In this document: piece by piece, positions 1 through 64,000 of the stretch
Position numbering within the stretch: position 1 is the first letter of the stretch
Layout of the letters: each line of letters begins with the position of its first letter
Source of the DNA: a virus
Lineage: Duplodnaviria > Caudoviricetes
Virus record (IMG/VR): IMGVR_UViG_3300030372_001589
Span: 6,524-70,523 of that record
Reading direction: 5' to 3' (one strand)
DNA: 64,000 nucleotides
Notes under the pieces: generated by a model
Database searches by the model: none
Seen by the model: only the letters and a program-made list of their open reading frames with translations
What the model was told of the DNA's origin: nothing
Translations under genes and position numbers: made by a program

Positions 1-1
1 T

Positions 2-310
2 GATATATTCAGATTGTTTGGAAAAGCAAATAAATACCCTGCACAAATAGCAGAGAACATTTCCAAGAAGAAAATTATAGATTATGGGGATATAGGACTT
101 GGTGTTCAAAAAACAGGCTATCACGAATACTTCTTGAGAGGCAACAAGTTTGAAACTAAACTACACTTTAGAGTAATAGAAGTGGATGGTAAAGAGATGT
201 GGCTGGCTTGGTCGGGGTATAAACAAGAGCCAGCAGACAAAGACACTGATGCTGGATTATGGAATATTTATGAAGATAGGTACAAAAAACTACCACTTCC
301 GCCAAAATGA
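2..310 (+). CDS. C-terminal fragment of a gene running off the left edge; weak resemblance to the LigD 3'-phosphoesterase-domain C-terminus
   Basis: Frame is open from position 2 (DIFRLFGKANKY...). IIDYG..(x)..EYFLRGNKFETKLHFR..WL resembles the LigD-PE 'WDxG...FxLxGxKLxGxF' pattern; family call is tentative. Confidence 0.5.
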   Translation, partial: DIFRLFGKANKYPAQIAENISKKKIIDYGDIGLGVQKTGYHEYFLRGNKFETKLHFRVIEVDGKEMWLAWSGYKQEPADKDTDAGLWNIYEDRYKKLPLPPK

Positions 311-331
311 ACCGTGTCTTTAATATAGTCA
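311..331 (+). promoter_or_regulatory. Putative archaeal TATA-type late promoter (ACCG-N-TTTAATATAGTCA)
   Basis: TATA-like TTTAATATA about 30 nt upstream of ATG 357, in a short intergenic gap; near-identical motif at 3961-3980. Confidence 0.55.
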
Positions 332-356
332 TTGGAATAACGAGGGGTTGAAGACT

Positions 357-1595
357 ATGAGCATTAGTGTCATGGCTACAAGGAATGATGATTTCACTAT
401 TCTAAAAAGCGATGAATTAATGATTGGGGGATATGCGAGCATTGAAATCGTTGACAAACAAAATGATTTAATCACATTAAATGCACTAAATACCGCAGTT
501 AAAAAGTTTATGGATGATAAAAAATTCAGAAATGTAATGACAAATCATTCTAATGTTCAAGTTGGAGAAGTAGTTGACTCTTATCGAGATAAAAACGGTA
601 AATTATGGAAATCAGAAGTTGATGATGTAGGATTTTTTGTAGTTATTAAATTAAGAGATGATATAGAAAAAGCCAAAGAAGTTGGGAGAGGTATTCGCAA
701 AGGAACATTAAGGTCTTTTAGCATAGGTGGACAAGCATTACAGAAAGTAAAGAAAAGCCACGATGAATTAGGAGAATATAACGAAATAAGTAAGTTAGAA
801 CTTCATGAAGTAACAATATGTGAAAAAGGCATTAATCCCGAAGCGAAATTTGACATTCTGAAACAAGATATTGGAGATGAAAAAATGAGTGATAAACTTG
901 AGAAAGCACTAAATGAATTAGATACTCTTCTAAAAGAAGTTGAGAGTCTAAAGGGCGATGAAGAGGAATCTATGGATTCTAATTCAGATATGAAAGAAAA
1001 TGCAGAATACATGGAAATGACTGATGATGCTGATGAAAAAGAAGCGGCAGACATGGAAATGACTGATGATGCTGATGAAGAAGAAGAAATGATGCACCCA
1101 GCATACAAAGATGGTGCAGAAAAAGCATATCTTCGTACTCTTGATGGTGCAGGTAATCAAATTGGAGAACCAGCAGACCGTATTGTAATTAACAACGGAA
1201 AGCCTACTTCAACCGATATGCCGGTTGTAAAAGCATTCGGCAACAATGAGTTTGATACACTAAACCTATCAAATGCAAACATTGAGAAAGCGTATGAAGC
1301 ATTCCGTCAAGAAAAACTTGAGGAATTAGCATACGATAACCTTCGTAAATCTTTTGAAGGCCGATTTGAAACTGAAATCTCAAGTCGTGAAAATGTTCTA
1401 GCAAAGGCTAGTTATGATGCACAGGCTGAAATTGCTTCTATTAAAGAAGAATTTAGCGAACTAAGAAAATCTCTTACTGCTGAAAAAGAAACAATTCTAA
1501 AGGCACAAGAAGATTCAGTAATTAAAATGCCAAGCATTGATGATATTGCATCAATGGATTGGAGCGATATTCACAAAATGGTGAACAATATTTGA
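357..1595 (+). CDS. HK97-type prohead serine protease fused to an acidic/coiled-coil scaffold-like C-terminal region
   Basis: GYASIEIVDKQND, NHSNVQVG (His), LRSFSIGG (Ser), LHEVTICEKGINPEAKF motifs; directly upstream of MCP; ATG 357 follows GAGGGG SD. Confidence 0.9.
   Translation: MSISVMATRNDDFTILKSDELMIGGYASIEIVDKQNDLITLNALNTAVKKFMDDKKFRNVMTNHSNVQVGEVVDSYRDKNGKLWKSEVDDVGFFVVIKLRDDIEKAKEVGRGIRKGTLRSFSIGGQALQKVKKSHDELGEYNEISKLELHEVTICEKGINPEAKFDILKQDIGDEKMSDKLEKALNELDTLLKEVESLKGDEEESMDSNSDMKENAEYMEMTDDADEKEAADMEMTDDADEEEEMMHPAYKDGAEKAYLRTLDGAGNQIGEPADRIVINNGKPTSTDMPVVKAFGNNEFDTLNLSNANIEKAYEAFRQEKLEELAYDNLRKSFEGRFETEISSRENVLAKASYDAQAEIASIKEEFSELRKSLTAEKETILKAQEDSVIKMPSIDDIASMDWSDIHKMVNNI
1009..1079 (+). 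repeat. 29-bp direct repeat, 42-bp period (MEMTDDADE x2)
   Basis: acatggaaatgactgatgatgctgatgaa at 1009-1037 and 1051-1079. Confidence 0.95.
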
Positions 1596-1604
1596 GGTGA
1601 TTAA

Positions 1605-2939
1605 ATGACAGGATATATTAACACAATAGCAGATTTAGAAGCACAAACATATGGAATGAACCTACCAGCCGGTAATGCACTATTAAAGCAAGCAGGTATG
1701 GTTGGTGGAATACACACAGGACATGACGGTTCTCCGTCATTTAGCGGTTCAGCCGTTTCTGATGTATCAGCACTATACAATGTAGTTTACGGACAAAAGG
1801 TTTGGTCTATGCTAAACCGTGAAGTTAACGCATTGTCTATGATTTCAAAGCGACCATACACTTCAAGTGGATGGAGAGTATTAAAGAGCAGACCTTCGGG
1901 TGGTAGCGGTAATCTATTTACTGTTGATAAAGCAGATGTTTCCCTAACATTGGGAGAATTGGGTTCAGATACTCCAAGAGCAGATTCTATCGGTGGTGTT
2001 CCTGAAAATGCAGGTCTTTCAACCGCACAAGATGGATTGGGGCCAATTGCACCTACTTATGCTCAATTGAACATGAGTCCAAAAGTCGTTGCTCATCAAT
2101 TTGATTTCAGCGAATTGGCTATGGAAATGGCTCAAATTGACGATGGTATCGGAGATATTAGAGCGCAAATGCGTGAAGACATGGGTAAACACCATGCAGA
2201 AGTACAAAACAAGATGCTTGTTATGCCACTACAATTTTATGGTGAAGCAACACTATTGCCTAACATTGGTAACAATTATACTTCTTTGCTAAAGGTAGTT
2301 ACTTCAAAGGCTGAATTAGACCTATTGGATGCACAATCTTCTCTAATGACAGATGGTGCTACTGCAACAAATGTAAGTCACATTTACGGTACAAACCGTG
2401 ATAGTGCTTCATTCCTTGATTCAGAAGTGGATGCGGGTACTTCTTATGCAGCAACAGATGTTAGGTCACTAACTCTAACTTTGCTAAATAACATGGTTCG
2501 CAACCTAAGACTTGCTGGTGGTTCACCAAAGGTTATTCTAACCGGATATGATACCATTCAAGCACTTGCAGACCTATTGCAAAGCCAAGAAAGATTCATG
2601 GATAGAAAAGAAATTGTACCAACAGTTAACGGTGTTCGTGGAACAAAGGGTCAAGAAGTCGGATTTAGAGTAGCAACATACTACGACATTCCGCTAATTC
2701 CTGTAAAGGACATGACTACTACCGGACTTGCTTCAACAAAACTATCCGACCTATTATTCCTTGACACTGACCATCTATGGTTGTCTGTCATGAAACCAAC
2801 TCAATACTTTGAGGATGGTATCGCTAATGGAAACCCATTTGGTGTAGGAACACTAGGAAACCGTGCATTGTACCGTACTATCGGTGAAGTCGGTTGTTCG
2901 TTCTTTAAGGGTCAAGGTAAAATAACCAACATACAGTGA
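1605..2939 (+). CDS. Major capsid protein (HK97 fold, halovirus/magrovirus type)
   Basis: 444 aa, follows protease; PKVVAHQFDFSELA, LRLAGGSPKVILTGYDT, YYDIPLIP and LLFLDTDHL segments are typical of archaeal HK97-like MCPs; GAGGTGA SD. Confidence 0.9.
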   Translation: MTGYINTIADLEAQTYGMNLPAGNALLKQAGMVGGIHTGHDGSPSFSGSAVSDVSALYNVVYGQKVWSMLNREVNALSMISKRPYTSSGWRVLKSRPSGGSGNLFTVDKADVSLTLGELGSDTPRADSIGGVPENAGLSTAQDGLGPIAPTYAQLNMSPKVVAHQFDFSELAMEMAQIDDGIGDIRAQMREDMGKHHAEVQNKMLVMPLQFYGEATLLPNIGNNYTSLLKVVTSKAELDLLDAQSSLMTDGATATNVSHIYGTNRDSASFLDSEVDAGTSYAATDVRSLTLTLLNNMVRNLRLAGGSPKVILTGYDTIQALADLLQSQERFMDRKEIVPTVNGVRGTKGQEVGFRVATYYDIPLIPVKDMTTTGLASTKLSDLLFLDTDHLWLSVMKPTQYFEDGIANGNPFGVGTLGNRALYRTIGEVGCSFFKGQGKITNIQ

Positions 2940-2959
2940 GGAAATAAGGAGAGGATAAT

Positions 2960-3223
2960 ATGGCATTTGCAACAGTTATACAATTAGAAATGAATTTAGA
3001 AGGTAACAGAACGCTAGTTTGCGGTCAAACAACCACAGACAGTACAGACGGAAATATAGAAACAGGGCTTTCAAGAGTCGATTCACTGCTATTTACCCAT
3101 AAGGGTTCAGCAGAAGAAGCGGCTGCGGCAGTAATTAACGCTGATTTGCCGGTTTCAACCGGAGATGTCCCTATTCACTGCGTTAGTGGTGATATAGTAT
3201 ATTTCTGGGCTATCGGTCAATGA
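2960..3223 (+). CDS. Small beta-rich putative virion (decoration) protein
   Basis: 87 aa directly after MCP, strong GGAGAGG SD; function inferred from position only. Confidence 0.6.
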   Translation: MAFATVIQLEMNLEGNRTLVCGQTTTDSTDGNIETGLSRVDSLLFTHKGSAEEAAAAVINADLPVSTGDVPIHCVSGDIVYFWAIGQ

Positions 3224-3232
3224 GGTGATTAA

Positions 3233-3592
3233 GTGGCTCTAGTTTATACAGTAACTCTTTTGGGCGACCATAAGGGTAATACTCGCCCTAAAGTTAGTGG
3301 TGATGAATATGTGGTTGATGCACTATTAGATGTGACTTCGCATGTAGCGGCAGGGGCAGAAATCCCTGCTTCTGCATTTGGTCTATCAACAGTGCATTGT
3401 GTATCAATTACCGGACATGAGGGTGCTAACGATGTTTACCCGCAGATTCTAACTTCAACAGGCGGTCTTTATGAATCAGACACTTCTTTCTTGATTATAT
3501 TTACTAATCTAGACGGAACAAACGCTACTGCGGCTTCTGATGATGGCGACCCTACTTGTGCAACAAGACTTAGAATTTGGGGCAATCTTTGA
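3233..3592 (+). CDS. Small putative virion protein
   Basis: 119 aa, GTG start with GAGGTGA SD, head-gene cluster. Confidence 0.6.
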   Translation: MALVYTVTLLGDHKGNTRPKVSGDEYVVDALLDVTSHVAAGAEIPASAFGLSTVHCVSITGHEGANDVYPQILTSTGGLYESDTSFLIIFTNLDGTNATAASDDGDPTCATRLRIWGNL

Positions 3593-3602
3593 GGTGAATT
3601 AA

Positions 3603-3956
3603 GTGGTTAAACTTAAATTAACCCCTAATTCAACAATGGGATTATTACAAGTTACACCAAACGATACTATCACAAGAGAAAAAGAAATAGAAGTTAGTGT
3701 TGCCTTTGCAATTAACCGCATAGGCGACCCTAACTTTCTATTTACTTTTGAAGAATGTGACCGTTTGGAATTAGAAAAGGCCGATGATAAACTATTGGCT
3801 AGTGCTGGTTCAGGATTAGGAAAAGAGGATTTAACCGCAGAAATGCTGGTAAAGACTCTATTACCGCCTAAAGTAGTACCTAAAAAATCAACTTCTAAGA
3901 CTACTAAAAAGGCTACTGCTACGAAATCATCTAGCAAGTCAAGTCTTAGCGAATGA
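3603..3956 (+). CDS. Hypothetical protein with Lys/Ser/Thr-rich basic tail
   Basis: 117 aa, GAGGTGA SD; C-terminus PKKSTSKTTKKATATKSSSKSS. Confidence 0.7.
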   Translation: MVKLKLTPNSTMGLLQVTPNDTITREKEIEVSVAFAINRIGDPNFLFTFEECDRLELEKADDKLLASAGSGLGKEDLTAEMLVKTLLPPKVVPKKSTSKTTKKATATKSSSKSSLSE

Positions 3957-3960
3957 TTTC

Positions 3961-3980
3961 ACCGACATATTAAATAGTCA
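3961..3980 (+). promoter_or_regulatory. Putative late promoter (ACCG-N-TATTAAATAGTCA)
   Basis: Second copy of the 311-331 motif, in the 3957-4015 gap, followed by a 6-bp hairpin (TCAGCG/CGCTGA, 3978-3996). Confidence 0.55.
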
Positions 3981-4015
3981 GCGTCATTGTCGCTGATACA
4001 GAAGAGGTGTGAAGT

Positions 4016-4315
4016 ATGAGTTATTCATGCAGGTCAAGCGGAGTTTTAGGTGCTAGTAAAGTAATCGTGACAGGGAGAACAAAATTAGTTAGCATTCATG
4101 CGGCTCTTTTTGTTACCGGCGGTGATGCAGTGACAATTAATGTATATGATGGTACGGATAATTCGGGTACTAAAATAGCCATGATTTCTCATTCAACCAA
4201 CGGTTATTACAACCTAGAATATGACATGCACGGAGTTTTGTGCAATACAGGTCTATATCTAGAGGTGGCAGAAGCCGGTTCATCCACCGTTAATGTTTCT
4301 ATCGAATTTAATTGA
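4016..4315 (+). CDS. Small beta-rich putative virion protein
   Basis: 99 aa, GAGGTG SD; alternating beta-strand pattern. Confidence 0.6.
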   Translation: MSYSCRSSGVLGASKVIVTGRTKLVSIHAALFVTGGDAVTINVYDGTDNSGTKIAMISHSTNGYYNLEYDMHGVLCNTGLYLEVAEAGSSTVNVSIEFN

Positions 4316-4324
4316 GGTGATTAT

Positions 4325-4714
4325 ATGGCGGCACTAAATCAAGATACAAGGTTAATTATGACTATTTTATTTGTTGGTACTGTTAGCGGTGCTAATGTAT
4401 ATTTTTATGCTAATTACGGAGTATCGTTCCCTTATACTACTTTATCCCATGCTGTATTATTTGGATTAATTACAGTCGGAGGAATTATGTGTTTAAAGGC
4501 TATCTTTGATTTATCATTAAATGATAAAATTGAGATAAGACTTTTAGATAGGCGCATTAATGCTTATTGGGAAAGAAGGGCTAGGGATGAGCAACAAAGA
4601 CAAAAACTCACAGAAACTATGAAACAGTATAATACTGTTACAATCGCACCAAGCACCCCAATGTATGAGTCAGAAAATACAATATCAAATGATTTCTTGG
4701 CTAAATTACAATGA
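4325..4714 (+). CDS. Membrane protein with two predicted TM helices and a charged coiled-coil tail (holin-like topology)
   Basis: Hydrophobic LIMTILFVGTVSGANVYFYA and AVLFGLITVGGIMCLKAIF, then RRARDEQQRQKL. Confidence 0.7.
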   Translation: MAALNQDTRLIMTILFVGTVSGANVYFYANYGVSFPYTTLSHAVLFGLITVGGIMCLKAIFDLSLNDKIEIRLLDRRINAYWERRARDEQQRQKLTETMKQYNTVTIAPSTPMYESENTISNDFLAKLQ

Positions 4715-4723
4715 GGTGTTTAG

Positions 4724-4942
4724 GTGGTTTTTGACTCCATAATGGGTTTTACTGAAACTGATTATGTCTATAATCAAAGTCGGGCGCATTCAGCCGACAT
4801 GTTTTTTACTAAAATGAGATATATTTTTTGGGGATTCTGTTCCTCATTATCTTGTTTTTTTATAGGGAACATATTAGGTGTGTTTGATATTAACATTATG
4901 GGTTGGATTATGGATAATTTGTGGCATTCATGGGAGATATAA
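4724..4942 (+). CDS. Small membrane protein
   Basis: 72 aa, GTG start after GAGGTG; hydrophobic YIFWGFCSSLSCFFIGNILGVF. Confidence 0.65.
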   Translation: MVFDSIMGFTETDYVYNQSRAHSADMFFTKMRYIFWGFCSSLSCFFIGNILGVFDINIMGWIMDNLWHSWEI

Positions 4943-4943
4943 T

Positions 4944-5606
4944 ATGTCAATGATTGCTGGTTTTGCGGTTGTAGTGACCGAAGCCTGTATATCTTTTTGG
5001 AAAAAAGTTCACGCTATTAATTTTGGAGTATATGGGGCGACAATGGTAGGAAAAACAACATTAAGTCACCAATTAAGAACAAGGGGAGAAGTACCGCAAA
5101 TTAATGAAAGAACGGTTGGATTACATAGACCTACAAGAAAAAGCATTAAATTACATGGTGATATGCACACTATTAGAAGTTCAGATATAGGGGGAGAAGC
5201 GATATATTGGAAAGAATGGGTTAAAGACATGAAATCTCGTAAACCTAAATATGTGATATTTATGATAGACCATAGACATTTAGATAGTGCGGCCAATTTA
5301 GACCATCAAGTAGCGTGGAAATTTTTAGTCGATATAATTACTAGTGATAGATGGCCTAATGGAAAAAGAAAAAAAGAAAAAGATTATCCTTTAGCAATAT
5401 CAATATGGGCTAATAAATATGATATTTGGGGAGAAAAACACAAATCTGAAAATCCAATAGATAAGCACCCAATCTTTGAACCTTTCAAATATGGTATGAG
5501 AAAATTAAATGATAAGGGAATACCTACTTTCAAATATATTGTATCTGCAAAATCTCAACCCGAAATGGTGTATAAAGGAATCACTACGATGATAAAAGAT
5601 TATTGA
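4944..5606 (+). CDS. Small Ras-superfamily GTPase, Arf/Sar1-like
   Basis: G1 GATMVGKT, G2 RTVG, G3 DIGGE, G4 ANKYD and G5 SAK all present with correct spacing; hydrophobic N-terminal helix; ATG 4944 (GGGAG SD) preferred over 4878. Confidence 0.9.
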   Translation: MSMIAGFAVVVTEACISFWKKVHAINFGVYGATMVGKTTLSHQLRTRGEVPQINERTVGLHRPTRKSIKLHGDMHTIRSSDIGGEAIYWKEWVKDMKSRKPKYVIFMIDHRHLDSAANLDHQVAWKFLVDIITSDRWPNGKRKKEKDYPLAISIWANKYDIWGEKHKSENPIDKHPIFEPFKYGMRKLNDKGIPTFKYIVSAKSQPEMVYKGITTMIKDY

Positions 5607-5615
5607 GGAATAAAT

Positions 5616-6296
5616 ATGGCATACCAACAACCAAACTTAATTGGAACTAATGCTCCAATAACAACAAATCCAACAAACCCAAATCAATTGAATACATATT
5701 CTTGGAATAAATTTTTACCTAAAACACAACAGTTTAGGGCGGCTGGAAATATAATAGAATATACATATGATAGTATTAAGCCTAAAAAGAAACTAAAAGA
5801 AATTAAAAAGGTATTATTGCCGGAGAAGAAATCATTCTTAAAACTAAAATACGGGCATAAATTTAATTTTAAAGACATTTGTGTAGTTTGTGGAACACAT
5901 CATGTATGGGAATCGGGAGATTTTTTACGGCCACCAATCCCATTAGATAAAGTTACTAAAGGCCGACCATTAAGAGGCACTTACTGTCCTAAACATGCAG
6001 GTATTCATAAGCAAATGGAAATGTTACAGCAACAGATTTTAGCCGAAGAAAATGGTTTAGATTTCAAAGCATTCATTCCTAAAATGCGAACCCCTCAACT
6101 TATGAAAAGAGGGCCACTTACTACACTATCAAAAGAAGAAGTCGCTAGTCTTGCTTCAACCGGATGGGTTATAAAGCCACCCGTTGTGACAGATAATGAA
6201 ACGGCTATGGCTGAAATAGTTAGATTAGTAGCCGAAATAGGATTATCAACAGAAAGATTGAATTATTTACTAGGTAATGAAAAGAAGGAGGAATAA
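5616..6296 (+). CDS. Zn-finger protein (CxxC...CxxH) with C-terminal helix
   Basis: CVVCGTHH and YCPKHA; GAGG SD. Confidence 0.7.
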   Translation: MAYQQPNLIGTNAPITTNPTNPNQLNTYSWNKFLPKTQQFRAAGNIIEYTYDSIKPKKKLKEIKKVLLPEKKSFLKLKYGHKFNFKDICVVCGTHHVWESGDFLRPPIPLDKVTKGRPLRGTYCPKHAGIHKQMEMLQQQILAEENGLDFKAFIPKMRTPQLMKRGPLTTLSKEEVASLASTGWVIKPPVVTDNETAMAEIVRLVAEIGLSTERLNYLLGNEKKEE

Positions 6297-6298
6297 TT

Positions 6299-6952
6299 AT
6301 GGGTTTATTTGGAACAAGTAACGGGGCAGTAATGGGTGCGGTAAATGCACAGACAGACCAGCAATTCAAAAATGTTAGCAATTTACTTTCATTACAAGAA
6401 AATCATGTCGAAGAGTTTTTTCAGTATCACGGACAGCAATTTTTTTCAGCATTAGAACAATTAATGGAAGATGTAGTAGCAAGGTCAGTTAGTCAGATGT
6501 TAACACAATTAGTATTTGTTCAAGATTCAACAACAGGGACTATGAAACTACAATCTGGTTCTTTGGCAGAATTTGAAAGAATTACAAAAGAAAACATTGA
6601 TTTGGATTTAACAAGACTACTAGATTCAGCAATCAACACTGAAATAATTAATCAAAGAAAAATGGCAAAACAACAATACCTAGAATCTCAAGGCTTCTCC
6701 ACACCAACAGGACAGGTTACTGCTGGTGCGGCTATTGCTGGTGTTACAGGTAATATGCAACAATACAATCAAATGAATGGTGCTATGAATAACGGTTCGG
6801 GCTATCCTGTTCCTCCAAATGGAACAGACGGATATGGCCGACCATATTGGATTGATGCACAGGGCCAAATGTCATATGAACCGCCACAAGCAGGTTTAGG
6901 ATTAGGTTCAGCAATACAAAAAGGTGCGGCTTGGGCTAAATGGTTAATGTGA
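6299..6952 (+). CDS. Helical protein with Gln/Gly/Pro-rich C-terminal region and amphipathic termini
   Basis: 217 aa, GGAGG SD; ends LGSAIQKGAAWAKWLM. Confidence 0.7.
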   Translation: MGLFGTSNGAVMGAVNAQTDQQFKNVSNLLSLQENHVEEFFQYHGQQFFSALEQLMEDVVARSVSQMLTQLVFVQDSTTGTMKLQSGSLAEFERITKENIDLDLTRLLDSAINTEIINQRKMAKQQYLESQGFSTPTGQVTAGAAIAGVTGNMQQYNQMNGAMNNGSGYPVPPNGTDGYGRPYWIDAQGQMSYEPPQAGLGLGSAIQKGAAWAKWLM

Positions 6953-6963
6953 GTTGATTCACA

Positions 6964-8775
6964 ATGGATATTATTTACAGTGGTGCAGGTGGTAGGTCTG
7001 TTGATTGGACTACCAAATACGCCACAAGCGAAATGAAGAAATTCATTTTTGGCAGTAAATATTTAGAAACTAGAAAAAAAGATTATAATAATATTGATGA
7101 TTATATCGAAGGTGTTCCTAAAATAAACGATACTTTAGATAAGGAAGAGTTTGACGGAATTAATAAGTCTGCAATTGACAAAATTAAAAGCACTAAGATT
7201 AAAGAAATGAATGTTGATTTTAAAGATGTTTATTTTTTAGATTTAATAGGAAATTATACCATAGAAATTTTAAACACTGATAGGGTGTTAGATGAAATTA
7301 CAGGTGAAACAAGCCGTGTTGATTTTGATAAAATAAGAATGGGTTGGCAAGGTAAATCAGATGATTATTATAACAATTTGTGGAAAAGCGGGAAAATATC
7401 TGAAAAAACACAAAAAAATAAAGAGATAAAAACTATTATTCTAAAAGAATCTGATTTAAATTCAGTTATTCCAAATGTAGGCAAACCTAAAACTAAAATA
7501 GAAAAACTTAATAGTTTAGGTTTTGAGTATATTTATGGTGATAAAATTAATACAACAATAAATTTAAAAGATAAACCTTTAGGAAAAGAAGGAAAAACAA
7601 GAAGTTCTAGAGGAAAAAGGTTCGGACTAAAAGGAAAGAAAGTTATTTCTGAAGATTTAATGCAATCTTATGATAAGTTTTACAATAAAGTAAAGTTAGA
7701 TAAAGAAGGTAATGCAAAAGAAGTCTTTGATACTCCTTATGTTTTCACAAGAAGTTTATATTTTGCAGAAGAGATGAAAGAGTCTTTAGAAAATAAAGTA
7801 TCTAATACTAAAGAATTAATTAATGACACTAAAGAGTTAATTAGCGATTTAAAATCTGTTTCTTCAGAAGAAGATAAAGAACGCCAGCAAAAAAAATTAG
7901 AGGACTCAACTAAATTATTTAAAAGTTTAAACGAATCGTTAGAAAGAGCAAAAAAATATTTGGTAATGACAGCAGGTTTAAGAAAGGAAATAGAAACCCA
8001 AATGAAAACTTTCAATGAAACTGATGATTTGTTAGATTCAGTTAGAGATAAAATAAACAATGCTGAACAGTTAACAGATAAGGAATTAGATTCAATTAGC
8101 AACATAGGTGAATTAAAAAGAATGAGAGGTAAACAAAAAGTAAAGATTAACTTCAAAGAAGAATACCTCAAATTTACTGATAAAGAGGCTATGCCTGATG
8201 ATGATTATTTGTTAGAACTCTTTGATGAATTAACCGATACTTACGATAATATGTTTAGAAAAAGAATAGTTGAGTGGTTGGAAAAATATGAACAATTAGG
8301 TATTAAACTCAATAAAGAATTTGAAAAAAAATTAGGTATAGGAGAACTACCTAAAACAAGACTAACTTCTAAAGAGGAACGAGAAGCGTTTAATAATCCT
8401 AAATTATTTATTAAAAACGAAAAAGATGTTATTCGGGCTTTGAATGATTTAAAAGTATTATACGAAATAAGACTACAAGTTTCAAAAATTACAAAGAAAA
8501 AGAAAGATAAAGAGGTAATTACCTACGCAGTTAACGAATTTAAGTTAATTTTAAAAGAAGAATTAATTCCTCCTATTGTTCCTAAAGGAACAGGTGGTGG
8601 TTCTCAACAAGCCCCATTCAGACAAAGAGGCGCAACAAAAAGAGCAGGGCCGCAAAAGGCGAGCGAAAGGCGTTTAGCAATAGGCGGTAAAGAACCTTAT
8701 CAAGTTAAAGGTGATATTACTTTATTTGCCAAAAGAATTAATAAAAAATTAAAAGAATTGGAGTTAGTGATATAA
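6964..8775 (+). CDS. Large Lys/Glu-rich hypothetical protein with coiled-coil segments
   Basis: 603-aa uninterrupted ORF; TAATG overlap with the next gene; no family recognised. Confidence 0.75.
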   Translation: MDIIYSGAGGRSVDWTTKYATSEMKKFIFGSKYLETRKKDYNNIDDYIEGVPKINDTLDKEEFDGINKSAIDKIKSTKIKEMNVDFKDVYFLDLIGNYTIEILNTDRVLDEITGETSRVDFDKIRMGWQGKSDDYYNNLWKSGKISEKTQKNKEIKTIILKESDLNSVIPNVGKPKTKIEKLNSLGFEYIYGDKINTTINLKDKPLGKEGKTRSSRGKRFGLKGKKVISEDLMQSYDKFYNKVKLDKEGNAKEVFDTPYVFTRSLYFAEEMKESLENKVSNTKELINDTKELISDLKSVSSEEDKERQQKKLEDSTKLFKSLNESLERAKKYLVMTAGLRKEIETQMKTFNETDDLLDSVRDKINNAEQLTDKELDSISNIGELKRMRGKQKVKINFKEEYLKFTDKEAMPDDDYLLELFDELTDTYDNMFRKRIVEWLEKYEQLGIKLNKEFEKKLGIGELPKTRLTSKEEREAFNNPKLFIKNEKDVIRALNDLKVLYEIRLQVSKITKKKKDKEVITYAVNEFKLILKEELIPPIVPKGTGGGSQQAPFRQRGATKRAGPQKASERRLAIGGKEPYQVKGDITLFAKRINKKLKELELVI

Positions 8776-9893
8776 TGCCGATAGCATCCTCCCCAAGCGA
8801 TTATACTGCAATTAATGTTGATTACTCAGCAGGTAATGGATTTTACACAGACAAGGGAGCAGTTTCAGATATGCTTCAAGTCCCAGCATTTTCTTCTTCC
8901 ACATTCCCTTCACAAGCACAAGTCGGTTCTATTATTAAAAACATAGAAGGTATTGTTGATGATAAAGTAAAGAGGTCATACAGACCGATTATCTATGAAA
9001 ACGAATTTCATAACTTTGAGTTTATTCGTCATCCTATGCAATCTTATTATGGTGGCTATGTTGGATTTATTCAGTTAGATACTTTGAAGGTTAAGAAGAT
9101 TATTTCTCTAAAGGTGTGGCAAGGAAACCAATATCAAGAGTTGGCATCTGCTTCTGCATCTATTACATTAGACAGTAGTGGATATAATAACCTAAGAAGC
9201 ATTACATTACAATTACCTAATAGTGGTGATTCGTGGGTATTGTATCATCATGCAGAAGGTTCTTTAGCGGCGCATAATACATTTCATAACGGCTTCGGTT
9301 CTAAAACAACTGCACAGGACATTTGCCATTTAATTAATGAAGAATTTCCTGCTAGCACTGCACAATTTACAGGTGCAACAAGAGATAAGATATTAACTTC
9401 ATCTCCTAATAACCTAAACATAAGTGATTTCTTTTATGCGAGTCCAGACCCCGATGATAGCAATAAAATAAACATTTCTAGCCTTTTAGCCGGAGAAGAT
9501 GGCTCCAATTGCACCATTACAGTCGCAGATAAAGCGGGTCAAACATCAGATACTACCACATCAGCGTTCACGGATATGCAAGATATGAAGCGTCTTGGTT
9601 CCTTTTGGTCTATTGGTGATGAAGGCCGAATATTTTTCCTTAGAGATTATCCATACCATACTCAAAATTCTATTATTGTAACTTATATTGCTGGCAGTAG
9701 CCGTGTTCCTTCTGCTATTCATAAAGCAACGACAATGTTAGTAGCGGCTGAGATATTAAGACATGACGACCAAACCATAATGATTGCTGAAACAGGTGGT
9801 AACATTGGTGCTAAAGAAAAATATGATATTTTAGTCAAAGAAGCATATGCTATATTAAAGGGTAAAGGGGATATAGTATTCCTAATTGATTAG
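8775..9893 (+). CDS. Head-tail adaptor (gp6/gp15-like) with large internal insertion
   Basis: C-terminal IVTYIAGSSRVPSAIHKATTMLVAAE matches the adaptor 'vtYxaG..vP..i..A...lva' pattern; located between head and tail genes. Confidence 0.7.
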   Translation: MPIASSPSDYTAINVDYSAGNGFYTDKGAVSDMLQVPAFSSSTFPSQAQVGSIIKNIEGIVDDKVKRSYRPIIYENEFHNFEFIRHPMQSYYGGYVGFIQLDTLKVKKIISLKVWQGNQYQELASASASITLDSSGYNNLRSITLQLPNSGDSWVLYHHAEGSLAAHNTFHNGFGSKTTAQDICHLINEEFPASTAQFTGATRDKILTSSPNNLNISDFFYASPDPDDSNKINISSLLAGEDGSNCTITVADKAGQTSDTTTSAFTDMQDMKRLGSFWSIGDEGRIFFLRDYPYHTQNSIIVTYIAGSSRVPSAIHKATTMLVAAEILRHDDQTIMIAETGGNIGAKEKYDILVKEAYAILKGKGDIVFLID

Positions 9894-9901
9894 GTGTTAG
9901 C

Positions 9902-10120
9902 ATGGCTAGAAATATGGATATTACAATAAAAGGTTTTCATAGGTTCTTAGCCATAGAAAAGGAAAGACAGTTAGCACTTGAGGAATTATCTGAAATATTA
10001 GGATTTGATGTTACCTTTAGTGAAGAAGAAATGGTAAATAATGCTAGTGAAAGTTTTTCTAAAGAAGTTACTAAACAAATGAAAAAGGAGGCGACTGAAT
10101 GGATGAAGTTTCGCTTTTGA
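9902..10120 (+). CDS. Hypothetical protein (neck region)
   Basis: 72 aa, AGGTG SD. Confidence 0.6.
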   Translation: MARNMDITIKGFHRFLAIEKERQLALEELSEILGFDVTFSEEEMVNNASESFSKEVTKQMKKEATEWMKFRF

Positions 10121-10608
10121 TTGATTTAGTTAGCAGTAAATGGGCTAGTTCTGCCACTACTTTACAAAGTGCTGGTACTATTTCAGCCGACCATGTGGGT
10201 ACTCCTAATTTTGTTGATGTAAGAACATTACAAAAAAATAAAGGAGTTCGGTATGATTTGACCGCTAAAGATGTAATTATCTTTTTTGAAGATGGTCAGA
10301 ATATAGAATACCCTACGGTTAACTTTGATATTAGAAATGAGACTTATACTTTCACAATGCACATACGCACGATTCACGATGAAAGAGCCGGAACGGATGC
10401 TGATTTTGGAAAAGATAGGCTAAGGGCTTTATACTTGATTGCCCGTCATGCACTTGAACGGGGTCGTACAGGTTACACTGCAAGCGACGGTTCTAACTTT
10501 AATCAAATATTTGTAGGTTCTAGAAATGAAAGTAATGACCGTTCAAAAAGATTATTCGGATATAAAATGAGCATAGAAGCAAAAAGATTCGCATTAACAC
10601 TCCCTTAG
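10099..10608 (+). CDS. Putative tail completion/terminator protein
   Basis: 169 aa directly before the tail tube gene; alpha/beta pattern (YTFTMHIRT...GYKMSIEA). Confidence 0.55.
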   Translation: MDEVSLLIDLVSSKWASSATTLQSAGTISADHVGTPNFVDVRTLQKNKGVRYDLTAKDVIIFFEDGQNIEYPTVNFDIRNETYTFTMHIRTIHDERAGTDADFGKDRLRALYLIARHALERGRTGYTASDGSNFNQIFVGSRNESNDRSKRLFGYKMSIEAKRFALTLP

Positions 10609-10639
10609 TAAGTTTGTAAAAGGAAAGGAGAGATTAAGT

Positions 10640-12235
10640 ATGGCAGTAGAAAACAGTAGTATATTTTTAGGTAGCGGCGCATCAATGACTTTTGTTCCAG
10701 AAGTGGACTTTTATTTTAAGGCACAAGGAGCGAGTACAACGCAAATTCAAATTGAAACAACCAATGCGGTTCAATTTCAATTAGTGGATAATATGTATGT
10801 AGGTTGTACTATTGATTTTTATAATGCTTCTGATAGTGGAAATTATACTTCTTCTCACACAGTTACTTCTAACGACCACGATACTTTTACTATAACTCCC
10901 GCCATTGGTGAAGCAGTAGCAAGCGGCGATGAATTTGTATTAAAAGGATATGGCGCACCCTGCCCTGCACCCGATTCAGATAATGACGGAACAGGAAGAG
11001 TAAGACTTCATGCCGACAATTGGCTTGGATTAGTTGAAACTGCGGCATTCCCTAACATTGAAGTTGAAATGAAACAATTAAATCTTTCTCTCGGTGGTAC
11101 AAGAAACTTTACTCATCAATACAAAGGTATTGAAACTTCATCTGGCGGTAACTTGGCTTTGATGTGTAATCATGTAACTTGGCTTTATTACGCATTAGGT
11201 TTATGCACTGAATTAAGTGTTGCTAATGCAGTTACTTCTGAACACCCTGCATCTTATCATGTAGGTACTCATGGAGGTATGTATTTTCATGGCACTTCCG
11301 CTACTTCTCATGTTGATGAGGGGCCGTTTATTTATCGAGCAAACAGTGTAAGTGGAACAACTCACTTGGTTCCTCCTTTGTTATTTACTGTTGATGATAC
11401 GGTAGGCGACTTAGATGCTATCCCTACTTCTAATGGAGATATAGTAGCATCCGGTGGACTAATAACATATAAGTTTGCAGAATCTAATACTGCTCATTTA
11501 CCTTCTTTTGCACTTGAATATTCTCTAAGTAAATTAGCAGGTGCGGCATCGGCGCACTATACAACTGATACTGATAGCGATGCAGAAGACTTAAACTTCG
11601 TTAGGGTAGCAAGAGGAAATAGAGTAAATACTCTAACAATGACCGCTAATGAAAATGAAGAATTAAAAATGACTATGGACTTGAATACAAGAGCCGTTTC
11701 AGAAATCCCGCAAGGCACTAATTATGACTCTAGAGGCGGATTAACTTCTGCTCAAAACTCAAGTCTATTTAATTTCACATCAGTAGCAAACCACTTAGAA
11801 CCGTTCTTCTTTTCAGATGGCTCAATAAGCATATTTGGAAATACATTCTTAAAGATTACTAACTTTACACTGACTATTAACAATAACTTACAAGATAAGA
11901 GATTTGTCGGTGTTGGTAATAAGTCCATTAAAGAAGGTATTCCAGCGCAAAGAACATATGAACTTGCTATTACTGCTATGGTTACTGACGACACATTATT
12001 TACTGAATTGTTAAACCAAACAGAAAACACAGGTAGCACTGAGAAAATAGCCTTAACATTTACTAAAGACAACACTGCGGAAGAAACCTTCACTTTAGAA
12101 TTTGAAGATTATTTCCTATCATCTAACACATGGACTGTTCCTGACGATAAAGGGCCAATTACAGTGGAAGCAACATTAATGCCAAGAACACTAGGTACTT
12201 GTACCACTTCAACTCATTGGGTATTGCAGGGGTGA
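10640..12235 (+). CDS. Major tail tube protein (long, with extra domains)
   Basis: C-terminal ITNFTLTINNNLQ...RTYELAITAMVTDD...FTLEFEDY...GPITVEATL is a tail-tube pattern; strong GGAAAGGAG SD; precedes TAC and TMP. Confidence 0.75.
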   Translation: MAVENSSIFLGSGASMTFVPEVDFYFKAQGASTTQIQIETTNAVQFQLVDNMYVGCTIDFYNASDSGNYTSSHTVTSNDHDTFTITPAIGEAVASGDEFVLKGYGAPCPAPDSDNDGTGRVRLHADNWLGLVETAAFPNIEVEMKQLNLSLGGTRNFTHQYKGIETSSGGNLALMCNHVTWLYYALGLCTELSVANAVTSEHPASYHVGTHGGMYFHGTSATSHVDEGPFIYRANSVSGTTHLVPPLLFTVDDTVGDLDAIPTSNGDIVASGGLITYKFAESNTAHLPSFALEYSLSKLAGAASAHYTTDTDSDAEDLNFVRVARGNRVNTLTMTANENEELKMTMDLNTRAVSEIPQGTNYDSRGGLTSAQNSSLFNFTSVANHLEPFFFSDGSISIFGNTFLKITNFTLTINNNLQDKRFVGVGNKSIKEGIPAQRTYELAITAMVTDDTLFTELLNQTENTGSTEKIALTFTKDNTAEETFTLEFEDYFLSSNTWTVPDDKGPITVEATLMPRTLGTCTTSTHWVLQG

Positions 12236-12239
12236 TTAA

Positions 12240-12377
12240 ATGGTATCATATCATGAAAAATATATGGCTAAACAGGCTAAGATTAAAGCCGCTAAAAAAG
12301 CCCCCAAGAAGACCCCTAAAAAAGAGACTACTACGGAGACTAAAAAAGAGGAACCAAAGAAGTCTAAATTAGAATAA
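12240..12377 (+). CDS. 45-aa Lys/Ala/Pro-rich basic peptide (not in ORF track)
   Basis: MVSYHEKYMAKQAKIKAAKKAPKKTPKKETTTETKKEEPKKSKLE*, preceded by GGGGTGA SD. Confidence 0.7.
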   Translation: MVSYHEKYMAKQAKIKAAKKAPKKTPKKETTTETKKEEPKKSKLE

Positions 12378-12380
12378 TAT

Positions 12381-12422
12381 TCCACCAACACCGTTTGTTT
12401 GTTTGTTGGTTTTGAAGGTGGA
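12381..12422 (+). promoter_or_regulatory. Nested hairpin with (GTTT)n tract; outer stem covers the SD of the next gene
   Basis: TCCACC (12381-86) pairs with GGTGGA (12417-22); inner CCAACA/TGTTGG. Confidence 0.4.
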
Positions 12423-12426
12423 TAAT

Positions 12427-12795
12427 ATGTTAGATAAAAAAGTTATAACAGATAAAAATGTGCTATTTGCACTAAGCGATACGACACTACATTATATTAA
12501 AGTGTCACCCGAATTAGATGAATACCTAAAGGTGTGGGTTAAAGAACCCACTTGGCTTGAAGCCGAAAAAGCCTTAAATTCAGTAATGAAAATTAATTCT
12601 CGAACTCAATCTTTTGACCTTGACCTAAACGCTATGTATAGGTATATGGTTGAAAATTTCATTGAAAAGACGGAACCTGTATTATCAACTATTGATATGT
12701 TGCGTCTTAGCCCTTATGTGGGTAATCAATTAAAAGAAGTTCTTCCTAATCCTATGAATCTGATGCAGGAGGATGAAGAAAAAAAGGATGATTAA
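12427..12795 (+). CDS. Tail assembly chaperone (lambda G-like)
   Basis: Between tail tube and tape measure genes; ATG 12427 after GAAGGTGGA; ends in an A7 run. Confidence 0.7.
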   Translation: MLDKKVITDKNVLFALSDTTLHYIKVSPELDEYLKVWVKEPTWLEAEKALNSVMKINSRTQSFDLDLNAMYRYMVENFIEKTEPVLSTIDMLRLSPYVGNQLKEVLPNPMNLMQEDEEKKDD

Positions 12796-13000
12796 AGGGG
12801 CATTTAAGGGAAAGGAAACTAACCCTCAAACTGCGTCTTTAATTACCGTTTATATGCTTTCTAAAGCCTTAGCGATAAGTCCTTTAGAAGTGTATAAAAT
12901 GCCTGTTAGTCTTGTAGTGGACTTATTGCAGGTTCATTCAGTTGTTGAAGAATACAAGGCAGAAGAATTAGATAAAGTACAAAAGAAAGCAAAGAGATGA
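12773..13000 (+). CDS. Downstream tail chaperone ORF (lambda T-like), probably reached by frameshift
   Basis: Overlaps the TAC 3' end in the +1/-2 frame; ISPLEVYKMPVSLVVDLL is typical of T-like segments. Confidence 0.65.
   Translation: MKKKRMIKGAFKGKETNPQTASLITVYMLSKALAISPLEVYKMPVSLVVDLLQVHSVVEEYKAEELDKVQKKAKR
12779..12786 (+). other. Candidate programmed ribosomal frameshift site AA_AAA_AAG
   Basis: A7 run at the end of the TAC gene with GGAGGA 5 nt upstream. Confidence 0.55.
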
Positions 13001-13004
13001 TAAT

Positions 13005-15119
13005 ATGGTTGATGGTGCAGATGCAATAGATAATGTATCACAATCAATTTCTTCTTTAACACAAAATCTTTCTGAAAATGCTAAAAGATTTAAATTAAGC
13101 AGTAGTGCTTTAGTTCAATGGGCTGGCGATACAGGCAAAGCAAGCAAACGATGGACTACATTTAGTCGTATAACTGCTGGAACAGGTATTTGGAAATTTC
13201 AAAATTATTTGCGTGGTGCTTTAGAAATTGTTGGTGCTTTTGGTGAAAGAACCGAAGAAGCAATAAAAGCCCAAACCCAACAAGAAAAGGCATTAGCCGA
13301 AACAATCCAAGGTGTTAGAAAAATTAATAAAGAGTATTCGGAATTAAATAAAGTAGTTAAAAATCAAAATAATCTTGATAAAAAAATGTTAGAATTAAAG
13401 AAAGACGAAGAAAAACAAATTAAAAAACTTAGGGGAACCCGAACAAAAGCACAAAATGAAATAAAAAAAGAACAAAAAGCATATCAAAAAATAGTAGAAG
13501 GACAGAAAAAACTCCAAGAGGACATTAGCAAAGTTGAAGAAGGTCGAGATTTTAAAGGTAAATTAAAGGAACTTAAAGGGCTACGAAAATTAGAAAAAGA
13601 AGGAAATGCTTTGTTAGAGGAATCAAAAGGGATTCTAGAAGAAAAACAAAAAACATACGATAGTATGGAAACAGTTAAATCTATTAAAGAAGAATTTGAA
13701 GCACAAAAACAAAATGTTAAGCAATTGGCAGAATTTAGTGATTCACAAATACAGGCTTTAGAATCAACTAGTGCTTTTAATAGAGCCATAATCCAAGGAA
13801 AAACAGATACAGAAGCCTATGCAGAAGCATTTAAACAGGTAACTGAAAATGTTAAACTAAATAGTGACGAATACAAAAAATTTCAAAAAGAACAACAAAA
13901 GGTCGCTGATTTTGAAGAAAAGATGAAAGGAGATTTTAAATCTTTAAGAGATGCGGGAAAAATTTTAAGAAAGGATGAAATAGCATTTGCAGACAAATTT
14001 AGAGGTGAAATAGCCGAAGGTGGATTGAAAAAGAGTATTCCTAAAGCATTCGGCAAAGCAAAAGAAGTGGCTGGAAAAGTCGGAGGTGGAATAAAGACTT
14101 TTTGGAAATTATCAACAAGTAAAAAATTCCACCAAGATTTCCAAAAATCAACTACAACAGGAATAAGATTTAGACAAAAGATATTAAAATTCCAAATGTT
14201 TGTAAAGCCTATAATGAATATGTTTTTCAAATTCTTAATATTTGGTATATTGGGAATGATTGCAGTCTTAGCGATTGCTAAAGTAGCCTATGATATTATG
14301 GGAATTATGGCTGATTTCGGAGTATTTGACGATATGAAAGAAATATTCTTAGCGGCGGTTGGTATATTAGGGGCGGTATTTGGAATAATAGGTTCATTTA
14401 TGGAGGGTGATTTTGCTTCTATGTTTGATTACTTAGGAACAATAATGTCGTCTTTAATGACAATAGGTTGGGAATTATTACAGATATTTGTTAAAGGTGT
14501 ATTTGCAGTTGCAGTGGGGCTGTTTTATTCTTTATTTGATTTAGTAGGATGGCTTCTTTCAGATAGTAATTGGAAAAAAGCAGGTGGCATTCTTCTTAAA
14601 ATAGGGGCGGCATTAATACTAATATACTTTGTGAAATATTTGCTATCTCAAGCACTATTATTAATAGGAATTTATGCCCTACCTATAATGATATTTGTAT
14701 TAATAGCGGCATTCATTACTGCTACTTTAATGGCATTATACAAACATATTGATAGGATTAAAGAACCCTTTGAAAAAAGGTTGAAACAAATTAAAGATGC
14801 TCTAACAGATGACCCCGATAAAGGTTTTTGGGATGAAAATAAACATATTTTAGGTTTGGCTAAAGGTGGTTTGACAACAGGGGCGATGAATCTTGTCGGT
14901 GAAAAAGGGCCAGAATTAGTCAGATTACCAGCAGGTTCAAGAGTTTATTCTAATTCACAAAGCAAGTCTATGAGTGGAGGTTCCACTACTAATAACTTTA
15001 ATATCACTATTAATGCAAAAGATACTTCTGATGCAGAATTAAGAAGAATCGCAGATAAAATAGGAACAATGGTTAATAATAAAATGAATAGAACTACTTC
15101 GTCTAGAACATTGGGGTGA
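13005..15119 (+). CDS. Tape measure protein
   Basis: 704 aa; coiled-coil N-half, hydrophobic helical middle, C-terminal AKGG...LVGEKGPELVRLPAGSRVYSN motif. Confidence 0.9.
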   Translation: MVDGADAIDNVSQSISSLTQNLSENAKRFKLSSSALVQWAGDTGKASKRWTTFSRITAGTGIWKFQNYLRGALEIVGAFGERTEEAIKAQTQQEKALAETIQGVRKINKEYSELNKVVKNQNNLDKKMLELKKDEEKQIKKLRGTRTKAQNEIKKEQKAYQKIVEGQKKLQEDISKVEEGRDFKGKLKELKGLRKLEKEGNALLEESKGILEEKQKTYDSMETVKSIKEEFEAQKQNVKQLAEFSDSQIQALESTSAFNRAIIQGKTDTEAYAEAFKQVTENVKLNSDEYKKFQKEQQKVADFEEKMKGDFKSLRDAGKILRKDEIAFADKFRGEIAEGGLKKSIPKAFGKAKEVAGKVGGGIKTFWKLSTSKKFHQDFQKSTTTGIRFRQKILKFQMFVKPIMNMFFKFLIFGILGMIAVLAIAKVAYDIMGIMADFGVFDDMKEIFLAAVGILGAVFGIIGSFMEGDFASMFDYLGTIMSSLMTIGWELLQIFVKGVFAVAVGLFYSLFDLVGWLLSDSNWKKAGGILLKIGAALILIYFVKYLLSQALLLIGIYALPIMIFVLIAAFITATLMALYKHIDRIKEPFEKRLKQIKDALTDDPDKGFWDENKHILGLAKGGLTTGAMNLVGEKGPELVRLPAGSRVYSNSQSKSMSGGSTTNNFNITINAKDTSDAELRRIADKIGTMVNNKMNRTTSSRTLG

Positions 15120-15123
15120 TTAA

Positions 15124-15765
15124 ATGAGTTATGTATATTTGAAATTTGGACAATACGCTGAACAGGAAACTAATGATTTAACAATTAATACTATTCCATT
15201 AAATGTCACTTCTGTCGGTGTTTCTGTAAGTAAAACTATCCCTGCTTTTCCTATTCCGTTTTCCGGTGTTGTAACGGGTGAATCTGTAACTGCCGCTTTA
15301 GATTTAGGAATGGCTACTAAACAAATAGACCTTAGTGGTTTTATTTCTGAAACCACTATTAGTAAAACAAGAACTGCTACTAGCACTTCAACAGAAGATG
15401 ATGAAACGGCTTTGACCTTTACTGCTCATGAAATAGCACAAATGATTGCATCAAGTGTTGATTCAACAGGATTACAAAATAATCAATCTATAAATGAATT
15501 AGTTATTCTTTATCCCTCTAACATAAGTAATGATTATGCGGCAAGAGCAACACAACCAACATTAGTACCATTTAATTTTGCTTCAAGAGGCGAGGCTGGC
15601 TTTGGAGATAACGAAGGAGTTTCATACAAAGGTTCTACTTTTCCAGATGCTTCTACTGCAACAGGATTATCGGGTTTTATTCGCAGTTTTTCTTTTAATA
15701 TGGAAGCCGAATCAGTCGATTTAAGTTTCAGTATGCAGTTTGAAGTAGCAATTGTTGGGCCGTGA
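15124..15765 (+). CDS. Putative distal tail (Dit-like) protein
   Basis: Immediately after TMP, GGGGTGA SD, beta-rich; positional inference. Confidence 0.55.
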   Translation: MSYVYLKFGQYAEQETNDLTINTIPLNVTSVGVSVSKTIPAFPIPFSGVVTGESVTAALDLGMATKQIDLSGFISETTISKTRTATSTSTEDDETALTFTAHEIAQMIASSVDSTGLQNNQSINELVILYPSNISNDYAARATQPTLVPFNFASRGEAGFGDNEGVSYKGSTFPDASTATGLSGFIRSFSFNMEAESVDLSFSMQFEVAIVGP

Positions 15766-15769
15766 TATA

Positions 15770-17035
15770 ATGTATGAAGTCTTAACAGGAAAACAACGCT
15801 CTTTGGTTTTTCCAATTATGTGTAATGCCTTTGTTAAGATGGATTATTCAGATAATGTACCTAATACCGGAGATACCGCAACCTACGATGATATAGGCTA
15901 TGGATTTTGGAGTCACAAAGGCTCTTTTTCTTTTGAAGCATTAGTTACTCCTTATGAGGTTAATGGAAATGGCCCTCATCAAGCGGCGGTTGGTTTAGGT
16001 GTAAATGCGTTAGGTGTAGGTAATGAAACTACTAATTTAAGTAAAAAGATAATGTCTGGCCTACCACAGTCAACTTACGCATTAAGTGATGGGGATGCTA
16101 ACGATGAAACGGAAATGCAAAATCACTTATATTTATCAAGAGCAAATAGACAAGCCCATGAGATGATGATTTTTAATAATGATAATTTTAATATATCTTT
16201 ACTAAATGCTACTAATCACACTCAAAACCAACCTGCTCAATATAAAATAAAGGCTGAGGTTAAATTAGGGCCATCTTTATTCACTAAAACAGTTACTTCT
16301 GATGTTGTAATTGTACCAAGTCAAGGCCATGCTTTTAGATATAATGCTACTAATGGTTCTGACTTATTTGATGGATTTAATAAAAACGGGAGAGTAATGT
16401 ATGCTAAAGTGGCTACAACTCATAGTAGTTCAAGTGGTGCTATGGCAGAAGGTGGCAATACCTTCACACTTGCTAGTGCTACTCATCCTATACATGGAAA
16501 TCATCAAGACATTTATGTTCGTAATGGTTTTACATTTACTTCTTTAGGTCAACTCAATAGCGTTAGCGGTGCAGACATACAATTAAACACGGATAGCACA
16601 AGGCCAGCAGTGGCAAGCGGTACAGATATATATTTACCAACTTACAAGCACCCATCGTATATAGACCAAATGTTTCATGTGGGTTGTGTTTTTGATGATA
16701 AGACTAAAAAAATAGGACTATACCTTAATGGGTTACTAATCAAAGAAGATACCCACCAAGTTAGCACTACTATTCCCTTTGAGTTTTCTAAAACAGATAC
16801 TTATATTGGTTCTAATGGATTAAATGACCTTAGTGTTAGTGGCATTACTTGGGCGGGAGATAGTAGCGGAACGGCTACCGGCCCACAATCCGCTAATACA
16901 TGCAAACAATTTATGGGTGAATTTCACGAAATAGCGATTACTAACAAATTAAGCAGGTTTAATGAAATAGATAATTTGATGCCTAATTTTGATAATACAT
17001 TACTGTATCTTAGATTTGAAGAGGTGGATTTATGA
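15770..17035 (+). CDS. Tail protein with LamG/concanavalin-A-like domain
   Basis: FSFEALV...HVGCVFD...IGLYLNG...YIGSNG...FMGEFHEIAI LamG motifs; ATG 15770. Confidence 0.7.
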   Translation: MYEVLTGKQRSLVFPIMCNAFVKMDYSDNVPNTGDTATYDDIGYGFWSHKGSFSFEALVTPYEVNGNGPHQAAVGLGVNALGVGNETTNLSKKIMSGLPQSTYALSDGDANDETEMQNHLYLSRANRQAHEMMIFNNDNFNISLLNATNHTQNQPAQYKIKAEVKLGPSLFTKTVTSDVVIVPSQGHAFRYNATNGSDLFDGFNKNGRVMYAKVATTHSSSSGAMAEGGNTFTLASATHPIHGNHQDIYVRNGFTFTSLGQLNSVSGADIQLNTDSTRPAVASGTDIYLPTYKHPSYIDQMFHVGCVFDDKTKKIGLYLNGLLIKEDTHQVSTTIPFEFSKTDTYIGSNGLNDLSVSGITWAGDSSGTATGPQSANTCKQFMGEFHEIAITNKLSRFNEIDNLMPNFDNTLLYLRFEEVDL

Positions 17036-20000
17036 CCCGTATTTTTGCCGAATCTCTTGAAAATATTGAAGTTAGCACTGTTGCTACAAACGCTTCTTCT
17101 AATCAGATAACTAATATACAAAATGCTACTGCTGGAACAACTAATACTGCTTTTTATGCAGGTATGGGCGTTTCATATAAAACAGGGGCTTCTAGTAGTA
17201 CGATTGCAGATAACTCATACACTACAAGTATTACTCATAGTGGCAGTGGATATGCAGTTATGAATCAAAATGCTGCTTTAACAGATGCAGACCATACGGT
17301 TATTTTTAATAAAAGTAATTACAATGTTCCTACTAACCCCAAATTTAGAACCTTTGGAGCATATTCTAGCAGTGAAAGATTATACACTATTGTTTATGAC
17401 AAGAATCCTTTGTCTTTTACTGATGCTACTTGTGATTTAACTAATAGCGATGCGACAGTTACTTGTGATGCAAGCGCAACAATAAAAGTAGGAATGATAG
17501 TCACTTACGGTTCTTCTGGTATTGCAGATGGCACTTATGTTAAATCTATCAATACAGGTACAGAAGGAAGTAATGTCAGTTCATTTGAATTAAGTGCTAA
17601 TTTTACAGGCACAGGAGCCAATAACCAAACTTTAACTTTTACTTCAGGTGGTCTATTTAAGCAACAATTAGCAACAGGAGATAGTGCAGATACAGAATAT
17701 TCTAATTTAGAAACTACGGAAGGATTTAAAATAATTAGTTTTGATTTTAATTCTAGAGCAGGTGTAAAATTAGATATGAATTTAACTACTCACAATTATT
17801 TTGTTCTAGTTCATTCAGACGATTATCTAAAACATCATTTCGCAAAAATAACTTCAAAAATTACAGAAAATAACTTTCACACAGAAGGAGTTTCTATTGA
17901 AAATACCGTCATAGGATTTGAGTTTGAACCAAAATTAGGTGATGAATTACTAAGAGATTCTAAATTTATGGTATTCAAAGGGCCATCTATTAGCGATACT
18001 GATAGAGATTGTAATATATTAGCAGTATCAGCAGGTATTAAAAAAGACCTTCAAGATAATTTAGTGTGTTCTCAACCTTTGTTTTATTTCTTTAATGATA
18101 AGTTAGATAAAGATAATCAATTAGACCATAATACTAAATGTTTTACTAAATTTTTAGGAGGTAATACTACCACTATTGCTCCAATTATAACAAATACCTT
18201 TGTAACATGTCAAGATAATAGAAAGGTAATTAAAGATTATAGCAAATTTACGCACAATTTAACTATGGTTGATAATTTAAAGAAGTTAGATGCGCCAGAT
18301 TTTGATAACACTGCATTTTCACAGTATAATATATTAAATGAATATGATGGAGGAACTGTTACTACTTGGAATAGAGCATTAAATTTTACAAACTACGATA
18401 AATGTTTTACTAATGCTAGAAGAGATACAGACAATGATATTTTTAACCCCGACTCTCAATCATTTAGAGGGCCGATAAGATACATTCATTATGATTTTTC
18501 TCCTAACAGAACTAATAAAACTTATAATGTAATTGACTTAACAATGGAAGATTCTGTCGGTAATAGAGGAAGTTTTATTGAAACTAAAATAGTGGATAGT
18601 AAAAGAATAATGCCTACTAAAATATTTACTAATGATAAAATAAGAATTAGACATAGACTTCATAAAGGAAAGTTTAATGATTGGTTTGCACTAAAAGCAA
18701 AAATAAAATCTTCTTTAGGTTCAAATGAATATAGATTTACTACTGAATATGATTTAAGCACTATGTTCAATGTAGGAGATGAAGTTAAAATAGGAACAGA
18801 CGCAAGTTCACCTATTCTAATTATTGAAACAATAGATGCAATTAATAATTTTGGTACTACCGGAAAAGAACAAGACATCACCTTTAGAGCAGAAAGCCGA
18901 ATAGAAAACGGAAGTATATTTGCTAGTACAGGATATACTTTATCAGAAGGTGCTGTTATTTACAGAAGGGCTTGGAATACCACAGATAAGACCTTGTTAA
19001 CTACATTTGATATATTAGAAAATAGAAATAATAATTTATATGTTAAATTAATATCAAACCATTTTGGTTTCTTAGAAGCAACTGTTACTGCGTCTGATAA
19101 AAACAAACAGATGTTAACTTTAGATTTTACTACCACCAATAGGTCAATTTCTTCTTTAGATTACATGTATGGTTCTTATTACATAGAAGTTGAAAAATTC
19201 ACAGGGTCGATTGAAAAAACTTCTTATTATAAACAAGATGGACAAACTATTTTACAATTGGCTGGGAGGTCTGATTCTAGAAAATTATTAGGCCCAATTA
19301 TTAATAAAAATTTATTACATTCAGAAGATATTGTTTATTCTAGTTCAAGTCCTTATAATAGATTAGGTTATGTCGATGCTTATTCTCAAACAGATAGAGT
19401 AGTGGTTTGTTCTTTTGATAGTAAACATGTTGTGTTTAGCGGAACACACCGTTTATCAGTTGGCGATAATATTTATCTTTTACATGATTCTCATAATACT
19501 ATATCATATATTGGAGAAGTTGACGGATTAGGAGGCGTTGATGGTGACGGAGATTTTGACGGAAGTAACCCTACTACTGAAGTATATTTAGTGGATTATT
19601 CATTAGCAGAAAGCAGCACAAACCCTTCTGATGAAGATATAGGTTTATTTGCTAGAACTAAACATTATATTTTTAATAAAGCATTATCATCAAATAGAGT
19701 TTTAAACACTTCTACTGATTTAACAGGAACCGCAACTAAAGGATTATATTTTACCGGCGGGAAAAAAATATCGTCTAATGGTGCAGAGAGTACAAACTTG
19801 ATAGGTACAGGTGTAGGTACTGATTCAAGAGGGCTTGGTTATCATATCAGTGATTGTATTTCTATGTCAAATGATTCTAAATTTCAAATAAGATTAGATG
19901 ATGACGCTAGCGGAACAACAACTGAAACAGATAAAACCTATGAAACTTTTGATACCATAAATACTTTGATAGATTTTAATATATTGACTAATACTTACGA

Positions 20001-23000
20001 TGAAGATACAAATACTAGCATTATAGAAATAGCACCTCATTTACCTTTAACTTTAGGAAGAGTTGATATTAACTATGCTAATACTACCGATACTACTTTT
20101 AACGCTACTACATTAGGAGTGGGAACGGGAACTATCGGAAATAGATATTTTACTTTACCCGACACTGCAACTAACGCATTATCGTCAATAGCAAGCCCTA
20201 GAAAATATCATAATGAACCTATTTATGCTGATGGAGTTTTTATTGGTATTTTACTAAAGGTTGATAATAATTTTCCATTTACTTCAGTTACCGTGTATCT
20301 TGATAGGCCATTGAGTATTACTCTTAGCGGTCAAACTATACAAACCATTACACCAACAGGTAATTTCGGTGAAACAAGTAAACTAACTCACGAATTAAAT
20401 CTATTAAATGGCGCACATCTTCATGGAGGTAAAATGATAGGATTACTTAGTCCATATACTAGAACCGGCTCTGTCCCCGCAGGTTCGGGAGTAAGTTTAT
20501 TTATGAATTATCCTCTGTATTATAATTCTATGACTACTGCTAATTCTGTGGAAGCCAAGACTTATTCTGAAAAATATGGTGCGCCTATGTATAGAATATA
20601 TAATTTAGAAAAAGGAAATTATAATACAATAGTTAATGAAGCAGGTTCAACTTATAATAACATAGGTGACGGGGATGGGAATAACTATTATTACGCTGAA
20701 ACTTTAAGCAAGATACCTTACTATGCTTCTGCATATAGATTTAATTTTGGGCATTCTTTAGATGTTACATCAAGTTATACTAATCCTACATTTAAAAACC
20801 ATGTAACCGGAGTAGGTAAAACAGATAAAGGAGTCAATAAACACCTTTTGCCAGAATCTAGAGGATTAACTAATGTTGCTGGCTCAAGGTATTTTGATAC
20901 AAGAATACACGCTAAAAATGCTTCTGAAAGAACAGTGGCCTTTAATTACGGCCATAATTGGTTTCAACTATTTGAACATTCTCAAGCCAATGGTACTAGT
21001 CCATATGTGGCTAAAGACCACATGAACCACATAGACCCCAAAGTAACAAGAATGTTTTTATTCGCTAATTGTGATTTGCACCCTTATTCTTCTAAAAGAG
21101 CAGATAGTTTAATGCAAGGTAGTCAGACTAGAACAATAAGTGATTATGGTCTATTTGCTTTGAATAAACCTGCTTCTTCTAGTAATTCTGATACTAAATC
21201 TATGTCAATAGGAAGTTCTTCTAGTGTTAACTTACTTGATTCTAGTTACTCTTTTTCAAATATAATTTCATCAGATAAAACTATCAATACCCTAAAGAGA
21301 TTTTCAATGATGAGATTAACAGAAGTTGTCATTGATTGGGCTTTTAATCAATTTGACCCCGAAAACATAGTTAGTAAAAAGAGAACAATTCCTCCATTTT
21401 TATATGCGTCTTATGATTGGTTTTCACTACAAAGTTTTTGGTCGGGTAATGAGGTTCAAACTGCTGATTATAATAACACTAATAAGACAATAACTGCGGA
21501 TAGTGATATTAGCGGTTCATTGGCGGCAAATGACATCTTAGTGGATTCAGCAGGGAGATTTATAGGAGTAGTTGCTAGTGTCAGCACCACTACAATAACT
21601 TTAGACGATTACCCCAAAAAAACAGATGGTACTAATTATTATTCTGGTATTTTGTATAAGATAGAGGCTTTAACTAAAGATGGTACTAATCATACTTATA
21701 ATGCCGCTAACATAGAAGGTCACGGAGGAAGAGATACTTTTACTCAATTTACAGACAGTATTCACATGCTACAATCAATAGTAATACATGATACTCCTGA
21801 TTACGGCTCAAGCGGTTCTGCTTGGCATGATGCTTTTAGTAGTGATTTAGATGAAAGCACGGGTGACCCTGCAAGGTCAGCAAATACTTATTTACCAATT
21901 TCAATAGAACAATACGCCACTGATTTAGCGGGTGGAGTTGAAATATCAGATTTAGCCAATTCAGCCCATACTGCCAAAGCATACCACCCTTCGCAAGTAT
22001 TGAAAATATTTGATAGTTTAGATGGTATAGGTAATGTAACTACTCCTTCTGGAGTTGATACTTTAATGGGTGGCTTTTTGCCTTTATTTTTAGATAGATT
22101 TTCTGTTGAAAATGATGGGGGTTCTAGAGTTACAAAGGGAACAGTAGGTGGGCCTGTTAAATGTTGGAGCGTAAAAGATTCAAGACATGATACTGCTGAC
22201 CCCGATACATCAGATATAAGCATAATTGGATTAGGGCTATATACTGATTTTGCATTATATGATAATGCTAGCGGAAGTTCAAGAACCTATGATAAAGACG
22301 CAGATGGCGTAATGATGGGATTCAAACCAAGACTATACATTGATACTATTTCAGGAGTGAGTACAAATAAAGCCGCAGGTAATCAAACAATATACACATA
22401 CATAATTGACCCCGATGGTTCAGATATTACTAATGTTGAAACGAGAGATTACTCAGAAAGCGATGATACAGGCACATTTACAGGAGTAAATAAAAAATCA
22501 TTACACCATATGAATGATTTAACAGGTACTTATTTAGTTTCAGAAATAGGAAAATATTATAATAGTAGTGATGTGAAAACCACTAGTAATGAAACATTTG
22601 CTAATCCAATTTCGTTAAATAACTACTATCCTAAAGACATCTGCTATGTAATATCTCATGAAATTGATACTACTAATACTAGTAAAAGACATATTATTAG
22701 AACAGATAAGGCATTAGCGGTGGGGTGGTATAGAATAATGCAACCGAATCACACATGTTTTTATGATTTTAGCCCACAAGAAATAAGAATAAACGAACTT
22801 TCTTCTTCTTATACTAAAGTATCGGGAGAAAATAAATGCTATACAGACATAACAGACTACTTAATTAGTAATAAAGCAGGGCCAAGAGGACAGGTAGGAA
22901 ATTATAATAATACAGGAGGCCAAGAAGCGGCATTGTCTATGTATGTTGTTATTGATGTTGACGGGCAATCTGGAGAAAATTATGTAGTGCTAAGAGAACC

Positions 23001-24159
23001 GGATTCAATGGCTAATCTATTGGGTATTTCTCAAGAATATGACATATGTATTTCTGATGGAGATAATGTTCATAAATCTTCTTTGGTCTATAAAGACAGG
23101 GGAGATACAGAAATAGGCCATTCTTTACAATTTTCTGATATGCAAGAAAAATTAGGTGTTGTTTCTATATCAGAAACAATTAATTTAACAATAACAGATG
23201 AAGTCGATAGCGATGCTAAAAGATGTATGATAGGTGCTACTGCAATAATAGGTGAAGAAGCAGAAAATGTAATAAATGATTTACTTTTAGAACATGACAT
23301 ACCTAATACTATGGATTCTTCGGAGTATTCTTATATGCTGGCTCCTAATTTCCAAGGAATTAATTTATTCGATGCCATTTACTATCTATTAAATAGAAAG
23401 GATAAGATTGCCTATTTTGAAGATGAAACATATAAGGTAATAAAAGCGGCTGATGATTCATTTTTAACAGGTGTTTTTATTCAAGACGCAGGTTCTAGTG
23501 ATATTGAATTATATGAATATGAGAAAGAAGAAAACTTATTTGATTTAAAAAATGACATTACAGTTTATGGCGGTTCTAAAAAAGCAAATAGAAAGGATTT
23601 CAAAAGTATAAAAATTCATGGCACTAAATCTTTAGAAGTTCATGAATATAATTTAATCGGGCAAGAAGAAATTGATAAAAGGGCTACTGAATTATTAGAA
23701 CTTCATACTAAATTAAATCAAAAAATTACTATTACAGTAGGTCATAAAGGAGTTTCTCAATTAAAAGCAGGGGATATAATAGAATTAGAAATACGAAGAG
23801 AAAATATTCCTAGAAATCAATATATGATTTTACAGATTGAACACCTACTAACAGGTAATATGAAATTACAATTAGGTAGGTACAGTAAACAATTACAAGA
23901 CCGTTTTTCAGAAATATCCATAGACATTAACCAAATAAAAACTAATACAAGAAAAAAGAGTTATTCAGATGCTTTTGTCGGATTAGTTAATACTGATACT
24001 TTTAAAATTAAACCAATTAGACTAGTAATTAGAGAAAGAAAAAGCAGTGGAGGCGCAGTGATTGGTTTTGGGACACCCCTAAATACTAGCACTAGGCCAT
24101 TAGGACATGAGGATGGAAGCGGCGTTACCCACACAACATTATTGGAGGAAGACTATTGA
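17032..24159 (+). CDS. Giant (2375 aa) tail-tip/baseplate hub protein
   Basis: Uninterrupted ORF, Thr/Ser/Asn/Gly-rich; C-terminal ITITVG..QLKAGDIIEL...YMILQIEH..MKLQLG resembles Tal/central-fibre C-termini. Confidence 0.7.
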   Translation: MTRIFAESLENIEVSTVATNASSNQITNIQNATAGTTNTAFYAGMGVSYKTGASSSTIADNSYTTSITHSGSGYAVMNQNAALTDADHTVIFNKSNYNVPTNPKFRTFGAYSSSERLYTIVYDKNPLSFTDATCDLTNSDATVTCDASATIKVGMIVTYGSSGIADGTYVKSINTGTEGSNVSSFELSANFTGTGANNQTLTFTSGGLFKQQLATGDSADTEYSNLETTEGFKIISFDFNSRAGVKLDMNLTTHNYFVLVHSDDYLKHHFAKITSKITENNFHTEGVSIENTVIGFEFEPKLGDELLRDSKFMVFKGPSISDTDRDCNILAVSAGIKKDLQDNLVCSQPLFYFFNDKLDKDNQLDHNTKCFTKFLGGNTTTIAPIITNTFVTCQDNRKVIKDYSKFTHNLTMVDNLKKLDAPDFDNTAFSQYNILNEYDGGTVTTWNRALNFTNYDKCFTNARRDTDNDIFNPDSQSFRGPIRYIHYDFSPNRTNKTYNVIDLTMEDSVGNRGSFIETKIVDSKRIMPTKIFTNDKIRIRHRLHKGKFNDWFALKAKIKSSLGSNEYRFTTEYDLSTMFNVGDEVKIGTDASSPILIIETIDAINNFGTTGKEQDITFRAESRIENGSIFASTGYTLSEGAVIYRRAWNTTDKTLLTTFDILENRNNNLYVKLISNHFGFLEATVTASDKNKQMLTLDFTTTNRSISSLDYMYGSYYIEVEKFTGSIEKTSYYKQDGQTILQLAGRSDSRKLLGPIINKNLLHSEDIVYSSSSPYNRLGYVDAYSQTDRVVVCSFDSKHVVFSGTHRLSVGDNIYLLHDSHNTISYIGEVDGLGGVDGDGDFDGSNPTTEVYLVDYSLAESSTNPSDEDIGLFARTKHYIFNKALSSNRVLNTSTDLTGTATKGLYFTGGKKISSNGAESTNLIGTGVGTDSRGLGYHISDCISMSNDSKFQIRLDDDASGTTTETDKTYETFDTINTLIDFNILTNTYDEDTNTSIIEIAPHLPLTLGRVDINYANTTDTTFNATTLGVGTGTIGNRYFTLPDTATNALSSIASPRKYHNEPIYADGVFIGILLKVDNNFPFTSVTVYLDRPLSITLSGQTIQTITPTGNFGETSKLTHELNLLNGAHLHGGKMIGLLSPYTRTGSVPAGSGVSLFMNYPLYYNSMTTANSVEAKTYSEKYGAPMYRIYNLEKGNYNTIVNEAGSTYNNIGDGDGNNYYYAETLSKIPYYASAYRFNFGHSLDVTSSYTNPTFKNHVTGVGKTDKGVNKHLLPESRGLTNVAGSRYFDTRIHAKNASERTVAFNYGHNWFQLFEHSQANGTSPYVAKDHMNHIDPKVTRMFLFANCDLHPYSSKRADSLMQGSQTRTISDYGLFALNKPASSSNSDTKSMSIGSSSSVNLLDSSYSFSNIISSDKTINTLKRFSMMRLTEVVIDWAFNQFDPENIVSKKRTIPPFLYASYDWFSLQSFWSGNEVQTADYNNTNKTITADSDISGSLAANDILVDSAGRFIGVVASVSTTTITLDDYPKKTDGTNYYSGILYKIEALTKDGTNHTYNAANIEGHGGRDTFTQFTDSIHMLQSIVIHDTPDYGSSGSAWHDAFSSDLDESTGDPARSANTYLPISIEQYATDLAGGVEISDLANSAHTAKAYHPSQVLKIFDSLDGIGNVTTPSGVDTLMGGFLPLFLDRFSVENDGGSRVTKGTVGGPVKCWSVKDSRHDTADPDTSDISIIGLGLYTDFALYDNASGSSRTYDKDADGVMMGFKPRLYIDTISGVSTNKAAGNQTIYTYIIDPDGSDITNVETRDYSESDDTGTFTGVNKKSLHHMNDLTGTYLVSEIGKYYNSSDVKTTSNETFANPISLNNYYPKDICYVISHEIDTTNTSKRHIIRTDKALAVGWYRIMQPNHTCFYDFSPQEIRINELSSSYTKVSGENKCYTDITDYLISNKAGPRGQVGNYNNTGGQEAALSMYVVIDVDGQSGENYVVLREPDSMANLLGISQEYDICISDGDNVHKSSLVYKDRGDTEIGHSLQFSDMQEKLGVVSISETINLTITDEVDSDAKRCMIGATAIIGEEAENVINDLLLEHDIPNTMDSSEYSYMLAPNFQGINLFDAIYYLLNRKDKIAYFEDETYKVIKAADDSFLTGVFIQDAGSSDIELYEYEKEENLFDLKNDITVYGGSKKANRKDFKSIKIHGTKSLEVHEYNLIGQEEIDKRATELLELHTKLNQKITITVGHKGVSQLKAGDIIELEIRRENIPRNQYMILQIEHLLTGNMKLQLGRYSKQLQDRFSEISIDINQIKTNTRKKSYSDAFVGLVNTDTFKIKPIRLVIRERKSSGGAVIGFGTPLNTSTRPLGHEDGSGVTHTTLLEEDY

Positions 24160-24518
24160 TAACTGATAAATTAAAAGCCCTTATTGCAGACCAATTAGTT
24201 ACTCTAATTACAAGTAGCGGGTATGCTAAAGTAGGACAGGGAGGCAATTCAACAAGTCCCGCTTCGACTGATTTAGATGTTGATATTGGGGCCGGTACTG
24301 CCGCCTATAATGCTACTGCTATTAAGTCCGGTGAAAATACTGTTGAATACAGTCTTAAAATAGCAGGTTCTAATACTAACTTAAATGGTAAAGTAATTAG
24401 AGAAGCAGGTTTCTTTGATTCTTCGGGTAATATGTTATCTAGGTTTAATTTTACAGGAATAGGGCCGGTAGCAACAACAAGCGATTTAGAAATATTTTTT
24501 ATATTAGAGGTGGAATAA
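24156..24518 (+). CDS. Baseplate/tail-collar-like protein
   Basis: KVGQGG, IREAGFFDSSGNMLSR motifs are typical of tail-collar/upper baseplate proteins. Confidence 0.6.
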   Translation: MITDKLKALIADQLVTLITSSGYAKVGQGGNSTSPASTDLDVDIGAGTAAYNATAIKSGENTVEYSLKIAGSNTNLNGKVIREAGFFDSSGNMLSRFNFTGIGPVATTSDLEIFFILEVE

Positions 24519-24519
24519 C

Positions 24520-26694
24520 ATGGGAGCAATAAACAATCCGCATATTTACAGCACTACATCAGGAACAACTCCGACTACTTGGATAACAGACGATATAGAT
24601 TATCCGCATTCGGGATTAATCAAAGCATTATCACAAGGCATTAGAGGAAATTATGCTATTAAAGGAAGTGCTACTGATTTTGATATTACTTTAGCCTCTT
24701 CAACCTATACTACTATTGCAGTAACAACAGGAAAGGCATTTAGGGATGGTAAATTAGTAACAATTACTGCTTTAAGTGCTACTAATTTAACAGGGATTCA
24801 TGCAACAGAAGATGTTTACCAATTGTTAGTGGCCCAAGCAAATAATACAATGACATTAAGAGGTTCTAATTCAGTTACTAATAGAATACCAGATTTAACA
24901 GATGGTGATATTCCTATTGCAGTAATTAAATTAGCCGCAGGTTCGGCCCAAGGTTCAGCAGGTACTTCTGATAGATTAGTACAATTCTTAACTACAAGTA
25001 AAGTTAGTAATGATTTAAGCATTGGATATGATAATTCGGGATATACTGAAACTGCTAACATTGTTGGTGCAAGTGGAGTAACGACTATTACTGCGGCAAG
25101 CAGTACCGATGTTAAAGTTAAATTAGCCGGTACTGCCGCAGGTGACACATTTGAAGTTATTGACAGTGCGGCAGAAGTTCAATTTAAAGTTCAAGGAGAT
25201 GGAGAAGTTTCAACACAAGGAAACATTACTGTTGGTGGTAATATAATTAAAGCGTCTGATGGCGGTTCAGCAATTACTTTAGATACATCAGACAATGTAA
25301 CTATTGGTAATAATCTAAAAGTCGGAGGAAATATAATACAGGCTTCTGATGGAGGAAATACTATTACTTTAGATACATCAGATAATGTAACTATTGCCGG
25401 TGATTTAACAGTAGGCGGAGGTGATGTTTCATTTCCTAATGGGGCTAATGCAACATTAAGTGTGGCTACTACGGGTGGTGGAACAGATGGAAGAGATTTA
25501 ACTATTTCAGCAGGTTCAGCACCAACAGGTTCAACAGACCAAAATGGCGGAGATTTAATTCTTAATGCAGGTGGTGGAGATGGAACAGGAACTTCAATAA
25601 TAACCTTTAATACAAAAAAAGGAGATGCAGATACAGTTGCAGAAAGAATGAGAATACATACTGATGGTAAAGTTGGTATTGGTGAAAATGCTCCTTCTGC
25701 ACCTTTACATGTAAAATACACAGGAACAGGAAGCGGTATAATTCTAGAATCAACCGACACAGGTACTTCTGGCGCACCCGATTTGGTACTATTAAGAAAT
25801 AGTGCTTCACCGCTTGATGATGATGTAATAGGTAATATACAATTTAAAGGAATAGATGACGGAGATGATGAAGAAACTTTTGTTTCAATAGTAGGGCAAA
25901 TAGCAGATGTTACCGATGCTTCTATTGATGGAAGATTAAAAATATATATTAAAGAAGCCGGTAGTTCATCTAATCATGTATTGGAAATAGCAGAAGGTAC
26001 TTTAGGATTAGAAGAAAGAGCCGCAGTAGGTAGTCTGCAAAGTAACGGGTCATATGGCAGAATATGGATTAAAAACGATAATCCTAATAATCTATATTTT
26101 ACTAATGGTGATGATAATAACATACAATTAACTAATGGAACCACAGGCCCGCTATTAACAGGAAAGCATTCTATTTGGATTCCAGCAGAAGCAATTAGTC
26201 CTAGAAGTAATGCCGGTTGTGCTGATTTAACAACTTTAGCCGCAGCAACAAGTGGTAGGCCGGATATTAGACATTTAGCATTTGATAAAGATTCAGACGA
26301 ACATGCACAATTTACAATCGCTATGCCTAAAATGTGGGATGAGGGAACAATAACTGCTCAATTCTATTGGACTTCAACTTCTTCAACAACTTCACATGAT
26401 GTTACTTGGGGTATTCAAGGAGTTTCATTAAGTAATGATGATGTGATAGATACGGCTTTTGGAACGGCAGTAACTATTCACGATACAGTGATTGCGGCTA
26501 AAGACCTTCATATTTCATCTGCAACAGGTAATATAACAATAGGTGGTTCGCCAGCCGCAGGTGATTTAACTTGTTTTCAAGTTTATAGAGATGTTGACGG
26601 TGCTGGTACTGCCGCTAATGATGATTTAAATGTTGATGCTCTATTAATGGGTGTTAAATTGTTTTATACAATAAATGCGCCTAATGATGAGTGA
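24520..26694 (+). CDS. Tail fibre / receptor-binding protein
   Basis: 724 aa, Gly/Thr-rich beta repeats, ERMRI..DGKVGIG fibre motif, C-terminal jelly-roll-like domain. Confidence 0.75.
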   Translation: MGAINNPHIYSTTSGTTPTTWITDDIDYPHSGLIKALSQGIRGNYAIKGSATDFDITLASSTYTTIAVTTGKAFRDGKLVTITALSATNLTGIHATEDVYQLLVAQANNTMTLRGSNSVTNRIPDLTDGDIPIAVIKLAAGSAQGSAGTSDRLVQFLTTSKVSNDLSIGYDNSGYTETANIVGASGVTTITAASSTDVKVKLAGTAAGDTFEVIDSAAEVQFKVQGDGEVSTQGNITVGGNIIKASDGGSAITLDTSDNVTIGNNLKVGGNIIQASDGGNTITLDTSDNVTIAGDLTVGGGDVSFPNGANATLSVATTGGGTDGRDLTISAGSAPTGSTDQNGGDLILNAGGGDGTGTSIITFNTKKGDADTVAERMRIHTDGKVGIGENAPSAPLHVKYTGTGSGIILESTDTGTSGAPDLVLLRNSASPLDDDVIGNIQFKGIDDGDDEETFVSIVGQIADVTDASIDGRLKIYIKEAGSSSNHVLEIAEGTLGLEERAAVGSLQSNGSYGRIWIKNDNPNNLYFTNGDDNNIQLTNGTTGPLLTGKHSIWIPAEAISPRSNAGCADLTTLAAATSGRPDIRHLAFDKDSDEHAQFTIAMPKMWDEGTITAQFYWTSTSSTTSHDVTWGIQGVSLSNDDVIDTAFGTAVTIHDTVIAAKDLHISSATGNITIGGSPAAGDLTCFQVYRDVDGAGTAANDDLNVDALLMGVKLFYTINAPNDE
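25231..25410 (+). repeat. Two 90-bp (30-aa) tandem repeats within the fibre gene
   Basis: VGGNII(K/Q)ASDGG..ITLDTSDNVTI twice; DNA attactttagatacatcaga repeated at a 90-bp period. Confidence 0.9.
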
Positions 26695-26699
26695 TAATT

Positions 26700-27125
26700 A
26701 TGTTTGGCCGTACAGTTTCAGGATTTGGTTCAAGAGCAAAAAGAGGTTCACCTTTAGGAATTACAATAGACGCAGGTGGTACTGAAAATTTAGATGTCCC
26801 TGCAACGGCTGGTTCAGGAACAATTTCAACGGGTGCTGGTCAAATTGATTTATCGGCTACTGCAACAGGCGGAGATGGGAGTTATTCATATGCTTGGACT
26901 GTTACTGAAACTGACGACCCAACAAATTCTTTTTCTGTTAATTCCGCAGGTACTCAAAATGCAGCCCGATATAATGATTTAACCCTTAATGTTGCTATTC
27001 CTGCAAGTGTGCATGACCCTCCTAATGCCGGTATTTACACACTAAGATGCACAGTTACAGATGGTACAAGTGCTACTGCTTTTGTTGAACAAGTTATTCC
27101 TGTAACGGGTATTCCAACACCGTGA
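26700..27125 (+). CDS. Ig-like/PKD-type beta-sandwich virion protein
   Basis: ATGGDGSYSYAWTV...YTLRCTVTDG pattern; last gene of the + strand block. Confidence 0.6.
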   Translation: MFGRTVSGFGSRAKRGSPLGITIDAGGTENLDVPATAGSGTISTGAGQIDLSATATGGDGSYSYAWTVTETDDPTNSFSVNSAGTQNAARYNDLTLNVAIPASVHDPPNAGIYTLRCTVTDGTSATAFVEQVIPVTGIPTP

Positions 27126-27174
27126 ATACTCCAAATTGAAGTATATTTTTCTATAAAAAAATGCTAAAAAAAAT

Positions 27175-27207
27175 GGAGGAAGTAGCCCGTTAAAGACTAC
27201 TTCCTCC
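27175..27207. terminator. Hairpin terminator at the junction of the two convergent blocks
   Basis: Perfect 11-bp stem GGAGGAAGTAG/CTACTTCCTCC with an 11-nt loop; long T-runs follow on the - strand and TTT on the + strand. Confidence 0.7.
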
Positions 27208-27348
27208 TTTAGTTTGGTTAGACCAAATACCGCCGCATTCACGGCATTCCCATAATTTGACCCTTTCATTAGACCCGATGTAAAATCCTAATATACGCTT
27301 CGCTAAGGTAGGCGCATTACAATATTTACAAGTCTGCTTTAGGCTCAT
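27190..27348 (-). CDS. 52-aa Zn-ribbon protein, TFIIS/TFS-C-terminal-like spacing (not in ORF track)
   Basis: MSLKQTCKYC-x24-CRECGGIW; ATGA overlap with the upstream ORF. Confidence 0.75.
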   Translation of the reverse strand: MSLKQTCKYCNAPTLAKRILGFYIGSNERVKLWECRECGGIWSNQTKGGSSL

Positions 27349-27500
27349 TTATTATTTTCACCCTCTTTTTCTCCTACTAGTCTTCGCATGTATTCTTCCA
27401 CGCTTTGGTCGGTAATATTATTACCACCAAAAGCGGCGAAAAATAGCAGTGTTATAACTACTAGGAAAATAAGTAGGCCAATCCATTCTGTTGTTGACAT
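27345..27500 (-). CDS. 51-aa single-TM membrane protein (not in ORF track)
   Basis: MSTTEWIGLLIFLVVITLLFFAAFGG...; TAATG and ATGA overlaps at the two ends. Confidence 0.7.
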   Translation of the reverse strand: MSTTEWIGLLIFLVVITLLFFAAFGGNNITDQSVEEYMRRLVGEKEGENNK

Positions 27501-28093
27501 TACCATTTCACCCCTAATTCCACAAATTTTTCTTTTTCAATAGAGAACGCTTTTACAATTCCGTTATCCTGTCCGTATTTCCAAAGGTCATAAACTAATT
27601 GAGTATCTTTCATACAATACTCAACTACCTCATCATATTTTCCCATTTTCCATAGTTTAGGTGCATCAGCACTTTCCATTAATTTAGCATCATTTAAAGA
27701 ACATTTTACAAGATTCTTTAATTGTATTCTTTCACCGTGTTCTTTGAGAATATACTTGCTTGTATCAATATACTTTTGTTCTTTTAAATATTTATGAATG
27801 CAATAAATATCCATAGAATCTCTAAGAATAGGCAAATCAAAGGCCACTATATTATGACCTAATACAGTTCCCCCTTTCTGTAAGTGATTATCTAAATCAT
27901 ATTTTAGTTCAGAAAGCGGTTTAATTATATGTCCCGACTTAGCAAAAGTATCAACAGGTTCATCAACATAAACTGTTCCTGTATTACCATCCCAAGTAGC
28001 AACTGTTGATACTTGAAACATATGAGTATTACTGAAACCACCTATGTCATGCGACATATTTTTAGTTTCAATATCTAATGCTAGTACGCTCAT
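27500..28093 (-). CDS. DEDD (DnaQ/RNase H-like, YprB-type) 3'-5' exonuclease
   Basis: LDIET (ExoI), GHNIVAFDLPIL (ExoII), YCMKDT (ExoIII). Confidence 0.85.
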   Translation of the reverse strand: MSVLALDIETKNMSHDIGGFSNTHMFQVSTVATWDGNTGTVYVDEPVDTFAKSGHIIKPLSELKYDLDNHLQKGGTVLGHNIVAFDLPILRDSMDIYCIHKYLKEQKYIDTSKYILKEHGERIQLKNLVKCSLNDAKLMESADAPKLWKMGKYDEVVEYCMKDTQLVYDLWKYGQDNGIVKAFSIEKEKFVELGVKW

Positions 28094-28098
28094 TTTAA

Positions 28099-28329
28099 TC
28101 ACTCAGAACCATTAGACCACAGTTTAGAGATTTTCTTTGCTTCTGCATCTTCAACAGGTTCGTTGTCGCCAATTCTTCTTTTTAGAAAAGCAACAATGTT
28201 TGTTCCTGCAATACTTAGCATAGAACAACATTCCCAACCTTCATCTCCAAATGTGTCTAAAGTTTCAATAATTACCTTTGGCCCTTTTGTTACATCAAAC
28301 ACTACATATTGGTTTTCCCATTTTGTCAT
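28099..28329 (-). CDS. DUF4177-like small protein
   Basis: WENQYV...LDTFGDEGWE pattern. Confidence 0.55.
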   Translation of the reverse strand: MTKWENQYVVFDVTKGPKVIIETLDTFGDEGWECCSMLSIAGTNIVAFLKRRIGDNEPVEDAEAKKISKLWSNGSE

Positions 28330-29864
28330 TTTTTATCCTCCTTCAATCTAATAAATACAGACCTTCCCATTTTATCTGTTTCAAAATGATGTTCATTTTG
28401 ATTCCACAGTTCATATATTCTGGCCTTTTTGAGTCCAACTTTATTCATAAGAGTATCTAAAAATAGTTTTTTACTAACATAGCCTTCTTCATCTTTATTC
28501 ATTTCAGTGAATACTTTGATAAATTGAGGTTCTTGAGCCTTTTCAGCCATGTCCCTACGCCTTACTCTTAGGCTTCGTTCCAACCAATCCACCAATGTCA
28601 TATAACATTGTCGCACGATAGTAGCCGCTTGTCGGACATTGTAGCCCGTCACAAGAAAGCGGTCTTCTTCTTTGGCGATAGAACGGCTTTGTGCAACGCT
28701 ACAAAGAACAGACATTTTAATGAGAATTTTCAACAAACGGGTAGTAAAATTAGATGCAATCTTTCTAACTTGGGGTGAAGCGGATTGAATGTATGCCTCC
28801 ATACCTTCATATTCTAATTCCAATACATCGTTAAATTCCGGTGAAAATTTCATAACTTCTAAACCTTTTTTATCCACAGATTCCCAACGCTCTTTAACCA
28901 TACAATATATTTTAAATAAAGCATTAGCATGTTTTTCGATTGGCATTTCGATATTCTTAATTTTACCAGCATAAGAGATTTGTTTTCTTCTCATTTTATC
29001 TTGAATAAAATGCGGAACATCCCAAATAAACAATAGCATTCTTTGAAGAACACCCTTTTCTGTCATAACAGATTCTAATTGATATGGTGGATATGTCATG
29101 GCTAATACAGAACGCTCACAAAAACACTTCATAGTGTCGCCTTCTTTTAATTTCTTAGATATTTGCCAATTCTCACCATGTAAAGTATTCATTAATGTAT
29201 TTAGCATAACAATAGCATCTTCTTTATGTTGGCTTTGTTTAAAGACACCTGAATATTCAAATTCATCCCAATGTGCTAATCCGCTACCTTCTAATTCACC
29301 AGCAACTCTCTTTTGCCTAAACTTACCTTTTGTTTCGCTATCTTCTTTCATGTCTAACTCTTCTTTGTAGTGGCCGATTAAAGCAGCATCAGTATAAAGA
29401 GTAGTTGAAAATATATTAAACTGTTTAGGTTTCTTAGGAAGAAATTCTCCTTCATATTCAGCAGGAATTAATTCTGCTATTGGGTGGCTAGATGTATCAT
29501 TAATTTTCTTAAATACTCCCTCAGCAACAGGCCCAACAAAGTTGTATAATGTTGATTTACCTGTTCCCGAAGTCTGTATTTGGCAGAAATGTACTCTTGA
29601 ATCTTCAATGCTGAATCCATTAGGAATGCTAATATAATCTTTACATATCTGTCCTAAGATTACAAAATAACAAATCGCCGCAGGTATTTCATTATAATGC
29701 GCTACATTCGTGGCATCTTTTTGAAACTCTTGAACAATTGCAGGTAATTGACCCGTAAAAAATTCTGTATTCTCTTCGTACTGTTCCATGTATTTTTCTT
29801 CATCTTCACCTTCATACATCATGGAGGTTTTCAAATTTTCAATTTTATTTAATTCTTCACTCAT
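28326..29864 (-). CDS. MCM-like AAA+ ATPase, probable replicative helicase (N-terminal domain absent)
   Basis: Walker A SGTGKS, Walker B HWDEF, LQRM (Arg finger), TTRLL (sensor 2), C-terminal wHTH-like region. Confidence 0.65.
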   Translation of the reverse strand: MSEELNKIENLKTSMMYEGEDEEKYMEQYEENTEFFTGQLPAIVQEFQKDATNVAHYNEIPAAICYFVILGQICKDYISIPNGFSIEDSRVHFCQIQTSGTGKSTLYNFVGPVAEGVFKKINDTSSHPIAELIPAEYEGEFLPKKPKQFNIFSTTLYTDAALIGHYKEELDMKEDSETKGKFRQKRVAGELEGSGLAHWDEFEYSGVFKQSQHKEDAIVMLNTLMNTLHGENWQISKKLKEGDTMKCFCERSVLAMTYPPYQLESVMTEKGVLQRMLLFIWDVPHFIQDKMRRKQISYAGKIKNIEMPIEKHANALFKIYCMVKERWESVDKKGLEVMKFSPEFNDVLELEYEGMEAYIQSASPQVRKIASNFTTRLLKILIKMSVLCSVAQSRSIAKEEDRFLVTGYNVRQAATIVRQCYMTLVDWLERSLRVRRRDMAEKAQEPQFIKVFTEMNKDEEGYVSKKLFLDTLMNKVGLKKARIYELWNQNEHHFETDKMGRSVFIRLKEDKK

Positions 29865-30556
29865 ATTTTCACCTTGTCCTCACTATTTAATGTGTCTAAT
29901 ATTCTTTTGGCAGTCTTTTCGCCTATTCCATCCATGTGACACAATTCATGAACTTTTTGTTCTCCTATTTCCATAATACAACCATACTCTTTAATTAGAG
30001 CCTTTGCCTTTTTTAACGATACACCTTTAATGCTAGTTAAAACATCTAAACGCAAATCGTCTGTTGTAATTCTTTTGAATATTTCTGGCCTTATTACATC
30101 TCTAACAATAGGTTTCATTTTACAAATAGAAGTTATAATCAAGGAGGCTTCTTCTTCAGAAGGAACCCAAAATGCCTTTACATCAGTATCTAATGTAATT
30201 CTTCCTATTGCACCTAGAAACTTATTGTTTAGCATTATCGTTCTTGCTGGCTCTTTAATATTAGACTTACCATGCTTTTTAACATTATAAATCGCTTCAT
30301 CTAAAGAACCATATATAATTACTATGTTTGTTTTATAATGCCTATCCATATTATCAATTTGTGTCCATAATCTTTTACTCATTACGGAACCCAAAAAGTC
30401 TGTTGATGATTTTGCTTCAAAACAAACATCATCAAATACATAATCTCCTATTTCAAGCCATTTCTTTTCTGTTTTGATTCTCAGATTTTTACACTTAGTT
30501 TCAACTAAATGTACTAATTTAGAACCTTGTTTTTCTCTGCTATCTATTACTAACAT
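29861..30556 (-). CDS. ERCC4/XPF (Hef/Mus81-like) structure-specific nuclease with HhH motifs
   Basis: VIDSRE, GDY..FEAK, GIGEKTA. Confidence 0.9.
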   Translation of the reverse strand: MLVIDSREKQGSKLVHLVETKCKNLRIKTEKKWLEIGDYVFDDVCFEAKSSTDFLGSVMSKRLWTQIDNMDRHYKTNIVIIYGSLDEAIYNVKKHGKSNIKEPARTIMLNNKFLGAIGRITLDTDVKAFWVPSEEEASLIITSICKMKPIVRDVIRPEIFKRITTDDLRLDVLTSIKGVSLKKAKALIKEYGCIMEIGEQKVHELCHMDGIGEKTAKRILDTLNSEDKVKI

Positions 30557-31602
30557 TATTCATCCTCCTTTAAATAATCTGGATAACGCCAACACTTACC
30601 AACGCAGTAACCTTCACTAATTAACTTATTACAGAAAGGAGTTTTATAATTACCAAATACTGTAAACTTAGCATGTTTTCTAGTTGTTTGTTCATCCCAA
30701 TCTAACCACACTTCATCATTAGATTCAACCAATTGTTTTATTTCTTTTACAATTAAGTCTAATATTTCTTGTTTTTCCTTTAATGAATTTAATGGTCGCC
30801 TACCTGTTAATAAATCTCTATACCAAGAAACTAGGTATGCTCTAGCAATATGCGAGGGATTCTCCGTCATTATAGCATTATGTAAACAAGGTAATATTGG
30901 GAGTTTTCCTGTATATTTTGGGACAGAAATTTCACCTTCAACGGCTTCGATAGGGGGTACATCGGGAAAAGTGACCTCTATATTACCACCCATTTCAAAG
31001 CGTAAATGCCTTGGTTTGGTTGCTAACTCTAGTATAGTATCTAAACTATGGCTAAGGTCTTCCTTCTGTAATGGGATGCAGTATAGCGGATTGCCATAAT
31101 AATTAGAAGACATATTCACGGTATTAGGTACTCTTCTCAATCTAGTGGTTTGACCCACTCTATCATCAAGCGTCATTTTACCAGCAACATTCGCTCTCAT
31201 GTATGCTTTAATTTCTCTAAAGAAGGTCTGAATGCTTCTGATATTTTTAGCAGGTTTACCGAATAAAAACAGATGAAATCCTCTCCCAGAAAAGAACATA
31301 GTATATCTCCAATCCCTTTCTAAGACTCTTTGCATTACCATTTTTAAATCCCTCCATGCGTATTCTAAATCTTTATCATGTCCGTCAAAGTCTAGAAAGA
31401 TTCTATCAAGAATAACTGATGATTCTATTTTTGCCGTTTCTGAAAAATGTTCAAAATCGTAAACGGTTGTGTAAACATTTGTCCTATTATTTTGAGCATT
31501 AATAAACTCAACATATTCATTCCTCGATAAGACTACTTTTCTTTTCATTTGCGGTGCGTTCTTTATGTGGCTCCCCGCCCATACTTCCCTCGGATATTTC
31601 AT
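30556..31602 (-). CDS. Archaeo-eukaryotic primase, PriS fused to a PriL-like Fe-S domain
   Basis: FLDFD, SGRGFH, DRVG..RLRRVPNT; C-terminal LPCL...PFC...C..KC. Confidence 0.85.
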   Translation of the reverse strand: MKYPREVWAGSHIKNAPQMKRKVVLSRNEYVEFINAQNNRTNVYTTVYDFEHFSETAKIESSVILDRIFLDFDGHDKDLEYAWRDLKMVMQRVLERDWRYTMFFSGRGFHLFLFGKPAKNIRSIQTFFREIKAYMRANVAGKMTLDDRVGQTTRLRRVPNTVNMSSNYYGNPLYCIPLQKEDLSHSLDTILELATKPRHLRFEMGGNIEVTFPDVPPIEAVEGEISVPKYTGKLPILPCLHNAIMTENPSHIARAYLVSWYRDLLTGRRPLNSLKEKQEILDLIVKEIKQLVESNDEVWLDWDEQTTRKHAKFTVFGNYKTPFCNKLISEGYCVGKCWRYPDYLKEDE

Positions 31603-31891
31603 TATTTTTACCTCCAAAATTTACTGTTGCTGTATTCAGCATATTTCTAATTACTCCTGCTATTTCACCGGATAGTTTAGTATTGATTGCTTCTCTCATT
31701 ACATCTTCAAATGTATGGCCTACGAAGTTTTCATTTATTCTAATATCTCTAATTAACTCAAACCTTTCAGACAATTTAGATTCTGAATAGATTTCATTAC
31801 ATAAAGCATCTATTGTTTGTTTTAGATTAGATATTTCTGTAAAAGTCCAATCTCTCGCAAGTACCTTTTCTTTTATCATTTCTTCATTCAT
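31517..31891 (-). CDS. Hypothetical protein
   Basis: ORF in operon context; 3' end overlaps the primase start. Confidence 0.55.
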   Translation of the reverse strand: MNEEMIKEKVLARDWTFTEISNLKQTIDALCNEIYSESKLSERFELIRDIRINENFVGHTFEDVMREAINTKLSGEIAGVIRNMLNTATVNFGGKNNEISEGSMGGEPHKERTANEKKSSLIEE

Positions 31892-31895
31892 TTAA

Positions 31896-32801
31896 TCACA
31901 ACCATGTATCAGTTTGTGCCGCATCGCAAATACCAAAGAACGAACAATGTGAACAAGTCTTATAGAAAAACTTCGCTGGGAAGTGTGAATTTTCATAAGA
32001 CCAAATCAATTTAGCAATATTATTCATTACCGATGTCATAGTTCTTGTTTTTACTTCTTGAGAAAAGACATAATTAGATACAGGATAATACCAACCCCAA
32101 TGAGTTACTCTCTTATTGGGGTCTAATCCGTTTTTAATTAACACTTCATCTTCTGCGTTTTCAATAAGTAATTGATAGAAAGCCATTTCCTTTCTCATAC
32201 TTGTTCCTTTGTAATCTTTCCAAGGCCCTGTTTTGTATTCAAAAGGAATATAGCCTCCGTTTTCCTCAAAGATTCTATCAATAATACCTTGAATGTGTAT
32301 CTTGTAATCTCTTTTTAGAGGAAACTTAGGGTTTGTATCTTTGTCAATTGTTATATTAGCATCGAATTTTCCTTCGTTACAAACAGGCAAGTATTCATTT
32401 ATCTTGTCAGCATCTCTCGCTTCAATGAACCGTTCTGCTTCAAAGGCAGATTGAGTAATTGAAATATCTAAGTATTCATCAATCGGATGAAGACTTTGAC
32501 AGTATTCATATAACTCATCGGGAGTCATTGATTCTGCTTTCTTTACATCAAAGGTATTGAAAAAATTCTCTCTTGTTGTATGACAGATTGTTCCCTTCAA
32601 CATAGCGTCTGTTTGGTCTTGAGGCAAACGCTGGATATAAGAAAAATCGTACTTTTTAGGACACCAATCGAATGAACCTAAAGAAGATTTAGTTATTTTT
32701 AATATCGGTTTGCTAGGGTCGTCATAATTTTCATGTTTCCAATCATAAGTAAAATCCTGCATAGCAGAAATTACCGCATTATATTTTTCATCGTTATTCA
32801 T
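31896..32801 (-). CDS. Cas4/RecB-like PD-(D/E)XK exonuclease with Fe-S cysteines
   Basis: WCPKKY, GTICH, GIIDRI, EYKTG, CSHCSFFGIC. Confidence 0.85.
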   Translation of the reverse strand: MNNDEKYNAVISAMQDFTYDWKHENYDDPSKPILKITKSSLGSFDWCPKKYDFSYIQRLPQDQTDAMLKGTICHTTRENFFNTFDVKKAESMTPDELYEYCQSLHPIDEYLDISITQSAFEAERFIEARDADKINEYLPVCNEGKFDANITIDKDTNPKFPLKRDYKIHIQGIIDRIFEENGGYIPFEYKTGPWKDYKGTSMRKEMAFYQLLIENAEDEVLIKNGLDPNKRVTHWGWYYPVSNYVFSQEVKTRTMTSVMNNIAKLIWSYENSHFPAKFFYKTCSHCSFFGICDAAQTDTWL

Positions 32802-32802
32802 A

Positions 32803-33684
32803 TTACCACCAATCATCTAATTTCTTTTGTATTTTACCTGTTCTGATACTTGATATATCCCAATCCATAGCCTTGTAAATAGGCTTTGCCTTCTCTATTA
32901 CCTGTTCTGCGTAGTGTTTCCAATCGGGTACATAACCCTTGAAATCTGCGTAGGTTGTACCGGAAACATATTCCGCCTGTCTTTTCTCTCCTGTTAATGG
33001 ATGAGTATATGTTTTATGCAAGTGCTTTACTTTTAGAAATAAATAAGAATCGTCAAACTCCATATTAGTATGTTCCCAAGCATAAAGAATACCTGCAATA
33101 CCCTCACCAAAAGAAGGTTTTTTGTTTTCTAAGGTAACAAATAATTTACCTTTTACTCCACATTTTTTGCACCATTTTATAGGTTCTTTAATGTGATGTT
33201 TAAGCCCACAATCGGGACACTTTACATTGAAGCGATTGCTTCTTAGTCTTGCTCTTTTGATAAAAGATTCAGTATCTATTTTACCTTCTAATACAGAAAC
33301 ATAAGTGTCGTATAGATACTTATTGATTTCTTCTTTAGACTTCTGCTGAACCCACATTTTCAAAGCAGTAGTTTGCACATCTTTTGCTAATTTAGTTTCA
33401 CTAACTCTTTTAGCAGTAAACCCTGTCATAGTGAACTTTTGTTCATCTAACCATTCTCCATCATCCCATGATACTAAACCTGCATTACGGTTTTTTACAG
33501 TCCCTACTCCTAAAGCAGAAAAATACTTTTCAAACTCTAATTGAACAGGGTGTTCATCTAAACCTAAAACATTAGGGAAATGTTCTCTAACACTTGCTTC
33601 TATTTCTTTGATAGCAGTTTGAGCCTTTTCAACTGAATCAATCTGAACATAGATTGAATCTGTATGCCCATAAACTACTTTCAT
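32803..33684 (-). CDS. polB: Family B DNA polymerase, C-terminal subunit (motif C, thumb, Zn finger, PIP box)
   Basis: Starts MKVVYGHTDS; LEFEK, KNR; CPDC...CKKC; ends QKKLDDWW. Confidence 0.9.
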   Translation of the reverse strand: MKVVYGHTDSIYVQIDSVEKAQTAIKEIEASVREHFPNVLGLDEHPVQLEFEKYFSALGVGTVKNRNAGLVSWDDGEWLDEQKFTMTGFTAKRVSETKLAKDVQTTALKMWVQQKSKEEINKYLYDTYVSVLEGKIDTESFIKRARLRSNRFNVKCPDCGLKHHIKEPIKWCKKCGVKGKLFVTLENKKPSFGEGIAGILYAWEHTNMEFDDSYLFLKVKHLHKTYTHPLTGEKRQAEYVSGTTYADFKGYVPDWKHYAEQVIEKAKPIYKAMDWDISSIRTGKIQKKLDDWW

Positions 33685-33884
33685 TCTTCTTCCCCCGAAG
33701 CCAGCCACATATCAAAAGCATTAGGTAATTCCTCTATTATGATAGCCCTAATTTCATCTCTCAGATTTATTTGTCCTTCTATCAAAATATCGCTTAATCT
33801 CCAAGACATAGATTTTTTAATGCTATTAAATGCTTTTTTATCCTTAATTATCGCTTGTGCTATTTTATCTGCAATAACCATCAA
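33681..33884 (-). CDS. Hypothetical protein (between polB halves)
   Basis: 67 aa, ATGA overlaps. Confidence 0.6.
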   Translation of the reverse strand: MMVIADKIAQAIIKDKKAFNSIKKSMSWRLSDILIEGQINLRDEIRAIIIEELPNAFDMWLASGEEE

Positions 33885-34165
33885 ACGCCACCCACCTTAT
33901 CGGGTGCATATATTAGATTATTGAATGTTAATTCAGGATGCAACTTTTGTAGGTCATTTTGTAATTCATGCACTGCTTTTGCTACATTGTATGTTTGCGA
34001 ATCTTCGTTAAGCACACTATCCCATTCAATTTCCAATCTTTCGATTTTGTTTTCCAAATCTCTGATTCTTTCGTCTAATTCTTCTATTCTATTAACAAGA
34101 CCTTCATTTTCCATTGTTAGTCTTTTAACTTCTTTATTTAATTTATCTATTTCGTATTGATTCAT
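33881..34165 (-). CDS. Coiled-coil protein (between polB halves)
   Basis: Heptad pattern LNKEVKRLTMENEGLVNRIEELDERIRDLENKIERLE. Confidence 0.7.
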   Translation of the reverse strand: MNQYEIDKLNKEVKRLTMENEGLVNRIEELDERIRDLENKIERLEIEWDSVLNEDSQTYNVAKAVHELQNDLQKLHPELTFNNLIYAPDKVGGV

Positions 34166-34290
34166 ATTACCACCGTAATTATTGTTATAATGGTTGCTAT
34201 GTTTACGATATTTACCATCATTAATATCTTGTTACTTCTTGCTATCATAGCCAGCAATTCTTCTAATAACTCATTCGTTCTGTCCATCAT
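34162..34290 (-). CDS. 42-aa peptide with C-terminal hydrophobic anchor (not in ORF track)
   Basis: MMDRTNELLEELLAMIARSNKILMMVNIVNIATIITIITVVI*; ATGA overlap. Confidence 0.55.
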   Translation of the reverse strand: MMDRTNELLEELLAMIARSNKILMMVNIVNIATIITIITVVI

Positions 34291-34441
34291 CAAGATTAAC
34301 ACCTTGTTCTATATCTATAATGATAGCATTACGCTTCAAATTATTCATCATTTGAAATAATTCCTTTACTTCTTCTAAAGTAATATTCCAAGTTTCTTCT
34401 GTATCATACGATACTTTAACTGTTACATATTTAGTTTGCAT
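34271..34441 (-). CDS. 56-aa hypothetical protein (not in ORF track)
   Basis: MQTKYVTVKVSYDTEETW...DDGQNE*, GGAGTG SD. Confidence 0.55.
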   Translation of the reverse strand: MQTKYVTVKVSYDTEETWNITLEEVKELFQMMNNLKRNAIIIDIEQGVNLDDGQNE

Positions 34442-34446
34442 TTAAT

Positions 34447-34656
34447 TCACTCCAAGGGGTGTTCTATATCTTTATCTCCAAGAACCCAACGAAGAGATTT
34501 AACTACACCTTCTAATGCTTTATAATTTCGCATATGGTATATTCTCTCTTTCTTTGAAGATTTTTGCATTTTAGTATAGTGCATATTTTGTTTTCTTTCT
34601 GCTTTATCTAACATATCTTCTATTTCAACCCAAGTCCTATTGTATTTAAACACCAT
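34447..34656 (-). CDS. Hypothetical protein (helical hairpin)
   Basis: ATG 34656 after GGAGG SD. Confidence 0.6.
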   Translation of the reverse strand: MVFKYNRTWVEIEDMLDKAERKQNMHYTKMQKSSKKERIYHMRNYKALEGVVKSLRWVLGDKDIEHPLE

Positions 34657-34870
34657 TAGTATTCCTCCTACGATATAAATACCTACCATCGTGTTTTCCT
34701 ACCACATTACAATTTCTTTTTAAGAAACTAGCAATTGCGCTAGCACAAGGAATACAAGTAGTTCCGTGTTTATCGACTAATCTTTCTCGCAAATAAATTG
34801 CAGTAAAAGGTTCATCCCATAGTTCTATCATATTTATAGCCCATTCCATATATCTTTTTTTCGTATTCAT
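34646..34870 (-). CDS. Possible winged-helix protein
   Basis: FTAIYLRERL...CASAIASFLK...YLYRR; GGAG SD. Confidence 0.5.
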   Translation of the reverse strand: MNTKKRYMEWAINMIELWDEPFTAIYLRERLVDKHGTTCIPCASAIASFLKRNCNVVGKHDGRYLYRRRNTNGV

Positions 34871-35004
34871 ACAAATCTCTCCTTATGTCCACAAGTGCTA
34901 CAAGTTAATATAGCCTTTTCACGAACATAATACATGTTCTTTTTTGTTTTGGGATAATATGTGGTTAATTTCATCTCCCCGTCTTTACATTGTAAACACT
35001 TCAT
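34867..35004 (-). CDS. 45-aa Zn-ribbon protein (not in ORF track)
   Basis: MKCLQC-x28-CSTCGH; ATGA overlaps on both sides. Confidence 0.7.
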   Translation of the reverse strand: MKCLQCKDGEMKLTTYYPKTKKNMYYVREKAILTCSTCGHKERFV

Positions 35005-36653
35005 ATTCCCATCTCCTTCGCCTTAAATGCCGCTAATCTAATTGCTTCTCTTGCACTTGCAGTAATAGAAGCCGCTAATTTAGGGTTAGCCCAACTAAAG
35101 CCGGTATATCCGATAATGCCATAAAAAGATGCAGATAGCCGTTTGACCGCCATTTGGTTATTATACCATTTTCTAAATTCATCTTCGGTTTCAGCATTCT
35201 TCATATTCTTCTTGTAAGAGTTTCTTAACTCCTTCAATTCTAATACTGCTCTTGGTAAAACACCTAATTTATCAGTCTTGAAATAAACCATATCTTCTGC
35301 CACCGACTCGCTGAAATCTCTCGGCGTTAATATATTTACTGCAAAGTCTGTTGGTTCGTCTGAAATAGTTTCCCAACTGATATTCCTTGCAATCATCATT
35401 GAAGGATATAGACCTGCAAAATCAAACGCCGCTACATTAAGATGTAATCCGTTAGTATTTTCACTTAACGGGTCATAAATCATAGCCCCTTGATATGGTT
35501 GCTTCTTCTCTTTTTTATTTCCTGTTGGTGCTTTCCAATAGGCATTTCTCATAAAGTAAATACTACCCATATGTGAAGCATAGAAACAAGCATCAAATGG
35601 TGCTTTCAATAATCTTTGTAGTGCTATAATCGCTTCACTACAATAATTAGTTTCGTCTATCTCAACAATCAATTCAACATCTTTTAGAGCATACTGTAAA
35701 TAAGTTTCAGTATCTTCTAGCCAAGCCCTACGGTAAAACTCGTTAGGGTCGGAAAACTTTTCTGAAACTAACTTCTTCTTGTTAAGTAAAGATTCAGATA
35801 CATAATCCAAAGATAGAGAAGGTAATGTTCCTCTTTGCGAGTCATTCCATTGTCTTTCAAAAGCCATGTCTAATGAGAGGGTTATGCGACCCCCTATGGG
35901 CTGTTCTATTGGCGAGAATCCTTTTTCACCTTTAGTGTATTTGAAGCCATTCTTGGTCTTTTTAAGACCATCTATGCGGTTAATCGGTGACATTCTATTA
36001 GGGTTAATTCCTAATGCACAGCACCTTTCAAGCAATTTAGGTATATCTGCAAAGTGACCGAACCAAGCAATTAGCATATCGGGGTCTTTGACTATCATTG
36101 TAGTAATAAAATGTTCAAGCATCGCTTTTTCATTAGCAAATACATGAAGATTAATTTCATCAGAACCTAATTTCGTTTCTTCTGTTATATTAGGAAACCA
36201 CACCCATTGGGTATATTCCAAATCATAATTATCATACATTACAATAGTAGTAATTTCATTATGATGTTCACCGCCTTGTTGCCATTCCATATCCCAATAC
36301 CATTTACGCATGTTATACTCCGGCATTTCTGAAATAGAATCAACGGCATATCTAAATGTATAGGGTACATCTGCTTCGTATGTTTGCTTAAACATTTTTC
36401 TAGCAGAAAATATATCAAAAGAGTTTTCCACATAAACTTTCTTTAAGCGTTCACCATCTATATTTACCCAATCCCCCCTTTCATATTCAAACTCTCGTTT
36501 GATATACTTAGAAGGAGAATATGTTGTTTGTTCCTTTTCGTTTTCCTTTACATAGAAGTAGGGTCTAAATCTTTCCAATTCGAATTTCTTTTCATTATTC
36601 TCTCTCCAAGATTTGTATATGTGTTTTCCATCTAAACACCTACTAATTATCAT
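35001..36653 (-). CDS. polB: Family B DNA polymerase, N-terminal subunit (exonuclease + motifs A, B)
   Basis: WDME (ExoI), YALKD (ExoIII), DFAGLYPS (motif A), KRLSASFYG (motif B); ends just before motif C. Confidence 0.9.
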   Translation of the reverse strand: MIISRCLDGKHIYKSWRENNEKKFELERFRPYFYVKENEKEQTTYSPSKYIKREFEYERGDWVNIDGERLKKVYVENSFDIFSARKMFKQTYEADVPYTFRYAVDSISEMPEYNMRKWYWDMEWQQGGEHHNEITTIVMYDNYDLEYTQWVWFPNITEETKLGSDEINLHVFANEKAMLEHFITTMIVKDPDMLIAWFGHFADIPKLLERCCALGINPNRMSPINRIDGLKKTKNGFKYTKGEKGFSPIEQPIGGRITLSLDMAFERQWNDSQRGTLPSLSLDYVSESLLNKKKLVSEKFSDPNEFYRRAWLEDTETYLQYALKDVELIVEIDETNYCSEAIIALQRLLKAPFDACFYASHMGSIYFMRNAYWKAPTGNKKEKKQPYQGAMIYDPLSENTNGLHLNVAAFDFAGLYPSMMIARNISWETISDEPTDFAVNILTPRDFSESVAEDMVYFKTDKLGVLPRAVLELKELRNSYKKNMKNAETEDEFRKWYNNQMAVKRLSASFYGIIGYTGFSWANPKLAASITASAREAIRLAAFKAKEMGI

Positions 36654-37448
36654 TCAGTTACCCCCTGTAAAGGGGGCTTTAACAACCATTTTATTCGGGC
36701 CAACAATCAAAAGAGGAAACTCATCTTTTACATAAAAGTTAAGCAATCCCTGTCCTTTCAAAAACTTATGAAGTGGGCCAGAATACTGTAATGTAGCGGC
36801 ATCTCCTATTGATTGGGTCGGGTGTAATACTTGCTCATACCTATTGGCTATCCCATTTTCACTGCTAATTTGAAGTGTTGAATGAACATTTACTTCATTA
36901 TCAGTAGGTAAATAATTCAAAAGATAAACACCGCTTTTAACCAATTCACAGCCACTTACTGCTTCATCGAATAAAGTATCGGGTACTTGAAAAGCCCCTT
37001 CAAAATTAGAAGAACCGAATTTCCATAGATTATTGATAACAGGCTCAAAAGCCACACCATCAACCATCTGCTTGATTCTTTCAATAGCGTCAATGTTAGG
37101 ATGATTAACTGCGGCTGGAATAGAAGCAGATTTATTTCCGCTACTAACTGCCAAAAAGTCAGTATAGTTAAGAGTAACAATACCGTTAAACTTTTTCAAG
37201 TAAGGAATAATTGTTGCCGCACTGCCGATGAATGTTCCCTCTTCTATTGTTTCTTCAACAGGTAAAGTTAGAGTCAATCCAAAAGTAGTGTCACCATTCC
37301 ATAAAGTTAAGGTATCGTTCTCTAATTGCATTAGAACATATTCTCCTAATCTTGAATTAGATAATCCACCATCACCTAAATACATTCCTTTGCCTTGTAT
37401 ATCTTCTAATGCCTTTGTTATTAATTTTGATTCTATTCTAAATATCAT
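36654..37448 (-). CDS. PCNA-like sliding clamp
   Basis: 264 aa; clamp-like alternating pattern; C-terminal LNFYVKDEFPLLI...KAP; adjacent to polB, near RFC genes. Confidence 0.65.
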   Translation of the reverse strand: MIFRIESKLITKALEDIQGKGMYLGDGGLSNSRLGEYVLMQLENDTLTLWNGDTTFGLTLTLPVEETIEEGTFIGSAATIIPYLKKFNGIVTLNYTDFLAVSSGNKSASIPAAVNHPNIDAIERIKQMVDGVAFEPVINNLWKFGSSNFEGAFQVPDTLFDEAVSGCELVKSGVYLLNYLPTDNEVNVHSTLQISSENGIANRYEQVLHPTQSIGDAATLQYSGPLHKFLKGQGLLNFYVKDEFPLLIVGPNKMVVKAPFTGGN

Positions 37449-37878
37449 TTAATTCCCTCTTTACACTTTGTATTTCTTTTCCTAATTCTATTAATCTAGA
37501 ATGTAATTTTGCCACTTTATTTTTATTTCGATAAATTTCTTTTGTCCTATTATAAAAAGGATGAAGTGGTTGTTTTTCACTTATTGCTTGAAGCAAACAC
37601 TGTAATTTAACTATATCCTTCTCTTTCCAAAGAAAATCTGGTGATTCTAATTTTTTAGGAGAATACCTTTTTCCTCTATTTTTAGTTGGAGCAAATTTAC
37701 TTGAACAGTAGTCGCAATCACAGTGCATATAACACATATCTTTGTTTTCATTTTGACAAAGATTGTATCTTTCGCTGTTGTTATCATACATTCTGCATCT
37801 ATCGCCCGCTTTTACGCCATGTCCGTCATTTACTATACCGTGACATTGGCCTCTTTCCGACGAAACAGACTTGCTCAA
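37438..37878 (-). CDS. Cys/His-rich Zn-binding protein with C-terminal helix
   Basis: QCHG...RC...LC...CYMHCDCDYC. Confidence 0.6.
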   Translation of the reverse strand: MSKSVSSERGQCHGIVNDGHGVKAGDRCRMYDNNSERYNLCQNENKDMCYMHCDCDYCSSKFAPTKNRGKRYSPKKLESPDFLWKEKDIVKLQCLLQAISEKQPLHPFYNRTKEIYRNKNKVAKLHSRLIELGKEIQSVKRELNDI

Positions 37879-38684
37879 ACTTTACCCTCCCTTAATTCGG
37901 GAATGCCATTCCAAGTAATGTTAGGCGGAGTACCTTGTCTAATAGTCCAAGTAGTGCCAACTAAATTACCATTAGTGCGACTACCGACTAATTCAGCCAA
38001 ATAGTGCATTTCACCCTTTACCTTCTTTCTTGAGCAGTGAATCTCTTGTTCCAATTTACCGCCCCAATCTTTCCAATTAGCAATCATGCCAATAGGAGAG
38101 CCGTCTTGATACTTTTCTGTTTCGTGAGTAATATAGATTACATCACAATCAAGAAGATATATCGAATCTAATAGGTGATAGAAAGTCTTGTTTCTTGCAC
38201 CGTATTGATATGGCATAACCTTTGTAACTAAAGTCGGGTTAGGATTAATCTTCAAGATACAAGAGTCAAGCCAAGTATCAACGCCGTCAAGAACAAATAC
38301 AGGTCTTTCGCCTTCTTCAATCTTAGACCTAACATATTTGATAAACATATGCGAATTGTCTTCGCTCTTTTGTATATCAATTACATTGTCTTTGTTCATT
38401 TCAATAGGACAATACACTTGTATTCTCTCAGTCGCTTCGTGATGTTCACGCCATGTTGATTCAACGCCTTTATCCCAATCTAAAACATAAATTGGTCTAT
38501 CGGCAAAATCTAAAGCGATACCTGTCTTTCCTGTTTTTGGATGGCCCCAAATACCTAACACTAATCTAGAATTAACCTTCTTTCTTTTATTAGCCATTAG
38601 TTCTTGAAACTTATTATTAAACTCTTCTTGTTTCTTTCCAAAATCCATATTACTTGCTGTTCCTTGTTTACTCGTCAAACTCAT
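37875..38684 (-). CDS. RecA-fold ATPase (AAA_24/Sak4-like recombination protein)
   Basis: GHPKTGKT, VLDWDKG, FVLDGVD; next to the SSB gene. Confidence 0.7.
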   Translation of the reverse strand: MSLTSKQGTASNMDFGKKQEEFNNKFQELMANKRKKVNSRLVLGIWGHPKTGKTGIALDFADRPIYVLDWDKGVESTWREHHEATERIQVYCPIEMNKDNVIDIQKSEDNSHMFIKYVRSKIEEGERPVFVLDGVDTWLDSCILKINPNPTLVTKVMPYQYGARNKTFYHLLDSIYLLDCDVIYITHETEKYQDGSPIGMIANWKDWGGKLEQEIHCSRKKVKGEMHYLAELVGSRTNGNLVGTTWTIRQGTPPNITWNGIPELREGKV

Positions 38685-38934
38685 CGTCTTCACCTAATTC
38701 ATCTATTTCTATTTCTATTTTATTTCCATGAACCTTAGTCCATTCTTCTATAATCATTTTTAATTCTTCTTTGGAACAGATGTACCTAGCCTCTTTAGAG
38801 CCAATGTGCATCTTCAACCAATAAGTACCGTATTCCGTTGCATTTTCCTTCCAAGTCAAAAAGTCAACATTAATCAAATCAATAATGTAACTATTGCCTT
38901 TTAGTAGGAACCTGCCTTCTAATATTCTATTCAT
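38668..38934 (-). CDS. Hypothetical protein (PH-like beta pattern)
   Basis: ATG 38934 after GAGG SD. Confidence 0.55.
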   Translation of the reverse strand: MNRILEGRFLLKGNSYIIDLINVDFLTWKENATEYGTYWLKMHIGSKEARYICSKEELKMIIEEWTKVHGNKIEIEIDELGEDDEFDE

Positions 38935-39036
38935 TCTAATTCCTCTTAAATTTAAATAGGGCTTCGCACCCATTTGAGCATCTATTTCTCCACAAGTTTA
39001 TGCTTACACTTGTATGCCTTCATTTGGAGTTAAACT

Positions 39037-40245
39037 TCAAAACCAATCAAAATCAGTTTCAACGGGTTGGTTCACTTCAACAGGTGAACCTCTCTTTTCA
39101 GTTACATAAAGTCCTGAAACATTAATGGTTACAGGCTCCGGCCCTTCATCTGTAATTCGTTGAGATGTTTTTCCTACAATGATAACAGAAGAACCGATAC
39201 CAAAGTCTAATTCGATATTAGATGGAACCCAACAAGTAGTCATGTTGTTATCATTATCATAATCAAATTCAGCGTTTAGGTCAGTCACATTCAAAATGCG
39301 ATTACCGTTCTTTGTTGGCATCATATTCATATTACATACTGTACCGTCTGTAATAATGAAACGCTCATTATTAGGCAAAGTTTGTCTAGTAATGTGCGCT
39401 CTATCTATTTCAACAAGTGGTGTCAAATGACTGCCAAAGTTATTAGCAAGACATTCTTCAAAGTCATAACTATCCATATTTCTATAATCAGAATTGTCTG
39501 GGTTTAATTCAGCATTTCTAATTAGACTAGCCAATGTGGTTTCAGTCATACCATACAAGTTATTGCCGTCTTCACTTGGTATTGCTACAAAGTGAACAAA
39601 ATCATAGGTATTAGGAGTAAAGTTAACTCCACCTTGATTCTTATATGAGAAATTATATTTCTTCATTTCTCCACCTTCGACACTACCAAAGAATACTCCT
39701 GTTCTCCTAAATTGCTCAAGAGGAAGTGGTTTCCCAAAGTTACGGTTTTCACCGCCATTTTGGTATCTTTCGGTACTATCCAAAGGAATAATCCATACTC
39801 CATCATCCATTTCTTCGGCAGTAGCAGGTCTTTCTGTTACTGTCTTTTGTTGCATTTCACCCTTGAAATATCGGGTAATTTGCCATCCGGTAGCAGTTTC
39901 TTCTGCATTAGCGATAATACCTTCTTGTAAAGCATTATCAGCATCCCTTCTATATTCGTCTTTAGCCTTGTTTCTATTCCAAGACATCATATCCCTTGGT
40001 TCTTCAAGACCAACAAAGAACCCGAATACCTTCTTTACAAGTGAATTACTTGTTGTTCCGGTATTTGGCTTATTAGCCCTGCGACTTTGAGCAACATAAT
40101 TACGCCAAAGCCCCTTTGCTAACGGGTCTGTTGTTTCTATTCCGTTCTCTGAACAAATCTCCTTAAATTTGCTAATTGCATCTTCAAGGCTCATATCAAT
40201 ATATTGCACAGATTTTTCTATTTCGTTTTTCATTTCTTCGTTCAT
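39037..40245 (-). CDS. RPA-like single-stranded DNA-binding protein (OB folds)
   Basis: GTVCNM...NVTDL...TCWV...FGIGSSVIIVG...INVSGL OB pattern; acidic-aromatic tail ETDFDWF. Confidence 0.7.
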   Translation of the reverse strand: MNEEMKNEIEKSVQYIDMSLEDAISKFKEICSENGIETTDPLAKGLWRNYVAQSRRANKPNTGTTSNSLVKKVFGFFVGLEEPRDMMSWNRNKAKDEYRRDADNALQEGIIANAEETATGWQITRYFKGEMQQKTVTERPATAEEMDDGVWIIPLDSTERYQNGGENRNFGKPLPLEQFRRTGVFFGSVEGGEMKKYNFSYKNQGGVNFTPNTYDFVHFVAIPSEDGNNLYGMTETTLASLIRNAELNPDNSDYRNMDSYDFEECLANNFGSHLTPLVEIDRAHITRQTLPNNERFIITDGTVCNMNMMPTKNGNRILNVTDLNAEFDYDNDNNMTTCWVPSNIELDFGIGSSVIIVGKTSQRITDEGPEPVTINVSGLYVTEKRGSPVEVNQPVETDFDWF

Positions 40246-40266
40246 ATTTTTCCCTCATTTTTTTTC

Positions 40267-41181
40267 TTAAATTAATTGTCCTACCATCCAAGATAGTAAT
40301 ACCTTTGGTGTCATGGTAGTGGAACGCCATTCGCTTTCTCCTATTGTTCTTAGTAGTTTGAATTTTAACAGATTATCTAATCCTTCTGAATTAATTACTG
40401 CATCGTGAAGTCCTAAACAAATCTCTTTTACATTACGACCTTCATAAATTATATTATGAAGTTGGTTAAGAGATTCATTCGGTTTTTTATCTAGTATTAG
40501 CATTAGTATTTTATTATATTCTTGTAGTGAATTTTCGATTTGCTTTGTTAATGAAAAGCCAGATGATTTTGCGGCTTGTAGTTCCGTAATCGCCCTACGC
40601 ATGTCACCATCTAAGGAGGCTATAAAGGGAGTCAACTCATCATCCCTAAAATTAGATACCTGTTCCTTTTGAAGTATTTCTTTGATAACTTCTAAAACGG
40701 TTTCATTAGACAATGGCTTAAAATGATAGTTAGCACACCGACTTTGTAGTGGGTGAATAATCTTGCTCTTATCATTACAAGTAATAATAAAGCGTATATT
40801 AGCGGCATATCTTTCCATGATTCTTTTCAAAGCATTTTGAGCATCCTTTGTCATGCCATCCATTTCATCTAATAGACAGATTCTAAAAGGAACATCACCA
40901 ATAGTACCGCTTTGTGCGACATTCTTAATTGTGGTTCTTATCACTTCTAATCTTCTATCATCAGAAGCATTTACTTCAACAAAATTATCTTTAGCATGTT
41001 CTCCTAAAATACTCTTTGCTAATGCCAAACCTGCACCTGTTTTACCTGTACCTGCATTACCATAAAGTAATACATTAGGCATGTTCTTTTCTTCAACCCA
41101 TACTTCGGCATCTAAAACAAAATGTTCTTGCCCTTTGATATTTCGTAAAGTCTTAGGTCTATATTTTTCAGTCCATAACAT
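40267..41181 (-). CDS. rfcS: Replication factor C small subunit (clamp loader)
   Basis: LWTEKYRP, GNAGTGKT, NASDDR, LDEMD, AQNALKR, LQSRC. Confidence 0.95.
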   Translation of the reverse strand: MLWTEKYRPKTLRNIKGQEHFVLDAEVWVEEKNMPNVLLYGNAGTGKTGAGLALAKSILGEHAKDNFVEVNASDDRRLEVIRTTIKNVAQSGTIGDVPFRICLLDEMDGMTKDAQNALKRIMERYAANIRFIITCNDKSKIIHPLQSRCANYHFKPLSNETVLEVIKEILQKEQVSNFRDDELTPFIASLDGDMRRAITELQAAKSSGFSLTKQIENSLQEYNKILMLILDKKPNESLNQLHNIIYEGRNVKEICLGLHDAVINSEGLDNLLKFKLLRTIGESEWRSTTMTPKVLLSWMVGQLI

Positions 41182-41462
41182 TATACTCTCTCCCAATTAC
41201 TAGGTACTTCTCCGCCATTCTTTCTTTTCCTTTCTATGTATTTATAGTCAGGATTTGCTTTCCAAAGCGTAGTCTTTGCTTGTTTTCTTGTTTTAACAAA
41301 GAGTTTATTCTTTGCTAAAATACCAGCAATTTGCTGTCGTGTGAAAGACCTACCTCTTAAAGCATGTCCGTTTTCTTTCAATCTATGTTGTATTTCTCCT
41401 ACACCCATTTCTGTATCTTGTAATATAGAAAACAGTGTATTAACTAAATTTTTATTTTTCAA
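41181..41462 (-). CDS. Winged-helix DNA-binding protein
   Basis: MGVGEIQHRL...TRQQIAGIL...LW wHTH pattern. Confidence 0.55.
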   Translation of the reverse strand: MKNKNLVNTLFSILQDTEMGVGEIQHRLKENGHALRGRSFTRQQIAGILAKNKLFVKTRKQAKTTLWKANPDYKYIERKRKNGGEVPSNWERV

Positions 41463-42310
41463 AAATATTCCTCCAATGTATTCACTTTTATTTTTATTTT
41501 TTCAGTTCTTTTTCTTCTTTTCTTTTCGCCCAAATTAAGAATCCTACAATCACCATTATTGAATTTGGACTTGGCGTATTTTACGAAATCCTCATCCTTT
41601 ATCATTTGAGCAAAGATTCTTTTATCTCCGTTCTTAATACCCAACCTTTTAATCAGTTTAGGTATCTTAGAAAATGTGCCTCTTTTTGGCATGTTGATTC
41701 TCCCACGAATGTTACCACTATGACAATAGGCTAACATCTCGTAAAAGTATTTTTGACTCCATCTTCGTTTAACCACACCATCAATAAATAATATTTTATT
41801 GGGATGAATGTTTTCAACAATCCATGATAGAATCTGCGTATCGGGTGGTTTATTATGCTTCAAAACTTCTGAAACAATATCTCTATCTGTTTCTTTTAGA
41901 TAGAACATTACTAAAGAATAGGTGTCCTTATCCAAAGCAAACGGTTCTTGACTATGGGGTGCTAATTCTTTGATTGAATCTGTTAAATAATTATGAGAAC
42001 CTGCTCGTTTAATCTGGCACTTGGCCTTGATTTCCTTTGGAACATCTTTCTCATTAATAGATGTCAAAACTATATCTCCCCTATACCTTCTAATAACATT
42101 AAGAATCGACTCTTTATTAGGTTTATAATGCACATCTTCAATGATGATTCCATTCTCTTTAGGCAACGAACCTAAGTCTTGGATATTCATTTCATTTGCA
42201 TACACAACTAAAGCATTAGGTAACATACCCTTTGCCTTTGTTGTTTTTCCTGTTCCTGTTTTTCCTGTTATTAGTATTGGTCTATTGTTATTTAAATTAC
42301 TCATACCCAT
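41459..42310 (-). CDS. RFC large-subunit-like AAA+ protein (shortened)
   Basis: GKTGTGKT, IIIEDVH; C-terminal PIP-like NTLEEYF; two genes from rfcS. Confidence 0.7.
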   Translation of the reverse strand: MGMSNLNNNRPILITGKTGTGKTTKAKGMLPNALVVYANEMNIQDLGSLPKENGIIIEDVHYKPNKESILNVIRRYRGDIVLTSINEKDVPKEIKAKCQIKRAGSHNYLTDSIKELAPHSQEPFALDKDTYSLVMFYLKETDRDIVSEVLKHNKPPDTQILSWIVENIHPNKILFIDGVVKRRWSQKYFYEMLAYCHSGNIRGRINMPKRGTFSKIPKLIKRLGIKNGDKRIFAQMIKDEDFVKYAKSKFNNGDCRILNLGEKKRRKRTEKIKIKVNTLEEYF

Positions 42311-42714
42311 TATATCAATCCCTTTATACGGAATAATTCTTCTAATCCTTCTAGTGTTAAGTGTTTATTATCTGCTACTATATTCACCGCTTCTCTAAAC
42401 GGAGGCCATAGTTCATTCTTATCAATAAGGTGAGGATGAATTAATACCATCAACTTATAGATATTTTTAATGCCTCCAATTTTTAATATTGGTGCTGGTC
42501 TTGATTTAGACTCTTGTTTAGAAATAGAGCAAGTTATTTCATGTTGAAGAAGGGTTCTTGAAACCGCTTCAACAAATTGTTCTCTCCCTCTTAGTTTTAC
42601 CATCAGCCTAACTCTATAACCTATGTTAGAGTTATCATCTCTTATGATTTGTATTTCTGGTTTTCCTACACTTAACAAAATTCCTATTAACATATCTTTA
42701 CTATACATATTCAT
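42310..42714 (-). CDS. Degenerate single-motif LAGLIDADG endonuclease-like protein
   Basis: YRVRLMVKL, LKIGG, IHPHLIDK, KHLTLEGLEEL pattern; first helix LIGILLSVG lacks the acidic residue. Confidence 0.65.
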   Translation of the reverse strand: MNMYSKDMLIGILLSVGKPEIQIIRDDNSNIGYRVRLMVKLRGREQFVEAVSRTLLQHEITCSISKQESKSRPAPILKIGGIKNIYKLMVLIHPHLIDKNELWPPFREAVNIVADNKHLTLEGLEELFRIKGLI

Positions 42715-43057
42715 TTGCCCCCATCATTCCAATGAAGTCATGTTTTAATCTTAAATATTCGAGTCCTTCGGAAATAGTTGAAGTTATTAACTCTTCAATA
42801 TCTGAATTATCTCCACGGAAAACTATGTTTATTTGTGTTCCCCTATAATGACCTAAAGCATTTGCTAATTCCTCATCAATTATTTCTTCAATAATTAACA
42901 TCATATGGTCGTGTCCTTTATGGAGTAACCTAAGAGTTAATCCTTGCTGAATCATCAACAAATCTCTATTATCTATTTCTCCATAAACAAGATAAGTATA
43001 AGAAGTAACCCCTCCATACTCATTTATCCATTCTTGGATATGTTCATCTTGAAGCAC
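42701..43057 (-). CDS. Hypothetical protein
   Basis: GTG start with AGGTGA SD. Confidence 0.6.
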   Translation of the reverse strand: MLQDEHIQEWINEYGGVTSYTYLVYGEIDNRDLLMIQQGLTLRLLHKGHDHMMLIIEEIIDEELANALGHYRGTQINIVFRGDNSDIEELITSTISEGLEYLRLKHDFIGMMGANEYV

Positions 43058-43061
43058 AAAA

Positions 43062-43508
43062 TCACCTTTCTTTTACATAATCTTCCTGTGAAGGCCAATG
43101 CCCGTTAGGTTCTTGGGTATGGCTTAACTCCCACCAATACAAATGTTGTGCTGAAATCCTTTGATGGTTTTTAGCATTAGCATTGTTTTCAGCCCACACT
43201 ACCATATCAGTAACAGCACCCTCAAGCCATTCGGATAATAGACTTACAAAAGACCTACTAACAGGCATTTCCGTGCTATTGTTAATCAGTTGTTTAAGAC
43301 TGACTCTTGAAGAATATTTCTTCTTCACCGGCTGTTTAGGTTCAATAAACTCACCTTCTTCTGTAAAGTATGGAACAAGGTGTTGAAGCATCTTTCTTGG
43401 CCTACCCTGTTCGTGTAGGACATTCTTCAAATAAGCATAGCCTTCTTTCACTTCAATACAAGTATAGGTTTCTAAATCAATAACTGTCAATTGTCCTTTT
43501 TGTATCAT
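43062..43508 (-). CDS. Protein with C-terminal archaeal histone-fold-like domain
   Basis: aa ~67-125 (VSLKQLI...PVSRSFVSLLSEWLEG...AENNA...QRISAQHL) aligns by eye with HMf-type histones. Confidence 0.65.
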   Translation of the reverse strand: MIQKGQLTVIDLETYTCIEVKEGYAYLKNVLHEQGRPRKMLQHLVPYFTEEGEFIEPKQPVKKKYSSRVSLKQLINNSTEMPVSRSFVSLLSEWLEGAVTDMVVWAENNANAKNHQRISAQHLYWWELSHTQEPNGHWPSQEDYVKER

Positions 43509-44008
43509 TCTGGTTCCTCCATCTGTGTTTGTTTTAACAAATTCAAAATCATTTTAGGGTCTGCACCGTTTTCTAATTGAATAATTGCCATGTTTACAAA
43601 TGTTTTATGGCGAACAACTTCAGCGTATTCCTTTTCTGTTTCTTTCATTTTTTTATGAAATGCTTGCAAATCTTGGTTCAAAACAAATCCCGCTTCTTTA
43701 CTGATTTTTTTATCAATATGGATTCTTGAAGCCTCTGAAAGTCTTGGTAATTTAAGTGTTTGAATATCATATAATCTATGATGTAACAAACGCAGTTTTT
43801 TAATAGAAATTATCATACGCTTTTTGTATAATTCTAACATTCTTTCTGTTTGCTTTTGGTTCAGATTTTTTATCAAAAAGACATTACCCTTTTCATCTGC
43901 AATCAATTGCTCGATAGGCATAGCGTGATTTCTTTTTTTTGCTATCCTTTCTTCTTCTTCGGCTGTTTCCTTAATTTCATTATCATCATATACTATTGGA
44001 CTTTTCAT
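43505..44008 (-). CDS. Hypothetical helical protein
   Basis: 167 aa, ATGA overlaps. Confidence 0.6.
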   Translation of the reverse strand: MKSPIVYDDNEIKETAEEEERIAKKRNHAMPIEQLIADEKGNVFLIKNLNQKQTERMLELYKKRMIISIKKLRLLHHRLYDIQTLKLPRLSEASRIHIDKKISKEAGFVLNQDLQAFHKKMKETEKEYAEVVRHKTFVNMAIIQLENGADPKMILNLLKQTQMEEPE

Positions 44009-45543
44009 ATTATCATCTCTATCATATCATCTAAGGTATTAATATCCGCAACAAATTTATCATCACGAATACGGACACATCTAGGAAATCTTAATCCATA
44101 GTTACCTTCTGCATCTTGTGTTATTAAATCAGCAGTTACTTCTAAAACCACTCTAGGTAAGAAGTGATAAGTACCGTTTTCGTGATTATCAACTTGTCTT
44201 CTTAATTCATTAGTTAACCTAACTAATTGACTATCGCTAAAACCTGTACCGACAGAACCTAAATTAACATAGCCATCATTTTCAGTCCTTACACCTATTC
44301 CAAAAGTACCGAATACATTCGCTCTTTTGCCTTCGCCATATTTAGCAGTTAGAACAACCACATCTAAATTAATTCTAGGTGGCTTATATTTAGCCCAACC
44401 TACGCTTCTTTTACCTGCTTCATAAGGTAAAGAAGCATCCTTAACTATAATACCTTCAAAGCCGTCATTAATTGCTCTGCTGTAAAAGGCAAGAGCATCA
44501 ACGCATTCATCCGGCATTCTATGTGCTTGATTAGGTAATCCTTTGAATTTGTCAAGTCTATCTCTATAAGATAATTCCATGATAGTTTCACCATTAAACT
44601 TTAGACAATCAAAAATCACCCATTCAACAGGAACCTTTTCTATCGCTTCTGCATGGTTTTTAGAATGAACTCTTGTACCCATCTTCTTGTGTTCTGCTGG
44701 CGTACCATCTTCATTAATAGGATATATTTCACCATCTAGTATAACATTAGGTACATCATATTCTCTAACAATATCCGCTACATCAGAAAACTGCGGAGTA
44801 ACTACATTACCTTTACGATTAAAGATAATCACACTATCTCCTTCTTTATGGATTTGATAACGATTACCGTCATACTTGTAGTCCACTATTTTATCAAGAG
44901 GCCATTTATTCATAGGCAGGTCTTTTGCTAACATAGGTGCTACAAAAGAACCATGTTCAAGATTCATAGGTGGTTCACTGTTAGATTCATAATACCGTGC
45001 AACATTGGAAATAGAATTAAAGTTACAATGCTTTTTAACATCTGATAATTTCTTATTGTAATGTTTCGCTAATATCTTCTTAACTACTCCACTATTAATC
45101 CCGTTGCGTGGTGTTTTTAACCAATAGCGAATAAACCATCGGCATTCTAAGGCACTCATGTTTATCATGGCCTGTTGTATTGTCTTAAATGAATCAGTGT
45201 TAATCCCGTTACAGTCCATAGAAAGTAGCCGCAAGACGCTTGCAAGCGGCGTTTCTTCTCTAGTTTGTGCTGATATATCTAAATAATAAATAGCATCTCC
45301 TAAATCATCATGCGCTTTGTATTCGCTTTCTATCTCATCTTCAAAAACATTGTATATTTTAGCCATCCACTTCTTAGCCCTTGAAAGCCCTATGTTATTA
45401 TTAGGATATTCTTTGGCTAGGATAGAAAATAATGCTTGTTTATTCTTGAAGGTTCCCACTTGTTCCGTAATCATAGATACCTGTTTCGTTGGTGTTTCCC
45501 TGTCGGTGCTTTCTAATAATCTCGCTAATCTGCTCATTGTCAT
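44005..45543 (-). CDS. lig: ATP-dependent DNA ligase
   Basis: KYDG, LDGE, FDCL, EGIIVK, WAKYKP motifs plus N-terminal DBD and OB domain. Confidence 0.95.
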   Translation of the reverse strand: MTMSRLARLLESTDRETPTKQVSMITEQVGTFKNKQALFSILAKEYPNNNIGLSRAKKWMAKIYNVFEDEIESEYKAHDDLGDAIYYLDISAQTREETPLASVLRLLSMDCNGINTDSFKTIQQAMINMSALECRWFIRYWLKTPRNGINSGVVKKILAKHYNKKLSDVKKHCNFNSISNVARYYESNSEPPMNLEHGSFVAPMLAKDLPMNKWPLDKIVDYKYDGNRYQIHKEGDSVIIFNRKGNVVTPQFSDVADIVREYDVPNVILDGEIYPINEDGTPAEHKKMGTRVHSKNHAEAIEKVPVEWVIFDCLKFNGETIMELSYRDRLDKFKGLPNQAHRMPDECVDALAFYSRAINDGFEGIIVKDASLPYEAGKRSVGWAKYKPPRINLDVVVLTAKYGEGKRANVFGTFGIGVRTENDGYVNLGSVGTGFSDSQLVRLTNELRRQVDNHENGTYHFLPRVVLEVTADLITQDAEGNYGLRFPRCVRIRDDKFVADINTLDDMIEMII

Positions 45544-45673
45544 TTAAAATCATCTCTATATTTGTATTTACTGTAATAACCAATTCTTTTAGAAGGTGGC
45601 TAAGTTTACCTTCATGCTTTTCAGCATATTTCCACATGGCTTTTGATAAATAAATCCATTCACTCTTCTTCAT
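45440..45673 (-). CDS. Hypothetical protein
   Basis: Operon context; long 3' overlap with ligase. Confidence 0.45.
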   Translation of the reverse strand: MKKSEWIYLSKAMWKYAEKHEGKLSHLLKELVITVNTNIEMILNDNEQISEIIRKHRQGNTNETGIYDYGTSGNLQE

Positions 45674-46028
45674 CAGAAGCCGCCCCTTGGTCTATGCTAT
45701 TCATCAGCCTAACATAATTAATCATCATAGTCTGCATTACTGCTGACTCTTCGTTTTTATTCTGTTCCATCAAACGATGTAGCATGTGAATCATAGAGGC
45801 TTGGCTAATAGCAGGTGCTAATCTAGCCAAGTTATCTGAATGAAACATTTCCCAATACATCACAAAAGACGCTCTTGGTAAAAACATTCCATTTCTAACT
45901 ACTGCATAATTATCCTCAAAGTGGGATAATGCCGCAGGGTTTTTCTTAATCTTCTTCTTCATGGCTTTCGCCCATTCCACAAATCTTTTATCGTTTGTTA
46001 CATCTAAAAATATTTTATTCATATTCAT
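45660..46028 (-). CDS. Hypothetical protein
   Basis: 122 aa, ATGA overlap. Confidence 0.6.
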   Translation of the reverse strand: MNMNKIFLDVTNDKRFVEWAKAMKKKIKKNPAALSHFEDNYAVVRNGMFLPRASFVMYWEMFHSDNLARLAPAISQASMIHMLHRLMEQNKNEESAVMQTMMINYVRLMNSIDQGAASDEEE

Positions 46029-46306
46029 TCTTCTTCATCTCCAAATAATTTATTCAAAAATAATAATTTTAACATATGTCCTGAAAACTTACTCCAAGAT
46101 TTATCAATATGTTCTTTTGTCACTCTTGAACCTCTCCCTTCTCCTGCGCCCACCGGCATTTCTAATTCTATAAAAGCAGACCATAAATCAATCAATTCAG
46201 CAGTATATCTCCTATGGCGGTCTAAAGCCCCCATTTCAAATTGTCTATGTGGGTTTGCCCTTCTAACGCTAGCCTTTGTTTGTACTTCACTAGTTCTAAA
46301 TCTCAT
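46025..46306 (-). CDS. Hypothetical protein
   Basis: 93 aa, ATGA overlap. Confidence 0.55.
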   Translation of the reverse strand: MRFRTSEVQTKASVRRANPHRQFEMGALDRHRRYTAELIDLWSAFIELEMPVGAGEGRGSRVTKEHIDKSWSKFSGHMLKLLFLNKLFGDEEE

Positions 46307-46497
46307 TCTAATTCCCTCTTTAATATATTTAATAATGTCTTTGCTTCGTCTATATTTAGACGAATGCCTTTTGTTGGCTTGTTGTTTTTATGCCATCTAA
46401 TATCCATGACTTCTATATTCCAATAGATGCCTCTTTTAACAAGGACTTCATCGTTAGCATTTCTAACGATTCTTCCTTTTATTTCCATTTCACTCAC
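46303..46497 (-). CDS. PC4/p15-like ssDNA-binding protein
   Basis: VMDIRW...PTKGIRL..DEAKTL matches PC4 DIR...KGIsL. Confidence 0.75.
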   Translation of the reverse strand: MSEMEIKGRIVRNANDEVLVKRGIYWNIEVMDIRWHKNNKPTKGIRLNIDEAKTLLNILKRELE

Positions 46498-46894
46498 TAA
46501 ACCACCCCTGTTTGAATTTATCTAATTCCTTTCTAGAAGTATAATACTTAGGTGTATCTAATTCATCTAAACGATTCACTACCCAGCAAGCCCCACCTAA
46601 AGATGAAACTTGAACAATCTCATACTGCCCTTCATTTACATTAATGACCTCAACAGTATTAATTTCTGGAACTAAACCGTAAGTCTTAGTTATCTCATTA
46701 GCAACATCATGTATATTTTCAACAACATACTTGATGATATGCGCTCTTTGTATTGGTATTTTAGGTGCTACTTGAATAGATAATTTACCTGTCATTTTAC
46801 AAACAATACATTTGTTTCCTTCACAAATAGGGCATTTAACTTCTGCCGCATGAGGGGCAGGTAAAGTTACAGTTACGGCTCTTTTCTTAGACAT
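46490..46894 (-). CDS. Zn-finger protein (CxxCxG..CxxC..G)
   Basis: CPICEGNKCIVCKMTG. Confidence 0.6.
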   Translation of the reverse strand: MSKKRAVTVTLPAPHAAEVKCPICEGNKCIVCKMTGKLSIQVAPKIPIQRAHIIKYVVENIHDVANEITKTYGLVPEINTVEVINVNEGQYEIVQVSSLGGACWVVNRLDELDTPKYYTSRKELDKFKQGWFSE

Positions 46895-46895
46895 A

Positions 46896-48416
46896 TTATT
46901 CCTCCACTAATACTGCTACTTCAGTAGTTAGGAAAAGTTTTGCTATTGACATAGCCGCAAGGAAACTGTTTCTTGTTACCTTTACAGGGTCAACAATTCC
47001 TAATTCGAACATATCTCCTACAACTCCCGTCATGGCATTAAGGGATTCGTTCTCCTTTAGGATTCTAAACATAATTTCCCCTTCAACGCTACTATTTTCA
47101 CATAGAGTTACAAATGGGGAAAACAATGATTCATAAACAATATGATGTCCCTTCTTTGCTACATCTAAATAGTTTCTCGCATTAAGAAGTGCTTTACCAC
47201 CACCAATAACAACTCCTTCATCAAGTGCCGCTTTAGTAGCATTAAGCGCATCATCTAATCTTTCTTTAGTTTCACGCATTTCCATTTGCGAAGATGCACC
47301 AACTTGAATAGTGGCAATACCGCCATTCAATCTTGCAACACGCTTTTTGTAGCGCATCTTGTCAAACTTGTCATCTGTCGATTCATACAGTTCTTTCAGT
47401 GAAAACACTTTATGTTTCTTAGAATCAGAATCAGAATTACCTCCACCGATAATAACTGTGCTGTCTTTAGAAATAATTACTCTATCAGCAGTACCTAACT
47501 CATCCAATGTAGTCATTGATGGGTCGTCTTTACTTTCTTCGTTAAACATCTTTCCACCACAAATAGTTACAATATCGTCTAACTCATCTAATTGAGCATC
47601 ACCGAAGTTTGGTGCTTTTACTACTGCTACTTCAATTGTCTTTTGAAGCACATTCATAATTACATTACTTAAAGCGGAACCCTCCATTCCTCGACAAATG
47701 ATTACTAGCGGTTTCTTATTCTTAGCACATAATTCTAATAGCGGAAGTATTTCTTGGAAATTTCTAATATTCAGATTAGATGAAAAGATAACAGGATTAT
47801 CAAATGTTACTTTGCTATCATCACCATTACACATCATATGACTTAGATAACCTTCGTCAAACTCTAAACCATCTCTTGTAATTATTTGAGTTTTATGCGT
47901 CTTAGATTCTTCAACGGTAATGATACCATCTCGACCTACTGCGCTAATAGCCTCTTGAATCAATCCTCCTAAATAAGAATCATTATTTGCCGCAATAGTG
48001 GCAACATCTTGAATATCATCATCGTGAATAGCGGTCTTGCTAGATTTTAGATATGCCACAATAATTTCTTGAGCCTCTTCTAATTCATTTTGAAGGACTC
48101 TTATATTGTAATTCTCTTGTTTTTGAATATTATCAACAAGTGCTTGAGCAATAATACAAGCCGTTGTTGTACCATCGCCGGAATTGTCTTGTGCTTTACT
48201 TGCTAAGTTTTGAACCATTTGAACGCCCATTTGAACATAAGGGTCATTACTTGATACATACTTAGTGATAGTAACTCCGTCATTAATTACAACAGGTGGA
48301 TTACCTTGCAGAATTACTGTCTTTGCCTGTGGCCCCAATGTGGGTTTAACAGTATTTGCTACTAAATCAATTCCTTCTTTCAATTTTGTTTTTACTTCTT
48401 CTCCATTAATTATCAT
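46896..48416 (-). CDS. groEL: Group I chaperonin (GroEL-like)
   Basis: TLGP, NDGVTI, GDGTTTA, VKAPNFGD, RLNGGIA, ERLDDALNATKAA, GIVDPVKVTR. Confidence 0.95.
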   Translation of the reverse strand: MIINGEEVKTKLKEGIDLVANTVKPTLGPQAKTVILQGNPPVVINDGVTITKYVSSNDPYVQMGVQMVQNLASKAQDNSGDGTTTACIIAQALVDNIQKQENYNIRVLQNELEEAQEIIVAYLKSSKTAIHDDDIQDVATIAANNDSYLGGLIQEAISAVGRDGIITVEESKTHKTQIITRDGLEFDEGYLSHMMCNGDDSKVTFDNPVIFSSNLNIRNFQEILPLLELCAKNKKPLVIICRGMEGSALSNVIMNVLQKTIEVAVVKAPNFGDAQLDELDDIVTICGGKMFNEESKDDPSMTTLDELGTADRVIISKDSTVIIGGGNSDSDSKKHKVFSLKELYESTDDKFDKMRYKKRVARLNGGIATIQVGASSQMEMRETKERLDDALNATKAALDEGVVIGGGKALLNARNYLDVAKKGHHIVYESLFSPFVTLCENSSVEGEIMFRILKENESLNAMTGVVGDMFELGIVDPVKVTRNSFLAAMSIAKLFLTTEVAVLVEE

Positions 48417-48586
48417 TCTATCATCTCCACATCATTAATATTGTATTTATTCAAGCCGTAATATCCTTCACCATGATAAGGAATACCAACATATAGAGTA
48501 TAGCATTCTTCACTACAAAAGGCTCTTTGCCCTATTGGTGTCATAACTAGATACTCCATCGTTTCTTCACCGCAATTAGCACACAA
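48413..48586 (-). CDS. 57-aa TRASH/YHS-like Zn finger between groES and groEL (not in ORF track)
   Basis: TTG start right after the groES stop; CANC-x18-FCSEEC; ATGA overlap with groEL. Confidence 0.65.
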   Translation of the reverse strand: MCANCGEETMEYLVMTPIGQRAFCSEECYTLYVGIPYHGEGYYGLNKYNINDVEMIE

Positions 48587-48802
48587 TCATACCACCGCCA
48601 AAATGAACTCATAAGGAATAAAAAGAAGGTCATTTTGCTTTGTATATTCTCTCTTATCATTAAAGAGAACAGTCTTATCTCTAAGACTTGTATCGACCTT
48701 ACAATCTATTACCTTTCCTTCATTAGCGGCTTTGGTTAATATACCGCTTTCGCTCTTTTTTTCTTCTATTTTTACAATAACATATTCGCCTACTGCTCTC
48801 AT
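48587..48802 (-). CDS. groES: GroES-like co-chaperonin (short)
   Basis: AVGEYVIVK..KSESGIL...GKVI...VLF...ILAVV. Confidence 0.8.
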   Translation of the reverse strand: MRAVGEYVIVKIEEKKSESGILTKAANEGKVIDCKVDTSLRDKTVLFNDKREYTKQNDLLFIPYEFILAVV

Positions 48803-48981
48803 TCTGCATCACCTAATGGCGTTATTTCAAATGGCAATTGCCAAATTGTTTCCGTTCTGTTATTTAGCAAAAATTGAATAGCATCATATTCATCTTGATG
48901 ATGCTGACTATTTTCTCTCATAATATCTAAATAACTTATTATTTCATCTAACACTTCTGCTTTTAATTTTACTTCATTCAT
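48799..48981 (-). CDS. Hypothetical protein
   Basis: 60 aa, overlaps at both ends. Confidence 0.5.
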   Translation of the reverse strand: MNEVKLKAEVLDEIISYLDIMRENSQHHQDEYDAIQFLLNNRTETIWQLPFEITPLGDAE

Positions 48982-49246
48982 TTTTTTTCACCTTAAATTT
49001 ATTTTCTCTTGCTATTTGGCAACACACTCTAATTTTTTGGGTGGAGTGTAAATTCCAAAATTCATCATTTTCCCAACCAAACTTTACTTCAACATATCTG
49101 CAAAGTTCTCTTCTCGACATTTTTTCAAAATCATCGTCAATCTCTATTCCAAGAATAGGGCCACCTTCGTTCTTTAGAAAAGAATCTAAAATAACATAGA
49201 CCCTTCCCATTAAACCAATTGTTTTTCTAAGCATCCATTGTATCAT
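48974..49246 (-). CDS. Hypothetical protein
   Basis: 90 aa, GAGGTG SD. Confidence 0.55.
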   Translation of the reverse strand: MIQWMLRKTIGLMGRVYVILDSFLKNEGGPILGIEIDDDFEKMSRRELCRYVEVKFGWENDEFWNLHSTQKIRVCCQIARENKFKVKKNE

Positions 49247-49333
49247 CTATATACACCTCTTCAACATAGTCCATAAAATGTCCCTTGTATTTTACTAATC
49301 CTAATCTGTATAGAATTGCTCTAATAAACTTCC

Positions 49334-49675
49334 TCATTCTTCTTCACCACCAATGCAAACCCAACCTTTATTCATATCAGCATCAATATAAGTATAAACA
49401 TGAGTTTCAAAGAACTCTTTTAGTTTCTTATCCTTATGGCCTTTCTTTCCCCAAAAGACACCTTTAGTTTTCTTTTGGTTCTTATCATTAGGATGCCTTA
49501 ACTGATGGTTAGCCTGTCTTTCTCTAAGAGTCATAGGTTTAACATAACCCGAAGACATAACCATTACAGTTTCACCATTCCTTCTTACCTTTGTATAAAC
49601 TGTTTGAGTATTCGCTGGCCTACCCTTATATTGTCTAACTGCATTATTTCCGCTTTTTAGTTTTGAAAATCTCAT
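49334..49675 (-). CDS. Basic hypothetical protein
   Basis: 113 aa, ATGA overlap with the JAB gene. Confidence 0.55.
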   Translation of the reverse strand: MRFSKLKSGNNAVRQYKGRPANTQTVYTKVRRNGETVMVMSSGYVKPMTLRERQANHQLRHPNDKNQKKTKGVFWGKKGHKDKKLKEFFETHVYTYIDADMNKGWVCIGGEEE

Positions 49676-50145
49676 TCTTCTTCATCTCCTTTTTTAGTCC
49701 AAGTTTGTGTTCTTTCGTATTCATGGTTACGGTATATATCCAATAGATAAGGTAATTCTTGATTCCAAGAACCATAATGCCCATCTCCACCTAACACATA
49801 AGCCGTTTTCATTAATGGTTGCCAAATACTAACTGTTCTAATATCAGTTCCACTGAAATAAGCACTACCAAATGGGTGTGTATGAATCCAACATTTAATC
49901 GGTAACTTCATTCCAACAGGGTCAATTTGAAAATCAACATAACCTGCTGAACCCGATGAAATGTGAATAGCATCATTAGAGTCAATAACAACTTGAACCT
50001 CTAAACCATTCAGTATTTTAGTTGAAGCATACCATATATGCTCAAATAATTCATCTATTTTCATTCCTTGTTCATAATAAGCATCAATATGTTGTTCTGC
50101 TTCTATTCTGGCTATATTTAATTCAGTTTCAAAATCTTCATTCAT
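49672..50145 (-). CDS. JAB/MPN+ (JAMM) metalloprotease
   Basis: Upstream EVQ Glu plus WIHTHP...FSGTD (HxH-x7-SxxD). Confidence 0.9.
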   Translation of the reverse strand: MNEDFETELNIARIEAEQHIDAYYEQGMKIDELFEHIWYASTKILNGLEVQVVIDSNDAIHISSGSAGYVDFQIDPVGMKLPIKCWIHTHPFGSAYFSGTDIRTVSIWQPLMKTAYVLGGDGHYGSWNQELPYLLDIYRNHEYERTQTWTKKGDEEE

Positions 50146-51205
50146 TTATTTCAACTCCCATTTTCTTCAATTTTCTTTGGGCCTTTGCTAGTTTCTTCTC
50201 TAGCCGCCCTTGCTTTTTAGCGTTTCTCTTAGCCTTCCAACGCTTGAGTAGCGAAGGTTTCTTCTCCGGCTTCATATTATCCTCTAACTGATTCTTAATC
50301 TCGGTGGCCTTCATAAGCAACGATTTACTTTCAGCATATGTAAAATCAAAGTGCTTTTCGACATGCTTTGCAATCACCCAATACGGGCGACCAAACATAT
50401 TCCTTGCATCATCAATTGTCAAAGAATGCCACATTACCAAAGCATTTAATGATTCATCATAAGTCCACGCTTTATGTGTATTAGGATAATCAGTGCTTTC
50501 GTTGTTTAGGCGATTTAATGGTGTTCGCTTATCAATCACTTTTTCCACAACAGGGCTTTTGTCTTCTTTAAGAGTATATGTACCATCCTTTCTAACTGTC
50601 TTAATAGACGGTGTTAGTTCTTTTAAGTTTCTTATCCATCTTTCACGACACGCTCTAGGAGTTCTATTCAGATTAGGAGGAAAACCTTGTTCTCCGTCTT
50701 TATGCTCATTCATCCATTCAACCAAAATATAATCCTCTTTACTCGACCAACGGATTGAATTACCTTGATATAGCAAATTATTTTGTTTGTCTGGCTTTTT
50801 AATTTCTGCAAGGGATTGTTTTTCTAACAAATTAATCTGTTCCGCCGCAGTTTGTTTATTAAACTCTCCACGCTTAGAAGAATCAACTAATTCTTGAGTT
50901 AACTTTCTAATTCCTTCAACAGTACCATTAGGTAAAGTCATAGCGGCAATATATCTGCATTGTTTTCTTGTAGCAGGGTCAGACCTCCAATCAGTTTTCT
51001 TTGTTTCTTTGACATCTTCTGAATCACCAAACGATAATTCATATTCTTTAATGTACTTTCTAATCGTTTGTCCGTAATTATCAGCACTTCTAACAGGATG
51101 CCCTTCTTTCTCCATTTGTTTCTTAATACTAGGCCACGACATTTTTTCCTGTAATCGCAAATATGCGGCTCTCATTATTTGTTCTGTTGTCCATTTCATT
51201 TTCAT
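50138..51205 (-). CDS. Multi-domain protein with Myb/SANT-like repeats
   Basis: WTTEQ, WSSKEDYIL...RTPRACRERW, WTYDE; PAT-x-KQ helical module. Confidence 0.65.
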   Translation of the reverse strand: MKMKWTTEQIMRAAYLRLQEKMSWPSIKKQMEKEGHPVRSADNYGQTIRKYIKEYELSFGDSEDVKETKKTDWRSDPATRKQCRYIAAMTLPNGTVEGIRKLTQELVDSSKRGEFNKQTAAEQINLLEKQSLAEIKKPDKQNNLLYQGNSIRWSSKEDYILVEWMNEHKDGEQGFPPNLNRTPRACRERWIRNLKELTPSIKTVRKDGTYTLKEDKSPVVEKVIDKRTPLNRLNNESTDYPNTHKAWTYDESLNALVMWHSLTIDDARNMFGRPYWVIAKHVEKHFDFTYAESKSLLMKATEIKNQLEDNMKPEKKPSLLKRWKAKRNAKKQGRLEKKLAKAQRKLKKMGVEINE

Positions 51206-51771
51206 ACATTCACCACCATAAAGGATTTTACTTCTTCTTCATTAAACCATCTTTGAATCCATTGTGCGCCAATACCTGCAATAACAACTTGCATGAAATG
51301 AACGCCACTATTGCTACCATCCCAAGAATCGCCTTGGCAACTGAATGAGCCTTCCGGCCCTGCTAACAATGTATCATACATTTTAGGGTCAGCGTCATAA
51401 GTCACAAAAGCACCATTACGGCCTTGCGCTCTTAAATCCAACCACTTAACATTTGAATTGTATAATGTTCTTCTAACTGATAAGTTATCAACACAACATA
51501 CAACTAAATCATATCCTTGCATCTGTTTAGCAGTTAGGATAGGATATTGGGAACCGCCTTTAATACTGCGATACCTATTTCCCATAACCGATGCTTTGTT
51601 TTCTCCTACATCTTCTTTAGTAAAATTCTGATATGTTAGATTCTTAGTTTCGACCTTATCGGGGTCTGCCACTGAAATATCATACATCTTCACTTTATCT
51701 AATAGGGGTACTAGGAAACTCCCAATACCACCTACGCCTATAATCAATACTTTTCTCTTCATTTTATTCAC
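51202..51771 (-). CDS. ThiF/MoeB/E1-like adenylating enzyme
   Basis: IIGVGGIG, DPDKVETKNL, DVGENKA, CCVDN..VR, LDLR; SCQ in the crossover loop. Confidence 0.9.
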   Translation of the reverse strand: MNKMKRKVLIIGVGGIGSFLVPLLDKVKMYDISVADPDKVETKNLTYQNFTKEDVGENKASVMGNRYRSIKGGSQYPILTAKQMQGYDLVVCCVDNLSVRRTLYNSNVKWLDLRAQGRNGAFVTYDADPKMYDTLLAGPEGSFSCQGDSWDGSNSGVHFMQVVIAGIGAQWIQRWFNEEEVKSFMVVNV

Positions 51772-51991
51772 CTCTATTAATAATTTTTTTATCTAACAGT
51801 TCATCGTAATTTTCCATCCAATTACTCAAAACCTTAATTGCTTTTCTTCGGCCTAAACCAAATACTGATTCTAAATATGGAGAAGCACCAAACATATTGG
51901 TTTCTCCACTTTGTCGTAATTCTTCTAAATACACATAGTATTCAATCCATTCTTCATTTATCATTCTAATCTCTCCAAATTTGCATTCCAT
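51764..51991 (-). CDS. Conserved viral hypothetical protein (SGxTNMF motif)
   Basis: LEELRQSGETNMFGASPYL; family identity (DUF5049-like) is tentative. Confidence 0.6.
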   Translation of the reverse strand: MECKFGEIRMINEEWIEYYVYLEELRQSGETNMFGASPYLESVFGLGRRKAIKVLSNWMENYDELLDKKIINRGE

Positions 51992-52602
51992 TTCTTATTG
52001 TACGAATCTATTTCTTCGTTGTATTTTATCTTGTAATGGTCTTTAGGCCACCATTCGGGCATTCTGTTTTTTCTCCATTCAGCAAACTTCCATTTGCCTT
52101 CAAGATAATAATGTCTGTAAGATTTGATTACAAAGTCCCAAGCATTGTCGTGCATAACTTTTCCTCTATCTAATCTATACTTATCATCCATAGCGATAGT
52201 TACCGGCGTAGCCTTTTTCCAATTAGTGCTGGTTGTTATCTTATGTGCTACATCTAATATCCTCTCTCTTGAGCCATGCGTCTTTTCGTAGCGATGTGTA
52301 TATTCATCACAAAGAGCGATTCCATGCCTGTATAACCATTGAGAATTATGAGGGGTTTGTCTAGCCCATATTGTCGAAGGATGATTTAACATAGCAGGTT
52401 TCATTAGGTTTGAACCAATATCTCGATGAAATTCTTTTAATTGAGCAAGAGTCGGTTCTTCGCCGTAATGCTCAATATAATCAAAAAATAAAGCATTTGT
52501 ATGTAACATCTGACAAGTTTCTGTTGGCATTTTAACTACATGTTTATCTAACATTTGTTGTGCCGCTTCTCTTGGGCATTCTGATAATGCAAATATATTC
52601 AT
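51961..52602 (-). CDS. Pyrimidine-dimer DNA glycosylase (T4 endonuclease V)-related protein
   Basis: MNIF.L...AA...DKHVVKM..E..QML; NHPSTIWARQ. Confidence 0.75.
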   Translation of the reverse strand: MNIFALSECPREAAQQMLDKHVVKMPTETCQMLHTNALFFDYIEHYGEEPTLAQLKEFHRDIGSNLMKPAMLNHPSTIWARQTPHNSQWLYRHGIALCDEYTHRYEKTHGSRERILDVAHKITTSTNWKKATPVTIAMDDKYRLDRGKVMHDNAWDFVIKSYRHYYLEGKWKFAEWRKNRMPEWWPKDHYKIKYNEEIDSYNKKWNANLERLE

Positions 52603-52721
52603 TTTTCTGCCTCCGTTAAACCTAATCCTAGTTGTTTATACAACCAATCAATGAAATTTTCATCATTCATGTTTTGCTGTACGCATTCTATACATTCTAT
52701 TGCTTTGTTATAATGATTCAT
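52599..52721 (-). CDS. 40-aa hypothetical protein (not in ORF track)
   Basis: GGAGGA SD; MNHYNKAIECIEC...; ATGA overlap. Confidence 0.5.
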   Translation of the reverse strand: MNHYNKAIECIECVQQNMNDENFIDWLYKQLGLGLTEAEK

Positions 52722-52859
52722 TGAAATTTCCTCCTTGCTTCTTCATATATCTTGTATGTGTCTTTACGACCCAAAAGAGTCTGCTGTTTACAATACTCCT
52801 TTCTTTTGTTATTTGTACTAACATAGGTATTCAGAAAATCCTTTTTCCAATATCTATGT

Positions 52860-53753
52860 TCACTCGTTGGTATTACTTCTCTCATTCTTACTGTCATTTA
52901 TATCACCATATTCTATTACATCTCGGCCTTTAATTTCGGACATTTTATTATATCCTAACATTTGAATTAATTTTTTACTTGTCTTTCCTATTGCTGATAA
53001 GGAAATACCTGTGCTTTCAGAAATATCATTTCTTGTTACACCATAATATCTAAACATATTTGTTGCTACCCAGCATACACTTGCGTAATATGCCTTTGAT
53101 TTATGATAACAATTATGTTCTATAATAGGTTCTAATTTCAACAGCAAATCCATAGCATTAGAATAGAACATTACCTCATCAGTAATCTTAGAGCAAGTTT
53201 GCTTGAGCATAAATGAAGGGTCTGCACCATAAAGAATATTTTTATTCTTAAAATGATGAATCATTTTTTGCACTAATCTATTTACTATCCTTGTTGAACA
53301 AGAGTATTGCGAACACAATTTCTTCATAGGAATAGGGGTTCTATTCTCTTTAAGTACATAAAAGACAGTAGCAGTACATCTAGCCTCTAACTTTATTTTA
53401 CCAAAAAGACCTTTCTTCTGTGCTTCTAAATAGCATTCCTTAACTCTATCTTTAAGAGGGTGGTCTATTTGAATAGAGGATAAAATCATATTACAGGTAC
53501 GGAGTCCTGCTGAAATATGTTTAGGGATAGTGTTATTCATCCCTCTTTTATTAAACTTGTAAGAACCCTTTCCTGTTATAATGGAACCTAATTCTCCCCT
53601 TTCGGCAGAATGAACAATGTTTCCATCATTTACCATTCTAACAGTTTCTTCAAACAATTCAGTAACGACTACTAAGCCACAATCGCTACATTCTGTTTCT
53701 CCTAATCTTTCATTATAGTTAAATACTAAACAACCACATTCACTGCATTTCAT
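52860..53753 (-). CDS. tfb: Transcription initiation factor B (TFB/TFIIB) homolog
   Basis: CxxC-x15-CxxC ribbon, two cyclin-fold repeats, C-terminal HTH TRNDISESTGIS. Confidence 0.85.
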   Translation of the reverse strand: MKCSECGCLVFNYNERLGETECSDCGLVVVTELFEETVRMVNDGNIVHSAERGELGSIITGKGSYKFNKRGMNNTIPKHISAGLRTCNMILSSIQIDHPLKDRVKECYLEAQKKGLFGKIKLEARCTATVFYVLKENRTPIPMKKLCSQYSCSTRIVNRLVQKMIHHFKNKNILYGADPSFMLKQTCSKITDEVMFYSNAMDLLLKLEPIIEHNCYHKSKAYYASVCWVATNMFRYYGVTRNDISESTGISLSAIGKTSKKLIQMLGYNKMSEIKGRDVIEYGDINDSKNERSNTNE

Positions 53754-55005
53754 TAAAATCAACTCTTATCGTATTTTTATCATTACAAATATATCTATTA
53801 ATCGTGCTAACTATCTGCACGGTCATTACATCATTAAAAAGTGCTAACGCCCTTGCTACAAATTGGTCGCCTAAAGAAGAACCGCTTGACATATTATCAA
53901 TACATATTGGGCCTTTCCATTTAGGTTCATTAGTTGGTTTTGGTGGCATTTTGATTTCATCTTCATTACTATTGTCAATAGCCCCTACATCGGGAGGAAG
54001 ACTTCTTAATATTTCTTCACATTCTTCATGCCACTTTTGCATTCGTGCGGCGAAGTGTATTTCATTATCGGGTGTTGAATAAACAAATGTTGAAACCATC
54101 TGAATATCTGATTTATATTTGTTATTCGTAAGTTTCCAATCCCAACCTTTACCACGAACATACATAGTAACAGGTTCATCCTCTTCATAGATTACTTTTA
54201 GCCTATCAGGATATTTTGCCGCCATTTCTCTAACTAATTGTTTAGCCCTATCTTCGACAATATCCTGTTGCCTGTTTTGTTTCAGAAATTCAATCATTAA
54301 TTTACTATCTGAAACCTTTGGTTTAACTCCCACTGTTCTTTCATAAAGAGTTTCGGGAGGGCAAAACATCCATTTTTTACTTCGCTTTTTACCATGAAGA
54401 TAATAAGCACAAAACGATTCTAACTCTTTATTAGTCATAGTACCCCAAATACCATCACTAACTTCAATTGCTATTTCATTATTGCTAATCTGTTGACAAT
54501 TCAGCCTAACATTAGTTCGTTTGAAATCATCAAAGAAATGAAATGGTACTCTATTTTCTAGACAATACTTTACATCTTCGGGAATACTTAGAGAGGCATA
54601 CAATCCTTTCATAAGTTTATTCACATCTTTTTCAAAACAAGATTTGAAAGTAACTCTAGCCAAAGCAGAGGAAATAGTATGCAAAGTTTCGGTTTTACCA
54701 TTTAGTGTATATCTATTTCCTTTTTTTCCTAGTGCTATTAAACAACCGCCAATATCAATCACTTCATTAAAATCTATCGAGGGTATATCTAAATACAAAC
54801 CATACCTACGATAATGACCTCTTCTTTGGCTTCTAAGATTAGAAGCGAAGAAGGAAGTTATTGCCGAATGTATAGGGTCTTTCGCATTTCTATCGGATTG
54901 TATCGGTACTTCTCTAGTTGACATAACTAGATTGCTTCTAATTTCCGTAGTCCAATAGTTTCTTGAATCGTCTGGCCTCTTTATTCTTATTGTTAATTTA
55001 TTCAT
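53740..55005 (-). CDS. Hypothetical protein with candidate E2-like C-terminal domain
   Basis: VSTFVY...KGPICIDNM...ALALFND resembles the E2 GxICLD active-site region. Confidence 0.5.
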   Translation of the reverse strand: MNKLTIRIKRPDDSRNYWTTEIRSNLVMSTREVPIQSDRNAKDPIHSAITSFFASNLRSQRRGHYRRYGLYLDIPSIDFNEVIDIGGCLIALGKKGNRYTLNGKTETLHTISSALARVTFKSCFEKDVNKLMKGLYASLSIPEDVKYCLENRVPFHFFDDFKRTNVRLNCQQISNNEIAIEVSDGIWGTMTNKELESFCAYYLHGKKRSKKWMFCPPETLYERTVGVKPKVSDSKLMIEFLKQNRQQDIVEDRAKQLVREMAAKYPDRLKVIYEEDEPVTMYVRGKGWDWKLTNNKYKSDIQMVSTFVYSTPDNEIHFAARMQKWHEECEEILRSLPPDVGAIDNSNEDEIKMPPKPTNEPKWKGPICIDNMSSGSSLGDQFVARALALFNDVMTVQIVSTINRYICNDKNTIRVDFNEMQ

Positions 55006-55009
55006 TGTA

Positions 55010-55177
55010 TCACATCATGTAACTATTATCATTTATATTATTAGCACATTCTTTATGTATTTCTTTTTTCATGTCTTCCGGTAAAAGTAATTGCCCTCCA
55101 CAAACCCTACATTTTGTGGCTACTCGCTTTTTATACGACCAAGGGCTTTTTGTGTATTCGGGATTTTTTTCTTTCAT
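55010..55177 (-). CDS. 55-aa Zn-finger protein (not in ORF track)
   Basis: CRVCGG...HKEC; ATGA overlap upstream. Confidence 0.6.
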   Translation of the reverse strand: MKEKNPEYTKSPWSYKKRVATKCRVCGGQLLLPEDMKKEIHKECANNINDNSYMM

Positions 55178-55518
55178 TCAAACCACCTTTTCATTATATC
55201 ACAAATATTACAGTTATAGAAATCAGTACAGTTTTTATCATGGTATTGTAGGGCTTCGTGTCTTTCTGTAAAGGCTTTTCTCGCATAATCAGTAAAGCCT
55301 ATTTCCACCGCTTCGGGTATTTCCCATAATACTATTTTAACTGTCTGCCACAGCCTGTATTTTTTTTCTATTTCAGTTTCTAAACCGGCACAAGCGTCAA
55401 GTGCTAATTTAATTTTCTTTTTAGCAGAATCAGACCACGCATTATCATAAGAGATTATGACTCTTGAAAAGTCAATAAAACTCATATGGCGAATGGGCCT
55501 AATTCTGCGTGATTTCAT
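55174..55518 (-). CDS. Hypothetical protein
   Basis: 114 aa, AGGTGA SD; C-terminal H..C..C..C. Confidence 0.55.
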   Translation of the reverse strand: MKSRRIRPIRHMSFIDFSRVIISYDNAWSDSAKKKIKLALDACAGLETEIEKKYRLWQTVKIVLWEIPEAVEIGFTDYARKAFTERHEALQYHDKNCTDFYNCNICDIMKRWFE

Positions 55519-55526
55519 TTAATCAC

Positions 55527-57389
55527 CTAAATTTCACAAGCACCACCGGCACAGGCTAATTCACCTGTTAGGTTAGTATCATCTTGTTCTTCTTTGATTT
55601 TTGTTAAATCAATTTTTGTTAGAGTTAACATCATTTCATTATATGTTTCCTCATCAATCGTTTCAAACGGTGCTTGTTTGTAAGTGCCACCATCATAAGG
55701 CAATACAGATAGACCGTTGTAATAATGCCTATTCATCCAAAGCCAATCTCCTACATCATCCCATTCATCTTCTTTTACAGAAATGGTTGCAGAAACATTA
55801 TGGCTATTTAGTCCATCAATATGTCCTGTTCTAACCCAACGAATACTAAAGTTTTTCACTCTTTCTAATAAATCAAATACTGATTCATGTCGAGTTATTG
55901 CATCTTCGGGTGATTTTTGAGGAATAGAAATAACAGCCTGTTCTTCGGGATTGAAATATTCATCCTCAACTAATTCGGGATGATTATTCAATAGATAAGA
56001 ATAGATTGCTTCATTCTTGCCTACTCTAATTCTTCTCATGTAGTAGTTATCGTGCCAAGCATGAATACCACTACTTGTACCTAATACAAGAGAAGTGGTT
56101 CCGGCGGGTTTTACACAAGTAATTCTAGCCGCAGGTTTTACTCCAATGATTTTAGCAATACGCTTGTTTTCCTGTTTAGCGGCAAATGAAGCCATTTCTA
56201 AATCTAAACCTTCAACAACATTAGAAGCAATACCTGTCATAGATACACCAAGCAAAGAATCCTTTTCGGTATTCTTTCTCCATATCTCTCTTAGATAATG
56301 AAAATCAGTATATCCGGCTTGAAGCGTTCCTAAGAATGCCGCCGCTTTTACTCTTGATTCTAAATCTGCTTGGTCTTCAACATCAGAAGCATTTACTTCT
56401 GTTAAATTACAAAACTGATATGGTCGCAAAGCGATTTCACAACAAGGATTAGTTCCCCAATCTTTATCATTACTGAAATAAACTGCTGGTTCACCACTAC
56501 CACTATGTTGTATTCTTTCCCATAGACCCATGAAAAACTCTCTAGTTACTCTATGTCTAAGAATAACTGCTGAATTGTTAGCACGGCCTCTTTGTGGGTT
56601 ATTCTCCCACCAATTACCGGACTTACAACTAATCATCTTTGAATCATCAGCACTGAATAAACTAATCATAGCGGCCCTACGAATACCACCGGCTAACACT
56701 GCATCTGCTAAATAACACATAATATCATGTGCTTCAATAGATTCTAATTTAGAACCATTAGTTTTATTTTGAAGTATTCCTTCTATTTTAACTAAACATT
56801 CCCTTAATGGCTGAAAACCGGGTGCTTTTCCGCCACTAGTCTTTAATAAAGTTCCTTTTGGTCTAATATCAGAATAATCAAAAATAGGGCTACTACTCCT
56901 AGTTCCGGTATAACATTCCAAAAGGATTCTAATTGAATCAGCCCATCCCTCAATAGAATCGCTAATAAGATACCTGCGTTTTCTTTCGGGATTAGGTTGC
57001 TGAATCTCCGGTAATTGCTCAATATGGTGTCGTTGGACTGAATATCCAACCCCCGTTCCACCGAGAAGCAAGAACATAGCCTCGCTAAAAGATAAAAGGG
57101 AATCAATAGGCATATAAGCACAATTATAAACCCTATTTGGACTAATCTCAATAGGCTTACCCCCAAATTGCATAGACCGCATAGAAGGGAGGACTTTTTT
57201 TGTTTTAACGAATTTTTCATATATTTCACCTATTTCTTTTGTTAATTCTGGATATTTCTTAATGTGCATGTTACGGTTTCTTTCAACTATTTCGTTCCAT
57301 GTTTCTCTTCTTTTCTTTGCTGGTAAATACCTTGCATATTTCATATGCACTGTAATATCAGACAATGTTTCAATTGCTGTATTTGTCAT
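55527..57389 (-). CDS. nrdJ: Class II (B12-dependent, monomeric-type) ribonucleotide reductase
   Basis: YNCAY, TNPCCEI, TCVKPAGT, C-terminal CAGGAC; no nrdB in the window. Confidence 0.85.
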   Translation of the reverse strand: MTNTAIETLSDITVHMKYARYLPAKKRRETWNEIVERNRNMHIKKYPELTKEIGEIYEKFVKTKKVLPSMRSMQFGGKPIEISPNRVYNCAYMPIDSLLSFSEAMFLLLGGTGVGYSVQRHHIEQLPEIQQPNPERKRRYLISDSIEGWADSIRILLECYTGTRSSSPIFDYSDIRPKGTLLKTSGGKAPGFQPLRECLVKIEGILQNKTNGSKLESIEAHDIMCYLADAVLAGGIRRAAMISLFSADDSKMISCKSGNWWENNPQRGRANNSAVILRHRVTREFFMGLWERIQHSGSGEPAVYFSNDKDWGTNPCCEIALRPYQFCNLTEVNASDVEDQADLESRVKAAAFLGTLQAGYTDFHYLREIWRKNTEKDSLLGVSMTGIASNVVEGLDLEMASFAAKQENKRIAKIIGVKPAARITCVKPAGTTSLVLGTSSGIHAWHDNYYMRRIRVGKNEAIYSYLLNNHPELVEDEYFNPEEQAVISIPQKSPEDAITRHESVFDLLERVKNFSIRWVRTGHIDGLNSHNVSATISVKEDEWDDVGDWLWMNRHYYNGLSVLPYDGGTYKQAPFETIDEETYNEMMLTLTKIDLTKIKEEQDDTNLTGELACAGGACEI

Positions 57390-57391
57390 GT

Positions 57392-57763
57392 TTAACACCT
57401 ATATTTGCTGGCTTTAGGTAATTGGAATAGAGTTGAAAAGGAAGAGAGCCACTCTCCTTTTTTGCTAATTACCCACTCTTTCTCTATGACGAACTCCCAT
57501 TCGTCAAAACTATTAATTGCAAAAGGGCATTCTTCTAGTAAAACACTAACAGAAGAATACTCCTTTTTATTGAATAAGATTTTTGTTTCACCGGAGGCAT
57601 ATATTACACCGTATTTTCCACGACCTATAATATATCCTTCGGGATAGAAGTCTGGCGTAAAAACCGCCACTTCATTTTGAATTATCGGCTCTGTTAGATT
57701 CCAACCGTTTAACTCAAATAATATTTTTAATGCTTCGGGTGACATAAAATGTTTAAGATTCAT
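57392..57763 (-). CDS. Hypothetical protein
   Basis: ORF in operon context upstream of RNR. Confidence 0.55.
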   Translation of the reverse strand: MNLKHFMSPEALKILFELNGWNLTEPIIQNEVAVFTPDFYPEGYIIGRGKYGVIYASGETKILFNKKEYSSVSVLLEECPFAINSFDEWEFVIEKEWVISKKGEWLSSFSTLFQLPKASKYRC

Positions 57764-57777
57764 ACTTACCACACTAC

Positions 57778-57820
57778 AAAAAGGGGAAGGAACAAGGCCG
57801 ATAAGACCTCATTCCTCCCC
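57778..57820 (-). terminator. Hairpin + T5 terminator downstream of the Ubl gene
   Basis: Minus strand GGGGAGGAA...TTCCTTCCCC followed by TTTTT. Confidence 0.6.
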
Positions 57821-57852
57821 CAATGTAGCAAAGTATAGTTTGGTTTATGAAT

Positions 57853-58053
57853 CTAACCGCCAACTATTGCTGGCGTTAAATCGACTGATTCAACAGTGTC
57901 CCAATTAATCTCTCCAATAGTTTCTCTAGACATCATTTCGCCATTGATAAACACCCAATGTGTCGGGTGCGTATCAATCTGCTCAATTACTTCATCAGAA
58001 GCCATTATCAATTCGGTGTGTCCTGTTTCATTCAAAATTGTCAACTTAATCAT
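57853..58053 (-). CDS. Ubiquitin-like (ThiS/SAMP-type beta-grasp) protein ending in GG
   Basis: 66 aa; VFINGEMMSRE...VDLTPAIVGG-stop; GGAG SD. Confidence 0.85.
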   Translation of the reverse strand: MIKLTILNETGHTELIMASDEVIEQIDTHPTHWVFINGEMMSRETIGEINWDTVESVDLTPAIVGG

Positions 58054-58217
58054 TCTATCATCTCCGTTCTATTCTTTCCATGTTCTGTCTGCCTATAAAG
58101 GGAGTCATTTGTCATCCTCATTTCCCCCGATGGCTAAAGCGGCCAAAGGCCAAATCATTGTTGAAGCCGCTACTACGGCTACTGTTCCTACTATTAATTC
58201 CTTCATTATTCCCATAT

Positions 58218-59495
58218 TTATTCCTCTTTCATTCTTTCTATTTCATTACTTGCCTGTTTTCGGGTTAAACCCTCTCTCCATTCCGAATTTTCTTCGGGGC
58301 AATAGCCCAAATCTTCTAAATATTTAATTTGGGCTGGAGTAATCATTTTACTACAAATGTCTTTTAGTTTACTTAATTGACTACTCGTCAATTCTCTCTT
58401 CTCAGACAATTGATTTTTAATACCGGATAGGAATTTATATTCCCAATCACTCGTTGCTAAAGATATATCAAAGGGTCTTAAACCATAATACATACACATT
58501 TGTATAAACAAATTATTACTTGGCCGTGCTAAGTTTATTTTAGCAGAATCAACCTTTTGCTTGTCAAATTCACGCTGTCGCCTTTCTCTTTCTTCTCTAG
58601 CAATTCTGGCTTTACGCTCTCTTTCGGGCCTACCTGCTTCCCAAGCGGCTTGTCTTTCTAAAGCGGCGATACGGTTTCTTTCTTGTCTTTCTATCCTTAA
58701 TTGCATTTGTTTAAGATAATGTTCAGTTCTATCTTCGGCACTTTTCATTAGAGAATCACACCTTTCTTTGTGTTTAATATCAAAGAAGGCATCAAAAATA
58801 ATCATATCTTGCCATAACTTATCTGTTGGATAACCTCTTGTTCTCGATTGCGCCCTTGAATTACTTGGGTGTTCCCATCTCCAAACAATAGAAGCCATTC
58901 GATACCAAGTATCTGTGGGTGAACCATCACCCTTTTTTCTAAGGCGAGAATGATATTTATATCGGTTTTCTCCACTATTCCAAACTAATTGAGGCTGTCC
59001 TTTTACATTAATTAAAACATCAGCATCCTTAATTTTTTCATATATTCTATTGAATTGTTCACCGTTTTGGTGCATCCATGCTTTAGCCATCATAGTCTTA
59101 GTCCTTTCTTGAATCCATGAATCAATTTCACCTTCTGTAATATCAGAAACATCTCTCCCTGTTCTATTAGAGATTTCTTTCATAATTAGATAGGTATTGA
59201 TGTGGTCTGAACCAACACATTCGACTACTCCATTTTCAGTATTAACTATTTCAAAATGATATACAACCGAATGACCGCAAAGACATTTACCACGACCCAT
59301 TTGTGAATTAGCCACCCAATCGGGAGGTGTATTAGTGGTATAATTACCCCACCAAACCCTACCTGTGGCTATCCATTCTTCTTTCGCTTCTTCGTAATTA
59401 TCAGCATTAGATAGTTCAACCATCCTCTCCATCAGTTTTCTATCCCAACGACCATTACCTAAACTTCTTTTTGCTACAATAGTTTCAACCATCAT
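58218..59495 (-). CDS. Hypothetical protein: CxC..H Zn site, coiled coil, C-terminal helical module
   Basis: CLCGH..VGSDH; ERERRQRE stretch; TPAQIKYL...LTRKQAS. Confidence 0.7.
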   Translation of the reverse strand: MMVETIVAKRSLGNGRWDRKLMERMVELSNADNYEEAKEEWIATGRVWWGNYTTNTPPDWVANSQMGRGKCLCGHSVVYHFEIVNTENGVVECVGSDHINTYLIMKEISNRTGRDVSDITEGEIDSWIQERTKTMMAKAWMHQNGEQFNRIYEKIKDADVLINVKGQPQLVWNSGENRYKYHSRLRKKGDGSPTDTWYRMASIVWRWEHPSNSRAQSRTRGYPTDKLWQDMIIFDAFFDIKHKERCDSLMKSAEDRTEHYLKQMQLRIERQERNRIAALERQAAWEAGRPERERKARIAREERERRQREFDKQKVDSAKINLARPSNNLFIQMCMYYGLRPFDISLATSDWEYKFLSGIKNQLSEKRELTSSQLSKLKDICSKMITPAQIKYLEDLGYCPEENSEWREGLTRKQASNEIERMKEE

Positions 59496-59748
59496 TCATC
59501 ATCTCCAAATCATCTATCTCAAACCTTCGCTGTTCTTGCAGATAACCCGTCAAAATCATATCAATCTTTTCCGGCAAATTATCCACTATTCCAGCAATTA
59601 GTTTTCTATTCAGACTTATCCATATACGGTGATAAGTATTTAGCACCACTTTAGGTTCGTCATTTTCATTCTGCGATATTACAATTGGCGGTAAATCCGC
59701 CGTATTTACTACTCTAAATTCCACATTCGTTTTTGGTTCTCTAGTCAT
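59485..59748 (-). CDS. Hypothetical protein
   Basis: 87 aa, operon context. Confidence 0.55.
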   Translation of the reverse strand: MTREPKTNVEFRVVNTADLPPIVISQNENDEPKVVLNTYHRIWISLNRKLIAGIVDNLPEKIDMILTGYLQEQRRFEIDDLEMMNDG

Positions 59749-60054
59749 TCAAATTCCCCCTGCTAAAGCAAACAAGTTTCTTACATTCTTATGAGCAATA
59801 TAATTCTCAATATCATGTAGGAAATCTTGTGGGTTACTAATATATTTGCTGTGATTAACCAATAGACTAGCAACTGTCTGTGCTAGTTTCTGATTGCTTA
59901 AACCACTAATTAACTTTGCCATTTCAAAGGCCAAGTGTTCTCTATAATTATCATCCAACATACAAGTTATGCACTCTCGCTTAATCATACAATCATGTTG
60001 GTGGTCGGGTTCAATAACATACCCTTTACCTTTACATTCTAAACATTCACTCAT
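59749..60054 (-). CDS. Zn-finger protein
   Basis: CLECKGKG...CITC. Confidence 0.6.
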   Translation of the reverse strand: MSECLECKGKGYVIEPDHQHDCMIKRECITCMLDDNYREHLAFEMAKLISGLSNQKLAQTVASLLVNHSKYISNPQDFLHDIENYIAHKNVRNLFALAGGI

Positions 60055-60269
60055 TCTTCTTCACTCTCCGCAAAAAATTCATCTGAATGAATCCATGTTT
60101 GATGAGTAATGTGTAGGTTATCTAAATTTGCTTTCCAATCACCATCTTCTTCGGTTCTTGCTTCCCAAAACTCTTTCAAAAGTCCCAATGTAACAAAAGT
60201 ATATTTTACATATTTCGCCATTTTATTATTATTGTATATCGTACTGCCATATTTTATTTCTATATTCAT
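60051..60269 (-). CDS. Hypothetical protein
   Basis: ATG 60269 after GGAGG SD. Confidence 0.5.
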   Translation of the reverse strand: MNIEIKYGSTIYNNNKMAKYVKYTFVTLGLLKEFWEARTEEDGDWKANLDNLHITHQTWIHSDEFFAESEEE

Positions 60270-60271
60270 AT

Positions 60272-60493
60272 TTATTCCTCCTTTTTTACGGGTGGTGGAA
60301 TCCACCGTGAATTATACATGGCATTATATTCTGCCATACAATCCTCGCATAGTCTAAATTCAATAACTTCAATCCTATGCTTGAAAGAAGTTACCATTTC
60401 ACAAGATGCTTTTAATCCACATCTAGTACATTTAGGAACAGGTATTACCGGCTCCTTTTTCCATCTATTTCTAAAAAATTCTATTATCTTCAT
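60272..60493 (-). CDS. Zn-finger protein
   Basis: CTRC..C..LCEDC; AGGTGA SD before ATG 60493. Confidence 0.55.
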   Translation of the reverse strand: MKIIEFFRNRWKKEPVIPVPKCTRCGLKASCEMVTSFKHRIEVIEFRLCEDCMAEYNAMYNSRWIPPPVKKEE

Positions 60494-60774
60494 ATTATCA
60501 CCTAAAGGCGCAGGAAAATAACTCATAGGAAGTACGCCTATTATCTATACTAAGAGTAAAATTGTTATTTTTAACTAGAAAACCTGCTTTAATGGGAAAA
60601 GAGAATTATGTCATATTTACGGGCTAGAAGCACCTACTCAGTAAGTAGTATTCACATGAAATGTGCTTAAACTCCCCTCAACGACCTATCAATGAAATCG
60701 CTATAATATTGTTCTCTTTTTATTAGCAAACCCTTTTTCCACATTAGGTCGATGCCGACCAGAGCATTATCTCC

Positions 60775-60930
60775 CTAATTGTGTGGAATCAATTTCTGAT
60801 AGGCAATAATACCTACCTTTCTATTATTTACTGTCAAATACAGTATATCTCCTTCTTCGACTAACAAAGTAACATCATCAAGATATTTACTCGCCCATCT
60901 TTCAAGATTAATTTTTTGAATTGCATTCAT
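60775..60930 (-). CDS. 51-aa hypothetical protein (not in ORF track)
   Basis: MNAIQKINLERWASKYLDD...IPHN*, GAGGCG SD. Confidence 0.55.
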   Translation of the reverse strand: MNAIQKINLERWASKYLDDVTLLVEEGDILYLTVNNRKVGIIAYQKLIPHN

Positions 60931-60939
60931 ATTTTCGCC

Positions 60940-61266
60940 TCAAAAGGTTTTACCGTGCATAAACTCACGGCTTTCGTTATATTCCATCTTAGCCACAACA
61001 GCACCGGCAACATCTAAATCTTTACCAAAGGCATAATCCATAATACGGATTACTGCATCTGCTAATTCCTCTTCAAGATTACTAAACTCCATAATCTTAT
61101 TAGAAGTAGGATTGCCTTCTCTAAGTGCTTCTAGTGCTTCGGAAATCTCCGCATGAATTAGAGCCATACGCTCACCATCATTAACTTCTCCTTTCCAAAA
61201 ACCGTGATTAACTGCATTCTTGTAAATCTTTTTCGCCTTCTTATTCCATTCTTTTTCAAAACTCAT
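60940..61266 (-). CDS. MazG-like nucleotide pyrophosphohydrolase
   Basis: IHAEISEALE...EEELAD..IR..D...KMEYNESR. Confidence 0.85.
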   Translation of the reverse strand: MSFEKEWNKKAKKIYKNAVNHGFWKGEVNDGERMALIHAEISEALEALREGNPTSNKIMEFSNLEEELADAVIRIMDYAFGKDLDVAGAVVAKMEYNESREFMHGKTF

Positions 61267-61480
61267 AATTTTCACCTCTGCTTAATGATGCTTCAATGCA
61301 CTTACCTATATGTTTCTTTGGTGCATGTTTCTTCGCTATTATTTGAATAAGCGAATCGCTTACACTTGGGGAAACAGGCACTACCGTTGAACACTTAGAA
61401 CAAACAGGTTTACCTGTTTTGTCGCAATAAGTATCTGCTTGTATATTACAAAAAGCACAATCTGGCTTTTTACTTTCCAT
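61256..61480 (-). CDS. Small Zn-finger protein
   Basis: CAFC...YC...VCSKC. Confidence 0.55.
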   Translation of the reverse strand: MESKKPDCAFCNIQADTYCDKTGKPVCSKCSTVVPVSPSVSDSLIQIIAKKHAPKKHIGKCIEASLSRGENYEF

Positions 61481-61500
61481 TTTCCATAATCCTACCATAT

Positions 61501-61944
61501 TTATTCCTCCTTATTATTTACAGGACAATCAACATTTAGTGTCTGATGGTCTAAGTTATTACATTCACAAATTTCTTCATCTGTTAGAAATCTTGCAGTA
61601 GTTGTAACATATCTTTCTAAACTCAAACCATAATCATAAGGATAACCAAATGATTCTATATCATTCCATTCCTCGCCTATTCTGATAAATCCATAAGATT
61701 CATTATCTTCAATGCGGTGCATGGCATCCATGATTTGTCTAACACTAGGATAACTTTCATACCATTTAACATCACTGACTTTAGCAAGTAGTATTTTCAC
61801 CTTATTACCGTTATACATCTTAATAGTGCCTAGTTCAAATTCATCCCATAATTCATCTTTCGCATCATCTTTCAGAATATTAACTAATTCTGTGTTTTCT
61901 ATTCTTGTTATTATCCAAACATCACTTCTATATCCCATATTCAT
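61501..61944 (-). CDS. Conserved viral hypothetical protein (MGYRSxV)
   Basis: MGYRSDV...KWYESY...FIRIGEE..D motif. Confidence 0.6.
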   Translation of the reverse strand: MNMGYRSDVWIITRIENTELVNILKDDAKDELWDEFELGTIKMYNGNKVKILLAKVSDVKWYESYPSVRQIMDAMHRIEDNESYGFIRIGEEWNDIESFGYPYDYGLSLERYVTTTARFLTDEEICECNNLDHQTLNVDCPVNNKEE

Positions 61945-62057
61945 TCCTCCACACAAGTACATCTTGCATTCAAAGCACGACTAGCATCAACAAAAGATAC
62001 ACTACTATGTATGTTGTATTCTGCCGTTGCTTCGCATCCTTTACAAGTCATAAGCAT
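61941..62057 (-). CDS. 38-aa Cys-rich peptide (not in ORF track)
   Basis: MLMTCKGC...RCTCVEE*; ATGA overlap. Confidence 0.45.
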   Translation of the reverse strand: MLMTCKGCEATAEYNIHSSVSFVDASRALNARCTCVEE

Positions 62058-62081
62058 TATTCTTACTTCCTTTCCATTCAT

Positions 62082-62303
62082 TCAAATGCACCCCATAAAC
62101 ATTCTAGCCCATTCGCTATACCTGCTGTAATAAATTACATTATCTGCATTTATCTTAGATAAGTCCAAAGAATCATCTGTTAGGAACACTACTCTTTTAG
62201 TGCCTTTATCCCACGCTACTTCTTTAGTTATCTCCCATTCATTTAGTGCTTTTATCATTATATTATATTTATTCATATTTTCAACTCCTTGGTTTTGGCC
62301 CAC
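62082..62303 (-). CDS. Hypothetical protein
   Basis: Operon context after UvrD. Confidence 0.45.
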   Translation of the reverse strand: MGQNQGVENMNKYNIMIKALNEWEITKEVAWDKGTKRVVFLTDDSLDLSKINADNVIYYSRYSEWARMFMGCI

Positions 62304-63714
62304 AGTAAAATAGATTTCTCTTTGCTCTTGTAATTGCTACATAGCAAATGTTTCTCTCTTCTCTAGGATTTGTTGCTTTTGGATGAGGCATCCTCTCGGT
62401 TGCCAAGATATATACATTATCCGCTTCAAGACCCTTAGCCTTGTGAACAGTGGATAGCATAATCTCTCCTTCATCGTTATTATCGAATACTCTCTTGATT
62501 TCATTTACAATTCCACCAACAGTAGTAGCCATACTAGCAAAAATCTTCAAGCATTCATACTTGTCTTCAAGGTTGTTTGCTTGATTAACCTTATCAGCCG
62601 CAATCAACTTATCATAAGTAAACTTGAAGTCCTGTGCTAGCAATTCAGAAAACTCTTCTGAACCCATATTATCATTCTTAGTGATTTTTCTAACTGAATT
62701 AATCAGCCCTTTTGTCATATCTCGACCTAGAACATATGCAGATTTACCTTGTAAAATCAAATCGTAAAACGCTGAAACCAAAGGTGCGTTATATCTACAT
62801 AGAACCATATCACCTGCTTGTGGATTAAACGGTGCATTCTCAACAACCATTCCATCTGCCGCATCAGAACGGCAAGAAAAGTTCTTGACATATCTATTTG
62901 CTTCTGAAACAACAGTCTTAGGACATCTCCAAGTTAAACTCAAGGAAAAACGCTTGATTTCTCTATCACCCTTTTCCAATCTCTTAACAAACATATCCAT
63001 TGAATTTGAGTCTGCGCCTCTGAATCCATAAATTGCTTGATTTGGGTCGCCCACAATAATACATCTGCCATTTGCAACACATCTAGAAATCAACTCTCTT
63101 TGCATTTCATTGAAGTCTTGTGCTTCATCAACATATAGTGTATCAAAGGTTGGTAATGGCATGTTTAATACCAAAGGTAGCCAAATCATATCATCAAAAT
63201 CAATCATAGCAGTATTCTGCTTGCATTGGGTAAGAATGGCTGGAATAGCATCAATAGCGATTAACTCTTCACGGTCTGACTTAAATTCAATGTTGTATTC
63301 ATCAATTAAACTGTAAATACCTGCATTGTCATTTTCTTTAAGCATTGAACCTTTAATCAAACTAATTAGTTTAATCAATGGTTGAGCATAGAAATCACGA
63401 CCTAACATATCATCAATAATATTCTTTACTTTGAAGTTATTTACTTTAGTTCTAATTCCAGCACTTCTTAATGCAGCAAACCCTAAAGCGTGAAAAGTCT
63501 TTGCTTCAACACCTTCTGGTAATCTATCTGCTAATTCTGTCTGAATAGATTTATTAAAACATAAAAAAGCCTTCTTATGTCCGTCATCTCTATTTGCTCC
63601 TTCAACTATTGTGAATGTTTTACCAACACCTGCACCTGCGTCAACAATAATGTGACTAGTGCCGTTTGCTATTTCATTCCAAATTGCGTCTTGTTCTTGC
63701 GTTCCTGTTATCAT
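62281..63714 (-). CDS. UvrD/Rep-like superfamily 1 helicase
   Basis: AGAGVGKT, FNK, TFHALG, DEAQD, GDPNQAIYGFRGA, STVHKAKGLE, YVAITRAK. Confidence 0.95.
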   Translation of the reverse strand: MITGTQEQDAIWNEIANGTSHIIVDAGAGVGKTFTIVEGANRDDGHKKAFLCFNKSIQTELADRLPEGVEAKTFHALGFAALRSAGIRTKVNNFKVKNIIDDMLGRDFYAQPLIKLISLIKGSMLKENDNAGIYSLIDEYNIEFKSDREELIAIDAIPAILTQCKQNTAMIDFDDMIWLPLVLNMPLPTFDTLYVDEAQDFNEMQRELISRCVANGRCIIVGDPNQAIYGFRGADSNSMDMFVKRLEKGDREIKRFSLSLTWRCPKTVVSEANRYVKNFSCRSDAADGMVVENAPFNPQAGDMVLCRYNAPLVSAFYDLILQGKSAYVLGRDMTKGLINSVRKITKNDNMGSEEFSELLAQDFKFTYDKLIAADKVNQANNLEDKYECLKIFASMATTVGGIVNEIKRVFDNNDEGEIMLSTVHKAKGLEADNVYILATERMPHPKATNPREERNICYVAITRAKRNLFYCGPKPRS

Positions 63715-63753
63715 TTTTATTTCCTCCTATTTTTATTATTAGGGAATGTGAAT

Positions 63754-63770
63754 GTCTGAATAATTCAGAC
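63754..63770. promoter_or_regulatory. Palindrome GTCTGAATAATTCAGAC between tRNA and UvrD
   Basis: 8-bp arms, 1-nt centre; related copy at 63982-63996. Confidence 0.5.
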
Positions 63771-63799
63771 GGTGAAATGTGTATTAACACTTGAATAAG

Positions 63800-63960
63800 C
63801 GGGCTATGTCGGGTTCGAACCGACGACCAACGGGTATCTTTTGAGGAAAACGAGTTATGTAAAGAAGAAACACTTAACCATTGATAAGCAAGTTCTCGTT
63901 TATTACTTTGGTAAAACCTCATTAAAAGCCCGTTGCGCTACCTGACTGCGCCAATAGCCC
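63800..63960 (-). tRNA. trnK: tRNA-Lys(UUU) with an 87-nt intron at 37/38 (exons 63923-63960 and 63800-63835)
   Basis: Acceptor GGGCTAT/ATAGCCC, D arm GCGC/GCGC, anticodon stem ACGGG/CCCGT, T arm GTCGG-TTCGAAC-CCGAC, discriminator G, no CCA; perfect BHB motif. Confidence 0.95.
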
Positions 63961-63981
63961 AAGAGGAAGAAGGAGGGACAA

Positions 63982-63996
63982 TCCGATTAAATCGGA
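63982..63996. promoter_or_regulatory. Palindrome TCCGATTAAATCGGA upstream of the tRNA
   Basis: 7-bp arms, 1-nt centre. Confidence 0.45.
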
Positions 63997-64000
63997 CATA

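Follow-up and report, generated by a model that had tools for sequence, protein, structure and literature searches.

How do tailed viruses of archaea leave their host cells? According to a recent review, the egress machinery of these viruses is completely uncharacterised (PMC10791045). The question is raised by one locus in a stretch of viral DNA of 64,000 nucleotides, the whole of which is referred to here as the window: the genes at positions 4325-6952 form a five-gene unit, in a tailed virus (a magrovirus), centred on an Arf/Sar-like small GTPase of the virus's own, together with two small membrane proteins. Magroviruses infect marine group II archaea, which are abundant but uncultured, and rank among the most abundant viruses in surface waters of the ocean. 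Our search of the magrovirus literature returned no mention of a GTPase or of the five-gene cassette. We analysed the products, relatives and surroundings of the cassette, and we discuss what joint role they may have.

Organisation and Conservation of the Cassette

A sequence-only reading of the locus had described five tightly packed genes, each with its own Shine-Dalgarno sequence, and its coordinates (Table 1), the close packing and the boxes are all confirmed. From the first gene to the fifth, the intergenic gaps measure 9, 1, 9 and 2 nt, and a Shine-Dalgarno box (GAGGTG, GGGAG, GAGGA or GGAGGA) lies 5-8 nt upstream of every gene. The third ORF is also listed in a longer form with a GTG start at 4878. 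The cassette runs in the same direction as the late (structural) genes and is closely packed with them; family-model scans gave no capsid- or tail-like match for its products, in line with the same reading. Purifying selection is indicated for all five genes by dN/dS values of 0.05-0.24 against 11 relatives, in a comparison where dS was often saturated.

Table 1. Coordinates of the cassette genes and of the features that precede them.
Feature	Position	Strand	Length and start	Description
Intergenic spacer	3957..4015	+		A/T-rich TATA-like box and hairpin
TATA-like box	3966-3977	+		Sequence CATATTAAATAG
Hairpin	3978-3996			TCAGCG-7 nt-CGCTGA, directly after the TATA-like box
Preceding gene	4016..4315	+	99 aa	Beta-rich protein; first gene after the spacer
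Gene 1	4325-4714	+	129 aa	2-TM protein, charged tail
Gene 2	4724-4942	+	72 aa, GTG start	1-TM protein
Gene 3	4944-5606	+	220 aa from ATG	Small GTPase
Gene 4	5616-6296	+	226 aa	Cys/His (CCCH) protein
Gene 5	6299-6952	+	217 aa	Gln-rich protein, amphipathic C-terminus

The genes are conserved together, and the sequence-only reading thereby passes the co-conservation check that it had named as able to refute it: all 80 of the close loci show the cassette in co-linear order, and its layout is kept in two further lineages. A second clade (clade 2; the window belongs to clade 1) comprises 127 viral contigs with the same cassette layout, and the order 2-TM protein, 1-TM protein, GTPase, Cys/His protein and Q-rich protein was found in about 68 of 80 clade-2 loci as well as in L081. 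The cassette GTPase occurs in about 390 viral contigs of three lineages, with identities of about 31-41% in the divergent lineages (about 35-41% in the third) and an E value of 8e-37 for profile homology between the clades, and its family is confined to contigs of at most 185 kb. Conservation and co-linearity of this extent go far beyond what chance ORFs would give. In relatives, the junctions on either side of the GTPase gene are insertion hot spots: variable genes that share an N-terminal MWxxILK peptide enter between the 1-TM gene and the GTPase gene and between the GTPase gene and the Cys/His gene. These insertions, together with the tight packing that is general in this genome, would suit the view that the five genes are mere neighbours in a packed late operon, with no joint function; we give that view very little credence, since the five-part layout is retained at the low GTPase identities noted above and despite a changed genomic position.

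An Arf/Sar-Like GTPase

The protein encoded by the central gene carries the boxes of a small GTPase: G1 GATMVGKTT, a candidate G2 at RT56, G3 DIGGE, G4 NKYD and G5 SAK. Among 61 clade-1 GTPase sequences, GATMVGKTT, DIGGE and SAKS show little or no variation, and N, K and D of the NKYD box are conserved around a variable Tyr; among 19 divergent members of the family, G31, G36, K37, D81 and G84 are invariant. A structural model of the protein (pLDDT 83.8, pTM 0.80) had Arl3, Arf6 and Arl2 as its best Foldseek matches (E 6e-10 to 1e-8). In VIA-align it reached Z scores of 16.5-18.3 against Arf, Arl and Sar1, with an rmsd of 2.2-2.6 A over about 160 residues in the best-fitting alignments, and the best 50 matches were almost all Arf, Arl, Sar1, ArfR or G-alpha proteins. 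Alignments to full-length membrane-bound Arf1 (9c59 and 2ksq) include the N-terminal helix (model ranges 8-220 and 7-220, respectively). Taken alone, the window GTPase scored below every Pfam GTPase threshold (best MMR_HSR1, E 0.033), and a single-sequence PDB search with it found nothing meaningful. The family profile, however, matched GerdArfR1 (8oun; E 4.9e-10), Arl3 (5e-10) and Sar1 (3e-7), and 8 of 19 family members matched Pfam Arf (PF00025; best E 1.9e-15), so that membership of the Arf/Sar type holds through the family. The product of gene 3, previously read simply as a GTPase, is thus by profile and predicted fold a genuine small GTPase of this type.

The fold of the model, the G1, G3, G4 and G5 boxes and a helix before strand 1 are common to gene 3 and the Arf family (Arf1, Arf6, Arl1, Arl3 and Sar1, and Asgard ArfR in 8oun, 8oum and 8ouk), with profile-sequence matches at E 5e-10 to 1e-6. 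W92, a nearly invariant Trp 11 residues after the G3 Asp, occupies the site of the conserved Trp in Arf and Sar. In contrast to the Arf family, gene 3 is encoded by a prokaryotic virus; its identity to those proteins is about 15-20%, and it has insertions after switch I and before G4. In clade 1, including the window, the DIGGE box puts a Glu after DxGG, at the site of the catalytic Gln of Arf or His of Sar1; P0121 and most of the other distant members carry Gln there (DxGGQ). The N-terminus is hydrophobic at residues 1-19 and forms a helix at 2-22 in the model, and such a helix is present in 19 of 19 family members; that of gene 3 lacks the Gly2 myristoylation context. With a mean hydrophobicity of 0.45 and a moment of 0.30, it is hydrophobic and not clearly amphipathic, so that it may serve as a fixed anchor of the SR-beta kind instead of a switch.

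Within the cassette the GTPase is the most conserved product, with 76-86% identity where that of the major capsid protein (MCP) drops to 64%. An exhaustive search recovered only 75 clusters related to it, and it is therefore probably not a close relative of archaeal ArvA (HVO_3014). The GenBank phage collection contained no match to the GTPase and IMG/VR none to P0132; a search for longer, fused forms found none, which is weak evidence. A BFVD search identified GTPases of giant viruses as the closest viral structures (E 9e-9 and weaker), and the best 50 matches were all from giant viruses of eukaryotes, with none from viruses of bacteria or archaea. Those proteins (Mimiviridae, pithoviruses and others) have in common with gene 3 that they are virus-encoded small GTPases, but they are of Rab, Ras and Ran types from eukaryotic hosts, unlike the Arf/Sar-like gene 3.

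The GTPase also has very distant relatives (P0178; 32% identity, E 2e-5), which lie in long cellular-type contigs, next to genes for Trypsin_2/Trypco1, DUF499, DUF927 and SSB, in a setting that resembles a defence island; their partner protein is unrelated to gene 4. This setting, and the variable accessory genes beside the GTPase gene in relatives of the window, would be expected if the cassette were a conflict module, dispensable for the virus's own particle cycle, that serves superinfection exclusion or counters or mimics a host membrane defence. We hold this to be very unlikely: an accessory conflict gene would not usually be found in about 390 viral contigs of three lineages and be better conserved than the capsid protein, the partner of P0178 is unrelated to gene 4, and PADLOC gave no meaningful match for the cassette proteins. 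Its one hit, BrxA at E 0.001, fell on the charged tail of gene 1 and was rejected as compositional.

The Two Small Membrane Proteins

Hydropathy agrees with the order previously proposed for the first three genes, with two peaks in gene 1, one in gene 2 and the G boxes following in gene 3. The peaks of gene 1 lie at residues 10-28 (1.55) and 43-61 (2.16), and are followed by a helical C-terminal tail with 18 charged residues among 59 (10 K+R and 8 D+E). Phage holins are likewise small, have one or more TM segments and end in a hydrophilic, charged region; in architecture only, the build of gene 1 is holin-like, with a class II-like topology. Gene 1 is present in 77 of 77 related loci that cover its position, with dN/dS of 0.06-0.19, and the same architecture stands at the same position in L081 and clade 2, where profile comparison between the clades gave a weak but co-linear match (E 0.07 over 71 columns). 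Family models from Pfam, PHROGs and further sources gave no match to it.

Gene 2 has a TM segment at about 38-56 and a Trp-rich C-terminal stretch, is carried by 78 of 80 loci and has dN/dS of 0.10-0.20. A protein with a single hydropathy peak occupies its position in all three lineages, and profile comparison found no sequence match between clades, so that homology of the TM proteins between clades is one of position and architecture only. Neither protein has significant similarity to any holin family in Pfam, PHROGs or further models, and these general scans gave no significant match to a pyramid protein either; holin_4, the only family hit of gene 2, scored 14.5 bits where the cut-off is 70 (E 0.037) and was not significant.

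The Cys/His and Gln-Rich Proteins

Gene 4 encodes a soluble protein that is disordered at its N-terminus, contains a polybasic stretch KPKKKLKEIKKVLLPEKK and is helical in its C-terminal part. The CxxC/CxxH pattern for which it had been singled out is conserved as C89-x2-C92 and C124-x2-H127, a putative CCCH metal site accompanied by a conserved GR-x2-RGTYCP-x-H motif; in the alignment, C89 is invariant and C124, H127, R117 and P125 are nearly so. Clade 2 has CVVDGC where clade 1 has CVVCG, and the L081 protein has lost the metal site. Homology between the clades was supported by hhalign (96.4%, E 1e-9), and the gene lies directly downstream of the GTPase gene in 76 of 80 clade-2 loci. None of its 462 relatives, on contigs of up to 185 kb, carries a Pfam domain, and neither Pfam (at E<=1) nor a profile search of solved structures yielded a relative for the protein itself. 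No ArfGAP (PF01412) match was obtained at E<=1, or at E<=0.01 for the clade-2 homologue; the spacing is C-x2-C-x31-C-x2-H, compared with C-x2-C-x16-C-x2-C and an arginine finger in ArfGAP, R117 being the nearly invariant arginine here. The GAP or GEF role earlier suggested for this protein, and the coat role suggested for the last gene, are speculation.

Gene 5 is rich in Gln, Asn and Gly. As had been anticipated, it appears helical and ends amphipathically: a low-confidence model (pLDDT 50), from which we claim no fold, contains three long helices, a beta hairpin and a disordered Q/N-rich linker, and the predicted amphipathic C-terminal helix GSAIQKGAAWAKWLM at 204-216 (hydrophobic moment 0.34) is invariant in clade 1. 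A WW-like stretch, GRPYWID...SYEPP, is limited to clade 1. The gene has dN/dS of 0.12-0.18 and is homologous between clades (hhalign 69%, E 4.4e-5 over 87 columns). Searches of Pfam, PHROGs and profiles of solved structures found no family or PDB relative for it, and ESM Atlas neighbours of genes 4 and 5 were at chance level only (0.84 or below). The nearest annotated language-model clusters of gene 5, P22_gp7 and T7_gp14, likewise scored at chance level (0.79-0.80).

Genomic Position of the Module

The place of the cassette in the genome differs between lineages. In clade 2 it lies directly before an HTH protein and the packaging genes, upstream of the terminase, and in L081 it follows glycosyltransferase genes. 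The 118-kb genome G001, which is complete, has the GTPase gene at 15.8 kb, TerL at 24.4 kb, the MCP gene at 39.1 kb and the tail tube gene at 45.9 kb; with about 21 kb between module and MCP, a head-tail connector reading was ruled out. Since the same layout recurs at differing positions, the cassette is not part of a head-tail connector but a conserved, movable functional module of archaeal tailed viruses (magroviruses).

Genes that always lie among same-strand morphogenesis genes could encode virion-internal or ejection proteins. The TM, Q-rich and Cys/His proteins would then enter the particle along with the DNA and, once released on infection, would open a channel in the membrane of the new host or line it, with the GTPase acting on arrival, in parallel to P22 gp7/gp20/gp16 or T7 gp14-16. 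The Q/N/G-rich, partly disordered character of gene 5 is like that of ejection proteins, and its P22 and T7 neighbours point the same way, though at chance-level scores; the genes with the common MWxxILK peptide at the GTPase junctions recall, in our view, T4 internal proteins with their capsid-targeting sequence. However, long-tailed viruses normally rely for this on the tape-measure protein, and one with TM segments is present; the module also changes its place with respect to capsid and tail genes, a nucleotide switch would be difficult to operate within a capsid, and we know of no GTPase in any tailed-virus particle. Ejection is, on balance, an unlikely function for the cassette.

In a hydropathy scan of the window, the tape measure was the one TM-rich product of the late genes beyond the cassette; the other TM ORFs were few, and tiny or nested. 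No endolysin-like match was found among 20 late-region proteins scanned, and no wall- or S-layer-degrading enzyme is adjacent to the cassette.

The Upstream Spacer

The cassette had been placed downstream of a dedicated late promoter at 3961. The spacer does hold conserved elements: a TTAAATAG/TTAATAG box and a hairpin are kept at the same spot in related viruses, with differing stem sequences. The 3961 motif, however, lies upstream of the preceding gene (4016-4315), that is, one gene before the cassette, and is not repeated in the window: the 18-mer occurs there once, and, with 5 copies against 6.5 expected, its 11-mer core shows no enrichment. RNAalifold gave no consensus for the hairpin, since the alignment does not bring the stems into register. 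A terminator scan picked up the hairpin on the minus strand, and the sigma-70 promoter and terminator scan, whose model is not relevant to an archaeal host, stayed at background level. Support for a dedicated promoter is partial: the spacer is a possible promoter or RNA element heading a transcription unit that includes the cassette.

The protein encoded by the preceding gene has no TM segment and only one weak match (phrog_28102, E 8e-4). It precedes the cassette in clade-1 loci at 36-95% identity, and clade 2 has no counterpart before the cassette, where an AT-rich gap follows a giant gene. Since it accompanies the cassette in clade 1 only, this gene stands outside the deeply conserved module.

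A Possible Role at the Host Membrane

Our best guess, to which we assign somewhat less than an even chance, is a late-acting membrane or egress role for the cassette. Both small TM proteins would be sited in the host cytoplasmic membrane, and the hydrophobic N-terminal helix would hold the GTPase at the membrane or switch it onto it, by analogy with Arf, Sar1, SR-beta and archaeal ArvA. In its GTP form, the GTPase would engage the Cys/His protein and the Gln-rich protein, and the latter would insert its own C-terminal amphipathic helix into the bilayer. Together, the products would deform or breach the membrane late in infection, most likely for timed release of virions from a host without a murein wall; murein is not expected in these hosts. 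For egress, the charged-tail 2-TM protein would be the holin-like part and the GTPase the switch or timer. That the cassette is a self-contained, GTP-switched machine for breaching or budding membranes, with its own TM receptors, metal-binding regulator and amphipathic effector, is a stronger claim, and we think it rather doubtful.

An egress role is favoured by the status of the genes as a module, the Arf/Sar type of the GTPase, the strong selection and the membrane-binding elements predicted from hydropathy and hydrophobic moment in at least four of the five products. Comparison with phage holin lysis cassettes is consistent with it in part. The small 1-2 TM proteins, the charged cytoplasmic tail and the location among late genes are common to both, but no holin family match, endolysin or spanin is present, and the three additional soluble or peripheral proteins, including a GTPase, have to our knowledge no counterpart in a lysis cassette. 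The P2 lysis cassette lies between head and tail genes and that of T7 between tail fibre and terminase genes, positions that resemble those of the present cassette.

Several observations weigh against egress: the missing holin match and adjacent wall or S-layer enzyme, the P22 gp7 and T7 gp14 neighbours of gene 5 (albeit chance-level), the clade-1 Glu in place of the catalytic Gln, and an N-terminal GTPase helix that may be a fixed anchor. In addition, the module is always among virion genes, which a virion or assembly role would fit equally well.

A close cellular parallel is archaeal ArvA-ArvB-ArvC (OapABC), in which the GTPase ArvA and its Zn-ribbon partner ArvC drive vesicle budding (PMC10927574). 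An Arf-like GTPase with an N-terminal membrane helix, in an operon with a Zn-binding protein (ArvC, the proposed GTPase regulator), is common to both systems, and ArvABC acts on the archaeal cytoplasmic membrane, the site proposed for the viral cassette. The components differ. OapC/ArvC (PF09845) had no match in the cassette (E<=1), in the clade-2 homologue of gene 4 (E<=0.01) or in the viral genome, and the ArvB family (DUF2073) likewise had no Pfam match among the cassette proteins (E<=1), in the clade-2 scan (E<=0.01) or in the viral genome; instead, the GTPase gene is followed by the Cys/His and then the Q-rich gene, and two TM proteins are added. Moreover, ArvABC is cellular and largely vertically inherited, in contrast to the size-limited contigs that carry the viral GTPase family.

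As ArvA-type GTPases make vesicles and do not lyse cells, the same membrane and GTPase evidence could also reflect membrane-tethered assembly or another form of remodelling apart from egress, such as anchored assembly or packaging, vesicle formation, or altered host division or envelope, and the clade-2 location directly before the HTH protein and packaging genes would agree with this. Nothing, however, ties the module to capsid or terminase proteins, its position differs between lineages, and we know of no tailed virus that assembles at membranes; we judge such a role distinctly unlikely.

Implications

If the cassette does prove to be the self-contained, GTP-switched machine considered above, it would give archaeal tailed viruses their first identified egress system and would be the first case of an Arf-type membrane switch that a prokaryotic virus owns; the variable neighbours tagged with MWxxILK could then be cargo or clients of its machinery. 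As a virus-restricted, deeply conserved module of a GTPase and membrane proteins, it offers concrete genes for the question of how these viruses leave their hosts. Arf-type GTPases, best known from eukaryotic trafficking and recently from Asgard archaea and haloarchaeal vesiculation, are now extended to prokaryotic viruses, which bears on the origin and spread of GTPase-driven membrane remodelling.

Conservation of the Five Genes

The five genes form a cassette, which is the strongest result of our analysis. The sequence-only reading had described five tightly packed open reading frames (ORFs), and all of them were recovered at the same coordinates, with intergenic gaps of 9, 1, 9 and 2 nt and a Shine-Dalgarno-like box before each gene. 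dN/dS against 11 relatives was 0.05-0.24 for every ORF, that of 72 aa included, which demonstrates that the five are real genes. Close relatives of the GTPase were found on 264 IMG/VR contigs, and the expected co-conservation was borne out in the 80 of these that were compared, since all loci that reach a gene's position carry that gene, in unchanged order. In these 80 loci, the GTPase is 76-86% identical even where the capsid protein is down to 64%.

A second GTPase clade (clade 2; 127 contigs, with a seed, P0133, 39% identical to the window GTPase) has the same cassette order in about 68 of 80 loci, namely a protein with two transmembrane segments (2-TM) and a coiled-coil tail (170-220 aa), a 1-TM protein (78-100 aa), the GTPase, a Cys/His protein (292-348 aa) and a Q-rich protein (190-227 aa), and encodes a further 2-TM protein, about 80 aa long. 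In profile-profile comparisons of clade 1 (the window and its close relatives) with clade 2, the GTPases (E 8e-37), Cys/His proteins (E 1e-9) and Q-rich proteins (E 4.4e-5) matched, the 2-TM proteins gave a co-linear but weak alignment (E 0.07), the 1-TM proteins gave no match, and non-corresponding cassette proteins gave no cross-matches. A third lineage, L081, preserves this order around a GTPase of 41% identity, with an acidic protein inserted. This 256-aa, strongly acidic insert, between the 1-TM and GTPase genes, contains a run of about 26 Asp, and four further small membrane proteins flank the L081 cassette.

Members of the Cys/His family number 462; none has a Pfam domain, and no contig that carries one exceeds 185 kb. 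By the distribution of this family, the cassette is virus-restricted. That the five genes are mere neighbours without joint function is very improbable, and we rank this reading last.

Genomic Setting and Upstream Element

The IMG/VR virus record is 70.5 kb long and 76% complete, and the window takes in 64 kb of it; the first 27 kb or so of the window, on the plus strand, form the tailed-virus late region. The window GTPase shares 76% identity with a hypothetical protein from Poseidoniales virus YSH_150918, which identifies the virus as a magrovirus, as had been proposed from the sequence. The 603-aa protein directly 3' of the cassette is Lys/Glu-rich and hypervariable, although its neighbours are conserved; it was matched in the nine closest loci only (L001-L009, minus loci ending before it; 25-59% identity), and its PHROG matches were weak and tape-measure-like (E about 0.1).

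Features of the window and of related loci
Feature	Coordinates	Strand	Remarks
Prohead protease	348-1595	+	late region
HK97-type major capsid protein	1605-2939	+	phrog_24667; late region
Four small genes		+	between capsid gene and cassette; late region
Spacer	3957-4015		59 nt
TATA-like box and hairpin	3966-3996		stem TCAGCG/CGCTGA
Hairpin stem, L062			GGTGGAG/CTCCAC
Hairpin stem, L063			GGCAGG/CCTGCC
Hairpin stem, L044			GGAGG/CCTCC
Gene 1, 2-TM protein	4325-4714	+	cassette, after four small genes; late region
Gene 2, 1-TM protein	4724-4942	+	cassette; late region
Gene 3, GTPase	4944-5606	+	cassette; late region; E85 at 5196-5198
Gene 4, Cys/His protein	5616-6296	+	cassette; late region
Gene 5, Q-rich protein	6299-6952	+	cassette; late region; residues about 170-190 at 6806-6868
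603-aa coiled-coil protein	6964-8775	+	variable; directly 3' of cassette
372-aa protein		+	between 603-aa protein and tail-tube gene; late region
Tail-tube protein	10640-12235	+	late region
Tail chaperone, then tape measure		+	after tail-tube gene; late region
MWxxILK ORFs	L007:8669-9031; L012:7706-7999; L014:703-1254; L017:7718-8323; L020:4438-4788, 5466-5786; L056:7157-7450, 7474-7995, 8669-9235		relatives
Acidic protein	L081:7229-7999		third lineage
Small membrane proteins	L081:5904-6518, 10229-10552, 10556-10975, 10957-11274		third lineage
P0178 units	L167:6001-7474; L168:5777-7250		long cellular-type contigs

In the window, the cassette is placed after the capsid gene and before the tail-tube gene. 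The complete 118-kb genome G001 has its GTPase (15.8 kb), large terminase (24.4 kb), capsid (39.1 kb) and tail-tube (45.9 kb) genes all on one strand; at locus L124, a 2203-aa protein and then an AT-rich gap precede the cassette, which is followed by an HTH protein and packaging genes; and at L081 the cassette comes after glycosyltransferases. The module moves as a unit and is self-contained within the late region. Because its placement varies among these four settings, the reading of its products as head-tail joining proteins was rejected. P2 and T7 carry their lysis cassettes at positions resembling these placements.

A dedicated late promoter had also been claimed upstream. The spacer there holds a TATA-like box (TTAAATAG/TTAATAG) followed by a short GC-rich hairpin, both kept in relatives, in which the stem sequences differ yet are self-complementary; owing to register shifts, RNAalifold gave no consensus for the hairpin across relatives. 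Box and hairpin may together act as a promoter, or as an RNA element, conserved at the start of the transcription unit, and to that extent the claim stood, but the element is not dedicated to the cassette, as the spacer precedes a gene (4016-4315) outside the deep module. The motif has no repeat elsewhere in the 64-kb window, and the clade-2 cassette is preceded by an AT-rich gap of its own.

A Divergent Arf/Sar-Like GTPase and Its Neighbours

The window GTPase alone is too divergent for assignment by Pfam, NCBIfam or PDB sequence search, and an exhaustive search, run over 1.84 billion cluster representatives, yielded no more than 75 clusters related to it. Nineteen members drawn from these were aligned; the alignment keeps G1, G3, the N-terminal hydrophobic helix and a nearly invariant Trp 11 residues past the G3 Asp, with G4 (NKxD) and G5 present in most full-length members. 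Its profile matched Asgard GerdArfR1 (E 4.9e-10) and Arl3 (5e-10), as well as Arl1, Sar1 and Arf1, and 8 of the 19 members matched Pfam Arf (best E 1.9e-15). The structures closest to the AlphaFold model (pLDDT 83.8) were GTP-bound Arl1, Arf6, Arf1, Arl3 and Sar1, together with ArfR and G-alpha (Z 16.5-18.3 and rmsd 2.2-2.6 A over about 160 residues in the best-fitting rows); among viral structures, the best 50 matches all came from giant viruses of eukaryotes, and only their Rab/Ras/Ran proteins were close. From these profile, Pfam and structural similarities, we conclude that the protein is a very divergent Arf/Sar-like GTPase. It differs from Arf in that its N-terminal helix is hydrophobic, not clearly amphipathic, and in that clade 1 has DIGGE whereas Arf has DVGGQ. 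The clade-1 Glu (E85) thus stands at the position of the Arf catalytic Gln, which suggests that GTP hydrolysis in clade 1 may be altered or partner-dependent. DxGGQ occurs in P0121 and most distant members of the family. A very distant relative, P0178 (239 aa), is paired with an unrelated protein of 248 aa as a two-gene unit, and the surrounding Trypsin_2, Trypco1, DUF499, DUF927 and SSB genes give it a defence-island-like neighbourhood.

By hydropathy, gene 1 encodes two hydrophobic segments and a charged tail, gene 2 a single hydrophobic segment, and the GTPase a hydrophobic N-terminus. C89, C92, C124 and H127, a putative metal site, are kept in gene 4, and the amphipathic C-terminal helix of gene 5 is invariant; the structure model of gene 5 was too poor for use. 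WW domain cores follow the pattern GRxYYxN...TxxTxWxxP, and a stretch of gene 5, GYGRPYWIDAQGQMSYEPP, resembles this core. Nearly invariant in clade 1, the stretch is missing from the clade-2 and L081 homologues, and a Pfam search at E<=1 gave no WW match for gene 5.

Among clade-1 relatives, the start M-W-x-x-(I/V/L)-L-K is shared by 33 distinct small proteins of 62-201 aa, most of them unrelated to one another. Such ORFs number 38, with 29 at the junctions flanking the GTPase gene (9 between the 1-TM and GTPase genes and 20 between the GTPase and Cys/His genes) and none in the window. Synonymous codons vary within the motif, so it is conserved as a peptide, and each insert is accompanied by duplicated upstream junction sequence. 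The peptide could direct variable accessory proteins to a target, much as the capsid-targeting sequence does for the internal proteins of T4, or could mark a cassette-exchange boundary.

Proposed Function

Genes 1 and 2 encode predicted integral membrane proteins and the GTPase has a putative membrane helix; of its partners, the gene 5 product ends in an amphipathic helix, and the gene 4 product has a polybasic stretch and may bind metal. Together, these parts point to an assembly that would be GTP-switched at the cytoplasmic side of the host membrane. Among working archaeal systems, the closest analogue is ArvA-ArvB-ArvC, whose Arf-like GTPase controls vesicle budding together with a Zn-ribbon partner (PMC10927574). 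Membership in that system was rejected, since no cassette protein matched the OapC or ArvB models in Pfam scans. No searchable paper on magroviruses links them to a GTPase.

Several roles can be considered for such an assembly. Packaged ejection proteins rank second and are unlikely; other membrane remodelling, or the anchoring of assembly, is somewhat more doubtful and ranks third. A conflict or exclusion module, in fourth place, is improbable: very distant GTPase relatives adjoin Trypsin_2/Trypco1 genes in cellular contigs, but PADLOC gave this reading no backing. We tentatively rank first a late membrane-breaching or egress role, because no egress machinery has been characterised for tailed viruses of archaea (PMC10791045) and TM proteins are scarce outside the cassette, where a hydropathy scan of the window found the tape measure as the only TM-rich late gene and, beyond the late genes, TM ORFs that were few, tiny or nested. 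Judged from its sequence, the cassette may thus provide magroviruses with a means of breaching the host membrane late in infection.

Follow-up and report, generated by a model that had tools for sequence, protein, structure and literature searches.

An Arf-like small GTPase with a predicted membrane anchor lies in a conserved gene cassette of magroviruses and other marine tailed viruses

The window analyzed here, a stretch of viral DNA of 64,000 nucleotides, comes from a magrovirus (a Poseidoniales virus), whose hosts are marine group II archaea, an abundant group, and encodes PolB, an ATP-dependent ligase, a thermosome-type chaperonin, and RNR, together with a small GTPase (P0001; Table 1) whose homologue in Poseidoniales virus YSH_150918, gp088, is 76% identical. 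The GTPase gene is tightly packed among head genes on its 5′ side and tail genes on its 3′ side. The initial annotation had placed it in the structural gene block of an archaeal tailed virus, and this placement is borne out by the protease and capsid genes 5′ of it, by the tube and tape measure genes 3′ of it, and by the magrovirus markers. Its position would also suggest a major tail protein or a tail chaperone, identities that are excluded by the G motifs and the fold. From gene position we infer a late timing for the cassette to which the GTPase gene belongs.

The GTPase ATG lies one base past the stop codon of the preceding gene, and the intergenic gaps of the cassette measure 1–11 bases. 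An in-frame GTG upstream, at 4878, would give an open reading frame of 242 residues; the start in relatives is the ATG (MS[VLMI]..GFA). Neither a DNA nor a protein match to the query was found in the phage record collection. The data sets listed for positions 4300–7000 of the window are marine DNA metagenomes from three studies, with no RNA set in that list. A promoter and terminator scan, the models of which exclude archaeal promoters, returned counts equal to the shuffled expectation.

Table 1. Positions of the GTPase, its motifs, and the neighboring genes in the window
Feature	Position	Strand	Remarks
Prohead protease	348–1595	same as GTPase	5′ of the GTPase gene
Major capsid protein	1605–2939	same as GTPase	5′ of the GTPase gene
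Small neck-type ORFs		same as GTPase	5′ of the GTPase gene
129-residue membrane protein	4325–4714	+	first cassette gene; hydrophobic N-terminal half with 1–2 predicted TM segments; charged tail, probably coiled-coil
72-residue protein	4724–4942	+	one predicted TM segment, Trp-rich tail; in 77/80 group 1 loci
Arf-like small GTPase (P0001), 220 residues	4944–5606	+	ORF without internal stops
Hydrophobic N-terminal helix, residues 3–19	4950–5000	+	invariant Glu13, then Lys-Lys
G1/P-loop GATMVGKT, residues 31–38	5034–5057	+	G31, G36, K37, and T38 invariant
G2/switch I RTVG, residues 56–59 (Thr57)	5109–5120	+	R56, T57, and G59 invariant in alignment A1
G3/switch II DIGGEAIYWKEW, residues 81–92 (D81IGGE85)	5184–5219	+	DxGG; Glu85 at the catalytic Gln position; Trp92 at +11
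G4 ANKYD, residues 156–160	5409–5423	+	guanine-specificity motif; N157, K158, and D160 invariant in 23/23 rows of alignment A2
G5 SAK, residues 201–203	5544–5552	+	invariant in alignment A1
Cys/His protein (P0206), 226 residues	5616–6296	+	C89-x2-C92 ... RGTYC124-P-K-H127
Gln/Asn/Gly-rich protein (P0207), 217 residues	6299–6952	+	helical center, hydrophobic-amphipathic C terminus
Tail tube	10640–12235	same as GTPase	3′ of the GTPase gene
Tape measure	13005–15119	same as GTPase	3′ of the GTPase gene

All five G motifs of P0001 are intact, as first reported, with canonical order and spacing, and they are invariant among 32 relatives (69%–86% identity); G1, G3, and G4 stay invariant over the 23 divergent rows of alignment A2. 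Across 160 viral loci, comprising 80 from the group of the window virus (group 1) and 80 from a second group (group 2), GKTT is present in 159, the Trp at +11 from the G3 Asp in 154, and ANKxD in 150. The replacement of the switch II Gln by Glu holds throughout group 1 (80/80 loci), whereas group 2 retains Gln in 52 of its 80 loci. G5 reads ATK or ATR in group 2; the SAK of P0001, compared with Arf1, we take to be Ras/Rab/Arl-like and not Arf-like. The previously noted “W..W..YVIFMID” stretch corresponds to W89, W92, and Y103–D109, and P0001 further carries a conserved DHRH motif after β4 and a basic insert of 25 residues (WPNGKRKKEKDYP) ahead of β5. The AlphaFold model of P0001 has a pLDDT of 67.8, falling below 50 in switch I (residues 45–61) and in stretches of the P-loop. 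It adopts the small G-domain fold of a six-stranded sheet flanked by helices, with more than 300 PDB chains at Z ≥ 8 and with the best rows all being small GTPases and Gα Ras-like domains.

The median pairwise dN/dS of the GTPase gene is 0.07, at a dS of approximately 1.4 that is near saturation, and the median identity of the protein among 31 related viruses is 78.6%, compared with 85.9% for the capsid protein and 74.2% for the protease. By these sequence measures, purifying selection on the gene is strong, and its conservation goes far beyond chance. The locus thus bears what looks like a functional, guanine-specific small GTPase of the Ras-like superfamily (TRAFAC class P-loop GTPases), and we hold this identity, together with the existence of the cassette described below, with high confidence.

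The N-terminal helix, which spans residues 3–22 in the AlphaFold model, leaves only about seven residues between the N-terminal hydrophobic stretch and β1. It had been described as hydrophobic or amphipathic: the hydrophobic part of this description stands, and the amphipathic part does not, the most hydrophobic 18-residue window (residues 2–19) being uniformly hydrophobic with an Eisenberg <H> of 0.63 and a hydrophobic moment of 0.20. A hydrophobic N terminus is kept in every distant relative. The defining feature of Arf proteins is an amphipathic N-terminal helix that is released onto membranes upon GTP binding (bioRxiv 10.1101/2024.02.28.582541). Because the viral helix is hydrophobic throughout, its sequence suggests a permanent anchor of the SRβ type more than a switchable amphipathic Arf helix.

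Structure prediction, which the initial annotation had proposed as a check along with phylogeny, gave Arf-family chains as the closest folds. In a VIA-align rerank of 1000 PDB chains, rows 1–41 are all of the Arf family (Z 14.5–16.1, rmsd 2.6–3.1 Å over approximately 160 residues, 13%–20% identity), led by Arl6 (Z 16.1, rmsd 2.6 Å, 162 residues), Arf6 (15.9), and Arf1 (15.7), and also including Arl1, Arl2, Arl3, Arl8, the Asgard protein GerdArfR1 (14.8), and Sar1 (14.7). The top 10 of a Foldseek-independent search (Z 14.2–15.7) contained LokiRagO, Arl2, Giα, Arf6, Gs, SRβ, Sar1, and Arl13B, and the same wide search placed Rab, Rho, and Rheb at Z of approximately 13. In the fold rankings, translation factors reached ≤13.8 and EngA 12.3. 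The gap between Arf-family chains and other small GTPases is only about 2–3 Z units, and the fine ranking is weakened because the model is middling in confidence.

Profile comparison points in the same direction as the fold ranking. With hhalign the family profile matched Arf-like proteins at 98.7% (E = 4e-16, score 104) and Der at 97.3% (E = 2e-11, score 85), and the motif columns of the viral family line up with those of the Arf-like proteins P0252, P0253, and P0258 (wDvGG...lW). In the ESM Atlas the next-closest clusters beyond the viral ones carry Pfam Arf. P0001 itself had no match to Pfam Arf (PF00025) at E ≤ 1; its sole Pfam match was MMR_HSR1 (E = 0.027, 15 bits), the family matched by most relatives (17/23). 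The distant relatives P0157, P0182, and P0193 have Arf as their best-scoring Pfam family (27–36 bits), and P0226 also passes, although the Pfam Arf model matches other GTPases as well, in 12 of 14 control genomes. Pfam SRPRB is matched by 13 of the 23 relatives, with scores under or close to the cut-off (best E = 5.9e-6), and not by P0001.

A quick maximum-likelihood tree of 46 rows recovered the viral proteins as a monophyletic clade (SH-aLRT 95) outside the eukaryote and Asgard Arf clade (99); the tree was built without Ras, Rab, Rho, Rag, SRβ, Gα, MglA, and ArvA rows, such that the nearest family is not readable from it. The proposed phylogeny, in this limited form, therefore sets the viral proteins apart as a clade of their own. 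Of the original “Arf/Sar-like” label, the likeness is upheld by the fold ranking, hhalign, the motifs, and a match to an Asgard Arf-like protein (below); membership is not, and since Pfam Arf failed and the viral clade falls outside the Arf clade, “Arf-like” is a fair description and “Arf family member” too strong a one. The nearest fold and profile relatives of P0001 are Arf-family proteins, and the viral GTPase probably has a genuine Arf-like affinity, as judged from the fold ranking, the motifs, and a profile comparison with Der as the single comparator.

The A1 profile, searched against 1.84 billion representatives, retrieved 79 proteins at E ≤ 1e-3. The only named cellular protein within its HMMER reach was an “ADP-ribosylation factor-like protein” of Promethearchaeota (Asgard; E = 5.5e-4), and all full-length representatives with a contig that were examined have neighbors that are unannotated or phage-type genes. 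A search of 185,579 species genomes gave one match, on a misbinned 12-kb contig; 400 Pseudomonadota genomes contained no full-length match, and the matches listed for a protein search with the mixed alignment A2 were magrovirus members only. Distant relatives of the viral GTPase occur in Anaerolineae chromosomes, where the 212-residue partner of the GTPase matches none of the cassette HMMs, and one distant relative carries the JGI name “signal recognition particle receptor subunit beta.” By sequence, the GTPase belongs to a separate clade, almost confined to viral contigs, with no cellular donor detected in these searches. The initial statement that Arf-type GTPases are known from eukaryotes and Asgard archaea is outdated in view of these Anaerolineae relatives and of ArvA, a vesiculating GTPase of Euryarchaeota (PMC10927574).

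The GTPase is encoded within a cassette of five genes. The genes for the 129-residue membrane protein (identified by sequence and Kyte-Doolittle segments in 77 of the 80 group 1 loci) and the 72-residue protein precede it; P0206 and P0207 follow. The Cys/His residues of P0206 probably form a metal site. Pfam, PHROG, NCBIfam, and PADLOC scans of P0206 were empty, family scans of P0207 gave no match, and PADLOC and NCBIfam returned nothing meaningful for any cassette protein. The model of P0206 has a pLDDT of 63, its best PDB fold match a Z of 4.0, and the ESM Atlas yielded nothing above 0.84; at these values a fold assignment for the Cys/His protein was dropped. Prediction, with alignments, of a complex between the GTPase (residues 20–220) and the Cys/His protein gave scores of 0.00 and 0.01, with the mark set at 0.32, and weighs neither for nor against binding.

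Iterated HMMs recover the GTPase in all 80 group 1 and all 80 group 2 loci. The Cys/His gene lies directly 3′ of it in 75/80 group 1 loci, 80/80 group 2 loci, and a third group, L166 (iterated HMM, E = 9e-19), where the homologue is without the Cys/His residues; the Gln/Asn-rich gene, always after the Cys/His gene, is found in 69/80, 80/80, and L166 (HMM, E = 3e-10), respectively. HMMs for the capsid protein, protease, neck, and tube match group 1 only. The trio lies between the head and tail genes in group 1, and in group 2 between the gene for a 2200-residue protein and the HTH-to-TerL genes. In each of the three groups the trio has small membrane proteins beside it: a protein with the architecture and the place of the 129-residue protein is present in group 2 (L040:9198–9755) and in L166 (8570–8986), and positional analogues of the 72-residue protein, of 70–81 residues and with undetectable homology, are present in both. 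The upstream membrane proteins of group 1 and those of group 2 were rejected as homologues (hhalign probability <2%). The GTPase is a core gene of magroviruses and the first of three homologous genes that recur together in at least three divergent marine tailed-virus groups. In both virus groups the cassette adjoins head morphogenesis or packaging genes, a setting that an assembly role fits equally well. The literature searched contains no description of the viral GTPase or the cassette.

Comparison with the Arf family, represented by eukaryotic Arf1, Arf6, Arl1/2/3/6/8, and Sar1 and by Asgard ArfR proteins such as GerdArfR1 (PDB 8OUM), shows shared GKTT, T-[IV]-G, DxGG with Trp at +11, hydrophobic-IFMxD after β4, and ANKxD motifs, and a helix directly before β1; the motif arguments made initially for an Arf-type protein hold against the Arf-like sequences compared, in GKTT, T-V-G, DxGG with Trp at +11, IFMxD, and ANKxD. 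In contrast to Arf, the viral protein has Glu for the catalytic Gln, SAK at G5, the basic insert, the DHRH motif, no Gly2 for myristoylation, and a non-amphipathic helix, and its partners are unrelated to known ArfGAPs or ArfGEFs. Arf proteins also undergo an interswitch toggle, in which β2/β3 shift register by two residues between the GDP and GTP forms; the model of P0001 represents a single conformation. It resembles SRβ (viral fold match Z 14.6–15.0) in having an Arf-like G domain with an anchor-like N-terminal hydrophobic helix directly before it, but P0001 has no SRPRB match, an SRα/SRX-like partner is absent, and the context is viral. SRβ itself has a G3 without the second Gly and without the Trp at +11. 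The Rab of Acanthamoeba polyphaga mimivirus (PDB 5XC5; structural Z 13.6) is also a virus-encoded small GTPase of the Ras superfamily. It derives from the eukaryotic host of the giant virus, whereas the protein described here is Arf-like, belongs to an archaeal tailed virus, has no identifiable donor, and resides in a dedicated cassette.

The closest functional analogue is ArvA (HVO_3014) of Haloferax volcanii, a small GTPase that is required for extracellular vesicle formation and has a demonstrated part in cytoplasmic membrane deformation (Mills 2024; PMC10927574). ArvA is annotated only as MMR_HSR1 with Arf as its closest Pfam profile, has an N-terminal helix proposed to bind membrane, and is encoded with ArvB (DUF2073) and with the Zn-ribbon protein ArvC (DUF2072), a proposed GAP (PMC10927574). 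Compared with ArvA, the viral cassette adds the small membrane proteins and the Gln/Asn-rich protein, and its partners have no DUF2072 or DUF2073 signal. The cassette also has some likeness to phage lysis cassettes (holin, antiholin, endolysin, and spanin), which are likewise compact, with small membrane proteins bearing charged tails among late genes; the viral cluster takes different places with respect to the structural genes, and its group 2 placement is upstream of packaging genes. The lysis genes of phage lambda lie upstream of the packaging genes. Pfam and PHROG scans of the cassette proteins revealed no muralytic or S-layer-degrading enzyme, no similarity to a holin family, and no PHROG match, and we know of no lysis system that includes a GTPase.

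We propose that the uniformly hydrophobic helix would tether the G domain to the host membrane from the cytoplasmic side and that there, late in infection, GTP binding and hydrolysis may control whether the proteins encoded alongside are recruited or active. In this scheme the GTPase would be the trigger or timer for the small membrane proteins, its holin-like partners. “Holin-like” is a generic description here; a lytic enzyme was not found in the cassette. The most likely purpose, put forward tentatively, would be a GTP-controlled membrane switch that remodels or breaches the host membrane for virion release. Taken as a whole, a GTPase that works with its cassette as a membrane switch, possibly in egress, is the best explanation overall, at a probability we would put a little short of even. 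It is more doubtful that magroviruses and at least two further marine tailed-virus groups own a GTP-driven membrane machine that opens or deforms the archaeal membrane for release; such a machine would consist of the permanently anchored virus-specific Arf-like GTPase, the Cys/His regulator, the Gln/Asn-rich protein, and the small membrane proteins.

A role in morphogenesis and not in release is rather unlikely, yet the strongest of the competing explanations: the anchored GTPase and its partners would be membrane-associated factors that provide an assembly site on the inner membrane face, as in phage T4, where prohead assembly starts on the membrane, or that chaperone neck/tail joining or packaging. 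The group 1 cassette sits in the middle of the head-to-tail block and the group 2 cassette precedes the large terminase by a few genes, the GTPase matches the capsid protein and protease in conservation, as core morphogenesis genes typically do, and the short gaps suggest co-expression with structural genes. However, the order of the trio is kept even though the structural genes around it differ beyond recognition and it changes place among them, which fits better with an autonomous module, and none of the five cassette proteins matches a PHROG or Pfam morphogenesis family. A small GTPase is not known to us from any tailed-virus assembly pathway. The parallels to ArvA, namely nearness to Arf by profile, an N-terminal helix, a Zn-ribbon partner matched in the viral cassette by a Cys/His protein encoded after the GTPase, and, as in the published annotation of ArvA, detection of P0001 by Pfam MMR_HSR1 alone, might instead point to a mimic for host takeover that drives or blocks vesicles, membrane proliferation, cell division, or superinfection in place of lysis. 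This we regard as improbable: DUF2072/DUF2073 signal is absent from P0206 (at E ≤ 0.1) and from P0207, P0210, P0211, and two L166 proteins (at E ≤ 1), the L166 group lacks the conserved Cys/His residues, and the search with the A1 profile uncovered no large archaeal family among its 79 proteins, whereas ArvA has 1,666 homologues. Nor does the main text of PMC10927574 list ArvA for the phylum of the host.

That P0001 is a generic housekeeping GTPase (Era/Der/EngB-like, ribosome-associated), or a passenger that has no membrane role and an incidentally hydrophobic N terminus, is very improbable. Its MMR_HSR1 match is to the “50S ribosome-binding GTPase” family, shared with most relatives, the hhalign match to Der is significant too, and the Pfam Arf model fires on other GTPases in the control genomes. 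Against this, Arf chains lead the fold ranking, ahead of EngA and the translation factors, and Arf-like proteins outscore Der in hhalign; DxGG with Trp at +11 and ANKxD are conserved, as is the hydrophobic N terminus of the distant relatives; and the gene, always found among membrane proteins, is a core gene and not a sporadic passenger.

In the surface ocean, magroviruses rank with the most abundant viruses (PMC5434244), and the machinery by which archaeal tailed viruses leave the cell is described as “still completely uncharacterized” (PMC10791045). A portable, conserved cassette around a predicted membrane-anchored Arf-like GTPase supplies concrete candidate genes for this step. If the cassette is an egress machine, it would be the first of its kind to be identified in archaeal tailed viruses, and a prokaryotic-virus counterpart to Arf/Sar1-type membrane remodeling that arose outside the Asgard-eukaryote line. 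If it acts in assembly instead, this too would be new to our knowledge, as a morphogenesis step of tailed viruses that depends on a GTPase. The range of Arf-like switches extends past eukaryotes, Asgard archaea, and the euryarchaeal ArvA to a large virus-specific clade, which bears on the evolution and spread of GTPase-driven membrane remodeling.

All five G motifs reported in the initial annotation are present in the 220-codon frame of the window GTPase, and no G-motif residue varies among 32 aligned relatives. The longest ORF at this locus starts with a GTG at 4878; the start in the relatives is the ATG, with one base between it and the stop of the preceding gene. Among 5.8 billion proteins, a word-indexed search identified 376 relatives, the best 120 of which are 69–86% identical to the window GTPase and include gp088 of Poseidoniales virus YSH_150918; several relatives carry the JGI automatic name "GTPase SAR1 family protein". 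GKTT is retained in 159, ANKxD in 150, and a tryptophan at +11 from the G3 aspartate in 154 of 160 viral loci. The GTPase is real and strongly constrained (median pairwise dN/dS 0.07, with dS near saturation at ~1.4), and it is conserved like a core gene (median identity 78.6% versus 85.9% for the capsid protein) among loci that had been picked by GTPase similarity. Its motifs indicate an intact, guanine-specific G domain.

Features of the GTPase locus in the window, with HMM recovery in the two virus groups
Feature	Location	Strand	Place relative to GTPase	Group 1	Group 2
Prohead protease	348–1595	same as GTPase	upstream		
HK97-type major capsid protein	1605–2939	same as GTPase	upstream		
Small neck-type ORFs		same as GTPase	upstream		
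GTPase ORF (open frame)	4944–5606	+		80/80	80/80
G1 GATMVGKT	residues 31–38				
G2 RTVG	residues 56–59				
G3 DIGGE	residues 81–85				
G4 ANKYD	residues 156–160				
G5 SAK	residues 201–203				
Cys/His protein	5616–6296		downstream	75/80	80/80
Gln/Asn/Gly-rich protein	6299–6952			69/80	80/80
Lys/Glu-rich protein	6964–8775			12/80	
P0209	8775–9893				
Tail tube protein	10640–12235		downstream		
Tape measure protein	13005–15119		downstream		
2375-aa protein	17032–24159		downstream		

The source of the window is a 70.5-kb IMG/VR virus record whose completeness is put at 76%, and the gene content of the window agrees with the published description of magroviruses (PMC5434244); the opposite arm encodes PolB, an ATP-dependent ligase, a thermosome-type chaperonin, RNR, and a UvrD helicase. 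With head genes upstream, tail genes downstream, and intergenic spacing of 1–11 bases, the proposed "late/structural operon" is reasonable, as judged from position.

IMG/VR contains 450 loci of the window type (group 1) and 266 of a second tailed-virus type (group 2; contigs as long as 110 kb), in which the GTPase is ~30% identical. Iterated HMMs made from window proteins were scored on 80 loci of each group. The GTPase, Cys/His, and Gln/Asn-rich proteins were recovered in both, the missing group 1 matches to the latter two being attributed to loci cut at contig ends; the capsid, protease, neck, and tube HMMs matched in group 1 only (0/80 group 2 loci). The same trio is present on a 59-kb contig of a third, more distant type (L166; E 7e-66, 9e-19, and 3e-10). 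The Cys/His protein motif, C-x2-C ... RGTYCP[KE]H, is shared by groups 1 and 2, and its residues are lost in L166. Upstream of the trio, all three types encode a membrane protein of ~130–185 aa with a charged tail and a single-TM protein of ~70–80 aa; groups 2 and 3 have a further small two-TM protein downstream. These flanking membrane proteins match between groups in position and architecture only (hhalign <2%, group 1 versus group 2). The cassette, i.e. the trio with its membrane proteins, lies between head and tail genes in group 1, and in group 2 follows a 2200-aa protein, a few genes ahead of the large terminase. The GTPase is shown to be obligatorily linked with a pair of soluble partners as well as with membrane proteins.

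Several neighboring genes were also observed. The Lys/Glu-rich protein that follows the window cassette (603 aa, probably coiled-coil) has no family match and is poorly conserved, although some group 1 loci stop short of it. P0209 (372 aa), whose gene lies past the cassette and ahead of the tail tube gene, matches the function-unknown family phrog_17057 (E 5e-14). With a median identity of 79%, its conservation is close to that of the GTPase, and it may belong to the neck or tail. Giant proteins (2200–2375 aa) occur in both groups (the window, L040:2497–9108, and L012:2136–9107), encoded after the genes for the tape measure and the distal tail in the window and just upstream of the cassette in group 2. 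In L166, a gene for a very acidic 252-aa protein with a run of ~24 consecutive Asp (9241–9999) is inserted between the small single-TM gene and the GTPase gene, directly upstream of the latter.

By plain sequence the window GTPase is an orphan, with MMR_HSR1 as its only Pfam match (E 0.027) and a match of the family profile to Ras among PDB sequences (E ~0.09). A fold model built from the 32-row alignment (mean pLDDT 67.8; residues 34–38 and 45–61 below 50) matched G-alpha, Rab33, and Arl proteins in Foldseek. A Foldseek-independent search of 48,161 chains ranked an Asgard Rag-like GTPase, Arl2, Gi-alpha, Arf6, Gs, SR-beta, Sar1, and Arl13B highest (Z 14.2–15.7), with translation factors (Z ≤13.8) and Rab, Rho, and Rheb (~13) lower. 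On realignment of Foldseek's best 1000 chains, all top 41 rows were Arf-family (Z for Arl6 16.1, Arf6 15.9, Arf1 15.7, GerdArfR1 14.8, Sar1 14.7; rmsd 2.6–3.1 Å over ~160 residues), such that the predicted fold is nearest to Arf, in line with the initial annotation. The alignment profile (A1), searched against 1.84 billion representatives, retrieved just 79 proteins at E ≤ 1e-3, the sole named cellular one being a tandem "ADP-ribosylation factor-like protein" from a Promethearchaeota MAG (E 5.5e-4). For several distant relatives the best Pfam score is Arf (27–36 bits), a model with limited specificity in six-frame controls, and a distant-relative profile reaches the bona fide Arf/Arl-type proteins P0252 and P0253 at E ~3e-5. 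By hhalign, the whole family aligns with Arf-like references drawn from our own profile searches (P0252, P0253) at 98.7% (E 4e-16, score 104, 168 columns) and with Der-type GTPases at 97.3% (E 2e-11, score 85); in the ESM Atlas, Arf-annotated clusters are nearest once viral clusters are passed.

A 46-row tree unites the viral GTPases in one clade (SH-aLRT 95) outside the eukaryote-plus-Asgard Arf clade (99); built without Ras, Rab, Rho, MglA, Rag, SR-beta, G-alpha, or ArvA sequences, it shows only this clade and its position outside Arf. Fold and profile comparisons justify the label "Arf-like", but Arf family membership is not justified, given the Pfam result and the separate clade. In a Promethearchaeota MAG, P0197 (L183:8001–9611; 536 aa) has two tandem Arf-like G domains, each with DxGGQ and a Trp at +11 and with a coiled-coil stretch after it. 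SAK is present in the first of these domains, as is "DVGGQELYRKEW", which is close to "DIGGEAIYWKEW" of the viral protein.

The N-terminal helix (residues 3–22 in the model) had been described as "hydrophobic/amphipathic", of which the former holds and the latter does not: its most hydrophobic 18-residue window has an Eisenberg <H> of 0.63 and a hydrophobic moment of 0.20. Lys-Lys follows this 18-residue stretch, and strand β1 comes seven residues later. The profile resembles that of an anchor that spans the membrane or inserts deeply into it, as at the SR-beta N terminus, in contrast to the surface-seeking amphipathic helix that is a defining trait of Arf proteins (bioRxiv 10.1101/2024.02.28.582541). 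A hydrophobic N-terminal stretch is also seen in every distant relative, clearly transmembrane-like in some.

More distant relatives also lie on ORFan-rich or phage-like contigs. The 264-aa relative P0138, with a Cys-rich insert ahead of its HPIF motif, is on an 11-kb contig with 230-aa and 174-aa genes downstream and, on the opposite strand, Tad2-like and Acb5 anti-defense genes and a phage integrase, which suggests that the GTPase module is also found in temperate viruses of other hosts. One cellular branch comprises a 232-aa GTPase (passing Pfam Arf, 33.9 bits) and, immediately downstream, a 212-aa neighbor in Anaerolineae chromosomes (L181:4941–6387; L182:1–1304), surrounded by housekeeping genes such as those for transketolase, ABC transporters, and tRNA methyltransferase. 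The 212-aa partner belongs to no known family and matches no cassette HMM; the pair forms a two-gene module of cellular genomes, with a distant relationship to the viral GTPase. No donor is apparent, since the one match in 185,579 species genomes is on a misbinned "Maricaulis sp." MAG contig and no full-length match was found in 400 Pseudomonadota genomes. In that MAG, GTPase genes of the magrovirus type occur on three or more separate contigs (E 2e-88, 3e-80, and 6e-66; G001 contigs C77, C57, and C111), almost certainly viral contigs misbinned into a bacterial MAG; locus L004 is a colinear magrovirus head module.

The G domain would be held at the host membrane on its cytoplasmic side, where it could switch the other cassette proteins in a GTP-dependent way. 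The most likely role, held tentatively, is host-membrane remodeling or rupture for virion release. This role is favored because the cassette behaves as an autonomous module, because small membrane proteins with charged tails make up much of it, because Arf/Sar-type and ArvA GTPases are known membrane deformers, and because archaeal tailed viruses have no known egress genes (PMC10791045). The GTPase may instead be a membrane-bound assembly or packaging factor, which we consider rather unlikely. Within the wider lineage of the host, the nearest functional analogue is ArvA, described together with its Zn-ribbon partner ArvC (PMC10927574); the viral partner proteins give no DUF2072 or DUF2073 signal in Pfam scans, and a host-takeover mimic of ArvA-type vesiculation seems improbable. 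A housekeeping-type GTPase is the least credible reading, with very little probability. Replacement of the catalytic Gln by Glu is restricted to group 1 and may, speculatively, result in slow or partner-dependent GTP hydrolysis.

The presence of a real GTPase in an archaeal tailed virus is confirmed, its Arf-like interpretation is supported in part, and the role of the cassette is unproven. We found no mention of a GTPase in the magrovirus papers that were searched. Arf/Arl/Sar is the structural family closest to the predicted model. The viral protein is a new, virus-specific variant of the Arf-like GTPases in a new genetic context.

Follow-up and report, generated by a model that had tools for sequence, protein, structure and literature searches.

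We asked what role a histone fold could play in a tailed virus when it is joined to a second domain and encoded among the genes of DNA replication. The stretch of DNA that was analysed (the window, 64,000 nucleotides) belongs to a magrovirus, an abundant ocean virus of archaea. A 148-aa protein encoded on its minus strand had originally been predicted to combine an HMf-type histone fold at residues ~67-125 with a beta-rich N-terminal domain of ~60 aa, and either to compact viral DNA or to cap the hypernucleosomes of the host. The explanation at which we arrived, and to which we give about an even chance of being right as a whole, is that of a two-domain replication-operon protein that binds DNA and does not wrap it.

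A constant member of the replication operon in magroviruses

The gene and its immediate surroundings in the window are as follows:

43062..43508, minus strand: whole ORF, 148 aa plus stop, with an ATG start (from the ORF list)
43516..43520, minus strand: GGAGG Shine-Dalgarno sequence, 7 nt 5' of the ATG (from the sequence)
44005..45543, minus strand: ATP-dependent DNA ligase, which opens the overlapping gene string and belongs to the replication module (Pfam DNA_ligase_A_M, 1.5e-35)
43505..44008, minus strand: upstream 167-aa helical ORF, overlapping the ligase stop and the start of the histone-fold gene
42701..43057, minus strand: downstream 118-aa conserved ORF, 4 nt past the stop of the histone-fold gene

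The 148-aa ORF is a genuine gene, conserved and strongly constrained by purifying selection. Its start shares 4 nt with the stop of the preceding ORF, and the Shine-Dalgarno sequence falls within the 3' end of that same ORF, where it is read as Glu codons; an SD-like motif was found 5' of the start in 64 of 65 related loci. Comparison with the gene of one related locus (L010) gave a dN/dS of ~0.05 at a dS of 0.73. Homologues of the protein comprised 8 close and 37 representative ones, and the family as a whole held 85 unique sequences.

The histone-fold gene has a constant place in the replication operon of magroviruses, which runs in the order ligase, helical ORF, histone-fold gene, ORF118, ORF134, P-loop ATPase and RFC. 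ORF134, ORF283 and RFC lay downstream in 85-88 of 88 loci, and the 167-aa helical ORF has an equivalent in the same position in related viruses, with a common C-terminal motif. Neither ORF118 nor the helical ORF gave a signal in Pfam. The distribution among viruses had been proposed as a check on the original prediction: the gene was present in at least 100 IMG/VR contigs, and DNA ligase stands upstream of it in 82 of 88 related loci. The gene was found only in viruses. No cellular relative was confirmed in 185,579 prokaryote species genomes, which were scanned with patterns from the close alignment A1, so that very distant relatives could escape. These results place a histone-fold protein as a fixed, virus-only part of the magrovirus replication module. 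The magrovirus literature that we searched held no mention of a histone.

Histone fold and barrel in one polypeptide

The 148-aa protein is laid out as a KOW-like barrel, a basic linker, a histone fold and an aromatic C-terminal tail, all encoded on the minus strand:

43338..43508, minus strand: residues 1-57, SH3-like beta-barrel of the KOW/Tudor/chromo type (AF2 strands 7-10, 13-21, 24-29 and 38-41)
43392..43406, minus strand: residues 35-39, GRPRK, a G-R-P-[KR] loop between strands 3 and 4 (conservation; modelled as a loop)
43302..43337, minus strand: residues 58-69, basic linker PKQPVKKKYSSR, net charge +5 here and +3 as the family median
43143..43301, minus strand: residues 70-122, histone fold with alpha1 (71-78), L1 (xVS), alpha2 (85-112), L2 (NHQRIS) and the first turn of alpha3 (HMMER, Foldseek, AF2)
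43065..43142, minus strand: residues 123-148, truncated alpha3 and conserved aromatic extension with a short terminal helix at 139-147 (conservation, DSSP)

Residues 70-125 form a histone fold that shares ancestry with the histones of archaea and eukaryotes, and the match is well beyond what chance would produce. When a family profile of 29 sequences was searched against the PDB, the top match was the archaeal histone MJ1647 (8bdk, E 1.7e-8), to whose residues 5-65 the profile was aligned by HMMER without a gap. The list that followed consisted nearly entirely of histone-fold chains (H2B, H2A, NF-YB, HMfA/B, HPhA and HBb), and dozens of histone chains matched in one register at query positions 70-125. 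A second, independent alignment of 62 sequences from IMG/VR loci also reached 8bdk, at an E of 5e-6. Taken individually, 12 of the 29 family members matched PF00808, the best at 5.2e-5. The window protein alone did not reach the PF00808 threshold and matched only DUF1931 in Pfam, sub-threshold at an E of 0.022; a single-sequence phmmer search with it against the PDB found nothing, and a PHROGs search nothing useful. The histone signal is visible only with family profiles, not in single-sequence searches.

The AF2 model of the whole protein had a mean pLDDT of 89.6, which rose to 92-96 across alpha1-alpha2 and was lowest within the linker (75 for the block 61-70); its pTM was 0.54, and the modelled arrangement of the domains is uncertain. 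Foldseek superposed this model on 8bdk_A at 1.3 Å over 55 aa and on 2bym_B at 1.0 Å over 54 aa. For a domain-only AF2 model the top 50 Foldseek matches were all histone-fold chains. Searches with the whole model against the PDB and BFVD gave weak E-values (best 0.02-0.03), and BFVD held no two-domain look-alike of it. Structure prediction had been named as a check on the fold, and the two AlphaFold2 models together with the profile searches bore out the histone fold that had been placed at residues ~67-125.

The elements that had been read from the sequence (helix 1, the xVS loop, a long helix 2 and then R-I-x-A-x-H-L, preceded by a basic linker with KQPVKKK and a beta-rich domain) are all present. 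The three-helix fold is made up of helices at 71-78 and 85-112 and a 3-residue turn. Ser84 in the xVS loop is 99% conserved. At 28 aa alpha2 has the full nucleosomal length, and it carries a conserved broad hydrophobic stripe of the kind typical of histone-fold dimers. One sub-lineage (L048, L068, L074 and L081) retains the canonical G-x-K-T-I-x-A-x-D motif, which ties the family to ordinary histones. Apparent short relatives of 99-110 aa (P0031, P0035 and P0036) appear to be full-length genes that were called too short, and a search for shorter stand-alone relatives yielded one fragment only.

The N-terminal barrel found its best structural match in Spt5 KOW5 (5xog_W, Z 6.4, rmsd 2.6 Å over 53 aa, VIA-align), and further matches included KOW6-7 (5ohq_A, Z 5.9, rank 6) and M. 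jannaschii Spt5 (4zn3, Z 5.1). Tudor, chromo, PWWP and other SH3-like barrels scored Z 4.8-5.3 against residues 1-57, and values of Z below 8 may mean a common fold only. By sequence, no KOW motif (PF00467) was found in the window protein at E <= 1, and Pfam KOW was absent from the 17 families matched by the 29 family members. We hold the identification as a KOW-like barrel plus histone-fold protein with high confidence. In the loop between strands 3 and 4, G is conserved in 95%, R in 92%, P in 82% and K/R in 88% of 85 unique sequences. Judged by motif resemblance, this G-R-P-K loop may be an AT-hook-like core; the viral genome has a GC content of 34.3%. The basic linker matches the basic stretch before alpha1 of H2B in the HMMER alignments.

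Proteins of this architecture were described in 2025 as viral KOW histone-fold proteins (VKHFP/VKH) of Caudoviricetes, by computation only and with no function assigned (Liu et al., hLife 2025, PMC13681535; bioRxiv 10.1101/2024.12.06.627149). They share with the magrovirus protein a histone fold, a long loop and a KOW-like beta-barrel, and they come likewise from IMG/VR tailed-virus contigs; their barrel, too, relates to NusG/Spt5 KOW by structure and not by sequence, the match named being Spt5 KOW6, 5OHQ (PMC13681535). By its architecture the magrovirus protein belongs to this class. The published account is silent on host, virus group, gene context and residue-level features and never names magroviruses or Poseidoniales (PMC13681535). 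What is new here is the magrovirus member with its operon and residue context: a core gene of the replication operon with a virus-only distribution, a lost L1 Arg, a swapped clamp, an H2A-like L2, a truncated alpha3 with an aromatic tail, and the GRPK loop. The class thereby gains a concrete setting (virus group, likely host, operon and residue signature) in which it can be tested.

Departures from nucleosomal histones

The 148-aa protein is not a canonical histone. The most universal contact between histones and DNA is made by the L1 arginine, which enters the minor groove. At the equivalent of HMfB R19 (position 82), Arg was found in 0 of 85 sequences and Lys in one, the family having Q, P, T, S, V or K there. 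The R-D clamp had been predicted to be altered, and the alteration is real and family-wide. The position of HMfB R52 (115) is D in 49%, H in 28%, E in 8% and K in 6%, and that of HMfB D59 (122) is H in 94% and D in 6%, with D122 found solely along with G-[GA]-[KR]-T. The clamp is thus swapped to D/H/E...H, and the R-x-T-x-x-x-x-D motif was not found. The four-helix-bundle position equivalent to HMfB L46 (N109) is N in 85% and S in 12%, and the HMfB L62 equivalent is W in 93%. DSSP assigned a 3-residue helical turn at 120-122 and a helix at 139-147, so that alpha3 is reduced to the turn; the protein has neither a full alpha3 nor a hydrophobic four-helix bundle.

The proteins of the family are close to neutral or slightly acidic (median pI 6.4), and the histone-fold domain has a net charge of -2. 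Basic residues are nonetheless conserved at candidate DNA-contact positions: K/R76 in 93%, R/K113 in 84% and R/K117 in 84%. Position 117, the equivalent of HMfB T54, is R in 76% and T in 13%. The L2-alpha3 motif R-I-[TS]-[AP]-x-H-[LFI] aligns with KRITPRH of H2A.Z. The tail that follows has the motif [YF]-W-x-E ... G-[YH]-W-P ... Y, with W125 conserved in 93%, E127 in 88%, G136 in 95%, W138 in 92% and Y144 in 93%. Its pLDDT fell from ~90 to 62-80 in the model without the barrel, the two models having been made from different alignments. No PCNA-binding PIP-box was evident in the tail by eye.

Each of the known histone types resembles the viral protein in part. Compared with HMfA/HMfB (PF00808), alpha1-L1-alpha2-L2 aligns ungapped, the V-S of L1 and A...A..G of alpha2 are kept, and K-T-I-x-A-x-D is retained in the one viral sub-lineage; in contrast to them, the viral protein lacks the L1 Arg and the R-D clamp, has Asn at L46, a truncated alpha3 and a neutral charge, and adds a barrel and a tail. 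MJ1647 (HmvA-type, Methanococcales, 8bdk), the best match in sequence and structure, is also a single histone fold with a C-terminal extension of ~25-30 aa, but it keeps G-R-K-T-I-K-A-R-D and lacks a barrel at the N-terminus. In MJ1647 the extension consists of two helices that serve tetramerisation, and it has been shown to bridge DNA (Ofer et al., Commun Biol 2023, PMC10516927), whereas the viral tail cannot be aligned with it, is rich in aromatic residues and is largely non-helical. The alpha3-truncated histones (HBb/Bd0055, face-to-face and 'phage' histones) share a rudimentary alpha3 of 3-4 residues, and they are expected to bend or bridge DNA instead of wrapping it (Schwab et al., Nat Commun 2024, PMC11390915); HBb chains were among the best structural matches (9f0e_A; 8cmp_A, Z 5.0). 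In these histones alpha2 is 4-5 residues shorter (PMC11390915), whereas the viral alpha2 has 28 aa, so that the truncation of alpha3 is found here and the shortening of alpha2, which defines the class jointly with it, is not. The 'phage histones' were likewise found in metagenomes of marine tailed viruses and are without the RxTxxxxD motif, but their fold is N-terminal, they carry a C-terminal tetramerisation helix and they have no beta-barrel (PMC11390915). With eukaryotic H2B the viral protein has in common a basic stretch before alpha1 and an arginine-less L1. Unlike H2A/H2B it is the product of a single gene, presumably a homodimer, and it has no modification-site tails, docking domain or alphaC helix; the likeness to H2A/H2B is at the level of motifs and may be convergent.

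Neither of the functions that had been proposed found support. Against histone-like compaction of viral DNA speak the absent L1 Arg, the Asn at L46, the rudimentary alpha3 and the near-neutral charge. A histone of the Marseilleviridae kind, which would pack the viral genome into nucleosome-like particles in the virion or the cell, is suggested by the occurrence of a histone fold in a dsDNA virus and by a full-length alpha2 that is ungapped against the HMfB type; we nevertheless consider it extremely improbable. The protein has no L1 Arg, no R-D clamp, none of the four-helix-bundle residues and no full alpha3, its charge is near-neutral, and its gene is placed in the replication block instead of the structural one. 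Tailed viruses generally package naked DNA by terminase. Both the tail and the capsid genes of this virus are of the tailed-virus type (Phage_tube_2; Philosof et al., PMC5434244). A packaging histone of the virion was rejected on residue features and gene position.

Capping fared no better. If the protein were incorporated into a host polymer, its polar four-helix-bundle residue and truncated alpha3 would block polymerisation, and the gene has diverged more quickly than those around it (38-45% identity, against 59-65% for ligase and 67-77% for RFC), as expected of a protein that interacts with the host. A host-directed role, in which it would heterodimerise or compete with host histone-fold or nucleoid proteins and remodel or shut down the host chromosome, is very unlikely all the same. 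The gene sits in the replication operon and not among early host-takeover genes, and MJ1647, the closest relative with a solved structure, forms no mixed oligomers with canonical histones (PMC10516927). In two surveys the reported hosts, Poseidoniales, are described as having only an unusual acidic double/quadruplet histone-fold protein, possibly unable to bind DNA, and as lacking nucleosomal singlets (PMC13260811; PMC11390915 supplement), so that there is probably no hypernucleosome to cap. The reported lack of nucleosomal histones in these hosts also makes host mimicry an unlikely reason for keeping a viral histone fold.

Possible roles in replication and transcription

We consider a DNA-binding, non-wrapping role of the protein to be a little short of an even bet. 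The histone fold would homodimerise by the usual handshake, as we infer from the single copy detectable in the genome and the hydrophobic stripe on alpha2. The 70.5-kb record holds no paralogue, the histone-fold and barrel family HMMs matching the gene itself only, and PF00808 gave no match in it at E <= 1. Each dimer would then bind dsDNA through the H2A-like L2 arginine R117 (motif R-I-[TS]-[AP]-x-H), with further contacts from the basic stretch before alpha1 and possibly from the G-R-P-K loop of the barrel. The rudimentary alpha3, the conserved Asn at the four-helix-bundle position and the absent L1 Arg argue against superhelices like those of nucleosomes or hypernucleosomes. The protein would more probably bend, coat or bridge the AT-rich viral DNA in replication and transcription, and the KOW-like barrel would add a second contact with nucleic acid or protein. 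Such a protein would be a natural example of a histone fold rebuilt once wrapping had been given up: the L1 arginine lost, the clamp turned into D/E/H...H, alpha3 exchanged for an aromatic tail and an SH3-like barrel gained.

Against a DNA-binding role stands the near-neutral to slightly acidic charge of the protein, unlike that of typical basic DNA-packaging histones, as well as the missing L1 arginine and the replacement of the clamp that fixes L2. Many histone-fold proteins (TAFs, NF-Y, CENP-S/X and Dpb3/4) act mainly as protein-protein modules. By that precedent, the viral histone fold could serve mainly as an accessory subunit of the replisome (cf. Dpb3-Dpb4/POLE3-POLE4 and MHF) or as a transcription factor like NF-Y, NC2 or the TAFs, the barrel docking on polymerase, clamp, RNA polymerase or RNA, and it might form a pair with another small histone-fold protein that the virus encodes. 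We regard this alternative as credible and rather unlikely. It agrees with the invariable position in the replication operon beside ligase, RFC and PolB, and with the neutral charge and the loss of both L1 arginine and R-D clamp. The structural neighbours include CHRAC (2bym_B, 1.0 Å), MHF (4dra and 7da0) and Dpb4-Dpb3 (5y27_B, Z 5.5), but histone folds are all alike structurally and this similarity is non-specific. The KOW domains of Spt5/NusG are partner-docking modules, a point also raised by Liu et al. (PMC13681535). Conservation of several DNA-facing basic positions and of the basic linker speaks for contact with DNA instead.

A candidate partner exists in at least one magrovirus lineage, which has an extra 81-aa histone-fold gene (L006:4681-4926). 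In the window, the gene at the equivalent position (ORF93, 46025-46306) is without a significant histone signal, which may count against the protein-module alternative: its profile found no match in the PDB, hhalign against the histone-fold family gave a probability of 1.3% at an E of 0.042, and its ESM Atlas model had a pLDDT of 0.48.

The DNA-binding reading can be extended to a proposal that we offer as speculative and probably wrong in its full form, namely that magroviruses carry in the replication operon a minimal, non-nucleosomal chromatin system of their own. The KOW-histone-fold protein, alone or paired with a small viral histone-fold protein beside the PC4-like gene, would organise replicating AT-rich DNA, while the barrel would anchor this DNA to the replisome of the virus or to the machinery of transcription in the host. 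If true, this would be a virus-specific, histone-based replication or transcription factor with no cellular counterpart. The extra 81-aa gene lies behind a PC4-like gene, and its product matched PF00808 at an E of 8.9e-4 as well as NF-YB chains.

Gene, histone fold and barrel

The protein under study is encoded by one ORF:

43062-43508, minus strand: KOW-histone-fold ORF, 148 aa

A GGAGG Shine-Dalgarno sequence lies 7 nt 5' of its ATG, and there is a 4-nt overlap between this ATG and the stop of the ORF before it. The identical protein and close relatives were found on many marine metagenome contigs, annotated everywhere as 'hypothetical protein', and 37 relatives turned up when 1.84 billion cluster representatives were searched exhaustively with HMMER. 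Comparison with the 93%-identical copy in the related locus L010 gave a dN/dS of 0.05 (dS = 0.73), which marks the ORF as protein-coding and as subject to strong purifying selection. In three very long database entries (P0037, 1894 aa; P0039, 1370 aa; P0044, 1025 aa) the matches to the query fell into 5-8 short, separate pieces; the entries probably stem from read-through or mis-called gene models over magrovirus DNA and are not true fusions.

The original prediction was of a histone fold preceded by an extra N-terminal domain. All the sequence features it named were found in their places by alignment, in the AlphaFold2 model and in family conservation, and its structural interpretation was borne out by the profile searches, the model, and Foldseek and VIA-align. 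The single protein sequence gave a sub-threshold Pfam match (E 0.022) to the histone-clan family DUF1931, and no match in a PDB search. A profile of eight sequences found the archaeal histone MJ1647 (8bdk) at E 0.021, and the 29-sequence family profile matched it at E 1.7e-8 without gaps, query residues 70-130 pairing with 8bdk residues 5-65. About 60 more matches listed for this profile were nearly all histone-fold chains, covering query residues ~70-125; the chain types were H2B, H2A, NF-YB, NC2, HMfA/B, HPhA, HBb and giant-virus histones. An independent 62-sequence alignment from IMG/VR loci found 8bdk again (E 5e-6), and 12 of the 29 family members individually matched PF00808 (best E 5.2e-5).

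The AlphaFold2 model, built from the 29-sequence alignment, had a mean pLDDT of 89.6, with helices at 71-78, 85-112 and, terminally, 139-147, and a 3-residue turn at 120-122. Foldseek superposed it on 8bdk_A (1.3 A over 55 aa) and CHRAC 2bym_B (1.0 A over 54 aa), and also on HBb and HTkC, with probabilities of 0.99-1.00, while VIA-align matched many histone-fold chains at Z 5.0-5.8. When residues 58-148 were modelled alone, all of the top 50 Foldseek rows were histone-fold chains. The Foldseek E-values were weak (0.02 or above), which we attribute to the chain being small, extended and single; the statistically strong evidence is the sequence profile. We are highly confident that the 148-aa protein combines a KOW-like barrel with a histone fold.

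Residues 1-57 are modelled as four or five strands. In VIA-align this barrel matched Spt5 KOW5 (Z 6.4, 2.6 A over 53 aa), human KOW6-7 5ohq (Z 5.9), M. jannaschii Spt5 (Z 5.1), and Tudor, chromo and PWWP barrels (Z ~5); eIF5A and EF-P N-domains were also among the Foldseek matches. Pfam KOW was not matched by the 148-aa protein, nor was it among the families listed for the 29 members, and the modelled domain is KOW-like by fold only. The loop joining strands 3 and 4 has a G-R-P-[KR] motif whose positions are 82-95% conserved in 85 unique sequences. It resembles an AT-hook core and may contact DNA; the GC content of the virus DNA is 34.3%.

The same architecture has been described in an IMG/VR survey, in which a cluster with a histone fold, a long loop and a KOW-like barrel resembling Spt5 KOW6 (5OHQ), without NusG sequence homology, was named 'viral KOW histone-fold proteins' (Liu et al., hLife 2025, PMC13681535). 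The window gene belongs to this class, membership being assigned by architecture, and 5ohq is among its own top VIA-align matches. Virus group, host and gene context were not given by Liu et al. (PMC13681535); the window gene, as a new member, places this recently published, uncharacterised class in a defined biological context. The magrovirus papers searched do not mention histones, and viruses of prokaryotes are absent from the listing of Talbert et al. (PMC9145170).

Departures from canonical histones and possible function

Residue states in 85 unique family sequences, mapped onto HMfB through the computed alignment of the family profile with the PDB, with HMfB positions numbered as in the HMfB sequence.
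Residue; HMfB position; state in the family
L1 V-S; V20-S21; kept, S84 99%
alpha2 A106 / A110 / G114; A43 / A47 / G51; kept, 96% / 100% / 82%
82, L1 arginine; R19; Arg in 0/85
109; L46 (four-helix bundle); N 85%
115; R52; D 49%, H 28%, E 8%, K 6%
117; T54; R 76%, T 13%, K 8%
122; D59; H 94%, D 6%

Five entries have D122 (full-length proteins from loci L048, L068, L074 and L081, and fragment P0031), all within G-[GA]-[KR]-T-I-x-A-x-D, the canonical motif minus its arginine. This suggests that the family arose from an ordinary histone, its R-D clamp being later exchanged for an acid/His...His pair. The viral L2-alpha3 motif R-I-[TS]-[AP]-x-H-[LFI] aligns with KRITPRH of H2A.Z, and the basic stretch and arginine-less L1 align with H2B.

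Alpha2 has full nucleosomal length and alpha3 is rudimentary, followed by an aromatic tail ([YF]124, W125 93%, G136 95%, W138 92%, Y144 93%). Overall the family is close to neutral (median pI 6.4), with net charges of -2 on the histone-fold domain and +3 on the linker. The rudimentary alpha3, the lost L1 arginine and clamp, the aromatic tail and the near-zero charge argue against nucleosome- or hypernucleosome-like polymerisation; a packaging histone is very improbable. DNA could still be bound through R117, K/R76, K/R113, the linker and the GRPK loop. Compaction of viral DNA and capping of host hypernucleosomes, the functions originally proposed, found no support. Capping is weakened by two surveys which report that nucleosomal singlets are missing from the proposed Poseidoniales hosts, whose sole histone-fold protein is an acidic double/quadruplet (PMC13260811; PMC11390915 supplement); any host-directed role seems improbable.

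Our tentative reading, a little short of even, is a homodimeric, non-wrapping DNA-binding protein. The predicted homodimer would act on viral DNA while it is replicated and transcribed, the KOW-like barrel serving as a second contact module. A less likely alternative is that the protein mediates protein-protein contacts in the replisome or the transcription machinery.

Virus, operon and distribution

The window represents a genome of magrovirus type, with an ATP-dependent ligase, thermosome-like chaperonin, RFC, PolB, RNR, UvrD-like helicase and tail tube protein, and matches the magrovirus gene set of Philosof et al. (PMC5434244). Its source is a 70.5-kb IMG/VR virus record, ~76% complete. 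The gene string that runs from the ligase to ORF402 lies on one strand, its genes overlapping or nearly abutting. The neighbours of the histone-fold gene are:

43505-44008, minus strand: helical ORF (counterparts at L004:3061-3603, L029:4630-5001 and others)
42310-42714, minus strand: 134-aa ORF, PHROG 12980 'HNH endonuclease' (E 1.6e-6)
41459-42310, minus strand: 283-aa ORF, N-terminal P-loop with weak AAA/STAND matches only, between the histone-fold gene and RFC

In tblastn searches of 88 related loci, the ligase was upstream in 82, with the 134-aa ORF (88, same position), the 283-aa ORF (87) and RFC (85) downstream. The 134-aa ORF is more suggestive of a nuclease fixed in the replication module than of a mobile homing endonuclease, and the 283-aa ORF may encode a second ATPase of clamp-loader-like or initiator-like type. 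The KOW-histone-fold protein is encoded on at least 100 IMG/VR contigs, its ESM Atlas neighbours are all viral, and no cellular carrier was confirmed among 185,579 prokaryote species genomes. Divergence is faster in this gene than in those around it: its identity is 38-45% where the ligase has 59-65% and RFC 67-77%.

Ligase and histone-fold gene are often separated by a helical ORF of 120-180 aa. It varies in length and diverges fast, with a C-terminal hydrophobic-x-A-I-L-[EKR]-Q common across lineages. Some lineages are without it, the ligase abutting the histone-fold gene; in one sub-lineage (L048, L061, L064, L068, L074, L076, L081, L082, L086) the ligase stop and the start of the histone-fold gene directly adjoin or overlap. 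All four of its inspected proteins (L048, L068, L074, L081) keep the more canonical K-T-I-x-A-x-D, and this form is possibly the least derived in the family.

A possible partner protein

The divergent magrovirus locus L006, which also has the KOW-histone-fold gene, and the window share a PC4-like gene:

L006:4452-4676: PC4-like gene
L006:4681-4926: 81-aa gene, directly behind it
L006:4919-5179: adjoining interval
46303-46497, minus strand: PC4-like gene, 64 aa (Pfam PC4, E 0.016)
46025-46306, minus strand: conserved 93-aa ORF, next after the PC4-like gene, in 53 related loci

The L006 81-aa protein matched PF00808 (E 8.9e-4), and all eight of its PDB matches were NF-YB chains; on these matches L006 has a second, small gene of the histone-fold type. 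The 93-aa ORF has marginal similarity to it via L078 (E 0.022), and gave no significant histone signal (no match in a PDB profile search; hhalign probability 1.3%). It may be a diverged histone-fold relative, perhaps one that partners the KOW-histone-fold protein.

Several small operon ORFs (junctions 39037-46900, minus strand) have acidic C-termini: MEEPE in the ORF upstream of the histone-fold gene, DEEE in 46025-46306 and 45660-46028. At the one junction examined (43505-43520), the next gene's GGAGG reads as Glu codons of the upstream 3' end; if other junctions are alike, the acidic tails may be by-products of translational coupling and not functional tails.
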